NCBI GenBank assembly: GCA_040389905.1
Contig: JAZJZK010000012.1
Location: 126,929 to 190,928 of the forward strand
DNA from: Gemmatimonadota bacterium
GTDB taxonomy: Bacteria > Gemmatimonadota > Gemmatimonadetes > Gemmatimonadales > Gemmatimonadaceae
DNA: 64,000 bases
Direction: 5' to 3'
Part shown: in pieces, positions 1 to 64,000 of the stretch
Position numbering within the stretch: position 1 is the stretch's first letter
Layout of the letters: the number at the start of each line of letters is the position of its first letter
Translations under genes and position numbers: made by a program
The notes under the pieces: model-generated
What the model saw: the letters and a program-made list of their open reading frames with translations, nothing else
Database searches by the model: none
What the model was told of the DNA's origin: nothing

Positions 1-1749
1 GACGGGCAGCCGGCTCCTCAAGCGAAGTGGAAGCTCAGCAAGGTCATTGACGGCTCGTGGCAGACGATCAGCGACGGTGGTGTCACAGGGTCGACGGGAC
101 TCTTTCACTTCTGCAATGGTCTCGCGATTGGCGAAACGGTGCGCGTCGAAGCATGGCGCGACGGCCAGTCACCCGACGTGTCGCTGCGCCGCATCACCGA
201 CAGCCTGACGATCGTTCGCGCATCGTTGAAGAACGCGCTCGTCGCGCGCGCGGTCGCGAACGCACCGGGGCGGTTGCTTCAGGGCGTCGTCGTCGACTCG
301 ACAACGCGGACTCCAGTTGCGGGCGCGCACGTGTCGCTTGTTGGAACGTCGCTCAGCGGCGTGTCCGACAGTGCCGGCCGCTTCTCGATCGTCAACGTGC
401 CAACTGGCGATTACGCTGCCGCCGTCCGGACCTGGACACTCGACTCGCTCGGCGCCGTCGTGCAGTCGGGTTTCGCGTTCACGGACTCGACGTCGTCAGT
501 CACTCTGCTCGTGCCGCCTGCGTCGCGTGTCGCGGCGTCGGTGTGCGGCGTTCGCGACGCAAACGCCGAGGGGTTGATTATCGGCAGTGTGGAAATGCGC
601 GGCGATACGGTTCCGGTATCGAGCGTTCGCGTCGTCGCGGATTGGACGACATCCTCGACGCGGCGTGGGGTTTCGGGAAACGTGAATCATTGGGCGGAAA
701 CCGTCACGGACGAGCGCGGTGACTTCAAGCTGTGCGGCGTGCCGCTGAATACAGCGCTTACAGTGCGTGCGGAATCTGACAGCGCGGGCGCGGTTCCATC
801 GGAGATGCGCGTCGCGGCGGGTGGTGCGTTCGCTCGCGCCGAACTCACACTCGATCGGGACATCAAGCGAGGTGCGGTCTTCCGTGGTCTGGTCGTCACC
901 GATTCGACGCTGATGCCCATTCCGGACGCGGAAGTGTCGTTCCCCGGGTTGGCGCGCACCGTACTCACGAATGATCGTGGCGCGTTCCGTTTCCCAGAAA
1001 TCCCAGCGGGGATTCAGGACGTAAGCGTGCGGCGGCTCTCGTTCGGCCCGATCAACACGAAGCTGCAGTTCTTTCCGAACACCACGCTGGACCGTCGCAT
1101 CTTCCTGCACCCGGCGATCACACTCAATGCTGTCGAGACGATCGCAAGCGCCGTGATTCCGAGCTTCGAGGAGAATCGGCGGATGGGGCTAGGGAAGTTC
1201 CTCGACCGCGAGCAATTGGCGAAGTACGAGGGCGCACAGATGTCGCAGGCGCTCGCGCAGATGCAAGGCGCCAATGCACTGCTGTCGCTCAACGGCAGTC
1301 ACGCCTATGTGATGGTGAACCGGCGTGGAGCGGCAAAGCTCCCGCGCTGCACGATGGGGTTGCAAGAAAAAATGGGCGACCCTAGCAAGATTATTCAACA
1401 GAACTCCACCTGTTCTGGCGGTCCCGTCGCCGCCTCTGCGCAGGGGACGCCATCGTCCAGCGAAAAGCGCGACATGGCCACGCAGGAGATGCGGGATCTC
1501 GGCCTCTACTGCCCGTCGCAAGCCGAGCAGGCCATGGGTATGACGTGCGGCTGCTACGCCCAGGTCTACGTCGACAACGCGCTGATGAACCCCGGCAAGC
1601 CCACGGAGCCGTTCGACATCAACACGATGCCGCCGTCAACGATCGAGGCGCTCGAGCTGTACGCCAGTCCGGCCCAAACGCCGATCCGTTATCAGCGGAT
1701 GAATTCAGCGTGCGGTGTCGTCGTCATTCACACTCGGCGTTCACAGTGA
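1..1749 (+). CDS. Carboxypeptidase-regulatory-like (Ig-type) repeat protein with C-terminal TonB plug-like domain; 5' partial
   Basis: Frame is open from base 1. Repeated G-x-V-x-D...P-V/I-x-x-A-x-V...TD-x-x-G-x-F units. C-terminus YVDN...DINTMPPSTIEALELY...CGVVVIHTRR is plug-like, with no beta-barrel. Confidence 0.75.
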   Translation, partial: DGQPAPQAKWKLSKVIDGSWQTISDGGVTGSTGLFHFCNGLAIGETVRVEAWRDGQSPDVSLRRITDSLTIVRASLKNALVARAVANAPGRLLQGVVVDSTTRTPVAGAHVSLVGTSLSGVSDSAGRFSIVNVPTGDYAAAVRTWTLDSLGAVVQSGFAFTDSTSSVTLLVPPASRVAASVCGVRDANAEGLIIGSVEMRGDTVPVSSVRVVADWTTSSTRRGVSGNVNHWAETVTDERGDFKLCGVPLNTALTVRAESDSAGAVPSEMRVAAGGAFARAELTLDRDIKRGAVFRGLVVTDSTLMPIPDAEVSFPGLARTVLTNDRGAFRFPEIPAGIQDVSVRRLSFGPINTKLQFFPNTTLDRRIFLHPAITLNAVETIASAVIPSFEENRRMGLGKFLDREQLAKYEGAQMSQALAQMQGANALLSLNGSHAYVMVNRRGAAKLPRCTMGLQEKMGDPSKIIQQNSTCSGGPVAASAQGTPSSSEKRDMATQEMRDLGLYCPSQAEQAMGMTCGCYAQVYVDNALMNPGKPTEPFDINTMPPSTIEALELYASPAQTPIRYQRMNSACGVVVIHTRRSQ

Positions 1750-2160
1750 TGGTTCGCCGCCGTCACAATTAACCAACCACGGGATCCCGAACCGGTCGAC
1801 GACCATTCCGAAGCGCGCCGCCCAGAAGGTCTTTTCGAGCGGCATGACCACCTTGCCGTCTGTCGCCAGCTCGCGAAAGATGCGCTCGGCCTCCGTTATG
1901 TCTGAAAGCTGGATGGAGAGCGAGAATCCCTTCGGCGCCTCGTAGCGGCCGGGCACGATGTCGGCGCCCATGAGCGCGTGCTCACCAACAGTGATGCTGC
2001 CGTGCATGATCTTATCCTGCCAACCGGCTGGCGCGTCACCCTCCATCGGACTCCCCCCATAGCGGAAGACCGGGCCGATCTGGCCGCCGAGGTGTTTTTC
2101 GTAAAACGCGAACGCGGCTTCACAGTCGCCGTTGAAACTCAGGTATGATGCGATCTGCAT
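1741..2160 (-). CDS. VOC/PhnB-like glyoxalase family protein
   Basis: MQIASYLSFNGDCEAAF...IMHG...MPLEKTFWAARFGMVVDRFGIPW. GAGGA RBS precedes the ATG at 2160; the longer ORF start at 2580 overlaps the permease gene. Confidence 0.9.
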   Translation of the reverse strand: MQIASYLSFNGDCEAAFAFYEKHLGGQIGPVFRYGGSPMEGDAPAGWQDKIMHGSITVGEHALMGADIVPGRYEAPKGFSLSIQLSDITEAERIFRELATDGKVVMPLEKTFWAARFGMVVDRFGIPWLVNCDGGEPSL

Positions 2161-2339
2161 GGGTTCCTCGACGTCGCTGGGGAAGACAGCATTATCCGCT
2201 ATACGATGCCGTCCATTCGCTTTGTTAGCAACGCCGCATCTGCGCCGATGCTGGTGAGTAGCTCCGCACCAGGCCCGCTCTTCTGGCTCAGAATGCCGAG
2301 CAGAAAGTGGTGAGGCCGCCGCTAGCATTGCCGCCTTTC

Positions 2340-5018
2340 TTACAACCCCTTGAGCGCTTGCGCCGGCGCGATGGACGCCGCGCGGCGCGCGGGAATCCAG
2401 CCAGCCATTAGCGCGGTCACCATGAGAACCGCCGCGACGACGCCCATCGTGACCGAATCGCGCGGTGTTACGCCGAACAGAAACGAGGCGATGAGCTGAG
2501 TCGCTGCCATCGCTGCGCCGATGCCAACTGTGATCCCAATTGCCGACGTCGTCGCTGTTTCGCTCAACACCGCTGACCATACGCGCCGCTGCGTGGCGCC
2601 AAGCGCCATGCGGATCCCGATGTCTCGCGTGCGCCGTGTCACCTCGAACGAGGCGATGCCGTAAAGGCCCACCAGCGATAGCAGAAGTGCCAGGACACCG
2701 TAGCCAAGCGACAAGCGCGCCATCAAGCGCTCGCGCATCAGTGCCGCGTCCAGTTGCTGCTCCATCGTGCGGACATACGCCACGGTCACATGTCTCGAGA
2801 GCGCGGCAACGTCGCCGCGGATCGCCGACGCGAGAGCGCCTGGATTCGACTGCACGTGCACGGCGACGGTGATGCGGCGAACATCCCCGACAAGCTCCTT
2901 CGACCCGAGCTTCGACTGGGCGAGCGCAGTGTAGACGGTACGCGACGGCTCATCCCGCAGGCTCTCGAAGCGCGCACTCCGCACCACGCCCACGATGGTG
3001 TACGGTTCACGATCGACCCCGACCACGATGCGACGCCCGAGTGGATCCGATGTGCCGAAGTACGCGCGGACCAGGGTCTCATCAACAACGGCGACGGGGT
3101 CTGACCCCGCGCGATCCGAGTCGGTGAATTCTCGCCCTCGGGTGACCCGCATGCCGAACACACGGAAGAAATCCGGCGTGACGATGTTCGTCGACGCGCT
3201 GGGGCTTGCATCCGATATCGCGAGTCCCGGGACCTCGATCCGGCGGATCTGCGTCGACTCGTCGAGTGGACTGCGCTGCGTGAACGTCACGGCGAGCACG
3301 CCCGGCCGCGCACGCAGGCGCGAATCGAGCTCGTTGAAGAACGTCGCCCTCCGTTCGGGCGTCATCGACCGGTCGCCGGCGTCGATGTTGAACAACACGG
3401 TGCTCGCGCGTGTGAAGCCCGGATCGAACGAGCGCATATTCATGACGCTTCGCGCGAGTAACGCTGCCACGCAGATAACCAGCGCCGACAGCGCGAGTTG
3501 CCCCACGACGAGCCACCTCCCCACCGTGAGCGGGCCGCTGCGTTGCGCCGCGGCGCTCTCCTTGAGCATTGGCGTTACATCCACCTTGCTCGAGCGCAGG
3601 GCGGGAGCGAGCCCCACGAGCACGCTGGTCAGAATTGATACTGATGCAGTGAAGGCCAGCACATGCCAGTTGACGCTTGCGTCGACAATCACTGGCCGTT
3701 CGCCGACAGCCATTGCCGTGGTGATCATGGACGTCGACAACGATGCCACGAGGCCGCCCAGTGCGCCGCCGGCGAGCGCGAGCAGCAGGCTCTCGGTCAG
3801 CATCTGCCGCACGAGCCGCGCTCGGCTCGCGCCGAGACTGAGGCGGACCGCCATTTCCTTGGCGCGAACGGTGCCGCGGGCGAACGACAGGTTCGCGACG
3901 TTCGCGCAGGCGATCAGCAGGACAATACCAACCATCCCGAGCAACACGCCGAGCGCCAAGCCGAACGTGCGCCGTAGACCATCTGATCCGCGACCGGCCG
4001 GAAGCAGTGCGGCGCGGCGCACGTCGCCGGGGCGTCGTTCGCTCTCCGGCTCCGCCCAGTACCGCTGAAACAGATCACCCGCCGCGGCGAGTGCCTGCGT
4101 TTCCGCTTGGTTCGGGCGAAGACGAGCCACGAGGCGGAGGGAAATCCAACGATCGCGCGCGCCGAGGAACGACGGATCGCTGAGCGCGCGGACGGACATC
4201 GGGAGCGTGATATCCGTGCGAATGCCGGAGGTCAGGCCATGAAAGCCTGGGGCCGTCACACCGACGATCGTAAAGGTGCGACCTCCACTCGACAGTGTTT
4301 TCCCGACGATGTTCGGATCTCGCCCGAAGCGACGCCCCCAGTAACCGTCACTGATCACGGCAACCAAAGGACGTCCATCTGGCCGGTCCGGCTCGTCGGA
4401 AAAGCCATGCCCCATGGCGAAGGGCGCTCCGATGGTCGCGTGGTAGTTCCCGCTTACGTACTGGCCTTCGACGCGCTCGAGACCCTCGGGTGTCTCAACG
4501 GTCAACGTCGTCTGTAGTGAGGACGTCACGCTCGCAAAGATGCCGGACGCCCTGTAGCGCTCGAGCAGTGGGTAATTCGACGACAGTTCCCTGTCCTTCC
4601 CGCTTCCGTGTCCGAGGAAATACAGTTGCGCTGGGTTGGCGATGGGGAGCGTCCGAAAGAGCACGGCATCCATCAACCCGAAGATGGCGCTGTTCGCGCC
4701 GATGCCGAGTGCGAGGGAGAGCACAGCGGCTATCGTGAAGCCCGGGCTCCGAGCGAGTTGGCGGACCGCGTAACGAAGGTCCTGACGCAATTCACCGACG
4801 AATCGAACGCCACGCGCCTCCCTGCACTCTTCCTGATGCGACGCCTCGGCGCCGAAGGCGAGGCGCGCCTGTCGCCGCGCGTCCTCCGGGGCAAGACCGC
4901 TGCGGATCAGATCATCGGTGAGGGTATCCAGGTGAAACTGCATCTCCTCGGCCATCGAGCGTTCGAACTCGCGACGCCCGAAGACCATGCGAGCGAACGA
5001 ACGAAGCTGTGGCAGCAT
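2340..5018 (-). CDS. ADOP-family (duplicated MacB/FtsX) ABC permease
   Basis: EEMQFHL prefix domain, [23 protein letters not shown] and [14 protein letters not shown], with two permease halves. Lies directly downstream of PadR. Confidence 0.93.
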
Positions 5019-5019
5019 C

Positions 5020-5361
5020 TCACACCTCCTGCGGTGTGGCGCTCATCGCCGCGGCGATGGCAGCAACGAGGCGGTTCCAGCTCGCCGCTTCTTCCTTCAT
5101 GCGTTGCCGGCCGGCAGGCGTGAGGCGATAGAAGCGCGCCTTTCTCTTGTTGTCGCTCTCGCCCCACTCCGCCTCGATGAGGCCCTGATGTTCCAGGCGA
5201 TACAGCGCGGGATACAACGAGCCCTGCGTAATCTCGAGTGCGTCTTTCGAGATCTGGCCAATGCGCAGCAGCACACCGTACCCATGCAGGGGCTTCAGCG
5301 AGATGGCCTTGAGAATGAGCATGTCCAACGTGCCCGGCAGCAATTGTGCAGTCTTCGTCAT
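5020..5361 (-). CDS. PadR family transcriptional regulator (acidobacterial type)
   Basis: [12 protein letters not shown]...HGYG...[12 protein letters not shown]...[13 protein letters not shown]. One base separates it from the permease gene. Confidence 0.95.
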
Positions 5362-5367
5362 CGCACT

Positions 5368-5419
5368 CTCCCAGTCTGGCTAGGAGTATGGCGACGCTCT
5401 CCTAGCCTGTCAAGGAGAG
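5368..5419 (-). promoter_or_regulatory. sigma70-type promoter of the padR-permease operon with two palindromic operator-like boxes
   Basis: On the minus strand, TTGACA (5413-5408), a 17-bp spacer, then CATACT (5390-5385). Imperfect palindromes CTCCCAGTCTGGCTAGGAG (5368-5386) and CTCTCCTAGCCTGTCAAGGAGAG (5397-5419) overlap the -10 and -35. Confidence 0.7.
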
Positions 5420-5426
5420 AACAGAA

Positions 5427-5580
5427 GAGCCTGAGCGTGAGCCTCCAGCTTTGAGCGAATCAGAGCTCGAGCAGGAGCTGTGAGCACAAGCTCAAGCTCT
5501 GAGTTGCTCATTGCTCAAGGCTCACGCTCCTGCTCGCGCTCCCGCTGATGGCTCACGTTCCAGCTCCAGCTCGCGCTCGG
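5427..5580. repeat. Intergenic low-complexity GAGC/GCTC quasi-palindromic repeat
   Basis: The left half is built of GAGC units and the right half of GCTC units, so it could fold as a long imperfect hairpin. Confidence 0.5.
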
Positions 5581-5690
5581 CATTTTTTCGCACAACTTTC
5601 TTACCGCAGCGCCCCTGCCGGCCCCTCTGCGAAAGGCTACCCTGGGTCTGTCCCGTTGCGCGTCTTGCGAACTGAGGGAGATTCCTGGCG

Positions 5691-6572
5691 ATGATGACAC
5701 GACGAGAAGCACTCCGGATGCTCGGCGCGGTTTCGGCATCGACAATCTTGCCTTTGTCGCGTGGCACGCGTTGGGCGCAACAGACGGCCGTGCCCCCGCT
5801 GGCGCCCGGCGCACCCACCTCGCGCGAACGGATGGCGCTGATCGAGGCATTCCCGAAGGCCTCTGCCGGTGTCGAGCAGCAATTCGAGGCGCGGAGCTTC
5901 GGCACCGATTGGGTCATGCCCTATCGGCTCTTCCGGCCGAAGGCGAGCGGACGACTACCGCTGGTCATGTTCCTGCACGGCAGCGGCGGACAGGGCACCG
6001 ACAACGTCAAGCAAATGGGATTGGGAAACATCTTCGGCACGCGGCTCTGGGCACTGCCGGAACTGCAGGCGAGCTTTCCCTGTTACGTGGTCGTTCCACA
6101 GACCGACCGGGGATGGGTGCGGTATGGCCCTCCGGCCCCCGGTGATTCGATCGCGCGGGTCGTCCCGGGACTTGGCGATGGTGCACGCGTCGCACTGGAC
6201 ATCGTCGATCAACTCATCAAGGAGTTTCCCGTCGACAACCGGCGTATCTACCTCACCGGCCAGTCGATGGGTGGCGCAGGTGTATGGAATATGACGGCCC
6301 ATCGTCCAGGGTTTTTCGCCGCGGCAGTCGCGTGCTGCGGAAGCGCCTCCCTGGACGACGCCGCGGCTTCCCTTGCCACGCCGCTCTGGAACTTCCATGG
6401 CGAGGCCGACCAGACCGTGCCCGTCTCGGTTTCCCGCACGCGCCTCGCCGCGCTACGGAAGGCTGGAGGCCACCCGCTCTCCACTGAATACGCGGGTGTT
6501 GGCCACAACGCGTGGGAATGGGCGTATACGGAGCCAGCGCTTGCGCGATGGGTGTTCAGTCAGCACCGGTGA
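5691..6572 (+). CDS. Tat-exported alpha/beta hydrolase (predicted peptidase/carboxylesterase)
   Basis: TRREAL twin-arginine leader, FLHGSGG, nucleophile elbow GQSMGG, FHGEAD, GHNAW. Confidence 0.85.
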   Translation: MMTRREALRMLGAVSASTILPLSRGTRWAQQTAVPPLAPGAPTSRERMALIEAFPKASAGVEQQFEARSFGTDWVMPYRLFRPKASGRLPLVMFLHGSGGQGTDNVKQMGLGNIFGTRLWALPELQASFPCYVVVPQTDRGWVRYGPPAPGDSIARVVPGLGDGARVALDIVDQLIKEFPVDNRRIYLTGQSMGGAGVWNMTAHRPGFFAAAVACCGSASLDDAAASLATPLWNFHGEADQTVPVSVSRTRLAALRKAGGHPLSTEYAGVGHNAWEWAYTEPALARWVFSQHR

Positions 6573-6580
6573 GCTGACGC

Positions 6581-7339
6581 TCACCGCACCATGAGATACA
6601 GGGACGCAATCAACCCGAAGCAGACGACGGCGGCACGCACGTATCGTTGATTCACCTTTTGCGCGACCATCGCCGTGAGTTGCGCGGCGACGATCGCCGC
6701 AATGGCCATCATGATCGCGAGCTTCCACAGCACCACTCGGCGAAGCACGAACACGACGATGGCCGCGGCGTTCATGCCGAGTCCCGCGACGAGCTTGAGT
6801 CCATTCATGCGATGGACGTCTCGCAGGCCCATCGAGTGGAACATTGCGAGCATGACGAATCCCGCGCCGGCACCGAAGTAGCCACCGTAGATGCCCACGG
6901 CGAATTGAATGGCGAATGACGTCGGGGTCAGTGCCAATGCTTCGACGCTGCCCTCTTCGTCCGCGGCGTTCGCAATGCGGGGGCCGAAGGCAAACAGCAG
7001 CGTTGCGAAGAGAATCAGCCACGGGACCACGCGCGAGAAGACCAGATCGGACGTATGCGTGAGAGCGAATGCGCCAACCGCACCGCCCAACGCGCTGGTG
7101 AGCATCATCTGGCGCTGAAGCCCGGCGGTGCCGACGAGACTCTTCCGGTAGCCGACGGCTCCGCTCAGGCCTCCCGGAAGGAGACCCACCGTACTCGTCG
7201 CGTTGGCGACGATCGGTGGAATGCCGGTCGCGACAAGGACTGGAAACGCGATCAACATCCCGCCACCGGCGATGGCATTCACTGCGCTCGCCGCCGCGGC
7301 TGCGGTCATCGCAAGAGCGATGGTCGAGACATCGCTCAC
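6581..7339 (-). CDS. Sulfite exporter TauE/SafE family membrane protein
   Basis: NAIAGGG, ANATST and GIYGGYFGAGAG, with multiple TM helices. Probable GTG start at 7339; the longer ORF extension is antisense to the GH27 gene. Confidence 0.88.
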   Translation of the reverse strand: MSDVSTIALAMTAAAAASAVNAIAGGGMLIAFPVLVATGIPPIVANATSTVGLLPGGLSGAVGYRKSLVGTAGLQRQMMLTSALGGAVGAFALTHTSDLVFSRVVPWLILFATLLFAFGPRIANAADEEGSVEALALTPTSFAIQFAVGIYGGYFGAGAGFVMLAMFHSMGLRDVHRMNGLKLVAGLGMNAAAIVVFVLRRVVLWKLAIMMAIAAIVAAQLTAMVAQKVNQRYVRAAVVCFGLIASLYLMVR

Positions 7340-7429
7340 GGTGGCGTCGTCATCGAGTGCCGAGTCGAGTCCGTCATCCGCGCAAGATAACTGCTTGTTT
7401 TGTCGCCCGATGCGCGCGCAATTTGGGGT

Positions 7430-8776
7430 ATGAAGACTCGTGACGTATTGCCCATTGCCTGCGCGGCGCTCGCATGCCTGGTCGTGCCTGAACTGTTCGC
7501 GCAGCGAGCGCCGCTCGCGCCCACACCGCCCATGGGCTGGAACAGTTGGGACTCGTACGGTACCACAGTCACCGAGGCGCAGGTGAAGGCGAATGCCGAC
7601 GCCATGGCGCGCGACCTCGCTCGCTTCGGGTGGCAGTACATCACGGTCGACATTCAGTGGTACCAGCCCACCGCGCGCGGCCACGATTACGTCGTGGGTG
7701 CTCGACTCTCGATGGACGACTCCGGACGACTGCTCCCTTCCCCCAACAAGTTTCCTTCCGCCGCCAATGGTGCAGGCTTCAAGCCGCTCGCGGACTACAT
7801 CCATGCGAAAGGCCTGAAGTTTGGCATCCACATCATGCGCGGAATCCCGCGCCAGGCCGTCGCAGCCAATGCTCCGATTCCCGGCACACCGTACCACGCA
7901 CGCGACATCGCTGATACCACCAACGGTTGCCGCTGGAATCCCGACATGTGGGGCGTGGATGTCACCAAGCCGGGAGGTCAGGCGTACTACGACGCCATCG
8001 CGACACTCTATGCCTCCTGGGGCGTGGACTTCGTGAAGGCCGACGACATGGGCGATCACAAGTTCCAGCCATCGGAGATTGCGGCCCTCCGTCTCGCGCT
8101 CGACAAGACGCGACGTCCGATCATCCTCAGCATCTCTCCCGGTCCTGCGCCGCTCGGCCAGGCCGCGTTCTTCGCCGAGCATTCGCAGATGTGGCGCATC
8201 TCGGATGACTTCTGGGATAGCTGGCGTCTCGTGCGTAAACAGTTCGACTACACACGTGACTGGGCACCGTACGTAGGCGTGAACGGTGGTTGGCCGGACG
8301 CCGACATGCTTCCGTTCGGGCGCCTTCGCATTACCGACTCGGCCGGCCGCGGTTCGCCGAGCCGCCTCAATGCGGACGAGCAGCGAACGGTAATGACGCT
8401 CTTCAGCATCTTTCGTTCGCCACTGATCATGGGTGGCGATTTGCCGACGATGGACGCTCCCACCCTCGCCTTGCTCACGAATCCAGAGGTGCTGGCGGTG
8501 AACCAAGGCGGGCGAGGTCCTCGCCAGGTACTCGATCAATCCGGAATACGCGTATGGACCTCTCTCGCACCGGCGGCAGCGGATCGCTTCGTGGCGTTAT
8601 TCAATCTCGATACGCTGCCTCGCACCGTTTCGCTCCCGTGGACGGACGTCGCACTTTCAAACGGCCGTCACCGAGTTCGTGACCTCTGGGGACGGAAGGC
8701 CCTCGGCGACGCTGATTCACTGCGCGCCGAATTGCCAGCGCATGGAAGCGTTTTGTACCGTGTCAGCGCACCGTGA
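7430..8776 (+). CDS. Glycoside hydrolase family 27 (alpha-galactosidase / beta-L-arabinopyranosidase-like)
   Basis: Signal peptide, TPPMGWNSW, VDIQWY, GLKFGIH, WGVDFVKADD, WRISDD, WPDADMLP and a C-terminal beta-sandwich. Confidence 0.93.
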   Translation: MKTRDVLPIACAALACLVVPELFAQRAPLAPTPPMGWNSWDSYGTTVTEAQVKANADAMARDLARFGWQYITVDIQWYQPTARGHDYVVGARLSMDDSGRLLPSPNKFPSAANGAGFKPLADYIHAKGLKFGIHIMRGIPRQAVAANAPIPGTPYHARDIADTTNGCRWNPDMWGVDVTKPGGQAYYDAIATLYASWGVDFVKADDMGDHKFQPSEIAALRLALDKTRRPIILSISPGPAPLGQAAFFAEHSQMWRISDDFWDSWRLVRKQFDYTRDWAPYVGVNGGWPDADMLPFGRLRITDSAGRGSPSRLNADEQRTVMTLFSIFRSPLIMGGDLPTMDAPTLALLTNPEVLAVNQGGRGPRQVLDQSGIRVWTSLAPAAADRFVALFNLDTLPRTVSLPWTDVALSNGRHRVRDLWGRKALGDADSLRAELPAHGSVLYRVSAP

Positions 8777-8796
8777 GGGCTATTCCGCCCGTTTAG

Positions 8797-8822
8797 TCGC
8801 CCTGAGCGAAGCGAAGGGCCCG
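8797..8822. repeat. Single REP-like element
   Basis: GTCGCCCTGAGCGAAGCGAAGGGCCC lies between convergent genes and shares the TGAGCGAAGCGAA core with the REP at 27594. Confidence 0.5.
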
Positions 8823-8837
8823 CACCTTACGATTTGG

Positions 8838-9392
8838 CTATGTGAACCGTGGAGCGAATGCGGCTTTGAGTGCGAGGTTCCGCATCAGTCGGTTCGGTGT
8901 GTCGCGACGCGGTAATCCACTGCCGACATCGGCCGAGGCGTGCAACGTTGATGTCGATTGCCGCCCATCACCGTTGCCGTTGCCATCGCCATCGCCGCGA
9001 CGCAAAAGCAGGATCGCGAGCTCGTAGAGAGCAAGTAGCGGAGCGGCATAGATCAGATTGAGTACCAGGACATCGCCGCGAGTGGCAATCGCCGCCCCTG
9101 CAAACATCAACACGGCTGCGTGACGGCGATATCTCGTCAATACTCCCAGTAGCGTCGTACGCCGCTGCCCGACCGCCGAGTCGTCAGTTGCAGGGCGACC
9201 CTGAAGCTCCTGGAGCGCTCTGTCGAATGCCTCTGACGACACGCCGACTTCCGCCGCCACTTCGCGCAACTGCGCCAGCGAGATCTCCGATGCGGCACGC
9301 GAGTCCAACTCGACGGCGCGAGCTAGCAAACGATGCGCGGCGTCCTCCGTGAGCCACTCCCTATCGCGCGGATCTTCGTCATGGTTCGGCAT
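8838..9392 (-). CDS. Hypothetical membrane protein
   Basis: LLARAVELD...LAQLREVAAEVG N-terminal helical motif followed by two hydrophobic segments. Confidence 0.6.
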   Translation of the reverse strand: MPNHDEDPRDREWLTEDAAHRLLARAVELDSRAASEISLAQLREVAAEVGVSSEAFDRALQELQGRPATDDSAVGQRRTTLLGVLTRYRRHAAVLMFAGAAIATRGDVLVLNLIYAAPLLALYELAILLLRRGDGDGNGNGDGRQSTSTLHASADVGSGLPRRDTPNRLMRNLALKAAFAPRFT

Positions 9393-9689
9393 TGTCGGCG
9401 GTCTCGGTTGTGTTCGCCAAAGGTGAAGAGCGGACTTCACGGATGCAACGGAATGAGCACGGATCCAATCCTGAAGCAATCCGGCAGTTTCAGTCAAAAT
9501 CCGTTTCATCCGCTCCTGAAACGAAAAGGGTCACCATCCGCACCCCCCGGCAAATGATTCCCCCGTTTAGCGAGCCACCACGAGCTGCGTGTTCCGGCGA
9601 TCTGTTCCGTTCATCGTCATGTGCGACCTCGGTACGAGTGAGAATGGTGCGCCCCCGGAGATATTGAAAGCCGGATCGCCGAGTCTAGA

Positions 9690-12600
9690 TTGGGGCACGC
9701 GAGCGCGTCATTCTCACGCCGCCCTGTCCGGCGGCTCACCGGTACAAATCGCTTGAACGTGAGGCCGACCGCTTCGGCGCATCTACGACTGGTGACACTC
9801 GGCTCGCTCTCACTTGAGCGCGAAGGCGGGAAAGAAGTCGCGTCCATTCTGACGCAGCCGAAGCGCCTGGCCCTCCTCGCGTACCTCACGTGCGCGAATC
9901 CGCGCGGACTTCACCAGCGCGACCGCGTGCTCGGAATGTTCTGGCCGGAGCTGGACCAGGAGCGCGCACGGGCGGCACTCAGCCAATCGCTCTACGTGCT
10001 CAAGAAAGCGCTTGGACCCGATGTGATCGTGACGCGCGGTGCGGACCAGGTCGGGGTCGACCATACGGTCGTATGGTGCGACGCCACCGCCTTCGAAGAG
10101 GCGCTCGAGCGCGGCAATGTGGATGCGGCGCTCGGCCTCTATCGCGGGGGCCTTCTGGCGGGGTTCTTCCTGTCGGACGCGTCGGGGTTCGAGGACTGGC
10201 TCGAGCGGGAGCGCCGCCGCCTGAGCGGACTCGCCGAGTCGGCTGCGTGGGAGGTCGCCGCGCGACGTGAGTCGGCCGGCGACTCGAGGGCAGCCATCGT
10301 CGCCGCGCGCCGGGCCTTCGAGCTGTCCACGCACGATGAGTCGAGTATGCGCCGCCTTCTCGCGCTCCTCGACCGAATGGGCGATCGCGCCGGCGCGCTC
10401 GACGAGTACGACCGGTATGCGAAGAAGCTGCGCATCCAGTTCGACGCGGATCCGGCGCCTGAGACGCAGGCGCTCATTACCGCGATCCGGGCCCGCGCTG
10501 CTCACCGGGAGCTGGCCCCGCTCGATCCCGTTCCCGTCGCGGCCTCAGACGGGGTGACCGCGCACCAGGCACCCGCATCGCTGGAAGTGCCGCCTGCAGC
10601 GCCGACCCCTGCGCCTCCAGGCGCGGCCCCGCGGACTCGCTGGCCACGCTACGCAATGGCGGGGGGCGTCGCGCTCGCAGGTGCGCTGGCGATCCTCGCA
10701 TTCTGGCCACGAAGCTCCGCGAGCGATTTTTCCGGCAGTCGGATCGCCGTGTTGCCCTTCACGCACATCGGTGCAGCAGAGACCCGGTATCTCAGCCAGG
10801 GCGTGGTCGACCTGCTCGCGACGAAGCTCGACGGCGCCGGCGAGCTGCAGGCCGTCGATCCACGCGCGATGCACACGCGTGTTGGGAGCGATTCGACGCT
10901 CTCGTCGAGCCCGGAGCGCGCGAAGGCGATCGCCCGCGAATTCCGCGCCGGCTACTATCTCCTCGGCAACGTCACGCAAGCGGGACGCTCGATTCATCTT
11001 CGCGCGACGCTCTACGATCATGATGGCCGGACCCAGGGTCGCGCGGAAAGCACCGCGGAAGACGAAAGCGCGTTGTTCCGCGCGGTGGATGACCTCGCGC
11101 GGGTGCTTCTCTCGGAGTTGAATCGCGGATCGAACCGGCGGCTGGAGCAGGTGGCCGGCCTCACGACCCACTCGGTGCCGGCGCTCAAGTTCTATCTCGA
11201 AGGAGACCGCGAGCTTCGCGGAGGCCGCTTTAGCGCGGCTGCGCAGAATTTTCAGGAAGCGATCCGCGAGGACACCACCTTCGCGCTCGCGTACTACCGC
11301 ATGGCGCTGGTCCTCGACCAGATCGGCGGAGACTCTTTGCAGCAGGTGATGCTCGCGTCAGCAGTGCGTCACAGCGGCAGGCTCAGCGAGCATGACCGGC
11401 GACTCGTCGAGGCATTGGCGCAGTTCCACCGGGGTTCACTCGACGTTGCGGAAGGTCAGTATGCGCACATCGTCGCGCAGTTCCCGCATGATACCGAGGC
11501 GTGGCGGCAGCTCGGCGAACTCGTGTTCCATACCGCACCGGTGCGTGGCCGCAGCATGCTGGAGGCATGGCACCCCTTCGAGCGACTGGTGGAGCTCGAC
11601 CCTGAGGATGTCAGCGGGCTGACACACTTCGCGCGTCTCGCCGCACTGCGGGGCGACCTGCCCAGATTGCGCGACATACATCGCCGCGTTGCGCGCCTCG
11701 AGCCCGGATTGGCGCGCGAAGCGGAAGTGCGACTCCTCCTCGCGTACAGGGAAGCGCCGAGGGCGAGAGCGGCGCAGGTGATGGACACGCTCGCTCGCGC
11801 ATTTTCCGCCGAGGATCTCTGGAACTGGGCGGCGCGCGTTGCGACGTTCACGGAGAATCCGCAGGCGCTCCTCGACGCGAGCGCCATACTTGCGCGCACC
11901 GAGCAGCCGACGGCGGCGCGCGCCGTGAGCCACGTACTTCGTGCCCAGGCCTTCGCGACCCTGGGGCGCTGGCGCAATGCTCGCACCGAGATAGCGCGGC
12001 TGCAACGGCTCGATCCCATCACCGGTTCGTTGCTCGGCGGCTACCTCGCCGTACTCCCGTTCGCTGCGGGCGACGCTTCGCATCTCGAGGCGGCCCGTGC
12101 GGACTTGATGCGAGGCTTCCCCGTTTCGGCATCGCGAACGATGGTGATGGGCGACCTCGAGGTGATTCCGCACAAGGCCATGCGGCACGCGTTGCTGGGG
12201 CTCGTTGAGTTGAGGCTTGGCAAACGTGGCGCGGCAGCGCGCCATGCGGACTCGATCGATGCGCTCTCAGTTCATCCGGCGCACCGAACGGGGCAGGCTG
12301 CGGTCGTCCTCCGCGCAGCCCTCGCGAGCGCCAACGACCAGCGCGCTGCGGCGCTCGGCACGATCGAGGAGTTTCGTCGCGAGCACAATCAACGCGGCAG
12401 CTACTGGGGCTTCCCAGCCTTCAACAATGCGCTGGAACGACACCTGCGCGCCGAGCTCCTGCTGCAGGCGGGACGGGAGCAGGAGGCATTCGGCTGGTTC
12501 GCGAGCGTGAACCAGGACCTGATGTTCAACTACTTTTTCCTCGCTCCCTCACATCTCCGCCGAGGAGAGATCCTGGATCGGCGGGGAAAACGCGCCGAGG

Positions 12601-12695
12601 CGAAGCTGCACTACGAGAAGTACCTGGCGCTGCGGCAGGGTGCCGATCCCGAGCTGCAAGGAGAGATCCGACGAGTCGAGGAGCGGATGCGCTGA
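9690..12695 (+). CDS. SARP/BTAD-domain regulator fused to TM, TolB-N-like and TPR domains
   Basis: LVTLGSL...QPKRLALLAYL...RDRVLGMFWPE...LYRGGLLAGF (wHTH-BTAD), a TM helix, IAVLPF domain and TPR repeats. Start is uncertain (9690 or 9759). Confidence 0.85.
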   Translation: MGHASASFSRRPVRRLTGTNRLNVRPTASAHLRLVTLGSLSLEREGGKEVASILTQPKRLALLAYLTCANPRGLHQRDRVLGMFWPELDQERARAALSQSLYVLKKALGPDVIVTRGADQVGVDHTVVWCDATAFEEALERGNVDAALGLYRGGLLAGFFLSDASGFEDWLERERRRLSGLAESAAWEVAARRESAGDSRAAIVAARRAFELSTHDESSMRRLLALLDRMGDRAGALDEYDRYAKKLRIQFDADPAPETQALITAIRARAAHRELAPLDPVPVAASDGVTAHQAPASLEVPPAAPTPAPPGAAPRTRWPRYAMAGGVALAGALAILAFWPRSSASDFSGSRIAVLPFTHIGAAETRYLSQGVVDLLATKLDGAGELQAVDPRAMHTRVGSDSTLSSSPERAKAIAREFRAGYYLLGNVTQAGRSIHLRATLYDHDGRTQGRAESTAEDESALFRAVDDLARVLLSELNRGSNRRLEQVAGLTTHSVPALKFYLEGDRELRGGRFSAAAQNFQEAIREDTTFALAYYRMALVLDQIGGDSLQQVMLASAVRHSGRLSEHDRRLVEALAQFHRGSLDVAEGQYAHIVAQFPHDTEAWRQLGELVFHTAPVRGRSMLEAWHPFERLVELDPEDVSGLTHFARLAALRGDLPRLRDIHRRVARLEPGLAREAEVRLLLAYREAPRARAAQVMDTLARAFSAEDLWNWAARVATFTENPQALLDASAILARTEQPTAARAVSHVLRAQAFATLGRWRNARTEIARLQRLDPITGSLLGGYLAVLPFAAGDASHLEAARADLMRGFPVSASRTMVMGDLEVIPHKAMRHALLGLVELRLGKRGAAARHADSIDALSVHPAHRTGQAAVVLRAALASANDQRAAALGTIEEFRREHNQRGSYWGFPAFNNALERHLRAELLLQAGREQEAFGWFASVNQDLMFNYFFLAPSHLRRGEILDRRGKRAEAKLHYEKYLALRQGADPELQGEIRRVEERMR

Positions 12696-12712
12696 TCGGC
12701 CCCTACCGGAAC

Positions 12713-13528
12713 TTATGCCTTTCGCCGACGTGCAGCGATACCTGCGATACCCAGAAGTCCCGTCGCCAACAGCACCACTGAGGCGGGCTCCGGCACGGCG
12801 GAGGGCTCCAACTGGAACTCAGCGGCAAAAAGTTGGCCGCCGTTGGTGCCCGTGACATTCACGGACCCCAGCTCCGTACCACTTCGCGAATACTGAAACA
12901 AGGTGGCGGACGGGTCGTTGTTGCTGAACCACAGCGTCTCGTCCACATAATCGTACGCCAGCGCCGAGATGCCGTTTCCCACCACGTTAGGGGTAAACGA
13001 CGAGAGCAGCGTACCGTTCATGGCGTACTGAAAGATGCTGTTGTTGTATGAACCATTGCCGTACTGGCCCACCCACAGCGAATTCGTGCCTGAGTCGTAG
13101 GTGATGCCGACCAGGTTGCCGGGAATCGACGTCGAGATGAAGGGAGCGAGGCCGCTCCAGTCCGTATTGGCGCGCCAGATTCCACCGTAATAGCTGCTCG
13201 CGTAGTTGTACGTCCCATCGGTAGTGCCGTCGAAGAAGCAGCACAGACCGGTCGTGTTGGGGACCGGAGCACCCGTTGGAGTACCACCAAAGGTGTAGCC
13301 TTGGCCCGAGTACCCGTTCGCAGAACCAAGGGTTCGGATGTCGCTCGAGACGGCGAGCCCGAACGCTTGGATGGTCGCCGGCGTGAACTGGCTGGTCACG
13401 GCGCCCCCCTGGATCGTGAAGATCTGGGAGTCATAGCCATCCGTGACGTACAAAGGCCTGGACTGGGCTTGGGCGGGCGCTGCAAGCAGGGCTATCCCAA
13501 GAGCCGAGACGAAGGGAAGAGTGCGCAT
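12713..13528 (-). CDS. PEP-CTERM sorting domain protein
   Basis: Signal peptide ending AQAQ. C-terminus VPEPASVVLLATGLLGIAGIAARRRKA. Confidence 0.92.
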   Translation of the reverse strand: MRTLPFVSALGIALLAAPAQAQSRPLYVTDGYDSQIFTIQGGAVTSQFTPATIQAFGLAVSSDIRTLGSANGYSGQGYTFGGTPTGAPVPNTTGLCCFFDGTTDGTYNYASSYYGGIWRANTDWSGLAPFISTSIPGNLVGITYDSGTNSLWVGQYGNGSYNNSIFQYAMNGTLLSSFTPNVVGNGISALAYDYVDETLWFSNNDPSATLFQYSRSGTELGSVNVTGTNGGQLFAAEFQLEPSAVPEPASVVLLATGLLGIAGIAARRRKA

Positions 13529-14169
13529 TGGTGGGGAATGAGGAGGGAGGTGGTGAGGCGAGGGGGACCCGAAGCCCGTATGCCGCGCCAGGGATCGGGG
13601 CATCCTAGCCGGCCCTTCTCACGCCGCTCTCTCCTGCGGCTCACCGCGTAAATCGGGTGAAGCTGAGACCGCTCTGACTTGGCGCAAAATCGCTCACACA
13701 TCGGGGCAAGAGGCGAATCGCGACGTCGGCGCGCGCGGCGAACGCTCAGCGCGACTCCGGCGGCGTGAGGCTCAATTCACCGCGCAGGTGGGCCGCGAGC
13801 CAGGTCGCGCCCCGATGCGAGAGGTTGGGCACCCCCTCGCCGACTGGACGATCAGCATAACGCCAGAGGATTTGTACACCATCTGTCAGTCGTGCGGTGG
13901 GCCGATGGTTGGATTCATTTTGACTCGTTCGTGGCGGCGGCGATGTCCTGGTTTTCGAGCGTGGCTCCAAGGGCCAATGCGCGCCAGTCCGCGGTTCAAT
14001 GCCTCGACACCTTATCAGAAGGTCGGTGCACACGCAGTCCGCATTTGCGAAATTCCCTTGCCCCTTGCAGTTTCTGGCGGCGCGGTAGGCTCCCACGCGT
14101 CATTGCAGCGTCATTCCCATACGAACCGGTGCGTCATGGGAAGAGAGCAGAAGCCTGACGGCGTTCATC

Positions 14170-15774
14170 ATGAATGGCGAATCGAAGGCACGCGAAACGG
14201 AAGGCCGGATGTATCCTGGCGTATCATCCGGGAGCCAGACCGCTGACATTGCCGAGACGGAGGTCCTCCTTCGACAAGTCTCGCGACTGCTCGCCCCCGA
14301 CTATGAAATCGACGCGCAACTTGGGCGCGGAGGCATGGCGGTCGTGTATGCTGCCACGCATAACAGCACTCGGCAGCGAGTGGCGATCAAGGTCCTTCCG
14401 CCACAGCTGGCTTCCACGGTCGCGGCCGCGCGCGAACGCTTCGTTCGCGAAGCCCGGCTCGCGGCCGCGCTCATCCACCCCGGCATTGTGCCTGTGCACG
14501 CAGCGGCGATCAAGGATGACATCGCCTACTTCGTGATGGCACTGGTGGAAGGCGAGAGCCTCGCCCAGCGCCTCATGCGTGAGCCACGTCTGTCCACGGC
14601 CGACGCACGTTTGCTCCTTGCCGAAATCGCCGATGCGTTGCGCTGTGCGCACAGCGCCGGCGTAATGCATCGCGACATCAAGCCCGACAACATTCTTATC
14701 GAAGACCCAACCGGTCGCGCGATGCTCAGTGATTTCGGCATCGCCCGCGTGCTGGATGATACCGCGCGCCTTACGCGCGAAGATGTAATAGTTGGCACGC
14801 CGGAGTACATGTCCCCGGAGCAGGCTCGCGGCGACGCTGACATCGATCATCGCGCGGATATCTACTCCCTCGGAATCGTCGGGTATGAGATCCTCGCGGG
14901 CCACCGTCCTTTCTTGGCCCGGAATGCCATGGCGGTCCTCGCCAAGCACGTCAACGAGCCGCTGCCGCCGCTGCTCGCGTCGCGTCCAGACGTTCCGCCG
15001 GACATGGTCTACGCGATCGAACGGGCATTGGAGAAACAGCCGGAAGACCGATGGGACAGTGCCTCAGATTTTCTGGCGGCGCTGGGCGGTCTTCCGTCAT
15101 CCCCGGAGCGCGCACAGCGGTACCCCAGCGCGAGCGTCCGCGCGTTCACCATCGCGGAGCAGCGGGCCGACTACGCGAAGCGCCGCCTCGGCCGATTTCG
15201 GCGACAGGCGCGTGCATCGCTCGGTGTCACGGGTGGGCTCGGAATCATGCTGGCGCTGCTCGAGGCGGACACGCTGCCTGCCGTGGCACTCGTTAGCGTG
15301 CCCCTGGTTGGTCTGGTGATCGAGGGTGCGCGCCTGTATGCCGACGGAATCCCCGTGTCCTGGATGCTTTCGGTCATTTTCAACACTGGCGACACCGGTC
15401 CGGAGCGGGCGTTGCCTGACCCGCGGGAGCGGTATGCCGCTCGCTGCGAGGTGGCGCGCCGGGGCGCGGCGAACGAGGTGACTGAGATCCGGCGCCTGCT
15501 CGAGACGCTGTCGGAACATGACCGTCCCCTGATCACGCACGTTGATGCAACGGTTGCGGCACTTCTCGATGATATGGAGGCGCTGACCGAGCAGTTGCTG
15601 ACGAACACCGACGACGCCCCAGTGCACACGGATACCAAGGGAGAGACGCTGCTCAAGCTCGACAGCGTCGTCGATGCCATGTATGGGATTCGGCTGGACC
15701 TCATGGAGCAGCGGGAGAAAGCGCTCCGTCGTGGCGCGTCAACGAGCACTGAGGCGTCCGATGAAGAACGCTAG
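14170..15774 (+). CDS. Hanks-type Ser/Thr protein kinase with membrane segments
   Basis: LGRGGMAVVY, VAIK, HRDIKPDN, DFG, GTPEYMSPE. Hydrophobic segments and a helical tail follow the kinase domain. Confidence 0.93.
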   Translation: MNGESKARETEGRMYPGVSSGSQTADIAETEVLLRQVSRLLAPDYEIDAQLGRGGMAVVYAATHNSTRQRVAIKVLPPQLASTVAAARERFVREARLAAALIHPGIVPVHAAAIKDDIAYFVMALVEGESLAQRLMREPRLSTADARLLLAEIADALRCAHSAGVMHRDIKPDNILIEDPTGRAMLSDFGIARVLDDTARLTREDVIVGTPEYMSPEQARGDADIDHRADIYSLGIVGYEILAGHRPFLARNAMAVLAKHVNEPLPPLLASRPDVPPDMVYAIERALEKQPEDRWDSASDFLAALGGLPSSPERAQRYPSASVRAFTIAEQRADYAKRRLGRFRRQARASLGVTGGLGIMLALLEADTLPAVALVSVPLVGLVIEGARLYADGIPVSWMLSVIFNTGDTGPERALPDPRERYAARCEVARRGAANEVTEIRRLLETLSEHDRPLITHVDATVAALLDDMEALTEQLLTNTDDAPVHTDTKGETLLKLDSVVDAMYGIRLDLMEQREKALRRGASTSTEASDEER

Positions 15775-15993
15775 CGTCGTTACGGCGATTGCCAGCAGCA
15801 TGAACGCCAGCTTGCCAATCATCGGGGGACGCTCCGCGGGACGGAGATCGCGCGTGTGCGAGTCGATTTCGTTCTTCAGCTCGTCTTGTTCCTCGTAGAG
15901 CGCCTCGACGTATCGCTGCACATCCTCGCTTTCGTGCGCAGCGACATAGGCGAGGAGCTCCTCTCTCGACATGGTCGGATTGTCGTCGGTCAC
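15739..15993 (-). CDS. Small coiled-coil protein with C-terminal TM anchor
   Basis: AGGAGG RBS upstream and GTGA overlap with the upstream ORF. Acidic helix followed by hydrophobic LAFMLLAIAVTTLAFFIG. Confidence 0.6.
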   Translation of the reverse strand: MTDDNPTMSREELLAYVAAHESEDVQRYVEALYEEQDELKNEIDSHTRDLRPAERPPMIGKLAFMLLAIAVTTLAFFIGRLSAR

Positions 15994-16553
15994 CTGTGGA
16001 ATCCTCCTGCAAATTCACGAAAATATGCGGCGAGCGAGTCGACCTCGCGCCGTGGCATATCCGATGTGAGAAGGTGCTTCCCTTGCCACGTCACTGGCGG
16101 AATCCCCCGGTCATCGTAGTACCCCACGAGCAACCCCACGCGCGCGCGTTTGCCGGAGGGGCTGAACACCGCCCCTACCAACAACCCGACTACGGCAAGC
16201 AGGCACACCGTCACGGTCAGCCTGCTGCGCAGCCACCGTAACCTGCGCGTCGGCCGGTTTTGCTTCTGCCACGCCAACTCGCTTCTCAGCTCGCGATTCT
16301 GCTGTTCGATCTGTTCGATATGGCGGAATGCGATGTCGCCCGCAGTGCGCCTGACGTTGCACGCCAGCACGTGCTGATCCTCGCCACGGCGTGTTCGCCG
16401 GTTGACGAGATCGGGTGCGTCTCGCGCGGCATTACGGGCCGGATCGAGCATTTCCAATTTTATTGTGTACCGATGGCAGGCGCCAGAACCGCCGGTGCTA
16501 AACGTCCAAGCCCTTGGGATCAGGACCGTATTTGTTCGTTCCCGGATCTCCAT
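15990..16553 (-). CDS. Hypothetical membrane protein (start uncertain)
   Basis: Short coiled coil followed by TM segment LTVTVCLLAVVGLLVGAVF. Translationally coupled to the next ORF. Confidence 0.45.
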   Translation of the reverse strand: MEIRERTNTVLIPRAWTFSTGGSGACHRYTIKLEMLDPARNAARDAPDLVNRRTRRGEDQHVLACNVRRTAGDIAFRHIEQIEQQNRELRSELAWQKQNRPTRRLRWLRSRLTVTVCLLAVVGLLVGAVFSPSGKRARVGLLVGYYDDRGIPPVTWQGKHLLTSDMPRREVDSLAAYFREFAGGFHR

Positions 16554-16863
16554 CCTGCGTGAGATTCACGAGGAATACCAGATTTGCGACTGGAACGATC
16601 GCCATCAGAAGCCACCGGGCGCTTCGGCCTGTATCGTGAAGCCGGCGTATGCAGACGCTGATGCTCGGAATGAAGACGGCGAGGCAAAACACCGCACTGA
16701 GAAGTACGGGGCCGTCGTCCGCATGCTGCGGGAGGGGTAGGTCGTTGATGAACAGGGCCACAATCACCATCCCGTTCACCCAAGAGAAGATCCAGAACTC
16801 CCTTCTCCGTGCGCGACCAGAGAAGCGCGCGAAGCTCCTCCACGGCGCGAGATACCACTGCAT
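16498..16863 (-). CDS. DUF805 (YhaH-like) inner membrane protein
   Basis: FSGRARRREFW, IRRLHDTGRS, GTNKYGPDP. GGAGG RBS upstream. Confidence 0.92.
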   Translation of the reverse strand: MQWYLAPWRSFARFSGRARRREFWIFSWVNGMVIVALFINDLPLPQHADDGPVLLSAVFCLAVFIPSISVCIRRLHDTGRSARWLLMAIVPVANLVFLVNLTQDGDPGTNKYGPDPKGLDV

Positions 16864-17080
16864 GCGTGCCCTCCGGTGCGGCAATGCACTGAAGCTGCAG
16901 GCAGTTATCCAACCGTCAAGTTCTCACCTGCCCGGCCCTTGTCACACGTAACTAAATCTGCCACAAAGACACACGAGTAGTTCGGCTCACTCAGGGATAT
17001 GGTTCCGGGGTATTCGTTCCACCGAGTGAGTTCGGGCTGCCGGGATCGTGCTCGCGAGACGGAGCGCGTGCGGTGCTCGC

Positions 17081-17358
17081 AGCAGGACTTGAAACACCGC
17101 CTGCTGGATCAAGCGATCGAGCACGGTCGGAATGCCTAACAACCGCACCCCGCCGCCCGGTTTCGGATCTCGACCCGACGCACCGCACTTGGCTGGTAGC
17201 CACCCGTGAGCAACTGCTCTCGTATTGTCATCCAGTGTTCGCGCAGCTGAGCCGGCAAGTCGTCCACCGTCACCCCATCCACTCCGGCACTCCCCTGATT
17301 CGCAACGAACACGGTTGAGTGCTCGCACGAGACTCCCTCGCTCAACGATCTGCTCCAT
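17081..17358 (-). pseudogene. ltrA: Group II intron reverse transcriptase/maturase N-terminal remnant
   Basis: MEQIVERGSLVRALNRV / NQGSAGVDGVTV...YQPSAVRRVEI / PKPGGGVRLLGIPTVLDRLIQQA is split over two frames by two frameshifts. It is truncated well before YADD. Confidence 0.9.
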
Positions 17359-17786
17359 CTGATCGACGAGCCTGAGCGTTCGATGGCGTGTGCCGTCGCG
17401 CTGTCCAGGGCGAGTTGGCGCATTCGTGTCCACCCGTGCGCTCGGCGGTCGTTTGACCTACGCGTAGTAGCCAGCCTTCGATACCAGCAACACCTGGCAC
17501 ATTGTGGTGATGTGAAACTCGGCGGTGTGGGCCGCGATGAACACGAATTCCATCGCGGGCGCTTGGCAAGGAACGCCGTGGTGTGTTCAACAGGTCGATG
17601 CAACAGAAGGCATGTTGCTCGAACTCGAGAGACGCGACACCATGGCACGTATCGGACGACCTGGACTATCGGATGGATAGTTGGGCGGCTGGGCAACGTG
17701 GGAAAGCGCAGGCGACCCACGGATGACCACGAGATGACCGGACCGAGGAAGGTTGGCGGACCCAATCACCCCCAATCCCTCCAACA

Positions 17787-20700
17787 ATGCCAACCGTCGC
17801 CGGCAGGGTCGTCCTCGCGGGAACCGATACAGGTGTACCTCAAGTCCGCGTTACTGCCCACTTAGTAACGTCTCCATCCAGCGAGGCCAAGACGTCGGGT
17901 GCGGCCCCCGTCGCCGCCAAATCTGCGGGGTCCACTGCCGGAGCCGCGGTGACAAACCGCGTCGGCGAATTTCTTCTCGAGTTGGACCCGGCCACTCCGC
18001 ACGACGGGGTACTGAGGCTCATTGTGCAAGTCATCTCAGGAGGCTTGCCACCGCATACCACGGATGCCATTGCGATGGACGATGCGCTAACCATCGTGCA
18101 GCGAATCGAGATTGGCGCCGAGGCGATGGCGAGTCTGGTAACACAGGCCCGTTCGTCCGGCGATACTCCCGAGGAGATCATCGGGCGCGTAGGCCGGCGC
18201 GCCGCGGATACCGACCGAGTCCGGGCCGCCGGACGCGCGGTCACCGGGGCACGCTTCGAAGCGAAGCACTCGGGCGTGAAGCGGTTCCGCACTCTGCTGG
18301 CGGAAAAGGAGCGCGGTGCCGCTCCCAAGCATCTCAATTCCTCGATCGTCCGAACCATCAAGACGGACGGCGACGTTGCGGCGGCGAATGAAGCAGCGAT
18401 CAAGGCGTCGCTCTCCCGCCTCCTCAGCGATGCGGGGCAACCCAAGGCGCTACGTGGCATCGCGGTCCTGACGAAGGAAGAACTCGAGGAGGTCAGGGCC
18501 CGCACCAGCAACTTCACCGAGTCACTGAAACTCGAGGACTTCGCTGCCCTTCGGGCCACTCCCGGAACGCGCCCGTTGACCATCGTGCGCTTCCCGCCAC
18601 ACGACGCGGTGTGCCGCAACGGCCGACTGGGAGCTGATCCCTGTGGTGGCATTCTAGTGAACAATGGTTCGACCAGCTCTCGACCAGACGCGCCGGCCCA
18701 CATACCCTCGATCAACGCGGCGACCGTCGCTTCGCCCGACGAGTCGATGAGGGTTTTGCGGGATGCCGCCGTGGCCGTCGCCGCTGGCACGGCTGATCGT
18801 CCGATGCCTTCAAGCCAAGATGACGTGCAGCACGCCCTCGACGGACTGGCGCTCAAGCCGGGCCCGTCCGACCGTCCGTCTTACTTCGAGTTTCATCAGG
18901 TACACATCGCTTTCGAGCATGTCTGGCTGGAAGCTATCGATGAGGGCGCGCTCGACATCGCCGGCCGTGCCTTTCAGGAGGTGGCGAATCTCACCGGCGC
19001 GAGCGAAGGATTCTTGTTAGGGATCTTCTCTGATCCATGGCGCGAAGCTGCCTTCTGGAGGGGTCTCTTGGCCGACACCGTGGCCGAGCTGGGCGAAACT
19101 ATCGATCCGCCGCACGGGGTGATCCAGTACTTCGAAATCACTCCCGAGGAATGGGGTGCGCTCGATACGGAGCATCGCGAGGCGCTGTCGTCTCTCGCCA
19201 CCGACATCACTGCTGCCTCCGGCCCCCCCTCGGGACCGTTTGCCGGATTCCTTGCCCCGCTCATGCAGGGGATCATCGCGGGTCTTCGCGAGCGCGGACG
19301 GACGATCGTCGCCTACGCAGCCCGAAAGGTCGAATCCAACGCTGGATCGTTGAGCCGGCTGCACGGACTCGTGCGAGATCTCGAACTGCGGCTGCGAGAG
19401 CCGTACTTCTTCACGATCTACGCTGCGAATCGTTACCAGCGGAGCGTCAATTTCGGACTCGTCACAACGTACCAGCAGGAGTGGCGGCCACTGGACTATC
19501 AAGTCGGGCGCCTCGTGCAAACCATTCCGCTTGCGCCACGAGAGGTTCGGAAATTCAGCAAGAAGCGGGTGGTCAAACGTGCAAGGGCGGAGAAGGAAGT
19601 CGCCAACAACATGGAGAGCCGCCGGAGCGAACAGTCCGATTCCTGGCGATCGGAAAGCGAGATTGTCCAACGGGCCCAGAACAAGTCCAACTTCAGTATG
19701 ACAGCGGACGGCGCCTTCAAGCTTGGCATCGCCGACGCGAAGACGTCGACCGTACTGGGGACAGAAGCATCGAGCGAGTCCATGCAGACCAAAAAGGACT
19801 TCCGCGAGGCGGTGCTAAAATCGGCCGAAGAGTACAAGAACGAGCGGACCATAGAGGTAACCTCCAACGACGCGACAGAAACGGACGCCGATGAGTCGGG
19901 CGAAATCAGCAACCCGAATGACGAGCTCACGGTCACCTATCTCTTTTATGAGCTGCAGCGGCGGTACCGGATTTCAGAACGACTCCACCGGCTGACGCCG
20001 GTCGTGCTAGTAGCGCAGGAGGTCCCTCAGCCGCAGGAGATCGACAACGACTGGCTCGTGGCGCACGACTGGATTCTCGGACGCGTCTTACTCGACGACT
20101 CGTTTGTTCCCGCCCTGCGATACCTGTCGACGTCGCTGGTTGGCGCGGAGCATGCGCTCGTGGAACTGCAACGCAACCTCGTGGCGCAGCGGCGCCTGCT
20201 CACGTCGCTGCGGGATGATCTCGTGATGTATCAACGCCAGGCTGGAAGCCGCTACGAGGCGCTCGAGCAGTCGATCAAACGCCGCGCCGAGGTGGTCGGC
20301 GGGGAACAGACCGAGGGTATTCTCGACAAGGCATGGGATTTCTTTGGCGGAAGCAGTGGCGAAGAGTCTGAGGAGAAGGCCCGGATCATCGAAGACTCCG
20401 CCAAGGACGCGTACGAGCGTGCAGCGAAGGAAGAGAAATCGCTACGGGACCGAGTCGAGCGTGAAGTGACGGCCCTCTCGGCACTCACCGAAACGTACAC
20501 GGCGAAGCTGGCCGAGCACCTGAATCGCAAGGAGCAGGTGTCCCGGCTCCGGGTGCATGTGAAGGAGAACATCCTCTATTACATGCAGGCCGTCTGGTCG
20601 CATGAGCCGCCCGATCAGCGCTTCTTCCGACTTCATACTGTGCAGGTGCCGGACCTTCGAGGTACTCGTCGCGTGCGGTTCAACCCATCGGTCGGCACGG

Positions 20701-21347
20701 TGCCGCCGTCGACGGCGGCCATGATGCTCCTGCGTCCGGACGCCATGACGGGAGTGCCGGTCGAGGTCATCGAGGAAATGGAGCCGCCCGCGCAATTGAC
20801 GTATAAGTCGCTTGAGGAGGTCGCCGATCTCGACAACCTGCTCGGGTACAAGGGGAATTACATGATCTTCCCCCTCAAGCAGTCAAACGACCTGATCGAC
20901 TACATGATGCGGCCGTACTTCGACGATGTGCTCGAGCTACGGGATCCGGACGACTTCGGCAACCTCACGATCGATGAACTACACGATTTGGCGTGCTGCC
21001 TCAAGGCGCGGGATCCGCAGCGTTACGCGAAGGTCGAGCCAGACATCGAACGGTTGCTGCGCGAAATGCTTACGAATCCCAGACGGTTCAGCGACGAAGT
21101 GACCGTGCCCACGGATTCCCTGTTCATCGAGGCGCTACCGGGTAGCCACGCACTGCTCGAGACGTTCAAGCTGGCGCACCGGCTAGTAGACGTCGAGAAG
21201 GCGGCGGCCGACGTGCGCAGGGCCAAGCTGGAGAACATCCGCCTCGCCGCCCGGATCGTCGCGGGCGAGCGCAGCGACCCGGACGTCGACAAGCAGATCG
21301 TTATCGACGGAGCGCGCGAGAACGTTATCGTGCCGACCGACATCTGA
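17787..21347 (+). CDS. Large conserved-looking hypothetical protein (1186 aa), possible toxin/translocator
   Basis: Long ORF with coding-like codon use. N-terminal Ig-like segment, LVQTIPLAP and NPNDELTVTYLFYELQR motifs, a Ser/Thr-rich segment and a coiled coil. Confidence 0.8.
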   Translation: MPTVAGRVVLAGTDTGVPQVRVTAHLVTSPSSEAKTSGAAPVAAKSAGSTAGAAVTNRVGEFLLELDPATPHDGVLRLIVQVISGGLPPHTTDAIAMDDALTIVQRIEIGAEAMASLVTQARSSGDTPEEIIGRVGRRAADTDRVRAAGRAVTGARFEAKHSGVKRFRTLLAEKERGAAPKHLNSSIVRTIKTDGDVAAANEAAIKASLSRLLSDAGQPKALRGIAVLTKEELEEVRARTSNFTESLKLEDFAALRATPGTRPLTIVRFPPHDAVCRNGRLGADPCGGILVNNGSTSSRPDAPAHIPSINAATVASPDESMRVLRDAAVAVAAGTADRPMPSSQDDVQHALDGLALKPGPSDRPSYFEFHQVHIAFEHVWLEAIDEGALDIAGRAFQEVANLTGASEGFLLGIFSDPWREAAFWRGLLADTVAELGETIDPPHGVIQYFEITPEEWGALDTEHREALSSLATDITAASGPPSGPFAGFLAPLMQGIIAGLRERGRTIVAYAARKVESNAGSLSRLHGLVRDLELRLREPYFFTIYAANRYQRSVNFGLVTTYQQEWRPLDYQVGRLVQTIPLAPREVRKFSKKRVVKRARAEKEVANNMESRRSEQSDSWRSESEIVQRAQNKSNFSMTADGAFKLGIADAKTSTVLGTEASSESMQTKKDFREAVLKSAEEYKNERTIEVTSNDATETDADESGEISNPNDELTVTYLFYELQRRYRISERLHRLTPVVLVAQEVPQPQEIDNDWLVAHDWILGRVLLDDSFVPALRYLSTSLVGAEHALVELQRNLVAQRRLLTSLRDDLVMYQRQAGSRYEALEQSIKRRAEVVGGEQTEGILDKAWDFFGGSSGEESEEKARIIEDSAKDAYERAAKEEKSLRDRVEREVTALSALTETYTAKLAEHLNRKEQVSRLRVHVKENILYYMQAVWSHEPPDQRFFRLHTVQVPDLRGTRRVRFNPSVGTVPPSTAAMMLLRPDAMTGVPVEVIEEMEPPAQLTYKSLEEVADLDNLLGYKGNYMIFPLKQSNDLIDYMMRPYFDDVLELRDPDDFGNLTIDELHDLACCLKARDPQRYAKVEPDIERLLREMLTNPRRFSDEVTVPTDSLFIEALPGSHALLETFKLAHRLVDVEKAAADVRRAKLENIRLAARIVAGERSDPDVDKQIVIDGARENVIVPTDI

Positions 21348-21357
21348 GAGGCGACTC

Positions 21358-22626
21358 ATGATCCTCCCGGAAACCGATCCACGCGGAGCGCGTTTCGTAC
21401 CGGACATCCTCGAACTCGAGGTGGAACTCGCTCGCATCGAAGCCGCCGAGCGCGACGCCAATCGCAGAGCGGCAGAGGTGACCCTGTTCCGGCCGTACGG
21501 CGACATCCGGGACATGGCCCTGATACCGCTCAACCGGGCGGCGGGCCAGCTCTACGCCAAGTTCATCCCCGGCGCCGCCGAGACACTAATCGCTTTCATC
21601 CCGGCAGCCGGCAATGTGGTAGCGGTTCTCGAGGGAATCCTCGGCAGGACGTTGATCACCGATCGGAAGTTGAGTGGCACAGAGCGCGTTCTCGGTGCGG
21701 CACTGGCCTGCGTTCCGTGGTCGCGGGTCATCAGAGGCGCAGGCAAAGCGGGCGCGCAGACCGTCGCCTACATCGCCAAGCGGACGGGCCAATCGCCTCG
21801 ACGGATTCTCGGCATCGTGAACAGCCTGGGGAAGTTGTCCGCCGAGGACGCCCGACTCGTTTCATCGGCGCTTCAGGCGGCCGCCGCGGGGCAGGAGTTG
21901 ACGCTAGCGGAACGCGCGGCAGCAGAGCAGTTGCTGAGCGCGGTCAAGGAAGAAGGGCGTGCGGTCGCGAGCGCGGTTGCGGCAGAAAAGCGCGGACTTC
22001 CGACGGCGGCGGCCGATCTGCGAGGCGTAGGCTCGAGAGCCACGGAGGCGCGAACGGCAGTTGCTAGGCCGTCGGCCAGAGGTGGGACCGCCGCAACAGC
22101 AAAGACCGCCGCAACCGGAAAGGCCGCTGCTAAGCAGGCGGCCGCCCATGTGGTTGAGGAAGGAACCGGCCTCCACGAGTCCGTCTCCGCGCGCGGATCG
22201 GTGGCAGGGACAATGGCAGAGAAAGTCTGGGCCTACGTCATCCTCAAGGTCGAGCCGAATGTAAGACGAGTAAGGTTCCCGGTGCGTGTGCGCGATCGCG
22301 CCGGCAAATGGATCGAGGTCAAGGTCGAACCCGATTTTCTACCGACGGCGCGAGTCGGGCCGCTGGGGATTCGGGAGTCGATCACGCGAGCGGAAGATAT
22401 TTCTGAGGCACTCTGGATCGGCGATTCCAAGTACATCGGGGAAAACCGCGCGGTCCGTCTGGACGATCAAATCAGGGGGATGATTTCGCTGGCAAAAGAG
22501 AATAGGAAAGTCTTCCGCTTTTTCGTGAAGAAGGGAGGAGGTGTCACAAAAGGCGTCCGTAGTTACGCAAAGCGCATTGGCGCGGTCATCGAGGTCGTAG
22601 AGGACACGTCGGGGCGGATCAACTAG
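21358..22626 (+). CDS. Polymorphic-toxin-like protein: pre-toxin TG domain plus C-terminal REase-fold (Tox-REase-7-like) nuclease
   Basis: FIPAAGNVVAVLEGILGRTLITDRKLSGTERVL (PT-TG pattern), an Ala-rich linker, then EPDF...IGDSK...LDDQIR...FRFFV (PD-(D/E)xK). GAGG RBS, 10 bp after the previous gene. Confidence 0.7.
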   Translation: MILPETDPRGARFVPDILELEVELARIEAAERDANRRAAEVTLFRPYGDIRDMALIPLNRAAGQLYAKFIPGAAETLIAFIPAAGNVVAVLEGILGRTLITDRKLSGTERVLGAALACVPWSRVIRGAGKAGAQTVAYIAKRTGQSPRRILGIVNSLGKLSAEDARLVSSALQAAAAGQELTLAERAAAEQLLSAVKEEGRAVASAVAAEKRGLPTAAADLRGVGSRATEARTAVARPSARGGTAATAKTAATGKAAAKQAAAHVVEEGTGLHESVSARGSVAGTMAEKVWAYVILKVEPNVRRVRFPVRVRDRAGKWIEVKVEPDFLPTARVGPLGIRESITRAEDISEALWIGDSKYIGENRAVRLDDQIRGMISLAKENRKVFRFFVKKGGGVTKGVRSYAKRIGAVIEVVEDTSGRIN

Positions 22627-22904
22627 CCGAGGCGTAACGAGAGACGCCTCACGCGACACACGCGGCCCGCGCCATCCGTGCGTAGGACAACATCCAGGTT
22701 CGGAGATCGCGGGCCGACTACGATGGGGAATCTTCTGCTCGAAACGAATATCCGAGATGCGCTCCATTCCCTGGGCATGCACCTCTTGAGCTGCGCATGC
22801 GCCCTCGGGATGGAAATCCTCTCTGCAGGCACAGCCTCGCTCCGGGTAGACGTCCGCAGGAGTTAGTGGCCTGCGGTGGGATCCAGCGGCCTCAGCGCAT
22901 CACG

Positions 22905-22998
22905 TGATCGGTTTCAGCCGAAATGACTGATCGGCTTCGCCCGAAATGGGTGATCGGCTTCAAGCGAAACGGGCGATCGGAATCGAGCGAAATCCGCA
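22905..22998 (-). mobile_element. Orphan IS21-family terminal end (multiple transposase-binding repeats)
   Basis: Four repeats (T/C)GATCGG..TC...CGAAA at a 23-bp period (22905, 22928, 22951, 22974), ending in CA at 22998. The minus strand reads TGCGGATTTCG...CCGATC. No istA/istB nearby. Confidence 0.75.
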
Positions 22999-23580
22999 CG
23001 ATTCCAAGTGCGTTCCCAGCAGGCCCGGGTTGATCTGTCGTTTTGACGAATTCGGGAAGGTCCGTGGGATACACACCCACCGTAGAACGCTGTCGATTAG
23101 GAGATCGCGAAGTGTCGAGTTCCTGCCAATCGCACTCGGTAGTCCCGCAGTGTCGCGAGTTGGCCGCACATCGGCGATGAGCCGCCATCGCGGTGCGGTG
23201 CTCACGTTGCGTTGGACTTCCACGCGTCGCAATGCTGCCGCAGCACGACTGCGGCGGAGGTAATCTGGCGTGTACCTGGCAGCCGGTACTCGCTTGGAGC
23301 ACCGATTTATCCCCGGCTCCTGCCGCGCTCGGGCCGACAAACGCTTGCTACGGCTTCGCGACCGCGCTAAACCGGTCTGGCACGGCAGTGGAGGGGCAAT
23401 GACGACGCCGACCATGCGATTGCAGAAAGGGCGTGAGCCTTACGGGAACAGAACTTACGCGCAATCGGCCACCGCGTCCGGCCGGCTTGACATAGGAGCA
23501 GTAACGTAGTCCCGCCTCCAACCGCGCGAACGATGACTCACTGCGCAGTCAATTCCTCATCCGGTTGCTGACATTCCTTG

Positions 23581-24057
23581 CTATCCACCACCTGCCCCGA
23601 GCGCCGAGGCCACCCGCCCGTCTCGCTGTCGCGCGAGAACTGCTTCAAGTTGGCGTTGCGGCAACCCTTCCTTCGCCCCAGCGTCCCGTGCGAGTGCCGC
23701 GAATCTTTCCCAGGCGACTCGACATTCCTCACCCTGCAATAGTCGCCGCGCGATACTGCCCGCGCCATCAGCGGTTGCTGAGGCGCCACTCGCTACGAGC
23801 TTGTCCTGGATGTAGTCAGCCCAGAACTGTTTGCCTGCCTCGATCAAAACTGATATGAGCACGAGTCTCGCCATATCCATTCCGAGGCCTCCCCAACGAC
23901 GCGCGATCGACAGCGACAGCGCGATCTCGCCCCCGAGGGTTCCTGACAGTCCCGCACGCTGTACGAGCTGTCCGAGGAGTTGATCTTCTATGTCCTCACC
24001 GCTCGCCTTGAGGATTGCCGATGCGAGTTCCGCAGCAAACCGTTCGTCTGGGCGCAT
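23581..24057 (-). CDS. Hypothetical helical protein
   Basis: 158-aa ORF downstream of hsdR with no recognisable motif. Confidence 0.35.
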   Translation of the reverse strand: MRPDERFAAELASAILKASGEDIEDQLLGQLVQRAGLSGTLGGEIALSLSIARRWGGLGMDMARLVLISVLIEAGKQFWADYIQDKLVASGASATADGAGSIARRLLQGEECRVAWERFAALARDAGAKEGLPQRQLEAVLARQRDGRVASALGAGGG

Positions 24058-24145
24058 GGGATGAAGGCTAGCTCAATAGGCGTTGTTGGCGGTATCCCCA
24101 CAGATCTGCCTAAAGGGGTCGGAGCCCCAGGGTGTGCTGGCTTCC

Positions 24146-27100
24146 TTACATCGCGTTCGTAATCGCGTACACCATGTCGCCAACGAACCGCTTGAACGAC
24201 TCGTTCTCTACGAACTCCTTGTACACCTGCGTGTCGTCCTTCAGCAGGTGTTGCATCACGCCCGCGAGCGCCTTGTCGTGCGCCAGCCGCGCCGTATGCG
24301 GAGTATTCGCTCTGGCGTTCTGATACCCCGCGTCCGCCGCCACCCTCGGCGCGATATCATCCCGAATACGCTGTGCGACGCGATCAGTGTCGGTGAAGAG
24401 CGTCCCGAACTGTTCGTTGAACGACCTCAGGATGTTGCTCAGCCGGTCCAGCTCCGGCTCCGGTTTGTGGCCGTGTGCATCCGTCGGCACGGGCTCGATC
24501 TCCGCATTCTCATCCAGCAAGGCAATGCGCAGCGCCTCTTTCTTCTCCACGCGGTAGCTGTCCATGTCGATCGCGTCGAGTATCCCCCTGGACAGATCCT
24601 CCTCCCTCGGCGCAGGCAACTTGCGTGTCAACTGCTCCAGGAAGATCGACAACTTCTCCCACTCCGCGTTGCTGTACGGGATGATCGAGGAGAGAAAGGC
24701 ATAGGTCCGACAGAAAACCTTCGCCTTTCCCTTGAACTCTACTTGCCCGTCCTCGTCGAGGCTGTTGTAGACCGGGACACACGCATCGAGGATCGGATCC
24801 AGCGCGTCACGCGGCGCCTCGGCAAGAAACAGCGCGACGAAATCGCGAACCTGCTCTGGCGTGTACACCTGCGCACCGTCCAACGCCGCCTTCAAGTCGT
24901 GCAACTTGTTCGGGTCGGTCTCCTCGGACAGCAGCGTCGTGCGATAGTAGTCCTGAAACGCGTAGGTGATCGCCTCACTGTTGTTCTGGAAGTCCAGTAC
25001 GAAGCAGTCGTATTTCTGCGGATGCGCGCGATTGAGCCGCGAGAGCGTCTGCACCGCCTTGATCCCCGACAGCGCCTTGTCCACGTACATCGTGTGCAGC
25101 AGTGGCTCGTCGTATCCCGTCTGGAACTTGTCCGCGCAGATCAGGAATCGATACGGGTCGGTCTGGATCCGCTCGGCAATCTTGTTGCTCGGAAACCCAT
25201 TGAGCGACGCTTCGGTCACCTTCGCGCCACCGTACTCGTACTCCCCTGAGAACGCGACGATCGCCTTCCAGGGACTCTTCCGCTCGGCGAGATACGCCGA
25301 GAAGCCGTGGAAGTACTGGATTGCGCGCTCGATGCCACTGGTGATGACCATGGCCCGCGCTTCGCCGCCGATCTTGCCCACGGCCATCACCTTCTCGTGA
25401 AAGTGATCGACCATGATCTCGGCCTTGAGACGAATGGCGTGATCGTGGCTCTCCACATATCGACGCAACTTCTTCTGCGCCTTCCTTGAATCGAACTCGG
25501 GGTCATCGTCGGTCTTCTTGATCAGCTTGTAGTAGCTCTCGACAGGCGTATACGCCCTGAGCACGTCGAGGATGAAGCCCTCCTCGATCGCCTGCTTCAT
25601 CGTGTAGCTGTGAAACGGCTGGTGCCGCACCTTCCCTTCGGCGTCCGCGGCGAGTGGCTCGCCGAACATCTCCAGAGTCTTGTTCTTCGGCGTGGCCGTG
25701 AAGGCGAAGTAGCTCGCGTTCGTGAGCATCTTTCGCGCGGCCATCCGCTTCGCGAGCGCCTCGTTGACGATGTCCTCTGGGTCGGGCCCTTCGTCATCGC
25801 CCGTAACTTCGTCACCAAGCGCCTCGCTCATGGCTGCTGAGGTCTTGCCGCCCTGGCTCGAGTGCGCTTCGTCAATGATGATGGCGAAGCGCTTCCCTGC
25901 CTCGGTCTCGATCTCCTTGATGATGTTGGGGAACTTCTGCACCGTCGAGACGATGATCTTCTTCCCTTGCTCGATGAACGCGCGAAGGTCGCCTGACTTC
26001 ACGGCATGCCCCACCGTCGCGTTCACCTGCATGAACTGCTTGATCGTCGTCTGGATCTGGTGATCGAGGATGCGACGGTCGGTGACGACGATGACCGAAT
26101 CGAAGACCTCTCCCGCATCAGCATCGCCGACCTTCTTCAGGCCAATGAGCTGGTGTGCCAACCACGCGATGGAGTTGGACTTGCCACTGCCCGCCGAGTG
26201 TTGGATGAGGTAGCGCTTGCCGGCGCCGTGGGTGCGTACGTCGGCGAGCGTCTGTTGGACGAGACTCAACTGATGGTAGCGTGGCCATACCTGCTTCCGC
26301 TTCTTCTTGCCGGTGCGCGGGTCCTTCTCTTCGACGATCTGTGCGTAGTTCTCGATGATGTCGGTGAGACCCCGAGGGGTGAGCACCTCCTTCCAGAGAT
26401 AGTCGGTCTTGAGCCCGTTCAGGTTGGGCGGGTTGCCCGCGCCGTCGTGATACCCCTTGTTGAAGGGAAGGAACCACGAGCTCTTTCCCGAGAGTTGGGT
26501 GCACATCTGCACTTCGCTGTCGTCCACCGCGAAGTGTACAGCGCAACGTCCGAACTCGAAGAGCCGTTCGCGCGGGTCGCGGTCCTTCTTGTATTGGGCG
26601 ATCGCGTCGGCGGTATTCTGCTTGGTGAGACTGTTCTTGAGCTCGAAGGTGGCGAGGGGGAGGCCGTTAATGAACACGCAGAGGTCCAGCGCGCGGCGCG
26701 TTTCATCCATGCTGTACGCGAGCTGCCGCGTCACCGAAAAGCGATTCTCGGCGTGCAGTGCCTCGGTCGTGGCGTTGCCCGCGGATGGCGTTCCGTAAAA
26801 CAGGACGAACTTGAGGGGACCGTGGTCGACGCCCTTCCGCAGGACGTCGATGACACCGCGCTTGCCGATCTCGTTCGAAAGGCGCGTGAGGAACTTGAGG
26901 CGGTTGATGTCCTTGGCGTCGTTCGGATTCGACATGGCGAGCTTGTCGAATGACACCGGTTGCGTGGCGCGCAGAAAGGCGAAGAGTTGTGCCGAGTCGA
27001 AGGCTTGTGCGCGGTCGAAGTCTCGTGGGCTGCCGGCGGTGTAGCCGGTGCCGCCGTACGTGGACGGCGGTTCAGCGACGCGGTTCGGCACCACGCCGAG

Positions 27101-27169
27101 ACCATCGGTGCCGGTCACGTGCCGCACGATGATGGTTTCGAGGCCCTTCTCGCTGGTGTCGGTCGTCAC
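24146..27169 (-). CDS. hsdR: Type I restriction enzyme subunit R
   Basis: Nuclease motif LDL...INGLPLATFELK, Walker A HSAGSGKS, IIIDEAH, FTATP, FQTGYD, QTLSRLNR. Confidence 0.96.
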   Translation of the reverse strand: MTTDTSEKGLETIIVRHVTGTDGLGVVPNRVAEPPSTYGGTGYTAGSPRDFDRAQAFDSAQLFAFLRATQPVSFDKLAMSNPNDAKDINRLKFLTRLSNEIGKRGVIDVLRKGVDHGPLKFVLFYGTPSAGNATTEALHAENRFSVTRQLAYSMDETRRALDLCVFINGLPLATFELKNSLTKQNTADAIAQYKKDRDPRERLFEFGRCAVHFAVDDSEVQMCTQLSGKSSWFLPFNKGYHDGAGNPPNLNGLKTDYLWKEVLTPRGLTDIIENYAQIVEEKDPRTGKKKRKQVWPRYHQLSLVQQTLADVRTHGAGKRYLIQHSAGSGKSNSIAWLAHQLIGLKKVGDADAGEVFDSVIVVTDRRILDHQIQTTIKQFMQVNATVGHAVKSGDLRAFIEQGKKIIVSTVQKFPNIIKEIETEAGKRFAIIIDEAHSSQGGKTSAAMSEALGDEVTGDDEGPDPEDIVNEALAKRMAARKMLTNASYFAFTATPKNKTLEMFGEPLAADAEGKVRHQPFHSYTMKQAIEEGFILDVLRAYTPVESYYKLIKKTDDDPEFDSRKAQKKLRRYVESHDHAIRLKAEIMVDHFHEKVMAVGKIGGEARAMVITSGIERAIQYFHGFSAYLAERKSPWKAIVAFSGEYEYGGAKVTEASLNGFPSNKIAERIQTDPYRFLICADKFQTGYDEPLLHTMYVDKALSGIKAVQTLSRLNRAHPQKYDCFVLDFQNNSEAITYAFQDYYRTTLLSEETDPNKLHDLKAALDGAQVYTPEQVRDFVALFLAEAPRDALDPILDACVPVYNSLDEDGQVEFKGKAKVFCRTYAFLSSIIPYSNAEWEKLSIFLEQLTRKLPAPREEDLSRGILDAIDMDSYRVEKKEALRIALLDENAEIEPVPTDAHGHKPEPELDRLSNILRSFNEQFGTLFTDTDRVAQRIRDDIAPRVAADAGYQNARANTPHTARLAHDKALAGVMQHLLKDDTQVYKEFVENESFKRFVGDMVYAITNAM

Positions 27170-27215
27170 GCGACCAGCCCGATGATGGTTCCGCGATGGC
27201 GAACTGTCGAACAGC

Positions 27216-27533
27216 TCACGCTGCGGTTGCGTGCAACTTCACGCCGAGCGCGCGCGCGACCCTGAGGACCGTTGCGAAGCTTGGATTTCCCTCGGCGCCA
27301 AGCGCCTTGTACAGACTCTCACGACTCATCCCCGCGTCGCGGGCGACCTGAGACATCCCCTTAGCACGCGCGATGTCACCCAGGGCGCGCGCAATACCTG
27401 CGGCATCCTCGGGCGCGTCGGCCAGCCAGGCGTCGAGATAGGCCGCCATCTCCTTCGGCGTGCGCAGGTGCGCCGCCACGTCGTAGGGCATGGTCGTGGT
27501 GCGAGTCGCCCTCTTTGGTGCGGTCTTTGGCAT
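27216..27533 (-). CDS. Addiction module antidote protein (HTH, HI1420/HigA-like)
   Basis: YDVAAHL...AAYL...ARALGDIARAKGMSQVARDAGMSRESLYKALG.EGNPSFAT. Confidence 0.92.
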   Translation of the reverse strand: MPKTAPKRATRTTTMPYDVAAHLRTPKEMAAYLDAWLADAPEDAAGIARALGDIARAKGMSQVARDAGMSRESLYKALGAEGNPSFATVLRVARALGVKLHATAA

Positions 27534-27593
27534 GGCGCGTCACTCCTCGTAGTTTCGTGCTTGCGTAGTCTAGCGGCCGTCCTGAAACTCGTT

Positions 27594-27848
27594 GTCATCC
27601 CGCATGAGCGAAGCGAATGTCGGGATCTACCGTCCGTGCGCCAGGAGCCTTTCCCTCTATCCGTACAGTAGATCCCGACACTCGCTGCGCTCGCGAGACT
27701 GTGTGAAAACTCCCTCCGCACGAGGAGCCACCGAAATTTTTCCTCCGTATTTCGATTCTGCCGCACTTTCGTGGTGGAGGGAATGGTTTTCTGTGGGTGT
27801 GTTTTGCTCGAAAATGGAGTTTTCACACAATCTCTCGTGCGGGATGAC
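27594..27848. repeat. Inverted REP pair (REPIN/BIME-like), right arm interrupted
   Basis: Left arm GTCATCCCGCATGAGCGAAGCGAATGTCGGGATCTAC (27594-27630). The right arm, after removing the inner element, is its reverse complement with 3 mismatches in 37. Confidence 0.8.
27695..27834. mobile_element. 140-bp MITE with IS1182-like ends
   Basis: IRs GAGACTGTGTGAAAACTCC and GGAGTTTTCACACAATCTC (18/19 complementary), flanked by TCGC/TCGT as a near-perfect 4-bp target duplication. The family assignment is from recall of IR consensus. Confidence 0.78.
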
Positions 27849-27997
27849 GTCCTTGGCGATACGCGCCAGGAATGCAGTTTCAGGACGGACACCAGCCGAA
27901 TGGTCAACGCGCATCTGGATACGGGCGCGAGCACCGAGATCCTTCACACTGTTGATCCAGTCGCGGTAGGCCTCGGTCTCCTCGGTACGCATCATAT

Positions 27998-28027
27998 CTA
28001 GTGTATCCTACAGGATACACTAGTCAA
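27998..28027 (-). promoter_or_regulatory. TA operon promoter with perfect palindromic operator
   Basis: CTAGTGTATCCT-AC-AGGATACACTAG (27998-28023). The minus strand reads TTGACT, 16 bp, TACACT, then the toxin ATG a few bases later (leaderless-like). Confidence 0.8.
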
Positions 28028-28178
28028 GCGCACCGGTCATGGTTCTGCCGTGCTGCCAGAGCCGCATACGCCGCGGTCGTTCGGCGACGCGGTTGGGAAC
28101 GACGCCGAGACCATCGATGCCGGTCATGTGCCGCACGATGATGGGTTCGAGGCCTTTCTCGCTCGTGTCAGTGGTCAT
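28020..28178 (-). pseudogene. hsdR: Truncated second copy of the hsdR 5' end
   Basis: MTTDTSEKGLEPIIVRHMTGIDGLGVVPNRVAE matches HsdR residues 1-33 with 3 substitutions. ATGA overlap with the hsdS stop. Confidence 0.85.
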
Positions 28179-29590
28179 GCAACAGCTTCTTCGTCCGCCG
28201 TTTCGGGGTCGTCGAGAATGTCGGTGTCGTCGGACGGGCTGTCGAGAGGCGCTTCGTCGGGGAGGCGTGCGGCGGCTTCGCGGACGTCGAGCTTGCCCGT
28301 AACCACATCGGCGATCAAACGAGCTCGGTACTCGCGGAGTAGGCCCGTCTCGGTTTCGAGGCGAGACATTGTTGTGTTCAGCGCTTTTGTCTCCGTCTCA
28401 ATTCGGTCGATCAGGGTGGCCTGCTCAGCGAGCGGCGGTACCGCGACCGTGAATCGCTTCAGGCCCTCGCAGGTAATCGCGCCCTTCGTGCTGCCAGAAT
28501 CCTCGCTCATTGCCCGCAGTTCGCCGTAAGCGGCAGTAAGGCTCAGGTGAAGAAAATGCGGCAAAAGCAGGCTGGGGCGCGGCGTAACAAAGGCAATGTG
28601 CTGATTGATCGTTGCTTCCATGCCCAACAATGCCGAGGTTCCTCTTGTCTTACCTTGACCTGTAATGGCCACTAGCACGCTGCCTACTGGGACACGGGGA
28701 AGATGGCATTCGCGCAGTGCCTCCGCCGTTACAAACTGATCAGCGCTGTCGATAAACCCTCGATTTACTTGTGAGCTGTTCAGCCACGGGTACGTGCCGC
28801 CATTCCAATACGCAGGCCTCCCTCGCGATGGCGTTGAGCCATTTCCTATGCGCGCAGAGCGACCCAGTCGCCAAGTCTCCCAATTCGCTGGAATGTCTCC
28901 AAGCCAAGGGACGCCGGTCGGCTTGAGGATGAGGCTGGAATCGAGGCCTCGGGTAACCGCCCGGTGGATGATGGCCTGCTTCTGCTCACCCAGCAGGGCA
29001 ATCACCTTTCGCTTCGCGCGAATTGCTCCCTCCAACCGTCCGCTCGCCCAGTCCAAAAACTGCACGATCGCCGCCTGCTCTTCGACTGGGGGGATGGGAA
29101 TCGGAAGCATCCCGAATCGATCCGAATACAGGCGCAGGAACCCCGACTCTCCAGTACCCAGGCCGCGTGATTCAAGCCGAAAGACTGACATCATGCTTGT
29201 CGTCTTGAACAACGCAACCGCGTAGTGCGCGTTCAGCTTGGGAGAAGAGCGAAAGGTCGCGTAATCCGGGCTCACCAATCCGGATGACTTGGCCACAGCG
29301 AACAATCCGGCAGCTGCGCGCATGCGATTCATGACGATTTCGCCGGGCGACAGTCTCTTGTAACCGATCAACACAGCAGCGGGGATCAGCTTGCCTCCCA
29401 AAGCATGGTGATCGACGAGCCCCGCGCGCATGCGAAGCGAAAGCAGCGGTTCAGATCCTGTGCCGCTTCGGTGGTCTATCTCGTGCAGCATTGCCTTGAT
29501 GCGTCGGATGTCCCAATGCCGAGGTACTTGACCCAGCCACGGCACCCCGGAGTCCTTGTTTTGCGCATGCGACGCAAGGTCTGCAATCAC
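28175..29590 (-). CDS. hsdS: Type I restriction-modification specificity subunit S
   Basis: Two KDSGVPWLG.(V/I)P..W repeats, two PP..EQ..I spacers, two TRDs and a C-terminal IADVVTGKLDVR. GTGA overlap with the hsdM stop. Confidence 0.95.
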   Translation of the reverse strand: MIADLASHAQNKDSGVPWLGQVPRHWDIRRIKAMLHEIDHRSGTGSEPLLSLRMRAGLVDHHALGGKLIPAAVLIGYKRLSPGEIVMNRMRAAAGLFAVAKSSGLVSPDYATFRSSPKLNAHYAVALFKTTSMMSVFRLESRGLGTGESGFLRLYSDRFGMLPIPIPPVEEQAAIVQFLDWASGRLEGAIRAKRKVIALLGEQKQAIIHRAVTRGLDSSLILKPTGVPWLGDIPANWETWRLGRSARIGNGSTPSRGRPAYWNGGTYPWLNSSQVNRGFIDSADQFVTAEALRECHLPRVPVGSVLVAITGQGKTRGTSALLGMEATINQHIAFVTPRPSLLLPHFLHLSLTAAYGELRAMSEDSGSTKGAITCEGLKRFTVAVPPLAEQATLIDRIETETKALNTTMSRLETETGLLREYRARLIADVVTGKLDVREAAARLPDEAPLDSPSDDTDILDDPETADEEAVA

Positions 29591-31902
29591 GCGGTGGCTC
29601 CGACCCGAACTTTCAGTAGTCCTTCCAGCAAACCCTCCGCCTCCGCCTCGATCGCGAGGATATCCGCGCTGATCTCCTCCAGCGTTCGCAATGGCTGCGG
29701 CTTGTAGAAATGTCGTGTGAAGCTGATCTCGTATCCAATCCTCGTCGCGTCCCCCTTGATCCACGCGTCAGGCGTGTACGGCAATACTTCCCGCGTGATG
29801 AACGCTTCGATTCCACCGTCCTCGATCAACGGCACCTGCTCCGTATCGCGCAGATCGGAATCCGGCTCGTACTCCACGACGGCCGCTTTTCCATCGACGA
29901 CAGCCGCGAACAGACCGCGCAACGGATCAGCCTTGGTTTTTCCAGGCTTGTGCACCTTGGCAATCACCGGCGCCGCCGTCTCCACCCGCCAGGTCACTGC
30001 CTTGAGAATCACCTTGAGATCCGGGGCAGCTACCCTGCTCGGCGAACTCTCCAGAGCCGCATCCACACGCTCACGAAAGACGTTGTAATCCTCGTAGACC
30101 TCCTCACCCAACGACGCCCGCAGCAGCGAGGCTACCTCCACGAGACGAGCATCACGCTCCCACGTCCTCGGATCGAGCAGCTTCTTCCGCTTCTTCTCCG
30201 GAAGCCCCTTCTTGGCGCTCGCACCGTCCTCGTCGTCGTCGCCACTCTCTTCGTCTCGCCCCCATTCACCCAACCGCGCCTCCACCTGCGTCGCAACAGT
30301 GCCAAAGCCCGTAAAGAGCGCATCGCCGAGTTCATCGTAGAGAACAGAGCGGATGTCCTCGTCCCCAGACGCAAAGCGCAGCGACTCCACCGCCTTGCGT
30401 GTGAACTGGCTATGCAGCCGCAGCGGACGCTCCACCGTCACCTTCCAGTACCCGAACGCCGCATTGGGGAATATCTTCGACTCCGGCGTCTCCTTGAACT
30501 CCAGGAACGTACGGTTGATGCGCGCAATGTCCTCCGGCGAAAGCTCGCAGTTCTTCTTTCCGAGGTTCTTGCGTAGCGGCTTGAACCACTGCGTGGCGTC
30601 AATCAGTTGCACCTGCCCCTTGCGATGCGCCGGTTTCCGGTTGGATAGCACCCAGATGTACGTCGCAATGCCGGTGTTGTAGAACAGGTTGAGCGGCAGC
30701 GCGACGATCGCCTCCAGCCAGTCGTTCTCGATGAGCCACCGGCGGATGTTGCTCTCCCCTTGCCCCGCATCCCCGGTAAACAAAGATGACCCGTTGTGCA
30801 CCTCGGCAATCCGGCTGCCGAGCGCCGAGCGGTCGTTCATCTTCGACGCCATGTTGGCGAGGAAGAGCATCTGCCCATCGCTCGACCGCGTGACCAGCGA
30901 CAACTCCTCGCCGTTGTGCATGACGCGGAAGCGCTGGTCGCGCATGCCGTCCTTGCCGCCCATCGCTTCGAGGTCCTTCTTCCAGCTCTTCCCGTATGGC
31001 GGGTTGGCGAGCATGAAGTCGAACGACTGTGACGGAAAGGCGTCATGCGCCAGCGTCGACCACTCGGCGCCGCCCACGATGTGCTCCGCGCTCTCGCCCT
31101 CTCCCTTGAGGAGCATGTCCGCCTTGCAGACGGCGTACGTCTCCGGATTGATCTCCTGGCCGTACAGCAGGCTCTTCACCTGCTGCCCGCGCTTCGCGGC
31201 CATCGCCGTCAGCGTCTCCTCGGCAACGGTGAGCATGCCGCCCGTGCCGCAAGCGCAATCGTATAGAAGGTACGTGCCCGACTTGATCTCGCTCTCGATC
31301 GGAAGGAACACGAGATTCGCCATGAGCCGCACGGCGTCGCGCGGCGTCCAGTGCTCGCCCGCTTCCTCGTTGTTCTCCTCGTTGAACTTGCGCACCAGCT
31401 CCTCGAACACGGTGCCCATCGCGTGGTTGTCGATGCCCGCTGGCGTAAGGTCGATCTCCGGGTCGAGGAACTTCGCGATCAGCGTGCCGAGTGAGTCGGA
31501 GCGCGAGAGGGTGGTGAGCTGGTTCCGGAACTTGAAGTTCTCGAGGATATCCTGGACGTTCGGCGAGAATCCGTTGAGGTAGTCCTCGAAATCTGCGAGC
31601 AACTGCTGCTGGCTGCCGCGGGAGGTGAGGTCACGCAGGGTGAACTTTGAGGTGTTGTAGAACGCTTGGCCCGACGCGGCGCTGAGTGCCGCACGCTGCT
31701 CGGTGATACCGGCAGTGTCGAGCATGGCCTTTGTGTCGAGCACCTGACGCTTCGTCGGCTCCAGCACCGCATCCATGCGGCGGATCACACACATCGGGAG
31801 GATCACATCTGGATACTTCCCGCGCTTGAAGAGGTCTCGGAGGACGTCGTCGGCTATTCCCCAGATGAAGGAGACAATCTTGCTATGTGTCGCTTGGTCC
31901 AC
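29587..31902 (-). CDS. hsdM: Type I restriction-modification N6-adenine methyltransferase subunit M
   Basis: FIWGIADD, GEHWTPRD, YDCACGTGGML (motif I), ANPPYG (motif IV), LFYNTGIATY. Probable GTG start at 31902. Confidence 0.96.
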   Translation of the reverse strand: MDQATHSKIVSFIWGIADDVLRDLFKRGKYPDVILPMCVIRRMDAVLEPTKRQVLDTKAMLDTAGITEQRAALSAASGQAFYNTSKFTLRDLTSRGSQQQLLADFEDYLNGFSPNVQDILENFKFRNQLTTLSRSDSLGTLIAKFLDPEIDLTPAGIDNHAMGTVFEELVRKFNEENNEEAGEHWTPRDAVRLMANLVFLPIESEIKSGTYLLYDCACGTGGMLTVAEETLTAMAAKRGQQVKSLLYGQEINPETYAVCKADMLLKGEGESAEHIVGGAEWSTLAHDAFPSQSFDFMLANPPYGKSWKKDLEAMGGKDGMRDQRFRVMHNGEELSLVTRSSDGQMLFLANMASKMNDRSALGSRIAEVHNGSSLFTGDAGQGESNIRRWLIENDWLEAIVALPLNLFYNTGIATYIWVLSNRKPAHRKGQVQLIDATQWFKPLRKNLGKKNCELSPEDIARINRTFLEFKETPESKIFPNAAFGYWKVTVERPLRLHSQFTRKAVESLRFASGDEDIRSVLYDELGDALFTGFGTVATQVEARLGEWGRDEESGDDDEDGASAKKGLPEKKRKKLLDPRTWERDARLVEVASLLRASLGEEVYEDYNVFRERVDAALESSPSRVAAPDLKVILKAVTWRVETAAPVIAKVHKPGKTKADPLRGLFAAVVDGKAAVVEYEPDSDLRDTEQVPLIEDGGIEAFITREVLPYTPDAWIKGDATRIGYEISFTRHFYKPQPLRTLEEISADILAIEAEAEGLLEGLLKVRVGATA

Positions 31903-32147
31903 GCGGAGCTGGGCTGGATGGCTGGTACGGCAAGCACTTCCGATGGTAGAAGTTACAGAGAGGTGTCGGCGCTGAACACTCGCTGAACGCGATCTGGCAT
32001 CGCAGCCCGACACTGACGTGCGCAACGACGGGAGCACCCGGTCTCGGCCCCACGAGCGCTGTCAGAGCCATGGTCTAGGCAGCTTGCTGAATGCATGCAT
32101 ATCCGCAATGTTGCGTGCAGAGACATGGACTCCCACTGGAGAGAACG

Positions 32148-32906
32148 ATGGGCACCAAGACCGGCATCGAGTGGACCGACGCAACCTGGAACCCGATGAC
32201 GGGCTGCACGAAAATCTCTACCGGCTGTGATCACTGCTACGCGCACACGCTCTCGCAGACGAAGACTCGCGAGGTATACCTGAAACATGCGCCGGTAAGG
32301 AACACGCCGGAAAACATTTCAGATCCCTTCGCTCCGCGATTTTGGGAAGAGCGGCTCGATCAGCCGCTTCGTTGGCGCCAACCGAAGCGTGTCTTCGTCA
32401 ACTCTATGTCCGATGTGTTTCATGCACACTTCTCGCTCGCGCAGATTCAACGTGTATTTGAAGTGATGGTCGAGGCGCCGCAGCATCAATTTCAGGTACT
32501 TACCAAGCGGCCAGAACGGGCGTTACGCTTCGCGGACGATCTTCCGTGGGCCTCGAATATCTGGATTGGCACGTCGATCGAGGACATGAAGGTCGCCAAA
32601 CGTGCCGACTTTCTCCGCGGCATCAAGGCCGCTGCGGTTCGGTTCATCTCCGCTGAGCCACTCCTGGGTTCCCTTGATCAGCTTGACCTCACGGACATCG
32701 AGTGGGTAATCGGCGGTGGCGAAAGTGGCTCTGGCCACCGAAGGGTCGATGCTGCGTGGGCAATCGGCCTACGCGATAATTGCGAGCGCAGCGGTGCTGC
32801 ATTCTTCTGGAAACAATGGGGTGGACATACGCCGAAGGCAGGCGGGCGGCTCCTCGAAGGAAGAACACACGACGCGTATCCGGTAGATCTAGTTGCTGCT
32901 GGGTAG
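32148..32906 (+). CDS. DUF5131 / phage Gp37-Gp68 family three-Cys-motif (radical-SAM-like) protein
   Basis: IEWTDATWNPMTGCTKISTGCDHCYA, FVNSMSDVFH, LTKRPER, SAEPLL, WVIGGGESG, FFWKQWGG. Confidence 0.93.
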   Translation: MGTKTGIEWTDATWNPMTGCTKISTGCDHCYAHTLSQTKTREVYLKHAPVRNTPENISDPFAPRFWEERLDQPLRWRQPKRVFVNSMSDVFHAHFSLAQIQRVFEVMVEAPQHQFQVLTKRPERALRFADDLPWASNIWIGTSIEDMKVAKRADFLRGIKAAAVRFISAEPLLGSLDQLDLTDIEWVIGGGESGSGHRRVDAAWAIGLRDNCERSGAAFFWKQWGGHTPKAGGRLLEGRTHDAYPVDLVAAG

Positions 32907-34079
32907 GACCTGGGGGTTGCTCGTAGCGTCGGAGAGCGTGAGCATAGTGCCCTCGGATAGGTTAGAGGCAACGAGCGAACTGAGCGCACCGCACTTCACC
33001 AGTCGGCGAACCGCTGCCTTATGGTGCATCTCCCGGAAGTCGGGCCCGAAGAGCGCAGCCAGCTCGGCGCGCAGGTCAATGAACTTCATCGACCGGCCCT
33101 CCGAGACCAGGGTGCTGACGATCGCCCGGTCCAATGCGTCCAACGGATAGCGCGGTTCCCGAGGTGGTTCGGCGATGTGATCGAAGATCGATACCTGCCC
33201 GCGTTTGCGATCCTTCGCCTTCACTGTGTCCTCGTACAGTGAGTCTTCTGTCGTAGACACCGCATCGTTCAGGAATGCCGCCCCGTGCGAGCTATCGGTT
33301 CCGTGAATCAAGAAATACTTCGGTGCGGCGGGGTACTGCGGTCGAATAGGTATCACCTGGACATACTTGAATCGAGCCCAGAAAAGGTTGAGATAGGAGG
33401 CAAGCAATTGCATCTGATCCGGTGGCTCTGCCGGATCCTCTTCCATCGCGTCGATGAGCTGCTGCGTGTCCACATTGAGACGCTCGAGCAATCGCTGAAA
33501 GCTCTTCGCCGTCTTCTCCTGCGTGGCGGACCGGTCGCGTTTGCGGAGCCACCCTGTGAAGCGCGCCATGAGCCCCGGATCGATCCGCGCAAGTACTTCC
33601 GTCGACGTTCCCTTCCGTCCGGCGAGAATTGGGGAAACGTGCTCAACCACCATGTCCTTCAGGCCGTACGGATCGATAAAGAAGAGCGTTGGTTTCCCGC
33701 GTACGGCCGCCAGTATCGCGGGCATCGCCTCGAAGTATTGCTGTTCGTAGACCACCGCACAGGGAGGCCGCAGTGCGAGGTAGGGTTTCAGCGCGATTCG
33801 AAGCTTTGCCGCAGTCTCGGGCACGGCCTCGCATGCATAGACGACGAGTCGGCCGCGATCATTGGCCGAGAGAAACTCGTCGTTCCACTGGGCCGCGAGG
33901 AGTGGAGAGCCCACAGCGCCGTCATCATATCGGCCCTCCCCGGCGCATGTATCCACAAAGGCGAGCTCACGGTACCCGTGAGACAACTTGTAGACCCAGA
34001 TGCGCACGTATTTTTCGAGGATCTGATGCTTGTATTTACTCCATTCCTTCCGGCGCTCGAAAAAAGGATCGGGGCTCAC
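32889..34079 (-). CDS. tcmP: Three-Cys-motif partner protein (SAM-methyltransferase-like fold plus C-terminal wHTH)
   Basis: WSKYKHQILEKY, FVDTCAGEGRY, GSP, LFFIDPYG. Converges on and overlaps the DUF5131 gene. Confidence 0.88.
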   Translation of the reverse strand: MSPDPFFERRKEWSKYKHQILEKYVRIWVYKLSHGYRELAFVDTCAGEGRYDDGAVGSPLLAAQWNDEFLSANDRGRLVVYACEAVPETAAKLRIALKPYLALRPPCAVVYEQQYFEAMPAILAAVRGKPTLFFIDPYGLKDMVVEHVSPILAGRKGTSTEVLARIDPGLMARFTGWLRKRDRSATQEKTAKSFQRLLERLNVDTQQLIDAMEEDPAEPPDQMQLLASYLNLFWARFKYVQVIPIRPQYPAAPKYFLIHGTDSSHGAAFLNDAVSTTEDSLYEDTVKAKDRKRGQVSIFDHIAEPPREPRYPLDALDRAIVSTLVSEGRSMKFIDLRAELAALFGPDFREMHHKAAVRRLVKCGALSSLVASNLSEGTMLTLSDATSNPQVLPSSN

Positions 34080-34332
34080 ACTGCCCCCTGGATGATCAGT
34101 TGTGTCGCCATTGGGGGCTCCTATCGCACGGTGTGACGACGTGGGGCATATGCTTCACAGTTCGACGCCCGGCCCGACGGTAATGGCCTTCGCTCACGAC
34201 TGCCGTCACATCATGGGGAATCTGCTCGGCGGCTCGAGGAGTCGCCACGCGCCTACGGCCCAGAGAGTGTGTGCAGCCGCAAACCGCTTGTCCACTGCAT
34301 CCACCTCTGAAGACAGACGCCAGCGCAGTCGT

Positions 34333-35979
34333 TTAAGCGCCCGTGAAGAGGTGGCCGACTAACCACGCAAGCGCTCGCCACACCCCATATCCGAGCCACC
34401 CCATCGCGAGAAGTACAAGCATGGCGACCGGCAAGGTTATGAGTAGCAGATTGACAGTGTACCTCCACGCGGAGCTGTGGACGGGCAGGCGACCAATCGG
34501 TAAGACACGTGCGGCAGCAGCAATCAGCTGCTGGGCGACGATCCTCTGGTTGGCGTTAGCCTTTTGGATGATATCGTGGGCGCGCGTCCACTCGGGAGCG
34601 AGTCCTTCTGCGTACCACTCGGCCGGAGGCAATCCGTTGCATACCACATCTGGCATAGCTTGCTTCACCATCAGGTCCGCGACGAAGTATCCCTGCGCGA
34701 TCAGCAGCTCGAAGACGTCGGCCTCCAAGGCATCGAGGTCGGTGCGGACACGCGACAGTTCCGAAACCAAGGAGGGCTCAAGGCCTCGATAGCGCGGGGG
34801 CACGTCGATCCCGCCGTCCTCGGGCGCGGCGAACATGTTCCGCGCCAGGTCAGCGCGATGAAGAAGCACCTGTGCACAGGCAGTGAACTGCACGCCGCGT
34901 GCGGGCGACCCAATTGCCGTCAGCGCCTCCGCTTCCGCCGCCGCGGCTGTCAGTGCTTCGCGCACATCTCCTGGCACACCGCTCGCCGCAGTTTTCCGGA
35001 GAGATCTCCCGAGCAATCGCAGACGTGTGGCCGCCTCAGTTGGATGCACGCCATGCGTCATTTCGTGCGCGAGTTGCCGCGTAGTGGCGCCAAGACGGTC
35101 ATGCACCACTTCGACAATTCGCAGAAGGCGTGCTGGGCCAAAGCCATCTGCATACTCACGCTCTGGAGGCGCTGCCCCAGAAATGACCACATGCGTGATC
35201 TTGTGACCGCGAAGTGCATTAACCCCTTCATTGTCGTAGAGACCTCCATCTACCAGTTGAAAGCGTACGGAGCCCGAGGGCGCGCCATATCGCTCGCGCC
35301 ATCGGCTGACTGTACCTGGTCGCTCAACTGGCGGGCGCTCCCACCGTCCCTCGCTAAGCAGGTCGCCCCGCATTCGCTCCCACCGTGTATCGAAAGCGTA
35401 GGAATCCGTCAGTCCCGGATAGGCGGCCGATGCGGCGACTGCATCGGCGACTCGGATTCCTCTAGTGCGGTCGGTCGCGCCAGCGAGGTAGTCACCGGCG
35501 CGATCCGCCATGAATCGCCAACCTTTCCCAGTGCGGAGGTTCGTAGCATTGATCGCGATCCACAAGGGCAGCTGGTCAAGCGTAGCTCCTTTGAACATCC
35601 GACGGTCGAGTTCCTCAGCTATCAATCCGGTCCGGGACGCTCGCGACGAAACCATTGATCGCAAGGTTCGCAGGGCTCGTCTTGGCGTTCCTAGGAGCGC
35701 GCGCGACCGCAGGTTGTCGAGCAGAAGCGACTCGATCTCGACGATAAGCTCATCGACCGCGTAGCTTCCCGGCGCACCGCCAGATTGTGCGCAGCGCAAT
35801 GCGTAGAGTGCACCCGTTATGGAACCACCTGATACCGTCGACAACGCCTCGATGCGCGCAAGCACGCCGAGTTCCTCGAGGCGCTTGAGCACGCCGAGAT
35901 GGTATGCGGCAGCGCGAAACCCGCCGCCCGACAGTGCGAGCCCGAGATGCACCCGCGCGGCCGGCGCGCTTAGAGCCAT
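34333..35979 (-). CDS. Patatin-like phospholipase with C-terminal TM helix
   Basis: LALSGGGFRA, STVSGGS (catalytic Ser), AVAASAAYP, LVDGGLYDN, hydrophobic C-terminus. Confidence 0.9.
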   Translation of the reverse strand: MALSAPAARVHLGLALSGGGFRAAAYHLGVLKRLEELGVLARIEALSTVSGGSITGALYALRCAQSGGAPGSYAVDELIVEIESLLLDNLRSRALLGTPRRALRTLRSMVSSRASRTGLIAEELDRRMFKGATLDQLPLWIAINATNLRTGKGWRFMADRAGDYLAGATDRTRGIRVADAVAASAAYPGLTDSYAFDTRWERMRGDLLSEGRWERPPVERPGTVSRWRERYGAPSGSVRFQLVDGGLYDNEGVNALRGHKITHVVISGAAPPEREYADGFGPARLLRIVEVVHDRLGATTRQLAHEMTHGVHPTEAATRLRLLGRSLRKTAASGVPGDVREALTAAAAEAEALTAIGSPARGVQFTACAQVLLHRADLARNMFAAPEDGGIDVPPRYRGLEPSLVSELSRVRTDLDALEADVFELLIAQGYFVADLMVKQAMPDVVCNGLPPAEWYAEGLAPEWTRAHDIIQKANANQRIVAQQLIAAAARVLPIGRLPVHSSAWRYTVNLLLITLPVAMLVLLAMGWLGYGVWRALAWLVGHLFTGA

Positions 35980-36007
35980 CCCTGACGCTCCGAACTCACT
36001 CCAGTGC

Positions 36008-38317
36008 TCACCCCAGGTCAATAATTGCACCGTCCGGCCGCAAGATGGTCGGCTGTCGTCCGACCGGCATGCTCGCGACGAACGTCGAGATGCCACTGTC
36101 ACCGACGATCATCATTACGGCTGGCAAATCATCTGCATCAAGCGCCTCCGTGATCCAGACGAACACCTTCATATCGTCCGCCGAGGGAAGCGGCGCACAG
36201 CCCTCCGGGTGCGAGTGCCACTCACCGATATAGTGGAGCTGCCCTGCCGTTGCCTCGCGCACACGCTCCACCTCCGCGATCAATCCCGCAGCTCCACGAA
36301 TGTAAAGCGTGGGCCACTCCTGGCTATCGGGCGGCGAGGGGATTGTGTCCACCACATAGACAACTCGACGGGCTACGTCGACGGCACCCAGGAGTACACC
36401 GCCGGTCTCGCTCGGCAGCTTCGCTATGCGTAGTTCGCGAAGGCGCGCGAGCAGGCCCTCGTCCGTCACGATGCGCCAGTCTCCGACGGAGACGTCAAAT
36501 ACCGGATGCACCGCCACCTCGACAGACTGGACCCCAAGCGAGGACTCATTGAGTCGCCACACCCGGATCACGGCGCCAGTCTCGTCGACCACGCGTTCCA
36601 AAGCCTGTGCCCCGAGTGCCGCGAGAGCGGTGACGCGTGCATGGGGTAGCTGACTGCTCACGTCGCGGCAGGATCTACCGTAGCGCTGACGATTGACCGC
36701 CCCCCGTAACGTGCCGGCAAGCGCGGGCTCATGGCTGATCGCACGGTAGTACTGCATCTCAAGCGCATCCAGGCGTACAGCTCGATTGGTTGACTCCGCG
36801 AGAAGCACGAGGTCCGTGCCCATGGGATTGAGGAAGAGCGAGATCCGGCGCGGAGGCGCGGTCACGTCACGCGCGAGCGCACGGGCCACGGCAACCGACG
36901 CAGACATGTCGACAATAGAAACGGCGTTTGCGTACGCTTGCTCCAACGTCGCACGCTGTTCACCAGGTGCAAGCATATTGGTGACGATTGAACGGTGCAG
37001 GTCGCCGTCCGCTGCGGCGTCGCGCATTACACCTGAAGCAACGCCAATTGCCTTGGCGAACCCCACCGCACTATTGCCGAGCGCGTGACGCGCGACGTTG
37101 TGCGGCAGGAATACATCGCCGTCCACCACAGTCCAACGACCGAATGCGGTGCGCGCCACAAACCCGAGCACTTGCGATCCGAGAGCGCCGGCCCCGATGG
37201 CGACGAAAGGTCTGTCGTCAACGTCGCGCCGTCCGTTGAACCGCGCTCCGTCTTCCCGGCGATGTTGGAAATATGCATAGAGAGGCAAGACGCTGATGGA
37301 CGAGCCCCCATCGCCACCTCCGGGTCCGAGGATAGTTCCCAGTCCATGTGGGGTCGCCTCCCACAAGCCCAGTGACTTCCCTACATCCGCAATGGATTCG
37401 ACTGTGAGGAATGCCCATGGCTGCTCGATTTCTGGCTCCACACTGTCATCACGCCGCAACGGCACCATGACCACAATTGCGACTTGTGCGTCGAGGCCGA
37501 TGCCCTCCTGCTTCCATTCTCGTAGCACAGCGGCCAACTGAGCGCGCAGGTCATCTTCCGGGGTCAAGAGTTCATGCAGGTTCGCAAGCGTCCCGGGCGC
37601 CCGGCGAATAGCGCCGTGCGTACGCGGGGTCGTTCGAACACACGCGACCACGAATCGACGCTCGCCCTGCTGAACCTGGTCTGGTGGCACCGCGACGAGC
37701 ACCTGGAGGCCACCGATCTGGCCGCGCCGCTCCAGACCTAGCGCCGCATTCTCTTTCCGCAGGATGTTCGGCAGGATGATCCACCCAGCGCCGCCCAGCA
37801 TCAGCGGCTCGAGCGGCTGATCCGCCGCGTGGAGTTCGCCGCGTGAAGTCAACCGAAGCCACTCGCGCACCAGCGTAACGAACCGGCCCGGCGTCCAGGC
37901 GGCGCGGAGTTCGTCGAACGCCACGTCGAAAAGGCAGAGGCTGCGCGGGTACTCGTACTCTCGAAGGTTTACATGCGAAACGTCGCGCGGAAAGTCTTCG
38001 CGCAGGGCAAACGTTTCGGGCGGAGGCAGTTCACCTTCGTCCGCCTGCGGCGCCACAAACCACGCGCCAATTCGCTCCACAAGCCGGATGTCGTGTGCCG
38101 TGCGTTGCGGTGTCTCCACTTCGACCTCCATGATCACGAGATCGCCCGCAGAGCCGCGCCGACAATCGATCAGGCGGGCGAACGGTATCCCCGCGATGAG
38201 ACGCCGCGCTAAGGTGCGCGCGTCTTCGCGTCGGAGGCCATCGGGTTCGCATACGAAAGGCGCGAGCCCGAGCAGATCGAGTCGCGCAACTGCCGACGGC
38301 GCGATGGGGACGGTCAC
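36008..38317 (-). CDS. Prokaryotic E2 - E1 (ThiF) - JAB trimodular ubiquitin-like conjugation/deconjugation protein
   Basis: E2: FPRDVSHVN...RSLCLF. E1: IGAGALGS, VDGD...HNVARH, GRSCRD. JAB: ETGGVLLG...YIGEWHSHP...PSADD. Confidence 0.93.
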   Translation of the reverse strand: MTVPIAPSAVARLDLLGLAPFVCEPDGLRREDARTLARRLIAGIPFARLIDCRRGSAGDLVIMEVEVETPQRTAHDIRLVERIGAWFVAPQADEGELPPPETFALREDFPRDVSHVNLREYEYPRSLCLFDVAFDELRAAWTPGRFVTLVREWLRLTSRGELHAADQPLEPLMLGGAGWIILPNILRKENAALGLERRGQIGGLQVLVAVPPDQVQQGERRFVVACVRTTPRTHGAIRRAPGTLANLHELLTPEDDLRAQLAAVLREWKQEGIGLDAQVAIVVMVPLRRDDSVEPEIEQPWAFLTVESIADVGKSLGLWEATPHGLGTILGPGGGDGGSSISVLPLYAYFQHRREDGARFNGRRDVDDRPFVAIGAGALGSQVLGFVARTAFGRWTVVDGDVFLPHNVARHALGNSAVGFAKAIGVASGVMRDAAADGDLHRSIVTNMLAPGEQRATLEQAYANAVSIVDMSASVAVARALARDVTAPPRRISLFLNPMGTDLVLLAESTNRAVRLDALEMQYYRAISHEPALAGTLRGAVNRQRYGRSCRDVSSQLPHARVTALAALGAQALERVVDETGAVIRVWRLNESSLGVQSVEVAVHPVFDVSVGDWRIVTDEGLLARLRELRIAKLPSETGGVLLGAVDVARRVVYVVDTIPSPPDSQEWPTLYIRGAAGLIAEVERVREATAGQLHYIGEWHSHPEGCAPLPSADDMKVFVWITEALDADDLPAVMMIVGDSGISTFVASMPVGRQPTILRPDGAIIDLG

Positions 38318-39438
38318 CCTGCCCGCGGTGCCTGCGTACTGACGGCCGCGAAACCCACCGAACCCCCGGGCTTCTTGACCGTCGCGCCACGCCAGTCGAT
38401 CTCGATCGCTAGGGGCGCCGGCGCCGCGATCGAGGGGTGCTCCATCGTTACGACATACTCCCCCGACTTGTGCCGCGCGATGCGTTTGTAGTAATTGGCC
38501 GCCTGACGATGCGGCGGCTGGTCGTCGTCATCGTTGCTTGGAATCGGTTTGCTGGAGGAAACTAGCCGCGGCTTGATGTCGCCATATGTCTCGTAGAGAT
38601 CAGCAACATCCGAATCGGGCTTCGTCTCGGTGGTCCCCTTCTCCGGCCCGAGCGATTTGTAGCTGCTATGGTGCGGCAGCTTCACAATGTCCCATTTGAG
38701 CCGATCAATGCGGCCGTGGAACCTTGTGATCCGCACGAAGTCCGCGATGCACTCGTAGGTCGTGTCGCCCATGAGCATCGCGCGGGTCGTACCGCCACCG
38801 TCGCGAAAGGACGCTTGGAAGATAAGGCAGTTAGTGTTGCGGTCGTCAAACGTGCCGTCATCCTGCCGATGGGCGAATGGCGAGTGGACGAACATCTCCA
38901 GTCCTTTCGTGTTATTCGGCTCCCACCCAGGCACGTAGAGTCCAGCATCCGTGATAAGGTGCTGGCGCGAAGTGAGTGTGAGCCCCCTGCTGTTCAGCCA
39001 CGCTTCGAGCTTCGCAGGCCGAGAGAACACGCGAACGCGCTCGCCCTTCTCCAAGCGATAGCGCGCCTCGGCCCGGAGGATCTTCCCGTCTTCGCAAAGA
39101 TCCTCTTTCGTCTCCGTGATCGCCCACGCGGGCACCCAGAGCTCGTCGATTTTGATGCGGCCGTCACCCTGGTACTTGGAAGCATGTTCCAGCCAGAAGA
39201 ACGACGCAGCTCCGCATACGTGATCGTCGTCGAAGTGGGTGAAGGCAACGACGTCGAAGCGATCACGCCCCGCTGCCTTCAGGTCGGCGCGCAGTTCATC
39301 AGGCAATTTCGCGCGCTTGTCCGTCGGGTCTGTCGCGCACCGCATGTCCGCGTAGTCGAAGAGAAGCTTCTGCCCGCCGGGAAGGTCAACGCGGTATGTA
39401 TCCGCGTTGCCTAGAGGATACAGTGTGATCGTCGACAT
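38314..39438 (-). CDS. ComEC/Rec2-like metallo-beta-lactamase-fold hydrolase
   Basis: LGNAD, LFD, FTHFDDDHVCG, N-x-N-C-L, MGD, LPHHSS. GTGA overlap with the E2-E1-JAB gene. Ends in PRAG. Confidence 0.88.
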   Translation of the reverse strand: MSTITLYPLGNADTYRVDLPGGQKLLFDYADMRCATDPTDKRAKLPDELRADLKAAGRDRFDVVAFTHFDDDHVCGAASFFWLEHASKYQGDGRIKIDELWVPAWAITETKEDLCEDGKILRAEARYRLEKGERVRVFSRPAKLEAWLNSRGLTLTSRQHLITDAGLYVPGWEPNNTKGLEMFVHSPFAHRQDDGTFDDRNTNCLIFQASFRDGGGTTRAMLMGDTTYECIADFVRITRFHGRIDRLKWDIVKLPHHSSYKSLGPEKGTTETKPDSDVADLYETYGDIKPRLVSSSKPIPSNDDDDQPPHRQAANYYKRIARHKSGEYVVTMEHPSIAAPAPLAIEIDWRGATVKKPGGSVGFAAVSTQAPRAG

Positions 39439-39570
39439 TTGTGCACCTCCCTCTTAGTGAGGGAGCGCCGGGAGGAACGTCGGCGCCCCTATGACTTAAG
39501 TCTCGCTCGTTTCGAGAGTTGCCCCGCGACGGCCCCAAATAGAGGCGGCCGTTTGCACTTGGGCATGTCC

Positions 39571-40026
39571 TTACGTGCCTGACAGAAGTAGCGGCAGGCC
39601 CATTGGCGTCATGCCGTCGAGAACAAGGTGAGACGCGTAACCGGCCATTGACCCAAGAATCGCCGCTACCGCAAGCCGCCACAGACGCGCATTGAGCATC
39701 TCATTGCGCCACGCATCAGAATCCTTCGCGAGCGTCGCGGCACGCCGCTCGCACTGCGCTGCCTGGTCAAGACAATGGGCGTGGTGGCGAGCACGGGCGA
39801 GTGCACCGATGCCTGCGGCTGCCGCCAAGCTGTGTGCCGTGCTTCGATGACGTGGATTCAAAGCCGGCTCGATCAGGTCGGGGAGCAGTGCACTACCCGA
39901 TGCGCTCAGCGTGCATGCCAGGACATGTGCGAAGCGGTCCTTCTCTTCAAAGAGGGTCATCGTCGCGAGGCCAGTCACGAGGCCTGCGATGGCTCCAGCA
40001 GCAAGGTGAGTTTTCTTGTTGGGCAT
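39571..40026 (-). CDS. YdjM-like membrane-bound metal-dependent hydrolase
   Basis: KKTH, LLPDL, HRSTAHS, GYASHLVLD..TP.GLPL, plus hydrophobic helices. Confidence 0.85.
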   Translation of the reverse strand: MPNKKTHLAAGAIAGLVTGLATMTLFEEKDRFAHVLACTLSASGSALLPDLIEPALNPRHRSTAHSLAAAAGIGALARARHHAHCLDQAAQCERRAATLAKDSDAWRNEMLNARLWRLAVAAILGSMAGYASHLVLDGMTPMGLPLLLSGT

Positions 40027-40032
40027 AAGGAC

Positions 40033-40263
40033 TCAGCGACCCTGTGTGGCGACCACTAACCGCCAACGAATGGCGGAGCGGTTCGAGTGCTGATGATGGT
40101 TCTGGGGTGGTAGGGGGTTACCCTTGTTCGAGGCGACTTCGTGGGCGCACCCCTCGCATCGATAGATCCCCGAGTTGTCGGTGTTGGCCCCTGGTGTTTG
40201 AACGACATCGAACGCCGACGCCGTAGATTGCGACAAGTATCCAGAGTTCTTGTAGAGCGCCAT
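40033..40263 (-). CDS. Small Zn-ribbon protein (YjzC-like / 'protein L' type)
   Basis: PG....SGIYRCEGC.HE.....GNPLPPQNHHQH....IRWRLVV. Strong GGAGGAGAGG RBS. Confidence 0.85.
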   Translation of the reverse strand: MALYKNSGYLSQSTASAFDVVQTPGANTDNSGIYRCEGCAHEVASNKGNPLPPQNHHQHSNRSAIRWRLVVATQGR

Positions 40264-40310
40264 CCTCTCCTCCGTGAGTGGGCGCATCACCGAGATGGGC
40301 CCGTGCACGA

Positions 40311-40368
40311 AGGCTAAGTAGAGAGGGGCGGCAGGTCGTGGACGGAAGTTGGACGGAAATGGACCGCC
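40311..40368 (-). promoter_or_regulatory. Putative response-regulator-dependent promoter with tandem direct repeats
   Basis: TGGAC(GGAA) at 40339, 40350 and 40360 (10-11 bp period). A candidate -10 TAGCCT lies on the minus strand at 40316-40311; no consensus -35. Confidence 0.55.
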
Positions 40369-40375
40369 GTTTCCG

Positions 40376-41227
40376 TCAAATCAATGCGACTGTCGACGCC
40401 AGGACGCCAGAAAGGCGTGCAATTTCGGCGTGGCTGCGGCCCGCAAGCCAAGTCGTATTGATCTTCCCGATCGCAATTGCATCAGATAGAGCGTAGGTGC
40501 CGCCATCGTTCACGATGACAGTCGTCGGATCTTCGAAAGCAGCAAGTAGCACCTTTCGGAGTCGGTCAACCCGCTTATAGGCGATCTGCGCGTTGTTTCC
40601 GAAGTCGCTTAGTGCTACTGGCCGTCCATTCGCTCGCCCGAGCAGGAGATGCAGCAGCACACACAGCTCCGAATCCGTCAATTGGAAGTCGCGGCCGCCG
40701 AGTGTCAAGACGGTCCGCCCTTTTATTGACCGACCGGTGATCTCGAGAATGACCCCGACGGTCGTAGAGACGGTCGCGTCACCACACGAACCATGCTGCT
40801 CACGACCGCTCTTTCGGAGTGCCTCGCCCACTCTGCGAACGACATCCGCCTCGCTGTATGGCTTTTGGATGATATCGTCGGCCTCAAGCTTCATCAGCTC
40901 CACCGCTTCCTGCACTTCATTCGCGTGCCCACTGACAACGATTATCGGGAGCCAGACGGTTTGCATTCGGGGACTGCCGAAGCGTTTGCGAATATCGGCC
41001 AGCAACGAGATTCCGACATTCGCTCGACCTTTGATGTGCTGCGCGCTGCTGGGAATGCTGAGGTCGAGAAGTACCACGCAAGGCGTATGCGACTCCAAAA
41101 ACACGAGCGCTGCGTCGCGCGTCGCTGCGATGGTCGGATCACAGTCCATCGAACGGAGAATATCCGCGAGGTCCTCAGCGGTCGGCGGATGATCCTCAAC
41201 GATCAGTGCACAGTGAGGAGTGCTCAT
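40376..41227 (-). CDS. Response regulator, receiver plus OmpR-like winged HTH
   Basis: LIVEDH, VLLDL (phospho-Asp), IVVSG, IQKP. C-terminal LTDSELCVLLHL...RVDRLRK.L...GGTY. ATGA overlap with the kinase gene. Confidence 0.88.
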   Translation of the reverse strand: MSTPHCALIVEDHPPTAEDLADILRSMDCDPTIAATRDAALVFLESHTPCVVLLDLSIPSSAQHIKGRANVGISLLADIRKRFGSPRMQTVWLPIIVVSGHANEVQEAVELMKLEADDIIQKPYSEADVVRRVGEALRKSGREQHGSCGDATVSTTVGVILEITGRSIKGRTVLTLGGRDFQLTDSELCVLLHLLLGRANGRPVALSDFGNNAQIAYKRVDRLRKVLLAAFEDPTTVIVNDGGTYALSDAIAIGKINTTWLAGRSHAEIARLSGVLASTVALI

Positions 41228-42336
41228 CGAGTACCGCTGCGGAATTGTGGGACCGCGATGGCAATCAAGGTGCCGTCGCCCACCTTGCTCTCGATGTTAA
41301 GCGTCCCCTCATGCTCAGACTCGACGATCTTGATTGCGAGGGGAAGACCGACACCTGTACCCTGAGGCTTGCTCGAGCTGAACAGCGTGCGCGCATCAGC
41401 AAGCGCTTCGGGTATCATTCCGCAACCGCAATCGCGAACGCGAATAAGGATGGCGCCTTCGCATACTTCCGCGTCGATCTCGATCGGCCGACGGTCAATG
41501 AGTCCGCTGTACGCCTCAACAGCGTTGTGAAGCACATTCGATAACGCTTGGACAAATCGTGTTCGCGATACTACAAACTCAAGGGACGCGTCGACACGAT
41601 TCCTAATCTCCACCCGCATTGTCTCCGACACTCCGTCGGTCGTTCGAATCGCTTCGTCCAGGAGCCCGCGTACTCCTTCGCTCGAATACTCGAGATCAGG
41701 TAACGCTGCGTACTCGCGCATCGCATTGAGCACTGCATTCACTTGCTCAACGTCCTGTTCGACCCGACGGACCCTTTCAACCACGCGCGCGTCTGCCTCA
41801 GCGGCGAGAAGCTTGCGAAGTTCCTCGACTTCACGTTCCAGCGGCGTCAAGTACTTGATCACCTCATGGTACAGTTCGCGCGCGAACGTGTTCGTCATAT
41901 CGCTCGCCGCGCGATAGACCGCAGCGCGACCCTGCGCCCCGAAGCGTATGTAGATCGCCTCCAAGATGCCCTCAAGTCGCCGCTCGTGCTCACGACCGAG
42001 CAGGCCCGCCGCGCGCCAATCGCGCCGCCGTAAACTCGACGACTGCGCCGCCTGCTGTACCCGCGCATTCGCATCCGCTGCAAGGCGTGCAAGGAGCGCA
42101 TCCAAGCCAGCATGTCGACATTCTCCGGCCACGAGTGCGACCGCGCGCCGCACCTCCCATTTCTCGTGGGTGGCGAGGATCACAAGACTATCGACTATCG
42201 CTTGAGAATCGGCCGATCCGACGGGCTCGCGCTGTAGCCACACGCTGGCGGCGCGAATTCCCTGTTCGGTTTCCATCCAGGACACGGATCGAAGCCTCGC
42301 CAGAACCTCCTCGGCGCTTCCACGGTCAGTGACCAT
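41224..42336 (-). CDS. Cytoplasmic histidine kinase with N-terminal HEAT-like repeats
   Basis: KWEVRRAVA and DANARVQQAA (HEAT), LYHEV (H-box), NVLHNA, DCGCG, GTGVGL. No TM segment. Confidence 0.9.
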   Translation of the reverse strand: MVTDRGSAEEVLARLRSVSWMETEQGIRAASVWLQREPVGSADSQAIVDSLVILATHEKWEVRRAVALVAGECRHAGLDALLARLAADANARVQQAAQSSSLRRRDWRAAGLLGREHERRLEGILEAIYIRFGAQGRAAVYRAASDMTNTFARELYHEVIKYLTPLEREVEELRKLLAAEADARVVERVRRVEQDVEQVNAVLNAMREYAALPDLEYSSEGVRGLLDEAIRTTDGVSETMRVEIRNRVDASLEFVVSRTRFVQALSNVLHNAVEAYSGLIDRRPIEIDAEVCEGAILIRVRDCGCGMIPEALADARTLFSSSKPQGTGVGLPLAIKIVESEHEGTLNIESKVGDGTLIAIAVPQFRSGTR

Positions 42337-44200
42337 ACCTCTTCATGCGTTCGAGAAACGCCGAAGCACCGCCTTCGAGGATGCGCTCTACAGCTTCCTT
42401 GCATTCATCGACTGTACCGACCTCGGCCACTCTTGCTTGCTGTCCGTCCGAGTCGAACACAAAGATGCGATCAGCGTCACCAAGAACGGGAATGTTCGGG
42501 TTGTGCGTCACGAACACCACTTGGCGCGTCAATTTCACGGCTTTTAGTGCGCCAACCACGGTGTCGAACACGAACGCATTGTCGAGATTGTCCTCTGGTT
42601 GGTCAATCAGCAGAGGGCGATCGCTCTGCCTGAGAAGGATTGGAAGGACCACTGTACAGCGCTGACCCGTCGAGAGGTGGGACGATTCCTTGTACGTCTC
42701 ACCGTCGCGCAGTTCAATACACGGAACGTCCCCGAGGTCAATGGTTTGAAGATCGTACGCGGAGCCGCTTTCTCGGAGCGTGTCGATAATGCGTCGAGCA
42801 CGTTCGGCGTCAATGCCCGCGCGCTCGGCCAGTTCCTCCGTTGCTTCGGCAAACACGAGCGCTGCGAGTTCGGTGGGCAGCAGAGCAGTCACCAGTCTGT
42901 CAGCTGCTAACCCCTGTTTCATGCGCTGCCCTTTCAACTGTTCGGCAACGAATGCGCGATAGGCATCGAGGTTGGCCGTTTGTCGGATGGACACGCGTAG
43001 CGAAGGAACGTCGGCCGACAGTTGTGCCGCAATCGCCCTGCGACGATTGTACCGTTCGTCACGCGCCTCTGACAAACGGGCGAGCAGTTCGGAGCGAGCA
43101 TTAATCGCAGCATCTCGCACCGCTGTTCGGCCATTTAGCTCGCGCACGGCGGCCTGTGCCGTGGCCAACGCCGCCTGCAGTACGCCGCGTTCTCGTGCTT
43201 GCTCTGCATGCTCCTGCGATTCCGCAAGGATGGCAGCGTACTCTGCCTCTTGTGCCACATGCTGATTCGTCAGGAGTTGACGCTGTTCGTCGATTGTCCG
43301 TTCCAGCTGGGCAGCCGCAGTCGCCGCAGTATCGGCCGCACCACGCAACGCTTCCGCGAACATCTCAATATTTCGCTGAAAGGCGGCTACCAATGCTGCA
43401 TTCTCACCGACGAGCAGGTCATCATCAAAGGCAGCATTCGCCGTGTCGCGAAATGTTGTCTCTAGAGCGGTGATATCTCGTGTCGCCCGCTGAACAGCTA
43501 CGAGCCCAACTTCCGCTATACGCTCCTCGCGAATCCGCCTCGCCTTTGCTGTATGCGCGCGTGTCAGTCGCTCGCCGTCCGGACCATCCGGCTGCGTCAG
43601 ACCCCGAAGACGCTCTTCAATCCCCGCCACTTCCGCGGCCCGCGCACGTAATCCATAAATCTCGTCGTCCAAATGCAGCAATTGGGCGGCGGAAGCCTCC
43701 AGAGCTCGTCCGAGTTCTTCGAGTTCGCGAGCTAGTCGACGGTTTGCCGATTCATCGAAGCGGTCAAGCAATTGAAGCTGCGCTTCCGCGTTCGACGCGA
43801 TCTCTTCGATTTCATTTTGGCTAAACACGTCTGCGCTGAAGATTTCGTCGCGGTCGAGAGAGATAGGCACGATTTCGCCGAGCGCGCTCCGGACGGTAAT
43901 GCTATCGCCCTTTCCGCGTTCTGCGGAGTAGGAGATTCCTGCTTTGGTGTTGACGTCGATCGTCAGGCGACCGGAAGCCAAATTGCCATCTACGAGAGAC
44001 TCTAGGGCGCGCCGACGTTGCGGGTGGATCTTCTGATCAGGTAGTAGGCCCAGCGCGAACCTAAGAAACTCCAGGGCAGTCGTCTTGCCGGTGCCCCTTC
44101 CGCCGATAAAGCAGTTGAGACCGTCAGACAGATGTAGGTCCGCACCAGCGAGGAAGCCGCCGGCCACGCGCAAGCGGGTAATTCTATGATGTGAGGTCAT
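42326..44200 (-). CDS. Coiled-coil (SMC/RecN-like) ABC ATPase, TrlF/PHP-associated type without a PHP domain
   Basis: Walker A GGRGTGKT, FSQNEIE (Q-loop), long coiled coil, LSTGQR signature, LLIDQPEDNLD, VTHNP. Overlaps the kinase start by 11 bp. Confidence 0.9.
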   Translation of the reverse strand: MTSHHRITRLRVAGGFLAGADLHLSDGLNCFIGGRGTGKTTALEFLRFALGLLPDQKIHPQRRRALESLVDGNLASGRLTIDVNTKAGISYSAERGKGDSITVRSALGEIVPISLDRDEIFSADVFSQNEIEEIASNAEAQLQLLDRFDESANRRLARELEELGRALEASAAQLLHLDDEIYGLRARAAEVAGIEERLRGLTQPDGPDGERLTRAHTAKARRIREERIAEVGLVAVQRATRDITALETTFRDTANAAFDDDLLVGENAALVAAFQRNIEMFAEALRGAADTAATAAAQLERTIDEQRQLLTNQHVAQEAEYAAILAESQEHAEQARERGVLQAALATAQAAVRELNGRTAVRDAAINARSELLARLSEARDERYNRRRAIAAQLSADVPSLRVSIRQTANLDAYRAFVAEQLKGQRMKQGLAADRLVTALLPTELAALVFAEATEELAERAGIDAERARRIIDTLRESGSAYDLQTIDLGDVPCIELRDGETYKESSHLSTGQRCTVVLPILLRQSDRPLLIDQPEDNLDNAFVFDTVVGALKAVKLTRQVVFVTHNPNIPVLGDADRIFVFDSDGQQARVAEVGTVDECKEAVERILEGGASAFLERMKRYGH

Positions 44201-44854
44201 CAAAATCACTGGCGTGGCGATCGGGGCTGATCATGCGAGGCACGCTAACCTACGCCAGCGAGCCGCGTTGGCAAGGAGATTCACCGCGTTCACGAGGCGC
44301 GCGACGTACCACGGTGGGTAACACGGAGACAGCGGACGGCGACAACCGAAGCAAGGTCCGCTCGCTGTTCGTGCGACTCCGTCAAACCGGGCAGCAGCAG
44401 ACCAACGACATCGACGGGCCGTTACTGGACAACCATCATGTTGAGGCAACACCACCCGAGTGGCCAGTTCGGTCACTGCGCAAGCGGTAGTATACGCATA
44501 AGCGCCAGCGTGCGCGCGCTTCGGTGAGCGGAGCGCCGCAGATAGCGACGTTGGATTTGCACCACGCGCTGGCGCCAAGCATTCTTGTCCTTCGCTCATA
44601 CCCGACGAATGATGCGCGGAACTGGACGGTGAACATGCAGCGGTCTAGCGGAAACGCCCACGAGATTCAGGACCAGCTGTTGGTTCTGGGCCTTCTGCGA
44701 TTGACTTCCCGGATCGCGAGTGCCCATCAATGAAGAAACCGATACTGACCTGGACAACAAACTCTTGCCGTTTTTCTTCTTGTTGGCATGCGGTCATTGT
44801 GCCGAAGCCCGTAGCGCCCACGAAGGGTGACTAATCCACCGGGGTGTGCAGCTT

Positions 44855-45094
44855 CTACGGCCGCTTCGCCTTCGTCGCATTGAGCACAGCACAGAGTGCG
44901 GTGGCTTGCACCTCCGCATCCTCCTGCGTACGCTCTGTCCGCGTGCCATAATACACACGATGGATGAACCGGCTGACACGGTGCTGAATATTGATTGATC
45001 GATTGGCGATGTCCGGCACGACGCGCCATGGCCCTTTGCCGGGAGTGGTACAATCGAGGCGCTTGAGGTCAGGAATAGTCGCTTTTGCGGCCAT
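44855..45094 (-). CDS. Small hypothetical protein
   Basis: 79-aa ATG-started ORF with protein-like composition and no motif. Confidence 0.4.
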   Translation of the reverse strand: MAAKATIPDLKRLDCTTPGKGPWRVVPDIANRSINIQHRVSRFIHRVYYGTRTERTQEDAEVQATALCAVLNATKAKRP

Positions 45095-45369
45095 TTGGAC
45101 AACGGGTTCGGGGGAAGACGCATCACTTAGCGAATCTTAAGCGGTCCGCACCGGTCGGAGCAATTCCGTACACAGGCCTATCCGCCCTCACTCTGGGTTC
45201 GATGCACCTTCAGTCTCATCCGATCACGATCGATCACAGTCAGCCAGAAGGAGGTCGTCGTCAGGCCCTGTCGTCGGCCGGCATACTCCGAGGGTGACGC
45301 CTGACAACTCATCAGACGCCTCGCGTGCGGGCCTACCGGACGTCACGATTTCACCCTCTGGCAAGATGG

Positions 45370-45585
45370 CTAGCACTCATGCGCCGCCGGAGCCTGCACT
45401 ACCGCCTTCCCGGCGGCCCTCTTTGCCCAGTAGCCCCTGCCGGGCAACGGGATGTTCAGCTTTCGGCAGTTCTTTGCCAAAGCGACGTCGGATATGCCGT
45501 ATCGCTGGGCGAGTATTTGCATCGGCTCCGACCAGACTTGCTCATACAATTCCTCTCGACTGACTCTTCCGGCAGTGGCGTGCAT
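45370..45585 (-). pseudogene. Truncated HTH-like protein of a family common in integrative elements
   Basis: SREELYEQVWSEPMQILAQRYGISDVALAKNCRKLNIPLPGRGYWAK, followed by an early stop. Confidence 0.6.
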
Positions 45586-45752
45586 GTCTCGGACGTTGCG
45601 GTTGAGGGCGCATTCGATCGCTGTCTGCGAGTTTCCTGACGTTTCTTCTCGGCTCCCAACTGCTTACTCACCAATAAGCCTGAACGCATCAGTCCATCGT
45701 CCTACACCGCTTTCGCACACAACCTCCTCAGGTCACCCGACTGCAGCAGGAG

Positions 45753-48296
45753 CTACCACCCGCCCTCGACTTCCACGACTGGCACCTGAAGAGCTGTTGC
45801 CACTGGCGTCCAGATGTCCACGTCCGCCGTATCCGTTTCGATGCCGATCACAAGTGCGTATCGTGCGCCGAACCGGCTTCGATCGCGCTTGGGCTGATCT
45901 TTCCACCATCCGGACACTGGATAAATGCCGATAACGCTCCGGTCGGCAAGTTCCTCCGCCGTCCCACTCCAGACGTCCGAGTGCAGCGACCCGCGGTTGC
46001 GAGCTTCCGGTCCGAGGCACCATTCGTCGGAATCACTGTCGACGGTGGGACGCTTCTCCTCCTCGGCAAGCGCTCGCTGATTGAGTCGCTTGGTGAAGTC
46101 GTCCTCGCTTTCGTTTGGAGAAATCACCGCATATCGAAGGCCATGCGATGCATACCGGTGGCGGCGCCGCCATCCGCGCTGGCCTGGATTCGGTTCGATG
46201 AAGTATGAGAGCGTCACTCGAAGACGAACGGCCGCGCCGCCCTGAGCCCCGACCTCACGCAATGCGTCTACTGGCCAAGGCAGACGGTGCATGTGCATTT
46301 CACGCATCTTACCGGCCACGAATGGGTGAATGACGCCCTCCGCGATCAAGGTAAGTGCGTCGTTCGCACTTCGCAGTGTGCGATCGAGACTGGGTACTCC
46401 GAAGCCATAGCGACGTACGAGCCGAGACCTTGCTCTCTTCGATTCACTGCCGTCGAAGCCTTCCTGCATTGCGGGCGTCCAGCGTGCACCATGAACTATG
46501 AGCGCCCGGATCGTTTCAGGCCAGAGCGCTGGGTACTCGGCTCGAGTGATGGTCGCTATTCTCGCCACCTGAACAGCAGCTGCACTCGTCGCGAAGGACA
46601 AACCGAGCGGTGTTGCCGGATCGGCGTGGGTCGACAGGAGACAAAGATCAGGTGTCGGGAAATCGATGTTGGTGCCGTCGGTCGCGACGTTTCCGCCTTC
46701 GAAGACGACGTCAGGTTTGATCGGCCAACCCTCCGCGAATGCAACTGACGTCGTGCTCCACGGAGAGAGATCGCCGGGTCTGGCCACAGGTGACCACGCG
46801 CTCCACGTTGGCTCAGTAATGAGCGCCTTTTCGGTGTATGCCCCGACGGCCAAGGCATTCCACGCTTGCGCTGGATCGTGCACGGGTTCGACGTCACTCC
46901 GCGCCAGGTGATCGGCGTCCAGATTCCTGACGTTCCCCGCGCTTATGACGAAGAGCCGTTCGGCGTTTTGCTCGGCATCGCCGACGTAGCGAAGCCCGTG
47001 ATCGGACGGATCGAAGCTGCGTCCCACGGCCATGGCATCAATCGCCGCAGACCAGGATGTTGGCTGGCCACGATCGCGCTGGTCTGCCGCCGTGATCGCG
47101 AGAGAGAAGACGCGTGGGCGCTCGGGCGATGTGATCTCCGGACGCGCTACAGCCTGCGCCGTGATTGCACCGTACAATTCCGGCACGTTCGCGCCGTGAG
47201 GTGGTAGGATCTTGACTGACTCCAGCCGATGCCTCACGAGAACCGGATCTCTGCTGGCGAATATGGGCGCGAGATCGCCGAAAACAGCCAAGCCGGCCAT
47301 CTCCGTGCCGTGGCCTTTACTACCTTCTCCGCCGCCGTCGTCATGCGACCCCCATCCGACGTTCACGGCGGTGGCGTCCTCTGATGAGAGAAACTGCTCG
47401 AGAAGGGGATGCCCGCGATTTACCCCGGTATCGAGCAGGCAGATTGCGGGCGCGTCTGCCGGCGGAAAGACAGCGCGGGCAAGTAAGTCCCCAATCCATT
47501 CAACTTGCTCGGTCGCAGGTGTGCCTATGAACGGCGCGGCCGACTGTTTTGCTCGTCGCAGCTCGGCAAGATCATGCAGAACATCGAGGGAACCTGCCAG
47601 CTCACTCGACGTCGCGTGCACGAGGATCACCAAGCGGTCATCAAAGGCAAGGCGGCTATCGGCGATTTGAATGCTCGTCGCATCGGCGAACGAAAGAAAC
47701 CGTTCGAGTTCGCGCCCCTCGTCACGGCGCAGCCAGACTTCCCACCAGATCGACTCGCCATCCGCCGGGAAGCTGGTTGCCTCTTCCGTCCACAGAGCCC
47801 TCAGCGTTGCCCGTCGGAGCGCAGCGATGCGGTCCACCATCTCCTTGTGTTTTGGCTCGCCCTTCTGTGTGACCTTCGTTGCGTATTCCTCGAATCGAGA
47901 AAAGAAATGCTTCAGCGCCCCGTCAGGAACAAAAACGGTGGCATACTGAACCGCCGGTTCACTCTCTGCGGTTCGGACCCTTTGCACCGTGAGCAGTTCG
48001 ATTCCGAGACGTTTGTTCTCGAGTGATTCCAGTTTCAGCTCCTCGCCTGAGAGACTTTCGAACTGGATGTACAACCCAGGCACGGCCCCCTGGACATTCA
48101 CTCCCGCAACAGTTCGCTCTGCTTCGGCGTCACCCACTGCTCCACCCAGAGCAGCCCCCAATGCCTCCGCGTGCGCGACGCGGTCCGCTGGGCGGTCAAA
48201 CTGCCGAGCCTTCACCGTGCGCGGATGTGGGCTGAACGGCTGCGCCTCGGGAGGCGCGCTCACGACCAGATGCTTGCGATTCCTCGGAGCCGGCAT
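45753..48296 (-). CDS. ietS: S8 subtilisin-like serine peptidase of IetAS type
   Basis: LLDTG, GHGTEMAG, SAGN, KPDVVFEGGN, ATSAAA, YGFGVP, RGSLHSD. 12 bp downstream of an AAA ATPase gene. Confidence 0.9.
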   Translation of the reverse strand: MPAPRNRKHLVVSAPPEAQPFSPHPRTVKARQFDRPADRVAHAEALGAALGGAVGDAEAERTVAGVNVQGAVPGLYIQFESLSGEELKLESLENKRLGIELLTVQRVRTAESEPAVQYATVFVPDGALKHFFSRFEEYATKVTQKGEPKHKEMVDRIAALRRATLRALWTEEATSFPADGESIWWEVWLRRDEGRELERFLSFADATSIQIADSRLAFDDRLVILVHATSSELAGSLDVLHDLAELRRAKQSAAPFIGTPATEQVEWIGDLLARAVFPPADAPAICLLDTGVNRGHPLLEQFLSSEDATAVNVGWGSHDDGGGEGSKGHGTEMAGLAVFGDLAPIFASRDPVLVRHRLESVKILPPHGANVPELYGAITAQAVARPEITSPERPRVFSLAITAADQRDRGQPTSWSAAIDAMAVGRSFDPSDHGLRYVGDAEQNAERLFVISAGNVRNLDADHLARSDVEPVHDPAQAWNALAVGAYTEKALITEPTWSAWSPVARPGDLSPWSTTSVAFAEGWPIKPDVVFEGGNVATDGTNIDFPTPDLCLLSTHADPATPLGLSFATSAAAVQVARIATITRAEYPALWPETIRALIVHGARWTPAMQEGFDGSESKRARSRLVRRYGFGVPSLDRTLRSANDALTLIAEGVIHPFVAGKMREMHMHRLPWPVDALREVGAQGGAAVRLRVTLSYFIEPNPGQRGWRRRHRYASHGLRYAVISPNESEDDFTKRLNQRALAEEEKRPTVDSDSDEWCLGPEARNRGSLHSDVWSGTAEELADRSVIGIYPVSGWWKDQPKRDRSRFGARYALVIGIETDTADVDIWTPVATALQVPVVEVEGGW

Positions 48297-48308
48297 GGTC
48301 CTCGGGAC

Positions 48309-49298
48309 TTACTTCGAGTGACTCGCGCGCCGATCCTCGAGAGCCGCGACCAATTCCCCAGTTCGCACCTCGCGACGGTGAGCGAGGATGGCATGCTTTG
48401 CCGCTTGCTGCGCTGCCCTTGCCAGCTCCGCGTGGCTTAGTCCTTCAACAACCGCGGATACCTTCGCCCAGCCAACCTTCGACGTGTCGAGCAGCGCCAG
48501 CCTGCCGCGTAGAACCTCCACCGCCTCCTCAGTCGTCGGAAGTCCATACTTGATAACCGAATCGAATCGTCTCAGCAGGGCACGGTCAAGCAGGTCCGGA
48601 TGGTTCGTAGCAGCAACGACGAGACTGTCAGACTCATCCAGCTCCATGAACTGGAGGAACGAGTTCAACACTCGCCGAATCTCGCCAACTTCATTCTTCG
48701 CGCTGCGCTCCGCGCCAAGCGCGTCGAACTCGTCGAACAGGTAGACGGCGCGCGACTCACGGATCGTGTCGAAAATCAAACGAAGTTTGGCAGCCGTCTC
48801 GCCAAGATATTTCGTGATCAACCCGTCGAGCTGAATGGCGAAGAGAGGAAGGCCGAGCTCGCCCGCCAAGACCGCCGCCGTCATCGTCTTTCCGGTCCCC
48901 GGCGGACCAATCAGCAACAGCTTCCTCAGAGGCGAGAATCCATGCTCCCGAATCTGTGTTCGTCCGCGCTGTTCAACGAGGACGTGTTCGAGCCGGGCAC
49001 GCACGTCCTCTCGAAGCGTCATGTCAGTAAGGCGCGCTTGGGGAAAGCTCGCGGAAAGCAGCCCGACGAGTTCGCCGCGAGGCTGAACGATCGGGACCGC
49101 GCGAGACTTCTGTCCGGCGCGCGCCGTATCGCGCCGTTGCTTCGCCTCGTCTACGAGGTCGCGAAGCTCCTGCGCGAATTTCGTCTGGCCCAGCCGGGCA
49201 GCGCGAGCGGCGACCTGCATGGCGATGGCGTAGAAACGCTCGTCATCGCCTTCTGCGTGTGTGCGGACGAGTGCCTTGAACTGATCTGCTTTGGCCAT
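48309..49298 (-). CDS. ietA: AAA+ ATPase of IetAS type
   Basis: MAKADQFKALV start, GPPGTGKT, LFDEFDA, GEIRRVLNSFLQ, AATNH, LDRALLRRFD. Confidence 0.9.
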   Translation of the reverse strand: MAKADQFKALVRTHAEGDDERFYAIAMQVAARAARLGQTKFAQELRDLVDEAKQRRDTARAGQKSRAVPIVQPRGELVGLLSASFPQARLTDMTLREDVRARLEHVLVEQRGRTQIREHGFSPLRKLLLIGPPGTGKTMTAAVLAGELGLPLFAIQLDGLITKYLGETAAKLRLIFDTIRESRAVYLFDEFDALGAERSAKNEVGEIRRVLNSFLQFMELDESDSLVVAATNHPDLLDRALLRRFDSVIKYGLPTTEEAVEVLRGRLALLDTSKVGWAKVSAVVEGLSHAELARAAQQAAKHAILAHRREVRTGELVAALEDRRASHSK

Positions 49299-49739
49299 GT
49301 CAGACGCATGATCAAGGGTTGTGCGCCGATTCTCTGCGCGCTCGTGGCGCCTCCGTTTCAAGCTGAATCTACAGCGCGCGACTCGGCACTGTCGAGTCTC
49401 GTAGATTGCGGCGACGACTGGCTCCACGGAAGGGATCGAAAATAGACTCGCCCGTAGCTGTTTCCGGCCCGTAGAGCATAGACGTGACTGTAGCGGGGCT
49501 GTGCTCGCCGTCACGAAGGGCGCCGCAGGGACAATCTGCTCGGCGTGCTGCTGCCGCCTCTTCGGGGCTCCGTCGACGGAGACGAACGACGCGAGAGTCG
49601 TAATCCGGCGTGCTGCTGCCGCCGAGCGTTTGACCATTACCGACGAGCAGGCCGTCGATTGGAAAGTTGAGAAAGCTCGCTCCGGCCGACCCACGATAGC
49701 CGCTACTCCAACTACTGCATCGCGTATCTTGATAAGACC

Positions 49740-51686
49740 ATGGGATCCCTCGACGACCTCCCGCAGCGCGGTGTAACGCACGAGACGGCGGAAGCCGCTG
49801 AACGCGCGTTTGCGAACGCAGTCGCGGACGCCCTGCTATTTGTCCATCAAGGCTGCGACCGGCACGACTACGGGAGCGATGCGGTCATAGAAGCGGTACG
49901 CGAAGGAGCCGTCACGAATCTTCGCATTCACGCGCAGCTCAAAGGCACCACGGCGACGGCTAACAGCGACGGCTCGGTCAGTGTCTCGGTAGCGCGAACG
50001 ACTCTGAACTATCTCCTCAATCAGCCCTCGTCGCTTTTCGTCTGCTACCACGTGCCCAGCGGCCGCTTGCTCGCGCGATACGCCGAGGACGTGTACGCGG
50101 AGTATGCACATCGCGACGAGGATTGGCTCGCCCAGGACTCAATTACCGTTCGCTTCCACGCGTCGTTCGATCGAGAGTTTCAACATCTGCTGCATCGCCG
50201 TCTACTGGCAGCAGGAGAAGGACACCGGGAGACACGGCTCGACTGGATCGCAAGTCCACCAGGATACGCGGCGGAGCTCGTGCGGCAGACGCCGCGTATC
50301 ATCGACGTCCCAGCTGATCCCGATCGAGCGCAACTGATCTTGGCCGCGCTGTACGAAGCAGGCGAAGACGATGTGATTTCTGCTTCCTTCGCGGCTTTCG
50401 CTGCCGTTTTGGATGGGGTGGAGGGCGCCTTGGATGCCGCCTACATGGCGGAAATTAACCGCGGCCTGAATCACGCTGCCTTCGACAAGCAACGTGTGCG
50501 TCGAGGTATCGAGGTGCTACGGACTGCCGCCACATCGCGGCGAATCGAACCACTATCTGCAGGATACTGTGAAGCGAACGCGAGGCTGGCGCTAGGCGAG
50601 CATGCACTTGCCATCGAGGGATACAGCGGCATTCTCCCACAACTTGAACAGCTCAACGCGCATATCGCGGCGATGTGTGCCAAGAATCTTGGCAGCGCGT
50701 ACGAAGCGCTCGGTGATGTCTCCTCGGCACATCAGTTCTATGCACGAGCGGTGGAACTCGATTCAGAGCTCGGTGAAGCACATTTCGCGCTAGCGATGTG
50801 TGCACGGCGCGATGGCGACATCCAGATGGCCTTGTCGCATTTGGATAGAGTGGCGCCCTCCCCGCGCTCCGCTATCCGTATGCCGAGTGTCAGCGGCTGG
50901 CGTATCGCACTCCTATTTCAAACCGGAGATTACAACGCGGCCTTCCGCGACATCAGCACTCTCCGTGACCAAGCGCGTTCAGCGCGGTGGATATGGCCCT
51001 GGTGCGCTAGGCAAGTGGCAATTTACGGCCGAGCAACCGTTGATTCGACGAAGCTCGCACTCCGCTTTTGGAACGGGTATCTGGAGGAGCATCCCGACGT
51101 TGCTCCGGCTAAGCGCGAACGGTTGCTGTGCCTCGCGCGACTCGACCGCCATAGTGTTGCGACTCGCGTTTCGTTTGACGCGTTCGTTGCCGAGGTGTCG
51201 GAGGTGGCTGCCGCTGGTGACTCCCAGGCGGCTTTGCTGTGGGATGTTGCCGGACACTGGGCCCAGCGTGAAGGAAGGTGGGACGACGCGGAGGCAGCGT
51301 TCAGGCGCGCTCACGAGTTGGATAGTTCGCGATTCGCGTACTGTCTTGCTACCGCGCTCAACTTCCTAGATCGCTATGATGAAGCATTGCGTGTTCTCAA
51401 CGCGTTGCCCTTGGTCGACATGGATGCGCAGGCCTGGTTTCAGCTCGCTGTCGCTCGCGACGGGATTGGCAACTTAGAGGGCGCCATAGCAGCCTACCGT
51501 TTAGCAATCGGACTTGAGCCGGCGTATGCTCTCGCCTGGTTCAATTTGGGCGGGGTCCTTTTCAACGCTGGAGACTTGGTAAGCGCTCGCGAGATCTGGA
51601 CCGACGCATTGAATCGGTTCCCGGAGCATGAACTGGCGGCCACGATCCGCAATGAGTTCGCGTTTGTTGTCGGTGACGGTCACTAA
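49740..51686 (+). CDS. DUF4365 (PD-(D/E)xK-like) domain fused to TPR repeats
   Basis: HDYGSDAVIE...HAQLKGT nuclease-like N-terminus, followed by multiple TPRs (NLGSAY, AWFQLA, AWFNLGG). Confidence 0.82.
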   Translation: MGSLDDLPQRGVTHETAEAAERAFANAVADALLFVHQGCDRHDYGSDAVIEAVREGAVTNLRIHAQLKGTTATANSDGSVSVSVARTTLNYLLNQPSSLFVCYHVPSGRLLARYAEDVYAEYAHRDEDWLAQDSITVRFHASFDREFQHLLHRRLLAAGEGHRETRLDWIASPPGYAAELVRQTPRIIDVPADPDRAQLILAALYEAGEDDVISASFAAFAAVLDGVEGALDAAYMAEINRGLNHAAFDKQRVRRGIEVLRTAATSRRIEPLSAGYCEANARLALGEHALAIEGYSGILPQLEQLNAHIAAMCAKNLGSAYEALGDVSSAHQFYARAVELDSELGEAHFALAMCARRDGDIQMALSHLDRVAPSPRSAIRMPSVSGWRIALLFQTGDYNAAFRDISTLRDQARSARWIWPWCARQVAIYGRATVDSTKLALRFWNGYLEEHPDVAPAKRERLLCLARLDRHSVATRVSFDAFVAEVSEVAAAGDSQAALLWDVAGHWAQREGRWDDAEAAFRRAHELDSSRFAYCLATALNFLDRYDEALRVLNALPLVDMDAQAWFQLAVARDGIGNLEGAIAAYRLAIGLEPAYALAWFNLGGVLFNAGDLVSAREIWTDALNRFPEHELAATIRNEFAFVVGDGH

Positions 51687-51894
51687 CCGCACAGTGGATA
51701 CGGAGCCTTCTACGATGAACAAGTGAGGTAGTTCCCGCCCAAGCTGCGAGGATGCTGACGAGGAAGACGGCGAGAGCGGAGCGCATGGATGTTGAAGGGG
51801 AGTGATGTCCCTACGACCATGCGATTGCGGAATGGGTTGAGACTCGGCCCGGAGCGCAAATGTGTACCTACAGGTCCGCAGCCAGGTTTCGGGG

Positions 51895-53883
51895 CTAGAG
51901 CAACATGCGAATCGCATCTCCGGCAAAGTCGGAAACATATACACGTCCGCGCGAATCGACAGCGATGCCACCTGGCGTCCCGAGTCCATCCGCGATGAAA
52001 CGCAGAACGGGAGCATCTCCTCGACGATCAATTCGTAGCAGTCTTCCCGAATGAAAGAATGGCAGAAGTATCGCTCCTTCTTGGTCGACAGCAATGCCTG
52101 CCGCGCTATCAGAGCACCCGTGATGGATCGTCTCAATGAGCTCGCCGTCCCCATTGAACACATGTACCGCGCGGTAGCGCGTGCTCGGCGTGCACAAACT
52201 CCCATCAGGAGCAATGGCAAGATAGATCGCCATGTCTGGCGTTTGAAAGACAGCCTCACGACCATCTGGATCGATACGAAGAATCTGCCCTTTGTCACCA
52301 TTGCCCATGACGGCGACGAACACGCGCCCCTGCTGATCGGAGACAATTGCCTTCTTTGTTCCGCCGACAGAAGTGCCAACGCACTCCGCGCCTTGGAAGC
52401 GTCCGTCCCTTCTACGCAGTCGGAGAGCCTCTCTCCTCGCGACGTTACTCAAATAGAGTTCATCGTTGGAAGCGAGGTGCACGCAGTCGATCCCGTACGC
52501 CGCGGAATCGTCCATCTCGATCCTTACCGCCTCCGTGAAGCGCCCATCAGTGCTGATGCAAAACACTGACTCGGATTGGTTGACGCAATAGAGATTGTCG
52601 CTCCTGTCGAACGCAATCTGCTGGAGATGCCGGAGACCCTGGAAATACTTTACCACCGTGCCTCGTGTCAGCGCGACGACGCGCACTCGTGCGGTCGCGA
52701 TCAGGTCTTTCCATCTCGCCTCGATCGTCGCCTCCCCAAATTCCTTACCGTACAGCGCACCACCCTTGACGTAGGCAATCTGCTCGGCGCTCGTGCTCCA
52801 GGACACTTCCATTGTGACGTCGTGCTCAGTGCTCGCCGGCCCGTCCACACCGAAGGCACGCACGCGCAGGCATCGCCGCTCTCCCTGCCCGAGACGCACA
52901 TCTCCCGGCAGGATGCTGATTCCGATGTGTCGCCTCCGACCCGACGCTCCGAGGATGCTCGGTCGTGCTACTGCAGAACCGCTCCAAGCGCTCTTGCGCT
53001 GGTTCGACGTTGCGTCAACGTACCAGGTTGGCCCTACGATCGATGTCTCAAACGGGCCGTGAGTGACATACTGGCCGACGTGATAGGCCCCGCGCGCAGC
53101 AGGGTAAATTCGAGTAAATGGCCGTCCCCCTCCTTGTCTGGCTAATAGAAGTAGTCCCACGACATCTTGTCGCTGCTCAAGACAGTCCGCATCGGAGAAC
53201 AACGGCATGTCGGCAGCGAGAACGATCTCATGACTCTGCGGGCGTTGTAACAACGCTCGAGTATCGGCGAGCACCTCCAAAGGGTCACCACCGGCATGAT
53301 GCAGCGCAACCACACCGACATAGTCAGGAGGGAGAGATACCTCGAGGAGGGTCGGTGAGCGAACAGAGCTGGATACCGTGCTCCCATCGCGCGCGATTGC
53401 TCGGACGCGATCAAGTCGTTCGCCGTGTATCTGGAGTGAAGGACTGGCTGCCGTACCCGTCACCTGAAACGCCGCAATTCTCGGTCGAAGCCTGCGGTCT
53501 TGATCCAGGTAAAACAATAGGAGACTCGCAGTCGCGAGAAACTGGAAACATGTTTGCGCATCTGGACAAGGGATCGCGGGCATCTTCTTGTGGCTGCGAT
53601 CGTTACGGATGTGTCCGAGGGCACCAGCAAAGAGTTGCTTCAGCGCCTCTCGATCCCTCGCATCCTCGGCCAGATCGATTGCCGGGTCGGGACCGTCAAA
53701 CGCCTCAGCGATCAGCGCCTGACCAATGGCGCGGCTTTGGATTCGCTCCTGAACGGACGCCTCTACAATTCGATAAGCGGCGAAGATTGCATCGTCGAAC
53801 CGCCCTATGGCCGCAGTTGCCTGTGCGGCATTGCGCACGCTCGGATGGATGAGACTCCAAGCCTGTTCGCCGATGTCGGTCAC
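51895..53883 (-). CDS. TIGR02391/Ymh (HEPN-like) domain fused to Ig-like and beta-propeller domains
   Basis: IHPSV...FDDAIFAAYRIVE...LFAGALGHIRNDRSH; Big_2-like VSWSTS...G.ATIEARW; propeller blades such as GIAVD..G and PGGIAVDSRGRVYVSD. Confidence 0.8.
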   Translation of the reverse strand: MTDIGEQAWSLIHPSVRNAAQATAAIGRFDDAIFAAYRIVEASVQERIQSRAIGQALIAEAFDGPDPAIDLAEDARDREALKQLFAGALGHIRNDRSHKKMPAIPCPDAQTCFQFLATASLLLFYLDQDRRLRPRIAAFQVTGTAASPSLQIHGERLDRVRAIARDGSTVSSSVRSPTLLEVSLPPDYVGVVALHHAGGDPLEVLADTRALLQRPQSHEIVLAADMPLFSDADCLEQRQDVVGLLLLARQGGGRPFTRIYPAARGAYHVGQYVTHGPFETSIVGPTWYVDATSNQRKSAWSGSAVARPSILGASGRRRHIGISILPGDVRLGQGERRCLRVRAFGVDGPASTEHDVTMEVSWSTSAEQIAYVKGGALYGKEFGEATIEARWKDLIATARVRVVALTRGTVVKYFQGLRHLQQIAFDRSDNLYCVNQSESVFCISTDGRFTEAVRIEMDDSAAYGIDCVHLASNDELYLSNVARREALRLRRRDGRFQGAECVGTSVGGTKKAIVSDQQGRVFVAVMGNGDKGQILRIDPDGREAVFQTPDMAIYLAIAPDGSLCTPSTRYRAVHVFNGDGELIETIHHGCSDSAAGIAVDQEGAILLPFFHSGRLLRIDRRGDAPVLRFIADGLGTPGGIAVDSRGRVYVSDFAGDAIRMLL

Positions 53884-54426
53884 TGAGAGGCAGAGTTACG
53901 GAAACGCGCGGAGGAACGCAACGACGGACTCACATTCTGCACAATAGTCGGCTCGACGTAAAGCGGATGCCAGCCTAGCTGGGACATTCTACGCTACGTT
54001 CAGAGGTGGTTGACAGTCTCCCATGACAGCTCTTCGCGGAACTGCCCATACGCTGAGGTTGTCATCAGCAGGCTGTAGCTAAGCTAAGCTCCGGCAGCAA
54101 GAGAACATCACACTGAACTCCGCCAAACCGTCCACGCCGGACGGCCACATAAACGCCTCAGGTTCCACTGCAAGGCACCTCTGAAACGCAATAGGACTCG
54201 CCCGTAGCTGTCTTCGCCCTCTTAGCATAGCCCTGACCGTCGCAGGGCTGTGCTCGCCCGCCGGCAGGGCTACTATCGCCCCCCGGCGTTGCCGGGCCAA
54301 GATTTGTTCCGCGGGCCTACCGAAAACGCCTTGCAGTTCCTTCAGCGAACCGCAATTGGCTTCCTCCGACTACGCTAGCTCTCGGAGCGAGAGTTTGACA
54401 TACGGCCGCTACCGTGACGGCGCGAC

Positions 54427-54768
54427 TCAAGACAATTGCTTCCGTAGATCGTCCGGCACCCGATACGAGGCGTCATCCATCGCGATCCCCTTGCTCTTCG
54501 CCTTCTTTCTCATGTGATCAGTCAGAGTCGCCTTGAAATACAATAGGTCCTCTCGACTCCTGATATCACATCGCGACGCCTCCTCCATCCACAGCCGCTG
54601 GCTTGCTTCCTGAATGAGGTCGTCCCTCACGTCGCGATCCGTGGTGAGTTGGCGGGCATAGATCTCCACGCTGGTCTTCACGTGCCTCCACACGCGGATG
54701 TATGCGTTGTGCACATCCCCTGTCGCTCCTCCCTCCGGAGGCGGCGTAAACGCTTCATTTGTCCGCAT
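54427..54768 (-). CDS. Sigma70 region-2-like small protein (no region 4)
   Basis: YARQLTTDRDVRDDLIQEASQRLW resembles the ECF DAEDLVQE motif. TGATG overlap with the upstream gene. Confidence 0.55.
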   Translation of the reverse strand: MRTNEAFTPPPEGGATGDVHNAYIRVWRHVKTSVEIYARQLTTDRDVRDDLIQEASQRLWMEEASRCDIRSREDLLYFKATLTDHMRKKAKSKGIAMDDASYRVPDDLRKQLS

Positions 54769-55343
54769 CACGCCACCATCGACGAGAGACACTCGTCCAA
54801 CACTTCCAATTCCGCCCACCGCAGGAACCTGTCTCCCTGCGTGGGACTCATTCGCCGCCGCAGCTTCCCGGTGTACCCCCGGTACAGAAGACCCCGGTGG
54901 TCCGTATCTCCTTCGATCGATGACAGGTCATAGTAGAAGATGCGGTCGTCGATCAACCCGTTCCCATTCACCGAGGTTACCAGCCCGGCGTGAATGAACT
55001 CCCTCGTGCGGAATGAACGCTGGAGGAGGATGTCCCCGCTCATGGGCGACTCGTAGAGAATGCCGCGTTCTGCTCCGAACACCGAGAGCGTCTGCGGTGA
55101 CAGGCCGAGCGGGACCGGCCACGACGACTTCGCTACGCTCTCATCATAGTAGGCGCGAAAGCCGAGCTGCTGAAGAAGTCGTACATCGAGGGGCGCCAGC
55201 GCCGCTGCAGGATTGTCGGCTGTAGCTCCAGTCGGAATCGGCGGCGCATGCTGCGCGGTCGGTTTCCAGTTGAGTTCCTGCTGCACCGCGTTGCGCGCCA
55301 TCTGCACCAGCACCTGCGGAGACAAACGAGCCATGAGAGTCAC
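54768..55343 (-). CDS. Hypothetical protein
   Basis: 191-aa ORF translationally coupled to the sigma-like gene. Confidence 0.6.
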   Translation of the reverse strand: MTLMARLSPQVLVQMARNAVQQELNWKPTAQHAPPIPTGATADNPAAALAPLDVRLLQQLGFRAYYDESVAKSSWPVPLGLSPQTLSVFGAERGILYESPMSGDILLQRSFRTREFIHAGLVTSVNGNGLIDDRIFYYDLSSIEGDTDHRGLLYRGYTGKLRRRMSPTQGDRFLRWAELEVLDECLSSMVA

Positions 55344-55729
55344 CGTCGTCGCAGAAGTCCACCACCTGTCGCATCACCCTCGGGGCACGGTCGCCATTGG
55401 CCGCGTCAGCGCCGAGTAACCCGGACTACGCACCGGCTTGGTTTCAGGTTTCAGCCGCCTGTGACGCGCAGATGACGCCTGGTGATTAAAGGACACCGGC
55501 GTGGTTTCCCGGAGCACTCGGACCGACGGCGTCCCCGGTTGGAAATACCGGTGCCACACCCACCCCGGCGGCAGCGCCGCTGAACGTGGCAGAACCGCCA
55601 CCCGCGACTGCGAGACTCGCACTCACCCGTATGTGCGAGGCGGCCACGCGCGCCTGAATGTTTCCCAACGGGTTCGAACGCTCACTGTCTTCCACGCGAC
55701 GGTGAGTCACTTTGGTCGCGCCTTCGAAC

Positions 55730-55897
55730 CACCTGCACTCAGCGCAGAGTCGCCGACACGCGGGGCAGAGCCACCTGCACTCGCCACAAAGTCACCTGCA
55801 CTCGGCACAGAGTCACCTGCCCTCAACCGCGAGTCATCCTTTCCGCACACGGAGCTGACTCTCCCCAACTCGTAAGCATCTGCACTCGGTGCCGAAC
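55730..55897. repeat. Degenerate 21-bp tandem repeat (about 8 units)
   Basis: CACCTGCACTC-like starts at 55730, 55772, 55793, 55814 and 55877, all on a 21-bp register, with degenerate units between. Confidence 0.7.
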
Positions 55898-56761
55898 GTC
55901 CGTGCCCGAGGTCGCACCCGAATCGACGCAACTCGTCTCCGCTCGTACCGAACGCTCAACCGACTCGCCCCAACTCCAGTCCATTTGTTCCAGCCCAGTA
56001 CCGATCGTGACTCGCTGCGGGACCGTCTCGACCGACTCCGCATCCATTTCGTCGCCGCTCACAACGATCTGTACTCAGTCGGAATCGGCTCGCACCCAAG
56101 CCGCGAGGACAGGTTGTCATCCAGCACAGCACTCAACGCCGCGAGGTCGGCGGCATGCGCCTGTTCGATCCACGGCGCGACGAGTGGCAGTTGTGGCGAC
56201 TGGTGACTCATCCGGCGGTGCCTCCGCACGATGAGGTTGGACGTCTCGACAACGCCAACGTACAACTGTGTTGTGAGAACACCATCCCCGGATGCGTCAC
56301 CCGTTTTACCCGATTGCAACTCCGCGCAATAGTTCAGGATGGGAACTCGCTCGTTGCTGCCTCCTCACTGTGCACCAGACTTCTGGCGGAGAGAGTCACT
56401 ACGGTTGCCGGATGTCGGCATGCAAGGGTCGGCTCGATCTGCGCACAATGATACGGCTCCTTAGACCTCGCCAAGCCTTTCGTAGCGAGAGTCACTACCA
56501 TGCTCTACCTGTTTGTGATGTATCTTGCCGTTCCTTTCTAAGGAGCAGACCCGCTGGCACGGACGGGTACCGGCGCCTTTCACCTTTTTTGTGCCACGCT
56601 GAAGGCGCCTTAAGCGCCGTGGGTGCGAACACGCCAACAGTAGCATGCAACCCCCGTGGAGCCACAAGGGTAGCAGTCCATAGGTGTTGCGTCGCGCCTC
56701 ACCCGTGGCAACATTACATATGAGATTTGTACCGCGACAACACGCCATATCGGAGAGGGGG

Positions 56762-57619
56762 ATGCATATGCGAACATGCCAGCAGCGAACCCATGCTCGC
56801 ACGCCATCGATTAGATCCCACGAGGCACTGCTCGCACTCTGCGTGATACTCTGTGTCACCGTCTGCTGCTCCGTTGCGCACGCGCAAACGGCCACGGTTT
56901 CAGGTTTGGTTGTCGACGCCCATGGTCCTATAACGGACGTCCAAGTCCATTTGGCCAGAAGCGACGAGGAGCTTCGTTCTGTGACGGATAGCCGAGGGCG
57001 GTTTCGATTGGCGCGAGTGGATAGCGGGACGTGGGTGCTCACCCTCCGGCGGCTTGGCTATGCACAAAGCATCCAGAATATTTTCGTCGGCGACGCACAG
57101 TTAAATGAGCTCGTGATCACCATGGCGCCCATTCCGACCAGCTTGGATACCATACGAACTGTTGCCGGCAGCGATGGTGTTGCGGACGTCGGACGCCTGG
57201 CCGCATTCCAAGATCGGATGCGCCGCGCCGCCACGCTTCGCAGCGGCACGTTCTTCACACGCGACGCCTTGGAGAGTAGCGACGTAACGCGACTGTCAGA
57301 TTTTCTGTCTCACTTACCAGGAGCGAAGTTAGAAGCGGGCGGGCAAGGTCCGAGTTTTCTTACACTGGGTAAGTGTGCGCCACGCGTGAGTATGGATCGA
57401 GGGCAAACTGCGGTACGTGACACGGTGAGACTGTACGTTGATGGCACGAGAGTCCAAGGAAATCCGATCGACGTTATCAGCACACTGGGAGTTGCCGACG
57501 TGGAGGCACTCGAGGTATATCGAGGCGTCTCGTCGCTGCCGCCTGAGGTGTTGGATGGCTGCTCAGCGATTTTCATATGGACACGCGTTGGTTCGCGCGC
57601 GCCAAAGGTATCACGATGA
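56762..57619 (+). CDS. Secreted carboxypeptidase-regulatory-like domain plus TonB plug-like protein
   Basis: Signal peptide ending AHAQ, VSGLVVD...TDSRGRF, LYVDG...VEALEVYRG...CSAIFIWTR. Confidence 0.8.
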   Translation: MHMRTCQQRTHARTPSIRSHEALLALCVILCVTVCCSVAHAQTATVSGLVVDAHGPITDVQVHLARSDEELRSVTDSRGRFRLARVDSGTWVLTLRRLGYAQSIQNIFVGDAQLNELVITMAPIPTSLDTIRTVAGSDGVADVGRLAAFQDRMRRAATLRSGTFFTRDALESSDVTRLSDFLSHLPGAKLEAGGQGPSFLTLGKCAPRVSMDRGQTAVRDTVRLYVDGTRVQGNPIDVISTLGVADVEALEVYRGVSSLPPEVLDGCSAIFIWTRVGSRAPKVSR

Positions 57620-59325
57620 TGGGCCGTCGTCTGGACAGCGTCTTGGTCCCGCTCTTTGGCGCTCTGCTCTCGGCGATATCCCTGTCGGCGCAGCAGGTGC
57701 GGAGTCGTGCCTTTGTAGGAGCAGACAGCCTTCCGATAGGCGGAGTTCTGATAGAATTGGTTGATTCTCTCGGACTCGTGCGGTCGCGCGGTCTCACGTC
57801 GCTCGAAGGTCGCATCAACCTTCGCGCCTCCGGGCCCGGGCTATATCGGCTGCGTGCTCTACAGATCGGCTTCTTCCCGACCTACACGCCTCCATTTCGC
57901 GTGGCGAGTTCCGATGTCACGATCGCAGGCTTCAGACTCGATCGGCTTCCTGTTCGGCTTCCTGAGACTGTCATAACAGCAGACTCGCGCTGCCGGTCAT
58001 TCAATGACTCCTCCTCAAATGCCTTTCCCATGTGGGAGGAGGCCCAGAAGACATTGCGCTCGGCCATGCTGCTGCAGCGGTCCAATGAATATGCAATGGT
58101 GGTCGTGCGACGCGAGAAAGAGACCCGCTTACGCGACGACTCGGTCCTCTATGATGAAGAATCCGAGGTCAAGACGTCGACCCTCCGGCCTTTCTTTGCG
58201 TATGACACGGTGCGCGTAGCTGCCGAAGGGTACGTTATTCGTGGTGCGAACGATCAGACGACGTACGCCGCGCCAGACGAGGCGTCGCTCCTGTCTGATG
58301 AGTTCGCAAGGACTCACTGTATGAGGTTAGGGCCAGGAGACAGAACGACTGCGCGCATACTATTCACGCCGACTGCCGACCGACTCGTGCCCGATATCCA
58401 AGGGATCATCGTCCTGGATCGGCAAACTGGGCTTGTTCGAGAAGTTGCGTTCTCCTACGTGAATGCTGCACGTCCTTTGAACGACGCGCACGGCTTACTT
58501 GAATTCCGGCAACTGGCAGTGGGTGCGCTGGTGTGGCGATGGTCTTTGGATCTTCCCGTTATCGAGAAGATGACATTGCGCCGAGTAGATGGGTCCGGTT
58601 CTCTACGCACAGCCAATACACGCATAGAGACGGTCGACTCGCTCGTCGCCCGAAAGCGCGTTGGCGGTGAAGTTTGGTCGGTCTCGCGCGAAGGTAGCCT
58701 CGTTTGGCGGGGCGCGACCTCCTCACTCTCTGTTTCCGTGAGTGATTCACTCAACAAGCCGGTCGCCCGCACCTTCGTTACGCTTGTTGGTACAGGCGAA
58801 CACAGTACGGCGGATAGCGCTGGCAAGGCAACGTTTCAGAACGTCCGCGTTGGGCTGCACCGTCTGTTGGTGACATCTCCAACGGCAACCATCCTGCGAC
58901 TTCCTGGCATCGTAACCACACTTTGGGTAGCGGAAGGAGGAACGTCAGTCAGGGCACTCCTTCCCAGCAAAGCGGCGCTTCTGTCGCAGGCCTGCCCTGA
59001 CGTTGCATTGCCAGGTATCGCCGTCGGCACCGTGCGCTCGTCAAGCGGAGAAAGGGTATCCGGCGCTAGTATATCCGCAGTATGGCGCGAAACAATTGAT
59101 GGCATTGCACAAGAACGCCGTCTCACGCAAGCCGTGAACTCAGTGGGTGACTTTTTCTTCTGCAAATTACCGCGCAATCAGACGATAGTATTGGAAGTTA
59201 CGTTTCAAGGGTTGTTGTCCGCTACAGTTGAGCTCCTCGTCCCAGAAAGCGGATTGGTGCAACGCGACGTACAACTGAACCCCAAGAAAGAGGACGCAGA
59301 TCACACGGCGTCCGTCCCGCGGTAA
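57616..59325 (+). CDS. Secreted carboxypeptidase-regulatory-like repeat protein
   Basis: Signal peptide and Ig-type repeats, with YAAPD..LLSDEFARTHC, PDIQG and GDFFFC. ATGA overlap with the previous gene. Confidence 0.8.
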   Translation: MMGRRLDSVLVPLFGALLSAISLSAQQVRSRAFVGADSLPIGGVLIELVDSLGLVRSRGLTSLEGRINLRASGPGLYRLRALQIGFFPTYTPPFRVASSDVTIAGFRLDRLPVRLPETVITADSRCRSFNDSSSNAFPMWEEAQKTLRSAMLLQRSNEYAMVVVRREKETRLRDDSVLYDEESEVKTSTLRPFFAYDTVRVAAEGYVIRGANDQTTYAAPDEASLLSDEFARTHCMRLGPGDRTTARILFTPTADRLVPDIQGIIVLDRQTGLVREVAFSYVNAARPLNDAHGLLEFRQLAVGALVWRWSLDLPVIEKMTLRRVDGSGSLRTANTRIETVDSLVARKRVGGEVWSVSREGSLVWRGATSSLSVSVSDSLNKPVARTFVTLVGTGEHSTADSAGKATFQNVRVGLHRLLVTSPTATILRLPGIVTTLWVAEGGTSVRALLPSKAALLSQACPDVALPGIAVGTVRSSSGERVSGASISAVWRETIDGIAQERRLTQAVNSVGDFFFCKLPRNQTIVLEVTFQGLLSATVELLVPESGLVQRDVQLNPKKEDADHTASVPR

Positions 59326-59376
59326 GAGCTTCGTCCACGTCGGCGAACCGACGGCTAATGCAAGGTACGGGCGTAT

Positions 59377-60537
59377 TTAGGGCGCCGAGAGCGTGACCAG
59401 TGCGATGGTGACCAATCGCCGTTCGCCACGCATGGCTTGCGTGCTGCCCCAGATACTGCCGCCCACGATGGCTTCTACGCGGATTCCGCTTGGAATGCGT
59501 ACATCACGTGTCACGTCATCCCTAACCGACAATATGGTCCAGCGTTCGCCGGATTCGTCCTCCGCACGCCGAATCCATGCATTCCCGCCGTCGTCCACGA
59601 TGACTCTTGAAGCGGGGGCCATGAGCTGTGGGCGATACAGCGCTTCAACAATGGCGCGTTGCGCTTTAGCCCGGTCGCTTCCAAAAGGCCGTGCAAAAGG
59701 CGCTGCTGACAATGCGCTGGCAAAGTGCACTACTCTCTCCTCGTCGACGGGCTTTCGCGTCACGAGTAGGCGTCTCTCCCGACCGCTATCGCCGGCCGTT
59801 AACTCGAACCACCGTGAATGAAGGCTCTCTGGAGAAGTATGCAGCACTGAGTTGTCGGTATCCTGATAGATAACGGTTGCGGCTCTCCCATCGACTGCAA
59901 TGCCCAGCATATCTCCCGCCGACCACGGTTGTAGGCCGAAGATCAATGACCCATCCGGTCCCTCGACTTGAAGTATTGAATGAGAGGTTCGCAACTCTGC
60001 CAACGTATCCCGCACCTCTCCCCCTGGAGTAGCTCGCACGACGAGTCGGTGCGACGCGGCCAAGCGCCTGGCGGCGACAATTCCGGCGACTTCCTCCGCG
60101 ATAACGTGATCGCTGACCAGTGCTCGCGGAATGAAGAAGGCACCCTCCGTGTTCGAGTGTGGCATCCGTAACAGACGTCTCACTGAAGCGCCCTTGGACG
60201 ATATCAGGGTCACCGAATCTCCCCCAGCGCGCCAGATCCAGACTGAATCGCCTGTCATCCCTCCGAAGAATGGTCTCGTGGCGGCCTGACCGACGGGCGT
60301 CACATCAATTCGTCGTTTCCACAGGACTGCGCCGGCAGAGGTGCGTGCAACGACACTATTGCCAACATTATCTAGGATAAACAGCCTATTGTTTGCGCCA
60401 ACTATTACTTTCGCGTTCGGCTGCAAATGATTCAGTATTGAACGGCGCGTCATCGGAGCACCCGGAGACTGCGCGCCGGCGACATTCGCTGCAACTCCGA
60501 ACGACAGGGCACACAGCAAAGTGCGCGTTCGCGGCAT
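59377..60537 (-). CDS. Secreted putative 6-bladed beta-propeller protein
   Basis: Signal peptide and beta-rich repeats (LFILD, GDSVWIW, VRDTL, VIVDDGGNAWIRR). Confidence 0.65.
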   Translation of the reverse strand: MPRTRTLLCALSFGVAANVAGAQSPGAPMTRRSILNHLQPNAKVIVGANNRLFILDNVGNSVVARTSAGAVLWKRRIDVTPVGQAATRPFFGGMTGDSVWIWRAGGDSVTLISSKGASVRRLLRMPHSNTEGAFFIPRALVSDHVIAEEVAGIVAARRLAASHRLVVRATPGGEVRDTLAELRTSHSILQVEGPDGSLIFGLQPWSAGDMLGIAVDGRAATVIYQDTDNSVLHTSPESLHSRWFELTAGDSGRERRLLVTRKPVDEERVVHFASALSAAPFARPFGSDRAKAQRAIVEALYRPQLMAPASRVIVDDGGNAWIRRAEDESGERWTILSVRDDVTRDVRIPSGIRVEAIVGGSIWGSTQAMRGERRLVTIALVTLSAP

Positions 60538-60602
60538 GGCCTTGCCGTATGTGGACACTGACGTGGCGCATCGAGGATGGCTTCTCATGACCGTGCTCGT
60601 TG

Positions 60603-61025
60603 CTAGAGTGTCAGCGCGTCGCTATCAGCTCGGAGGCGCTCACCAGCGGCAGCCGTATAGGTCCGCTTATCGATGGCGCCTCCACACAATCGTTGTACGA
60701 CGCGTCCATCAGCGAGTATCTCAGTCTTCTTGATGGGGGCTTTTAAGCCCGCACGCTTCTTGAAGGTCCCGTCGGGGGCGATTGCGTCCGCCCTCGCGAG
60801 TTGCGGTTCGCAATCCCCGGAAATGAGGCACGAGGACCCTCCCACTGTGCACCGCTTATAGCCTGGGGGCGAGGGCAACACATCACAGTGCCACGTGTCG
60901 TCGTAGTGAAGGCACAAGTAGCACGCGCCTGGCTGGGCTTGAGCCGTGGACGGGGTGATGGCGGTGTAGCCAACCGCCATGAGCATGAGTACCAAACAGT
61001 GCTGCAAAAAGCGTTTTGGGGTCAT
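60603..61025 (-). CDS. Small secreted Cys-rich protein
   Basis: Signal peptide ending AQA, then CYLC...C...C...C...C (6 Cys in 38 aa) and a C-terminal extension. ATGA overlap with the upstream gene. Confidence 0.75.
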   Translation of the reverse strand: MTPKRFLQHCLVLMLMAVGYTAITPSTAQAQPGACYLCLHYDDTWHCDVLPSPPGYKRCTVGGSSCLISGDCEPQLARADAIAPDGTFKKRAGLKAPIKKTEILADGRVVQRLCGGAIDKRTYTAAAGERLRADSDALTL

Positions 61026-62035
61026 TGCTTACCTGTAGGTGTGAGGTTTTCACGAGAAGCCATCCAGCGCACTTTGTATTTGATTACGTGCACAGTGTCC
61101 GTCCGCCGTGTCATTAGCAGCTCGCCGCGGTCGATACTTGAGGACAATGGACCAAGAGCGACGCCTACCATCGTTTGCCGCACGCGTTGACCGGTGGCAT
61201 TGTACAGAATGAGGGCACGCTGATCGCTGCGTACGTCGGTTAGGACTTGCAGGAACCCCTCAGCTAGCTCCTGGAGCGGCATGCTGACGAGTGAGGAAGC
61301 ACGCACGGTGTCACTACCAACTCCAAGCGTCGTGTCTACCACGAAAGGCCGCAATTGTTTGCGTACCTTGCCAGACTCACTCACCAATTGCGTGACAAAC
61401 GGCCACCGCATGTCCGTGATACTCAGGCCGCCGCGCAACGGGCTGAGGAGGGTATTGCGCGCGGCTGATGCAAACACATCGGCATCTTTGCTCCCTCGTA
61501 GCGTGTCGCACCGCACACGCCCACTCGCTATATTGGTTACTCGCACCAGATGTGTAATGCCGCTTGGCGAGACGACAGCCACTATCCAGTCGTTACCTAC
61601 GCCAACAGCACCAACAACGTCGCCCGCAAGACCGAGGCGTTTGCTTTCGTTGCACTGTCCATTTGTGAGCACACGCACGAGACGCTGACGACTGCCGTCG
61701 AAGATTGTGATTACCGTTCGCTCTCTGACAGTGCCATCTGGCTGCGGTCCGGCCCAGGCAAGTCCCGTGATGAACGCTGGGAGGGTTGTACATCGTGCTA
61801 TGGAGCCCTTGTCGTTCAACTCAGTGAGCCCGCCGACGCCATCCATCCAAATGATTGCCCTTCCGTCGTCAAGAAGAGTCCCGCCAGCGACGGTCCCATT
61901 GTGCGGCGTCGCCCATTGCTGATTCCGCGTTAACACTGCGACCGTCGGCATTTGCGACTGCGGGCTTGCTCGTCCAGCCGCCGCCGAAGCAGCCATCAGT
62001 GGCCACGCCAATAGTATTCGCGACCGGTGCCGCAT
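61022..62035 (-). CDS. Secreted beta-rich (propeller-like) hypothetical protein
   Basis: Signal peptide and beta-strand-rich repeats. Abuts the upstream regulator gene. Confidence 0.6.
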   Translation of the reverse strand: MRHRSRILLAWPLMAASAAAGRASPQSQMPTVAVLTRNQQWATPHNGTVAGGTLLDDGRAIIWMDGVGGLTELNDKGSIARCTTLPAFITGLAWAGPQPDGTVRERTVITIFDGSRQRLVRVLTNGQCNESKRLGLAGDVVGAVGVGNDWIVAVVSPSGITHLVRVTNIASGRVRCDTLRGSKDADVFASAARNTLLSPLRGGLSITDMRWPFVTQLVSESGKVRKQLRPFVVDTTLGVGSDTVRASSLVSMPLQELAEGFLQVLTDVRSDQRALILYNATGQRVRQTMVGVALGPLSSSIDRGELLMTRRTDTVHVIKYKVRWMASRENLTPTGKQ

Positions 62036-63019
62036 CTACACCGCCGTGTGGAGGGTGCTTGCGAACAGCTGCGCATCTTGGCCTTCATCATCCCGCGTCT
62101 CCTTCGTCACGCGAATGTCTAAGGTGACGCAGGCGCACGCAACTGCATTCTTAACGCGCCTTAGGTCATTGGTGCTTGGCGGGGTCCGAGACGCTGGGAT
62201 GGTAGGCACTGCTGACATGACCTGATGCGCCTTTTCGCCACGCCGTTCCGACTCTTGCGTTGACATTGCGGCCCGCCCGGGTGGCGCTTGTCCATCGTCT
62301 GTGTCAGACGCCGCAGAAGACTCCATCCAGTAGCCGCATTCCCGCGAATGCCTGATCGTGACTGTGCTCTGTGGCAGCTTTCGTCTGATATTGCAAATGT
62401 GCACTTGCACAGCTCCTCGCCTGTCTGGGCTCGTCTGCTTTCCCCACACAGCCGCAGCGAGGCGCTCCCATGAGACGGCGGCCGGAGCGACAATCAGAAG
62501 GCCCTCCAAAAGGTCGACCTCGCGCGGGGTCAATCTGATCTCTATGCCGCGGCAATACACTCTCCGCGTGAGCTGATCGAGGGTAACGTCTCCGCAGCGC
62601 AACCGCGACGTGGTGCCCAATACGCGCGCCCTCCTGATGGCGGCACCAATTCTATGACTCCATGTAGAGCAGCCGTCCACAGCTACGTCGTCCGCTATCG
62701 TGTTCAATAGCTCGCGACACCGTGCATAATCACGTATCCGCAGAACGAGAATATGTGTACGTGGCTGCACCTTTCTGAGCGTTATTAGATCGGCGGTTGC
62801 GTTCTGTGCGAAGTCGTCCACTATGAGCACGCTAAGCACTTGCCCACGCCTGAGCGACGACGTGGTTAGCATATCTAAATGAGTGAATTGCGCCACGGCC
62901 GTTCCTCCGGCTGCGAGCGTTCCTTGGACTTCCTGCCAGAACCGCCGGCTGCTGGTCAGCACGCCCACGTGAACCGATGCGATGCGACTGCGGTCCTCCA
63001 CATCAGTTACGTCCTGCAT
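62036..63019 (-). CDS. Atypical response-regulator-like protein with OmpR winged HTH
   Basis: CGDVTLD...IRLTPREVDLL...VQVHICNIRRKL...GY. The receiver is degenerate, lacking the acidic pocket and KP. Confidence 0.75.
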   Translation of the reverse strand: MQDVTDVEDRSRIASVHVGVLTSSRRFWQEVQGTLAAGGTAVAQFTHLDMLTTSSLRRGQVLSVLIVDDFAQNATADLITLRKVQPRTHILVLRIRDYARCRELLNTIADDVAVDGCSTWSHRIGAAIRRARVLGTTSRLRCGDVTLDQLTRRVYCRGIEIRLTPREVDLLEGLLIVAPAAVSWERLAAAVWGKQTSPDRRGAVQVHICNIRRKLPQSTVTIRHSRECGYWMESSAASDTDDGQAPPGRAAMSTQESERRGEKAHQVMSAVPTIPASRTPPSTNDLRRVKNAVACACVTLDIRVTKETRDDEGQDAQLFASTLHTAV

Positions 63020-63423
63020 ATCTTGTCCCTTCGCATTGAGATAGCTAGAAGCTATCGAACAGTAGCAATGCTGCCGTCACGGTAGGGGGAATATGCCATT
63101 TCGCCATCTCATTCTGCGCCGCCGCGAGACGTGCTCCCTGGACTTCCCCCAAGAAAGTAGACAGGTAGTTTACGCTGCTTTCTCGAGGCTGTCATACCAT
63201 ACCTCTCGAAAGGGTCGAGAGGGCCAGACAGCACAACTCTCCAGCGGGCAATCACCCCAAGGTGGGTGCGACGATCCTAAACGCTCCGCCTAACCGCCGC
63301 AGGCGGATTGAGTTCAACGCCACAGCTCTGCTGCAAGGGCTCTCATAAAAGAGCGCGCGGAGCGCGCTCAATCAATAGCGCCCTTGTCTGCAGCAGCGCA
63401 CGTTATGGACTGCGGCGCATCGT

Positions 63424-63999
63424 CTATCCCGGAAACAGCTCCGCGAGGGCGTCACCGAGCGTATCACCCACTCTCGTCAGCATTGTGTTGGCGTCTACCT
63501 GGAGGATGCCCAACTCACGCATTCGGTATCGTACCACTGCCTGCGAGACTCGGTACACCGAAGAAAGCTGGCCCAGGGTGCGCTTGTACTCGACGCGGTT
63601 CACTCCCTGGCGATCCAACCAAATCATACCGAGATTGCGTTTCAGCCCCCGCTCGCGCTGAATCTGGATCACAGCGTCGCGCACGGTACGTCTAGGCATG
63701 AGAATGCCAGCCGCAAAGCGGTTGGCCTGCCACTCGAGTAGGCTCCTCGCGCTACTCGCGTCGATGCGATGCGTTACGAGATCGCGCGTGGAGTCTCGTA
63801 GTCCATCCGAACTGTCAGCACGAAGTGCAGTCGGCGAGATATCGCCGTGCAGATAGAAATGCCCGAGCTCATGGGCGACAGTGAACGGAAATCGGACGTC
63901 CTCTGAGCTGAGCGAGGCGTCAATGGCGATATGCTTGCGTTTGATATTGAAATAGCCAAGGTATTTGTAGCCTTCCGTCGTATGCCCAAGATGCTCGTC
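63424..63999 (-). CDS. ImmA/IrrE family metallo-endopeptidase, 5' partial
   Basis: Manual translation gives RFPFTVAHELGHFYLH (HExxH) and EWQANRFAAGILMP. The frame is open to the window edge. Confidence 0.9.
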   Translation of the reverse strand, partial: DEHLGHTTEGYKYLGYFNIKRKHIAIDASLSSEDVRFPFTVAHELGHFYLHGDISPTALRADSSDGLRDSTRDLVTHRIDASSARSLLEWQANRFAAGILMPRRTVRDAVIQIQRERGLKRNLGMIWLDRQGVNRVEYKRTLGQLSSVYRVSQAVVRYRMRELGILQVDANTMLTRVGDTLGDALAELFPG

Positions 64000-64000
64000 G

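Follow-up and report, generated by a model that had tools for sequence, protein, structure and literature searches.

A three-gene ATPase, histidine kinase and response regulator module predicted to control an exchangeable immune cassette, here a 6A-MBL operon, in a Gemmatimonadota bacterium

The window analysed in this work is a stretch of 64,000 nucleotides of contig JAZJZK010000012.1 from a Gemmatimonadota bacterium. Eight ORFs were read directly from its minus strand, running from 44191 down to 34333, and the eight co-oriented genes of the original prediction are real. All junctions also match those described there. The ATPase and kinase genes overlap by 11 bp and the kinase and regulator genes overlap at ATGA. 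A gap of 112 bp separates the regulator gene from a Zn-ribbon gene, which is followed after 6 bp by a YdjM gene and after a further 132 bp by an MBL gene. The MBL and E2-E1-JAB genes overlap at GTGA, and 28 bp separate the latter from the patatin gene. The domain calls of the eight genes were upheld by Pfam, PADLOC, and NCBIfam searches. The locus had been placed between a Type I R-M system and IetAS. Both flanks were recovered, but neither is directly adjacent: a TcmP-like/DUF5131 pair (PADLOC PDC-M30-like) separates the patatin gene from the Type I R-M genes, while the ATPase gene and IetS are some 1.5 kb apart, with no Pfam matches in between. No tRNA was found in the window and the GC content of the locus (0.59-0.61) shows only a mild dip from that of the genome (0.63), so the island boundary was left undefined. 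All features below lie on the minus strand.

The first gene (42326..44191) encodes a TrlF/Ppl-like coiled-coil ABC ATPase of 621 aa, the predicted sensor, which was recognised from NCBIfam profiles and motif alignment. Its start was taken as the ATG at 44191, and an alternative GTG at 44209 is possible. The protein scores 300 bits against TrlF_fam_ATP (cut-off 350) and 108 bits against Ppl_antiphage (cut-off 1000). The TrlF_fam_ATP match covers profile positions 294-944, leaving the protein with no N-terminal PHP domain. It is a coiled-coil ABC ATPase with a DQPED Walker B/D-loop, which is characteristic of the Ppl/TrlF kind, and DQPED is common to this ATPase and to close relatives of 855-867 aa that bear the PHP domain. 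The Walker A lysine (K36), the signature LSTGQ, and Walker B D530-Q531 are unchanged in 48/48 aligned ATPases, and D-Q in place of D-E was also seen in all 120 database matches examined. None of the 48 ATPases has a CxxC hook. A catalytic sensing cycle is uncertain because the natural Walker B D-Q is like that of mutants engineered to be hydrolysis-trapped. A PDB sequence search with the profile returned nothing at E<=0.001; the only matches seen were weak ones to transporter/ABC-F proteins.

The second gene (41224..42336) encodes a soluble histidine kinase of 370 aa that consists of HEAT repeats, a phospho-acceptor helix (H157), and a HATPase domain (Pfam HATPase_c and HEAT_2). The His-box and the N, G1, F, and G2 boxes that characterise two-component kinases are present, and H157, N267/N271, D302-G304-G306, and the G2 box are invariant in 48 aligned kinases. 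The maximum hydropathy over 19 aa is 1.13 (0.77-1.64 over the 48 kinases). No membrane helix was found by hydropathy or Pfam, and HEAT repeats take the place where OmpR/PhoB systems have a membrane-bound extracytoplasmic sensor. No kinase relatives were found in the viral contigs searched, and none on plasmids at E<=1e-25.

The third gene (40376..41227) encodes a response regulator of 283 aa with a receiver (D55) and an OmpR/PhoB-type winged helix, as identified by alignment, AlphaFold2, and Foldseek. D55, S99, and K122 are invariant in 56/56 regulators, and this receiver Asp/Ser/Lys set with a winged-helix output is that of OmpR/PhoB response regulators. The AlphaFold2 model (pLDDT 85) assigns an OmpR/PhoB fold to the protein, and its top Foldseek matches are MtrA, VanR, RpaA, and KdpE, all over their full length. 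The Pfam/NCBIfam content of the three proteins together, hereafter the triad, is limited to AAA_23/21, HEAT and HATPase, and Response_reg.

The remaining five genes are regarded as cargo. The first (40033..40263) is an accessory gene for a small Zn-ribbon protein of 76 aa resembling 'protein L'/YjzC. This label is a lead only, from ESM Atlas 'Protein L' features of 0.96-0.97 with recognition below the bar of the tool. Comparable small leaders (YjzC, DUF3892) precede CBASS or 6A-MBL in other loci. The second (39571..40026) encodes a YdjM-family membrane protein of 151 aa (Pfam YdjM). YdjM elsewhere lies after the triad and ahead of CBASS, OLD, cyclase-E1, or Ubl cargo and never occurs together with MBL among the 102 related loci; we class it as accessory and unspecific to 6A-MBL. 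The MBL-fold enzyme (38314..39438; 374 aa) scores 380.6 bits against NF058524 (cut-off 220) and the E2-E1-JAB fusion (36008..38317; 769 aa) scores 595.8 bits against NF058523 (cut-off 320). Both proteins exceed the curated NCBIfam cut-offs, in agreement with the earlier assignment of the pair to the 6A-MBL operon type described in PMC1779556, and we assign them to this known system. Residues C128, C550, E637, H701, H703, and D714 of the fusion are invariant in 5/5 sequences. The MBL enzyme ends in PRAG, and the PRAG tail is found in 6/6 homologues, five of which carry a short extension. It is likely the substrate tail for conjugation. The last gene (34333..35979) encodes a patatin-like phospholipase of 548 aa (Pfam Patatin) with a C-terminal membrane helix (hydropathy 2.48 at residue 511). 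Its serine lies in TVSGG instead of G-x-S-x-G, and together with the Walker B D-Q of the ATPase this qualifies the statement that all catalytic motifs look intact. Patatin follows 6A-MBL in L020 (as a fragment), L050, and L055, and also on plasmid CP039912.1, which has no triad. It is classed here as an optional third gene of 6A-MBL cassettes. No match to SMODS/cyclase (CD-NTase) was found among the eight genes.

The triad is nearly invariant in the 102 related loci. Where enough flank was available, the ATPase lies ahead of the kinase in 96/97 loci (L017 has no adjacent ATPase match) and the regulator lies behind it in 97/97. The genes that follow, in diverse bacteria, are exchangeable. The 54 cluster-cargo combinations include 13 with CBASS, 9 with Bil/Bub-like genes, 5 with 6A-MBL, 4 with Thoeris-like genes, and others, where the class labels are our own and were assigned from domain matches. 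Clear defence domains of at least 8 kinds are carried by 43 combinations, 7 were assigned more loosely, and 4 are unassigned. Two comparisons exhibit the exchange directly. L036 and L050 share 90.4% identity over 3863 nt that stops 36 nt past the regulator stop, at the end of the motif described below; beyond it, L036 has Thoeris-like genes and L050 has YjzC, 6A-MBL, and patatin. L011/L087 and L068 share 89.7% identity and carry CBASS III and OLD cargo, respectively. 6A-MBL lies right behind the triad in L018, L020, L026, L050, L055, L072, and L073, and the two halves of the locus do co-occur elsewhere. The novelty of the locus resides in the regulatory module, not in the eight genes as a set.

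The 112-bp gap behind the regulator gene carries two 9-nt direct repeats at 11-nt spacing and one 14-nt inverted repeat. The tandem repeats originally noted there are present, and they are better described as a conserved single-copy operator-like motif (40339..40380), an inverted repeat with direct repeats at an 11-nt period, which was identified from the repeats and by motif score. The motif was found in 48/58 regions at a leave-one-out score of at least 14.6, compared with a maximum of -5.3 in shuffles and of -9.8 in control regions upstream of the ATPase (n=45). The other 10 regions score <12. The site in the window is a divergent variant (leave-one-out 14.6) and is the best-scoring match in its own genome. 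One site per locus was found in 1.17 Mb. A global regulon for the regulator was considered and rejected, as there is one site per genome (pattern matched in 3/5 genomes). In L002, an IS has displaced the site, which now lies at a distance of 2.4 kb from the end of the kinase and still precedes CBASS.

A predicted activator-dependent sigma70-type promoter (40311..40339) adjoins the site, with a weak -35 ACGACC (40339-40334), a spacer of 17 nt, and a -10-like TAGCCT (40316-40311). Of 49 related loci, 42 have a TAnnnT -10 hexamer at a fixed distance of 23-24 nt behind the motif (shuffle mean 2.2, maximum 9), and the other 7 lack it. A scan for consensus promoters and terminators gave nothing at the site and chance-level counts overall. 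In activated OmpR/PhoB promoters, a good -10 is paired with a poor -35, and the regulator site lies just upstream and borders on the -35. We predict that the regulator binds the conserved motif and activates the cargo promoter, because the -10 is good, the -35 is poor, the site abuts the -35, and the genes are co-oriented. The 132-bp gap between the YdjM and MBL genes may house a separate promoter, so operator control of MBL and patatin at this locus is only predicted.

We infer that the locus is probably an inducible arrangement in which a three-gene switch and a conserved DNA site precede an immune cassette that can be exchanged and in this case consists of 6A-MBL and patatin. This reading builds on the directly established gene order, the conservation of the phosphorelay residues, the single-copy motif at a fixed -10 distance, the cargo exchange at the edge of the motif, and the 6A-MBL membership. 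A signal of damage or infection would be detected by the ATPase, which would also contact the HEAT repeats of the kinase. Comparison with Ppl, OLD, Lamassu, and the three known Cap regulators suggests that this signal may be DNA ends or DNA damage. The kinase would phosphorylate the regulator, which would then activate the cassette promoter via the conserved site. By analogy with Type II CBASS, E2-E1 may attach MBL to targets via the PRAG tail of the enzyme, JAB may trim or reverse this conjugation, and patatin may damage the membrane. The wiring from ATPase to soluble kinase to regulator to downstream genes had been proposed originally. It is supported by the near-invariant triad, the co-occurring halves, and the operator-like site and -10 between them; the part of the proposal that joined all eight genes into one system is not.

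It is possible, although unlikely, that within the same wiring the regulator acts as a repressor, as CapW, CapH, and CapS do, and is released on phosphorylation, or that a phage protein or a change in the nucleotide pool is sensed instead of DNA ends. The three known Cap regulators are all repressors (PMC13373217), PARIS AriA detects a phage protein (PMC12839542), and the missing CxxC hook and Walker B D-Q are equally compatible with a DNA-end clamp and with a switch that works by ATP binding. The promoter layout at the site, however, is that of activated promoters. Ppl, the nearest tested relative, responds to recBC loss, being toxic in recBC mutants, and DNA-end sensing by ABC ATPases is argued to be widespread (PMC13648713).

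The motif could instead be a structural element, either an RNA hairpin that ends or stabilises the transcript of the triad or a site of recombination at which cassettes are swapped, with the triad not controlling its cargo through it. The inverted repeat covaries, with two-sided changes in 6/12 pairs (0/500 shuffles), which preserves pairing in the manner expected of a hairpin in RNA or ssDNA; homology breaks at the end of the motif, and its inverted 7-bp arms flank a variable spacer. However, the GGAAA/TTC core is invariant across phyla, beyond the needs of a hairpin, two stem positions are unpaired in 37/45 and 31/45 sequences, and L078 retains the half-sites as direct repeats only. There is also no U-tract and no terminator call, the module has no recombinase, no second copy lies after the cargo or elsewhere in the loci and genomes searched, and the spacing to the -10 hexamer is fixed. 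We consider this explanation improbable.

Still more improbable is a stand-alone defence or stress module whose neighbours reflect ordinary defence-island clustering. Other defence and mobile genes, including R-M and IS genes, do occur upstream of triads, and a sister family has no conserved cargo, but the third gene here appears from its model to have a DNA-binding output only and the cargo is co-oriented and begins right after the motif. CBASS, Thoeris, and 6A-MBL were found downstream, whereas among 48 proteins encoded upstream of 16 loci the sole matches of this sort were one isolated TIR (L008) and one isolated ThiF (L010). Least probable is the original proposal of one dedicated eight-gene defence system with interdependent parts: it draws on tight overlaps, co-orientation, triad then 6A-MBL in 5 independent clusters, and patatin in 3 loci, but the full set occurs in 0/102 related loci, 49/54 combinations carry cargo other than 6A-MBL, and 6A-MBL exists with no triad in 5/300 genomes of the phylum and on 21 plasmids, and as a 6A-MBL and patatin pair on CP039912.1.

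The triad is best read as an undescribed immune-operon controller of the class of CapW/BrxR (WYL), CapH+CapP, and CapK+CapS, with a His-Asp relay that is predicted to activate. Like these regulators, it is encoded immediately upstream of diverse and unrelated immune operons. PMC13373217 places CapK/CapS ahead of CBASS, Bub, Bil, MBL, and type IV Thoeris, a list that matches the cargo of the triad. A WYL regulator also takes the slot of the triad ahead of 6A-MBL in two inspected plasmid cases. However, no WYL, HTH+peptidase, or HTH-STAS-GHKL + STAS-wHTH architecture was found in the triad by Pfam/NCBIfam; it uses a His-Asp relay whose regulator is of the OmpR type, with the coiled-coil ABC ATPase as a separate protein, and its regulator is a predicted activator whereas theirs are repressors. 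The ATPase aligns to the TrlF profile and weakly to Ppl and shares DQPED with these PHP-ABC ATPases, but it falls below both cut-offs and has a kinase and a regulator in its operon instead of a PHP effector.

The cargo follows the 6A-MBL type (Iyer et al. 2006, row 6a) in having MBL and then the E2-E1-JAB fusion, and differs in the added patatin and the triad in front, where the patatin extension also occurs in the absence of the triad. Type II CBASS with a CapV-type phospholipase (PMC11601596) likewise has E2-E1 and JAB, an enzyme with a conjugatable tail, and a patatin effector, but the present locus has MBL in place of a CD-NTase and no second messenger is known for it. Ambrosia also has a two-component pair within a defence cluster. 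It consists of XRE, MTase, HATPase, REC-wHTH, and HNH, and its two-component pair is proposed to control transcription (bioRxiv 10.1101/2025.09.30.679545). Unlike the triad, Ambrosia is a fixed five-gene R-M-like system with no ABC ATPase and no exchangeable cargo. No description of an ABC-ATPase/HEAT-kinase/regulator triad was found in the literature searched, and passages of PMC7159879 and PMC12839542 do not describe it. An earlier mention is possible, as a figure legend of PMC13092281 names, as a predicted system, one that contains HATPase and REC.

To the question of how bacteria hold toxic immune operons silent until they are required, three answers have been described, all of them ssDNA-sensing repressors. 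If our reading is true, the triad would be a fourth and differently built controller, a two-component relay that takes its input from an ABC-ATPase sensor, seems to activate, and has a defined operator. It would also represent a new way of feeding a histidine kinase, through HEAT repeats bound by a separate SMC/Rad50-like ATPase, and would account for how CBASS, Thoeris-like, Bil/Bub, and 6A-MBL operons are regulated in soil phyla in which the known regulators had not been looked for. The triad could serve as bait for new systems among the unassigned (4/54) and loosely assigned (7) cargo sets.

The order of ATPase, kinase, and receiver is retained in distant families with other outputs. In the sister family, the same ATPase and kinase are coupled to a receiver-kinase effector as the third gene, and no conserved cargo lies behind it in the 5 plasmids inspected. 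We tentatively suggest, at somewhat less than an even chance, that a Rad50/Ppl-type ATPase, after loss of its PHP effector, has been rewired as the direct cytoplasmic input of a HEAT kinase in an infection-sensing His-Asp relay family with two outputs. One would be the activator of this locus, able to turn on any immune cassette inserted behind its operator, and the other a receiver-gated TCAD9/APH-like kinase effector, which would constitute, on plasmids of Proteobacteria and Actinobacteria, a three-gene defence system not described so far.

The eight open reading frames between positions 34333 and 44200 of the window are all located on the minus strand, and their seven junctions are as first described. 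Pfam, PADLOC, and NCBIfam searches identified an ABC ATPase (42326..44191), a HEAT+HATPase kinase (41224..42336), a receiver protein (regulator, 40376..41227), YdjM, an E2-E1-JAB fusion, and a patatin. The cargo at this locus, 6A-MBL, is known; the modular two-component controller of immune operons in front of it is apparently undescribed. The original prediction had treated the genes as one eight-gene system. The full set is absent from all 102 kinase loci that were compared, and YdjM and MBL occur together in none of them (0/102).

The kinase search gave 22 loci in species genomes and 145 metagenome loci, 80 of which were taken in, and the resulting 102 loci fall into 74 groups when clustered at 90% nucleotide identity. 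The species genomes belong to Gemmatimonadota, Acidobacteriota, Kofleriaceae, and one proteobacterial MAG. None of the claims made here depends on the two unpublished genomes G097 and G182. Among loci with enough flanking sequence, the ATPase adjoins the kinase in 96 of 97 (upstream flank of 150 nt or more), and the regulator adjoins it in 97 of 97 (downstream flank of 250 nt or more). These three genes, the triad, constitute a conserved module of their own. The genes upstream of it are mixed R-M, IS, and metabolic genes (48 proteins, 16 genome loci). Kinase H157 and the N, G1, and G2 boxes are invariant in 48 sequences, and no membrane helix was found in the kinase. Receiver D55, S99, and K122 are invariant in 56/56 sequences. 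The regulator as modelled by AlphaFold2 (pLDDT 85) has full-length OmpR/PhoB proteins as its best structural matches.

The cargo was surveyed in the 67 of 102 loci that extend at least 1.5 kb past the regulator (35 short or cut loci were left out), which gave 54 cluster-cargo combinations with labels that we assigned. These are CBASS (13), Ubl/E1 of the Bil/Bub-like kind (nine), 6A-MBL (five), Thoeris-like TIR/SLOG (four), Cap12-TIR (three), SAVED-HNH, cyclase+E1, and VIT-vWA (two each), ten single types, and four combinations without an assigned type. The cargo behind the triad is exchangeable. Loci L036 and L050 share 90.4% identity across 3863 nt and the match stops 36 nt past the regulator stop, beyond which L036 has Thoeris-like cargo and L050 has YjzC, 6A-MBL, and patatin. 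Similarly, L011/L087 and L068 (89.7%) carry CBASS III and OLD cargo, respectively. Small leader genes (protein-L-like, YjzC, DUF3892, and YdjM) accompany many cargo types, and one more leader of this set, a conserved protein of about 71 aa without a Pfam match, is the first ORF after the candidate operator and heads several cargo operons (L069, L097, L034, L089 group). A six-gene TIR/E2-like/TIR/TIR/SLOG/TIR cluster after the candidate operator (L008:12231-17261, L016, L036, L040/L057) is Thoeris-like, yet contains a CBASS-type E2. In two loci, the cargo under the triad is a nucleotide-cyclase protein with E1 and JAB after it, a Type II Pycsar-like arrangement (L064:11016-13933, L080:10914-14774).

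The MBL and the E2-E1-JAB fusion are 6A-MBL members, as predicted, because both exceed the NCBIfam cut-offs (NF058524, 380.6 bits against 220; NF058523, 595.8 against 320). This operon type corresponds to row 6a in Iyer et al. 2006 (PMC1779556). E2 C128, E1 C550, and JAB E637/H701/H703/D714 are invariant in five aligned fusion proteins. The C-terminal PRAG of the window MBL is retained in 6/6 homologues, five of which have a short extension. This conservation fits PMC11601596, where MBL pathways are described as conjugating their own enzyme like Type II CBASS, and the PRAG tail may be the conjugation site. The 6A-MBL cargo also exists without the triad. MBL exceeds its cut-off in 5/300 phylum genomes, with the kinase (E<=1e-60) in 0/300 of the same genomes, and is found on 21 plasmids, none of which has the kinase at E<=1e-25. 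A divergent WYL gene lies upstream of 6A-MBL in two of the three plasmids inspected, and patatin is the third gene on one of these two. A second, different MBL-fold gene replaces or precedes patatin in L018:11975-13087 (PDC-M48B), L026:7943-8629, and L055:6387-7193, which suggests swappable effectors within 6A-MBL. A 7-nt inverted repeat at 39447-39465, just 5' of the MBL start, would span the purine-rich ribosome-binding site and possibly exerts translational control of MBL.

The 112-bp gap behind the regulator contains a 40-nt motif with the consensus CTGAaGGAAACT-N6-AGTTTCCGnCACACCtCCGCCG. The motif was found in 48 of 58 regions at a leave-one-out score of at least 14.6, and the remaining ten score lower; shuffles reached at most -5.3 and 45 regions upstream of the ATPase at most -9.8. 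The window's copy (40339..40380) is a divergent variant (leave-one-out 14.6) and is the top-scoring site in its own 5.08-Mb genome (20.9 against 15.2 for the next). A scan across 1.17 Mb of loci placed the site behind the regulator in 70 loci. There were 58 other matches, comprising 56 readings of the same palindrome in reverse, one weak match, and one in L002, where an IS displaced the site, which still precedes CBASS. A TAnnnT hexamer lies 23-24 nt past the motif in 42/49 loci (1000 shuffles: mean 2.2, maximum 9), in the window this hexamer is TAGCCT, at offset 23, and the -35 position is weakly conserved among these loci. OmpR/PhoB activators use half-sites of this kind, at an 11-nt period beside a weak -35, and the gap is a candidate operator-promoter. 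Two observations speak against this reading: a consensus promoter scan called no promoter at the gap, and the inverted repeat of the motif covaries and may act as a hairpin. Altered motifs and altered predicted recognition helices coincide by lineage (window/L001, L013/L017/L081, L093/L100), a coincidence that kinship alone could explain. The wiring of triad to cargo is well supported by the comparative evidence, and we infer the input signal and the sign of regulation.

The ATPase aligns with positions 294-944 of the TrlF profile at 300 bits, below the cut-off of 350, and has a weak match to Ppl. It lacks the PHP domain. Of 8000 candidates scored, at least 443 are relatives at E<=1e-30; among the top 150 representatives, 114 have lengths of 600-699 aa, and the two longer ones inspected both have PHP. 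Walker B is D530-Q531 in 48/48, 120/120, and 116/150 sequences (32 without a pattern match, two other). The nearest PDB sequences also carry DQ, and we take these to be engineered hydrolysis-trapped mutants. By analogy, DNA ends would most likely be the ATPase input: loss of recBC makes Ppl toxic, and dsDNA ends are what OLD and Lamassu detect (PMC13648713).

The ATPase has 37 plasmid matches, and the five inspected all encode the ATPase, a short histidine kinase, and a 475-480-aa protein in which a receiver is joined to a TCAD9/APH-like kinase (hosts Klebsiella, Leclercia, Rhodococcus, Shinella, and Caballeronia). Genome G106 has the same arrangement. These operons (L134:6939-11084, L135:6966-11135, L136:6900-11126, L137:6891-11054, L138:6948-11126, L150:7674-11920) represent a candidate undescribed defence system; scans of three or four of these loci gave no named NCBIfam or PADLOC model. 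The ATPase/HEAT-kinase/receiver triad at L149:13-4024 (G197:C163) is more distantly related and has a longer C-terminal region, and its contig stops before the cargo. The ATPase-kinase-receiver order is kept at 24-30% ATPase identity with differing outputs, which is good evidence for a functional relay.

The class closest to the triad is the Cap regulators, of which CapK/CapS (PMC13373217) sit before CBASS, Bub, Bil, MBL, and type IV Thoeris operons. The triad matches them in where it sits and in the cargo it precedes, but it shares no domain with them. Ambrosia (10.1101/2025.09.30.679545) also has a two-component pair, but its cargo is a fixed R-M. No account of the triad was found in the main-text literature searched; a figure legend in PMC13092281 names a predicted system with HATPase and REC, so an earlier mention is possible. 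The cargo half is already known and the controller is apparently new.

The locus was predicted to lie between a Type I R-M system and IetAS. IetAS is indeed upstream and R-M downstream, but convergent DUF5131 and TcmP-like genes, a PADLOC PDC-M30-like pair (32091-34079), intervene between patatin and the R-M operon. On the upstream side of the triad, the defence island continues (45753-53883) with IetS/IetA, a DUF4365+TPR protein, and a Hypoth_Ymh (HEPN-like) beta-propeller protein. Elsewhere in the window (17787-22626), a 1186-aa ORF without a Pfam match precedes the gene of a 422-aa protein that contains a PT-TG (pre-toxin) domain.
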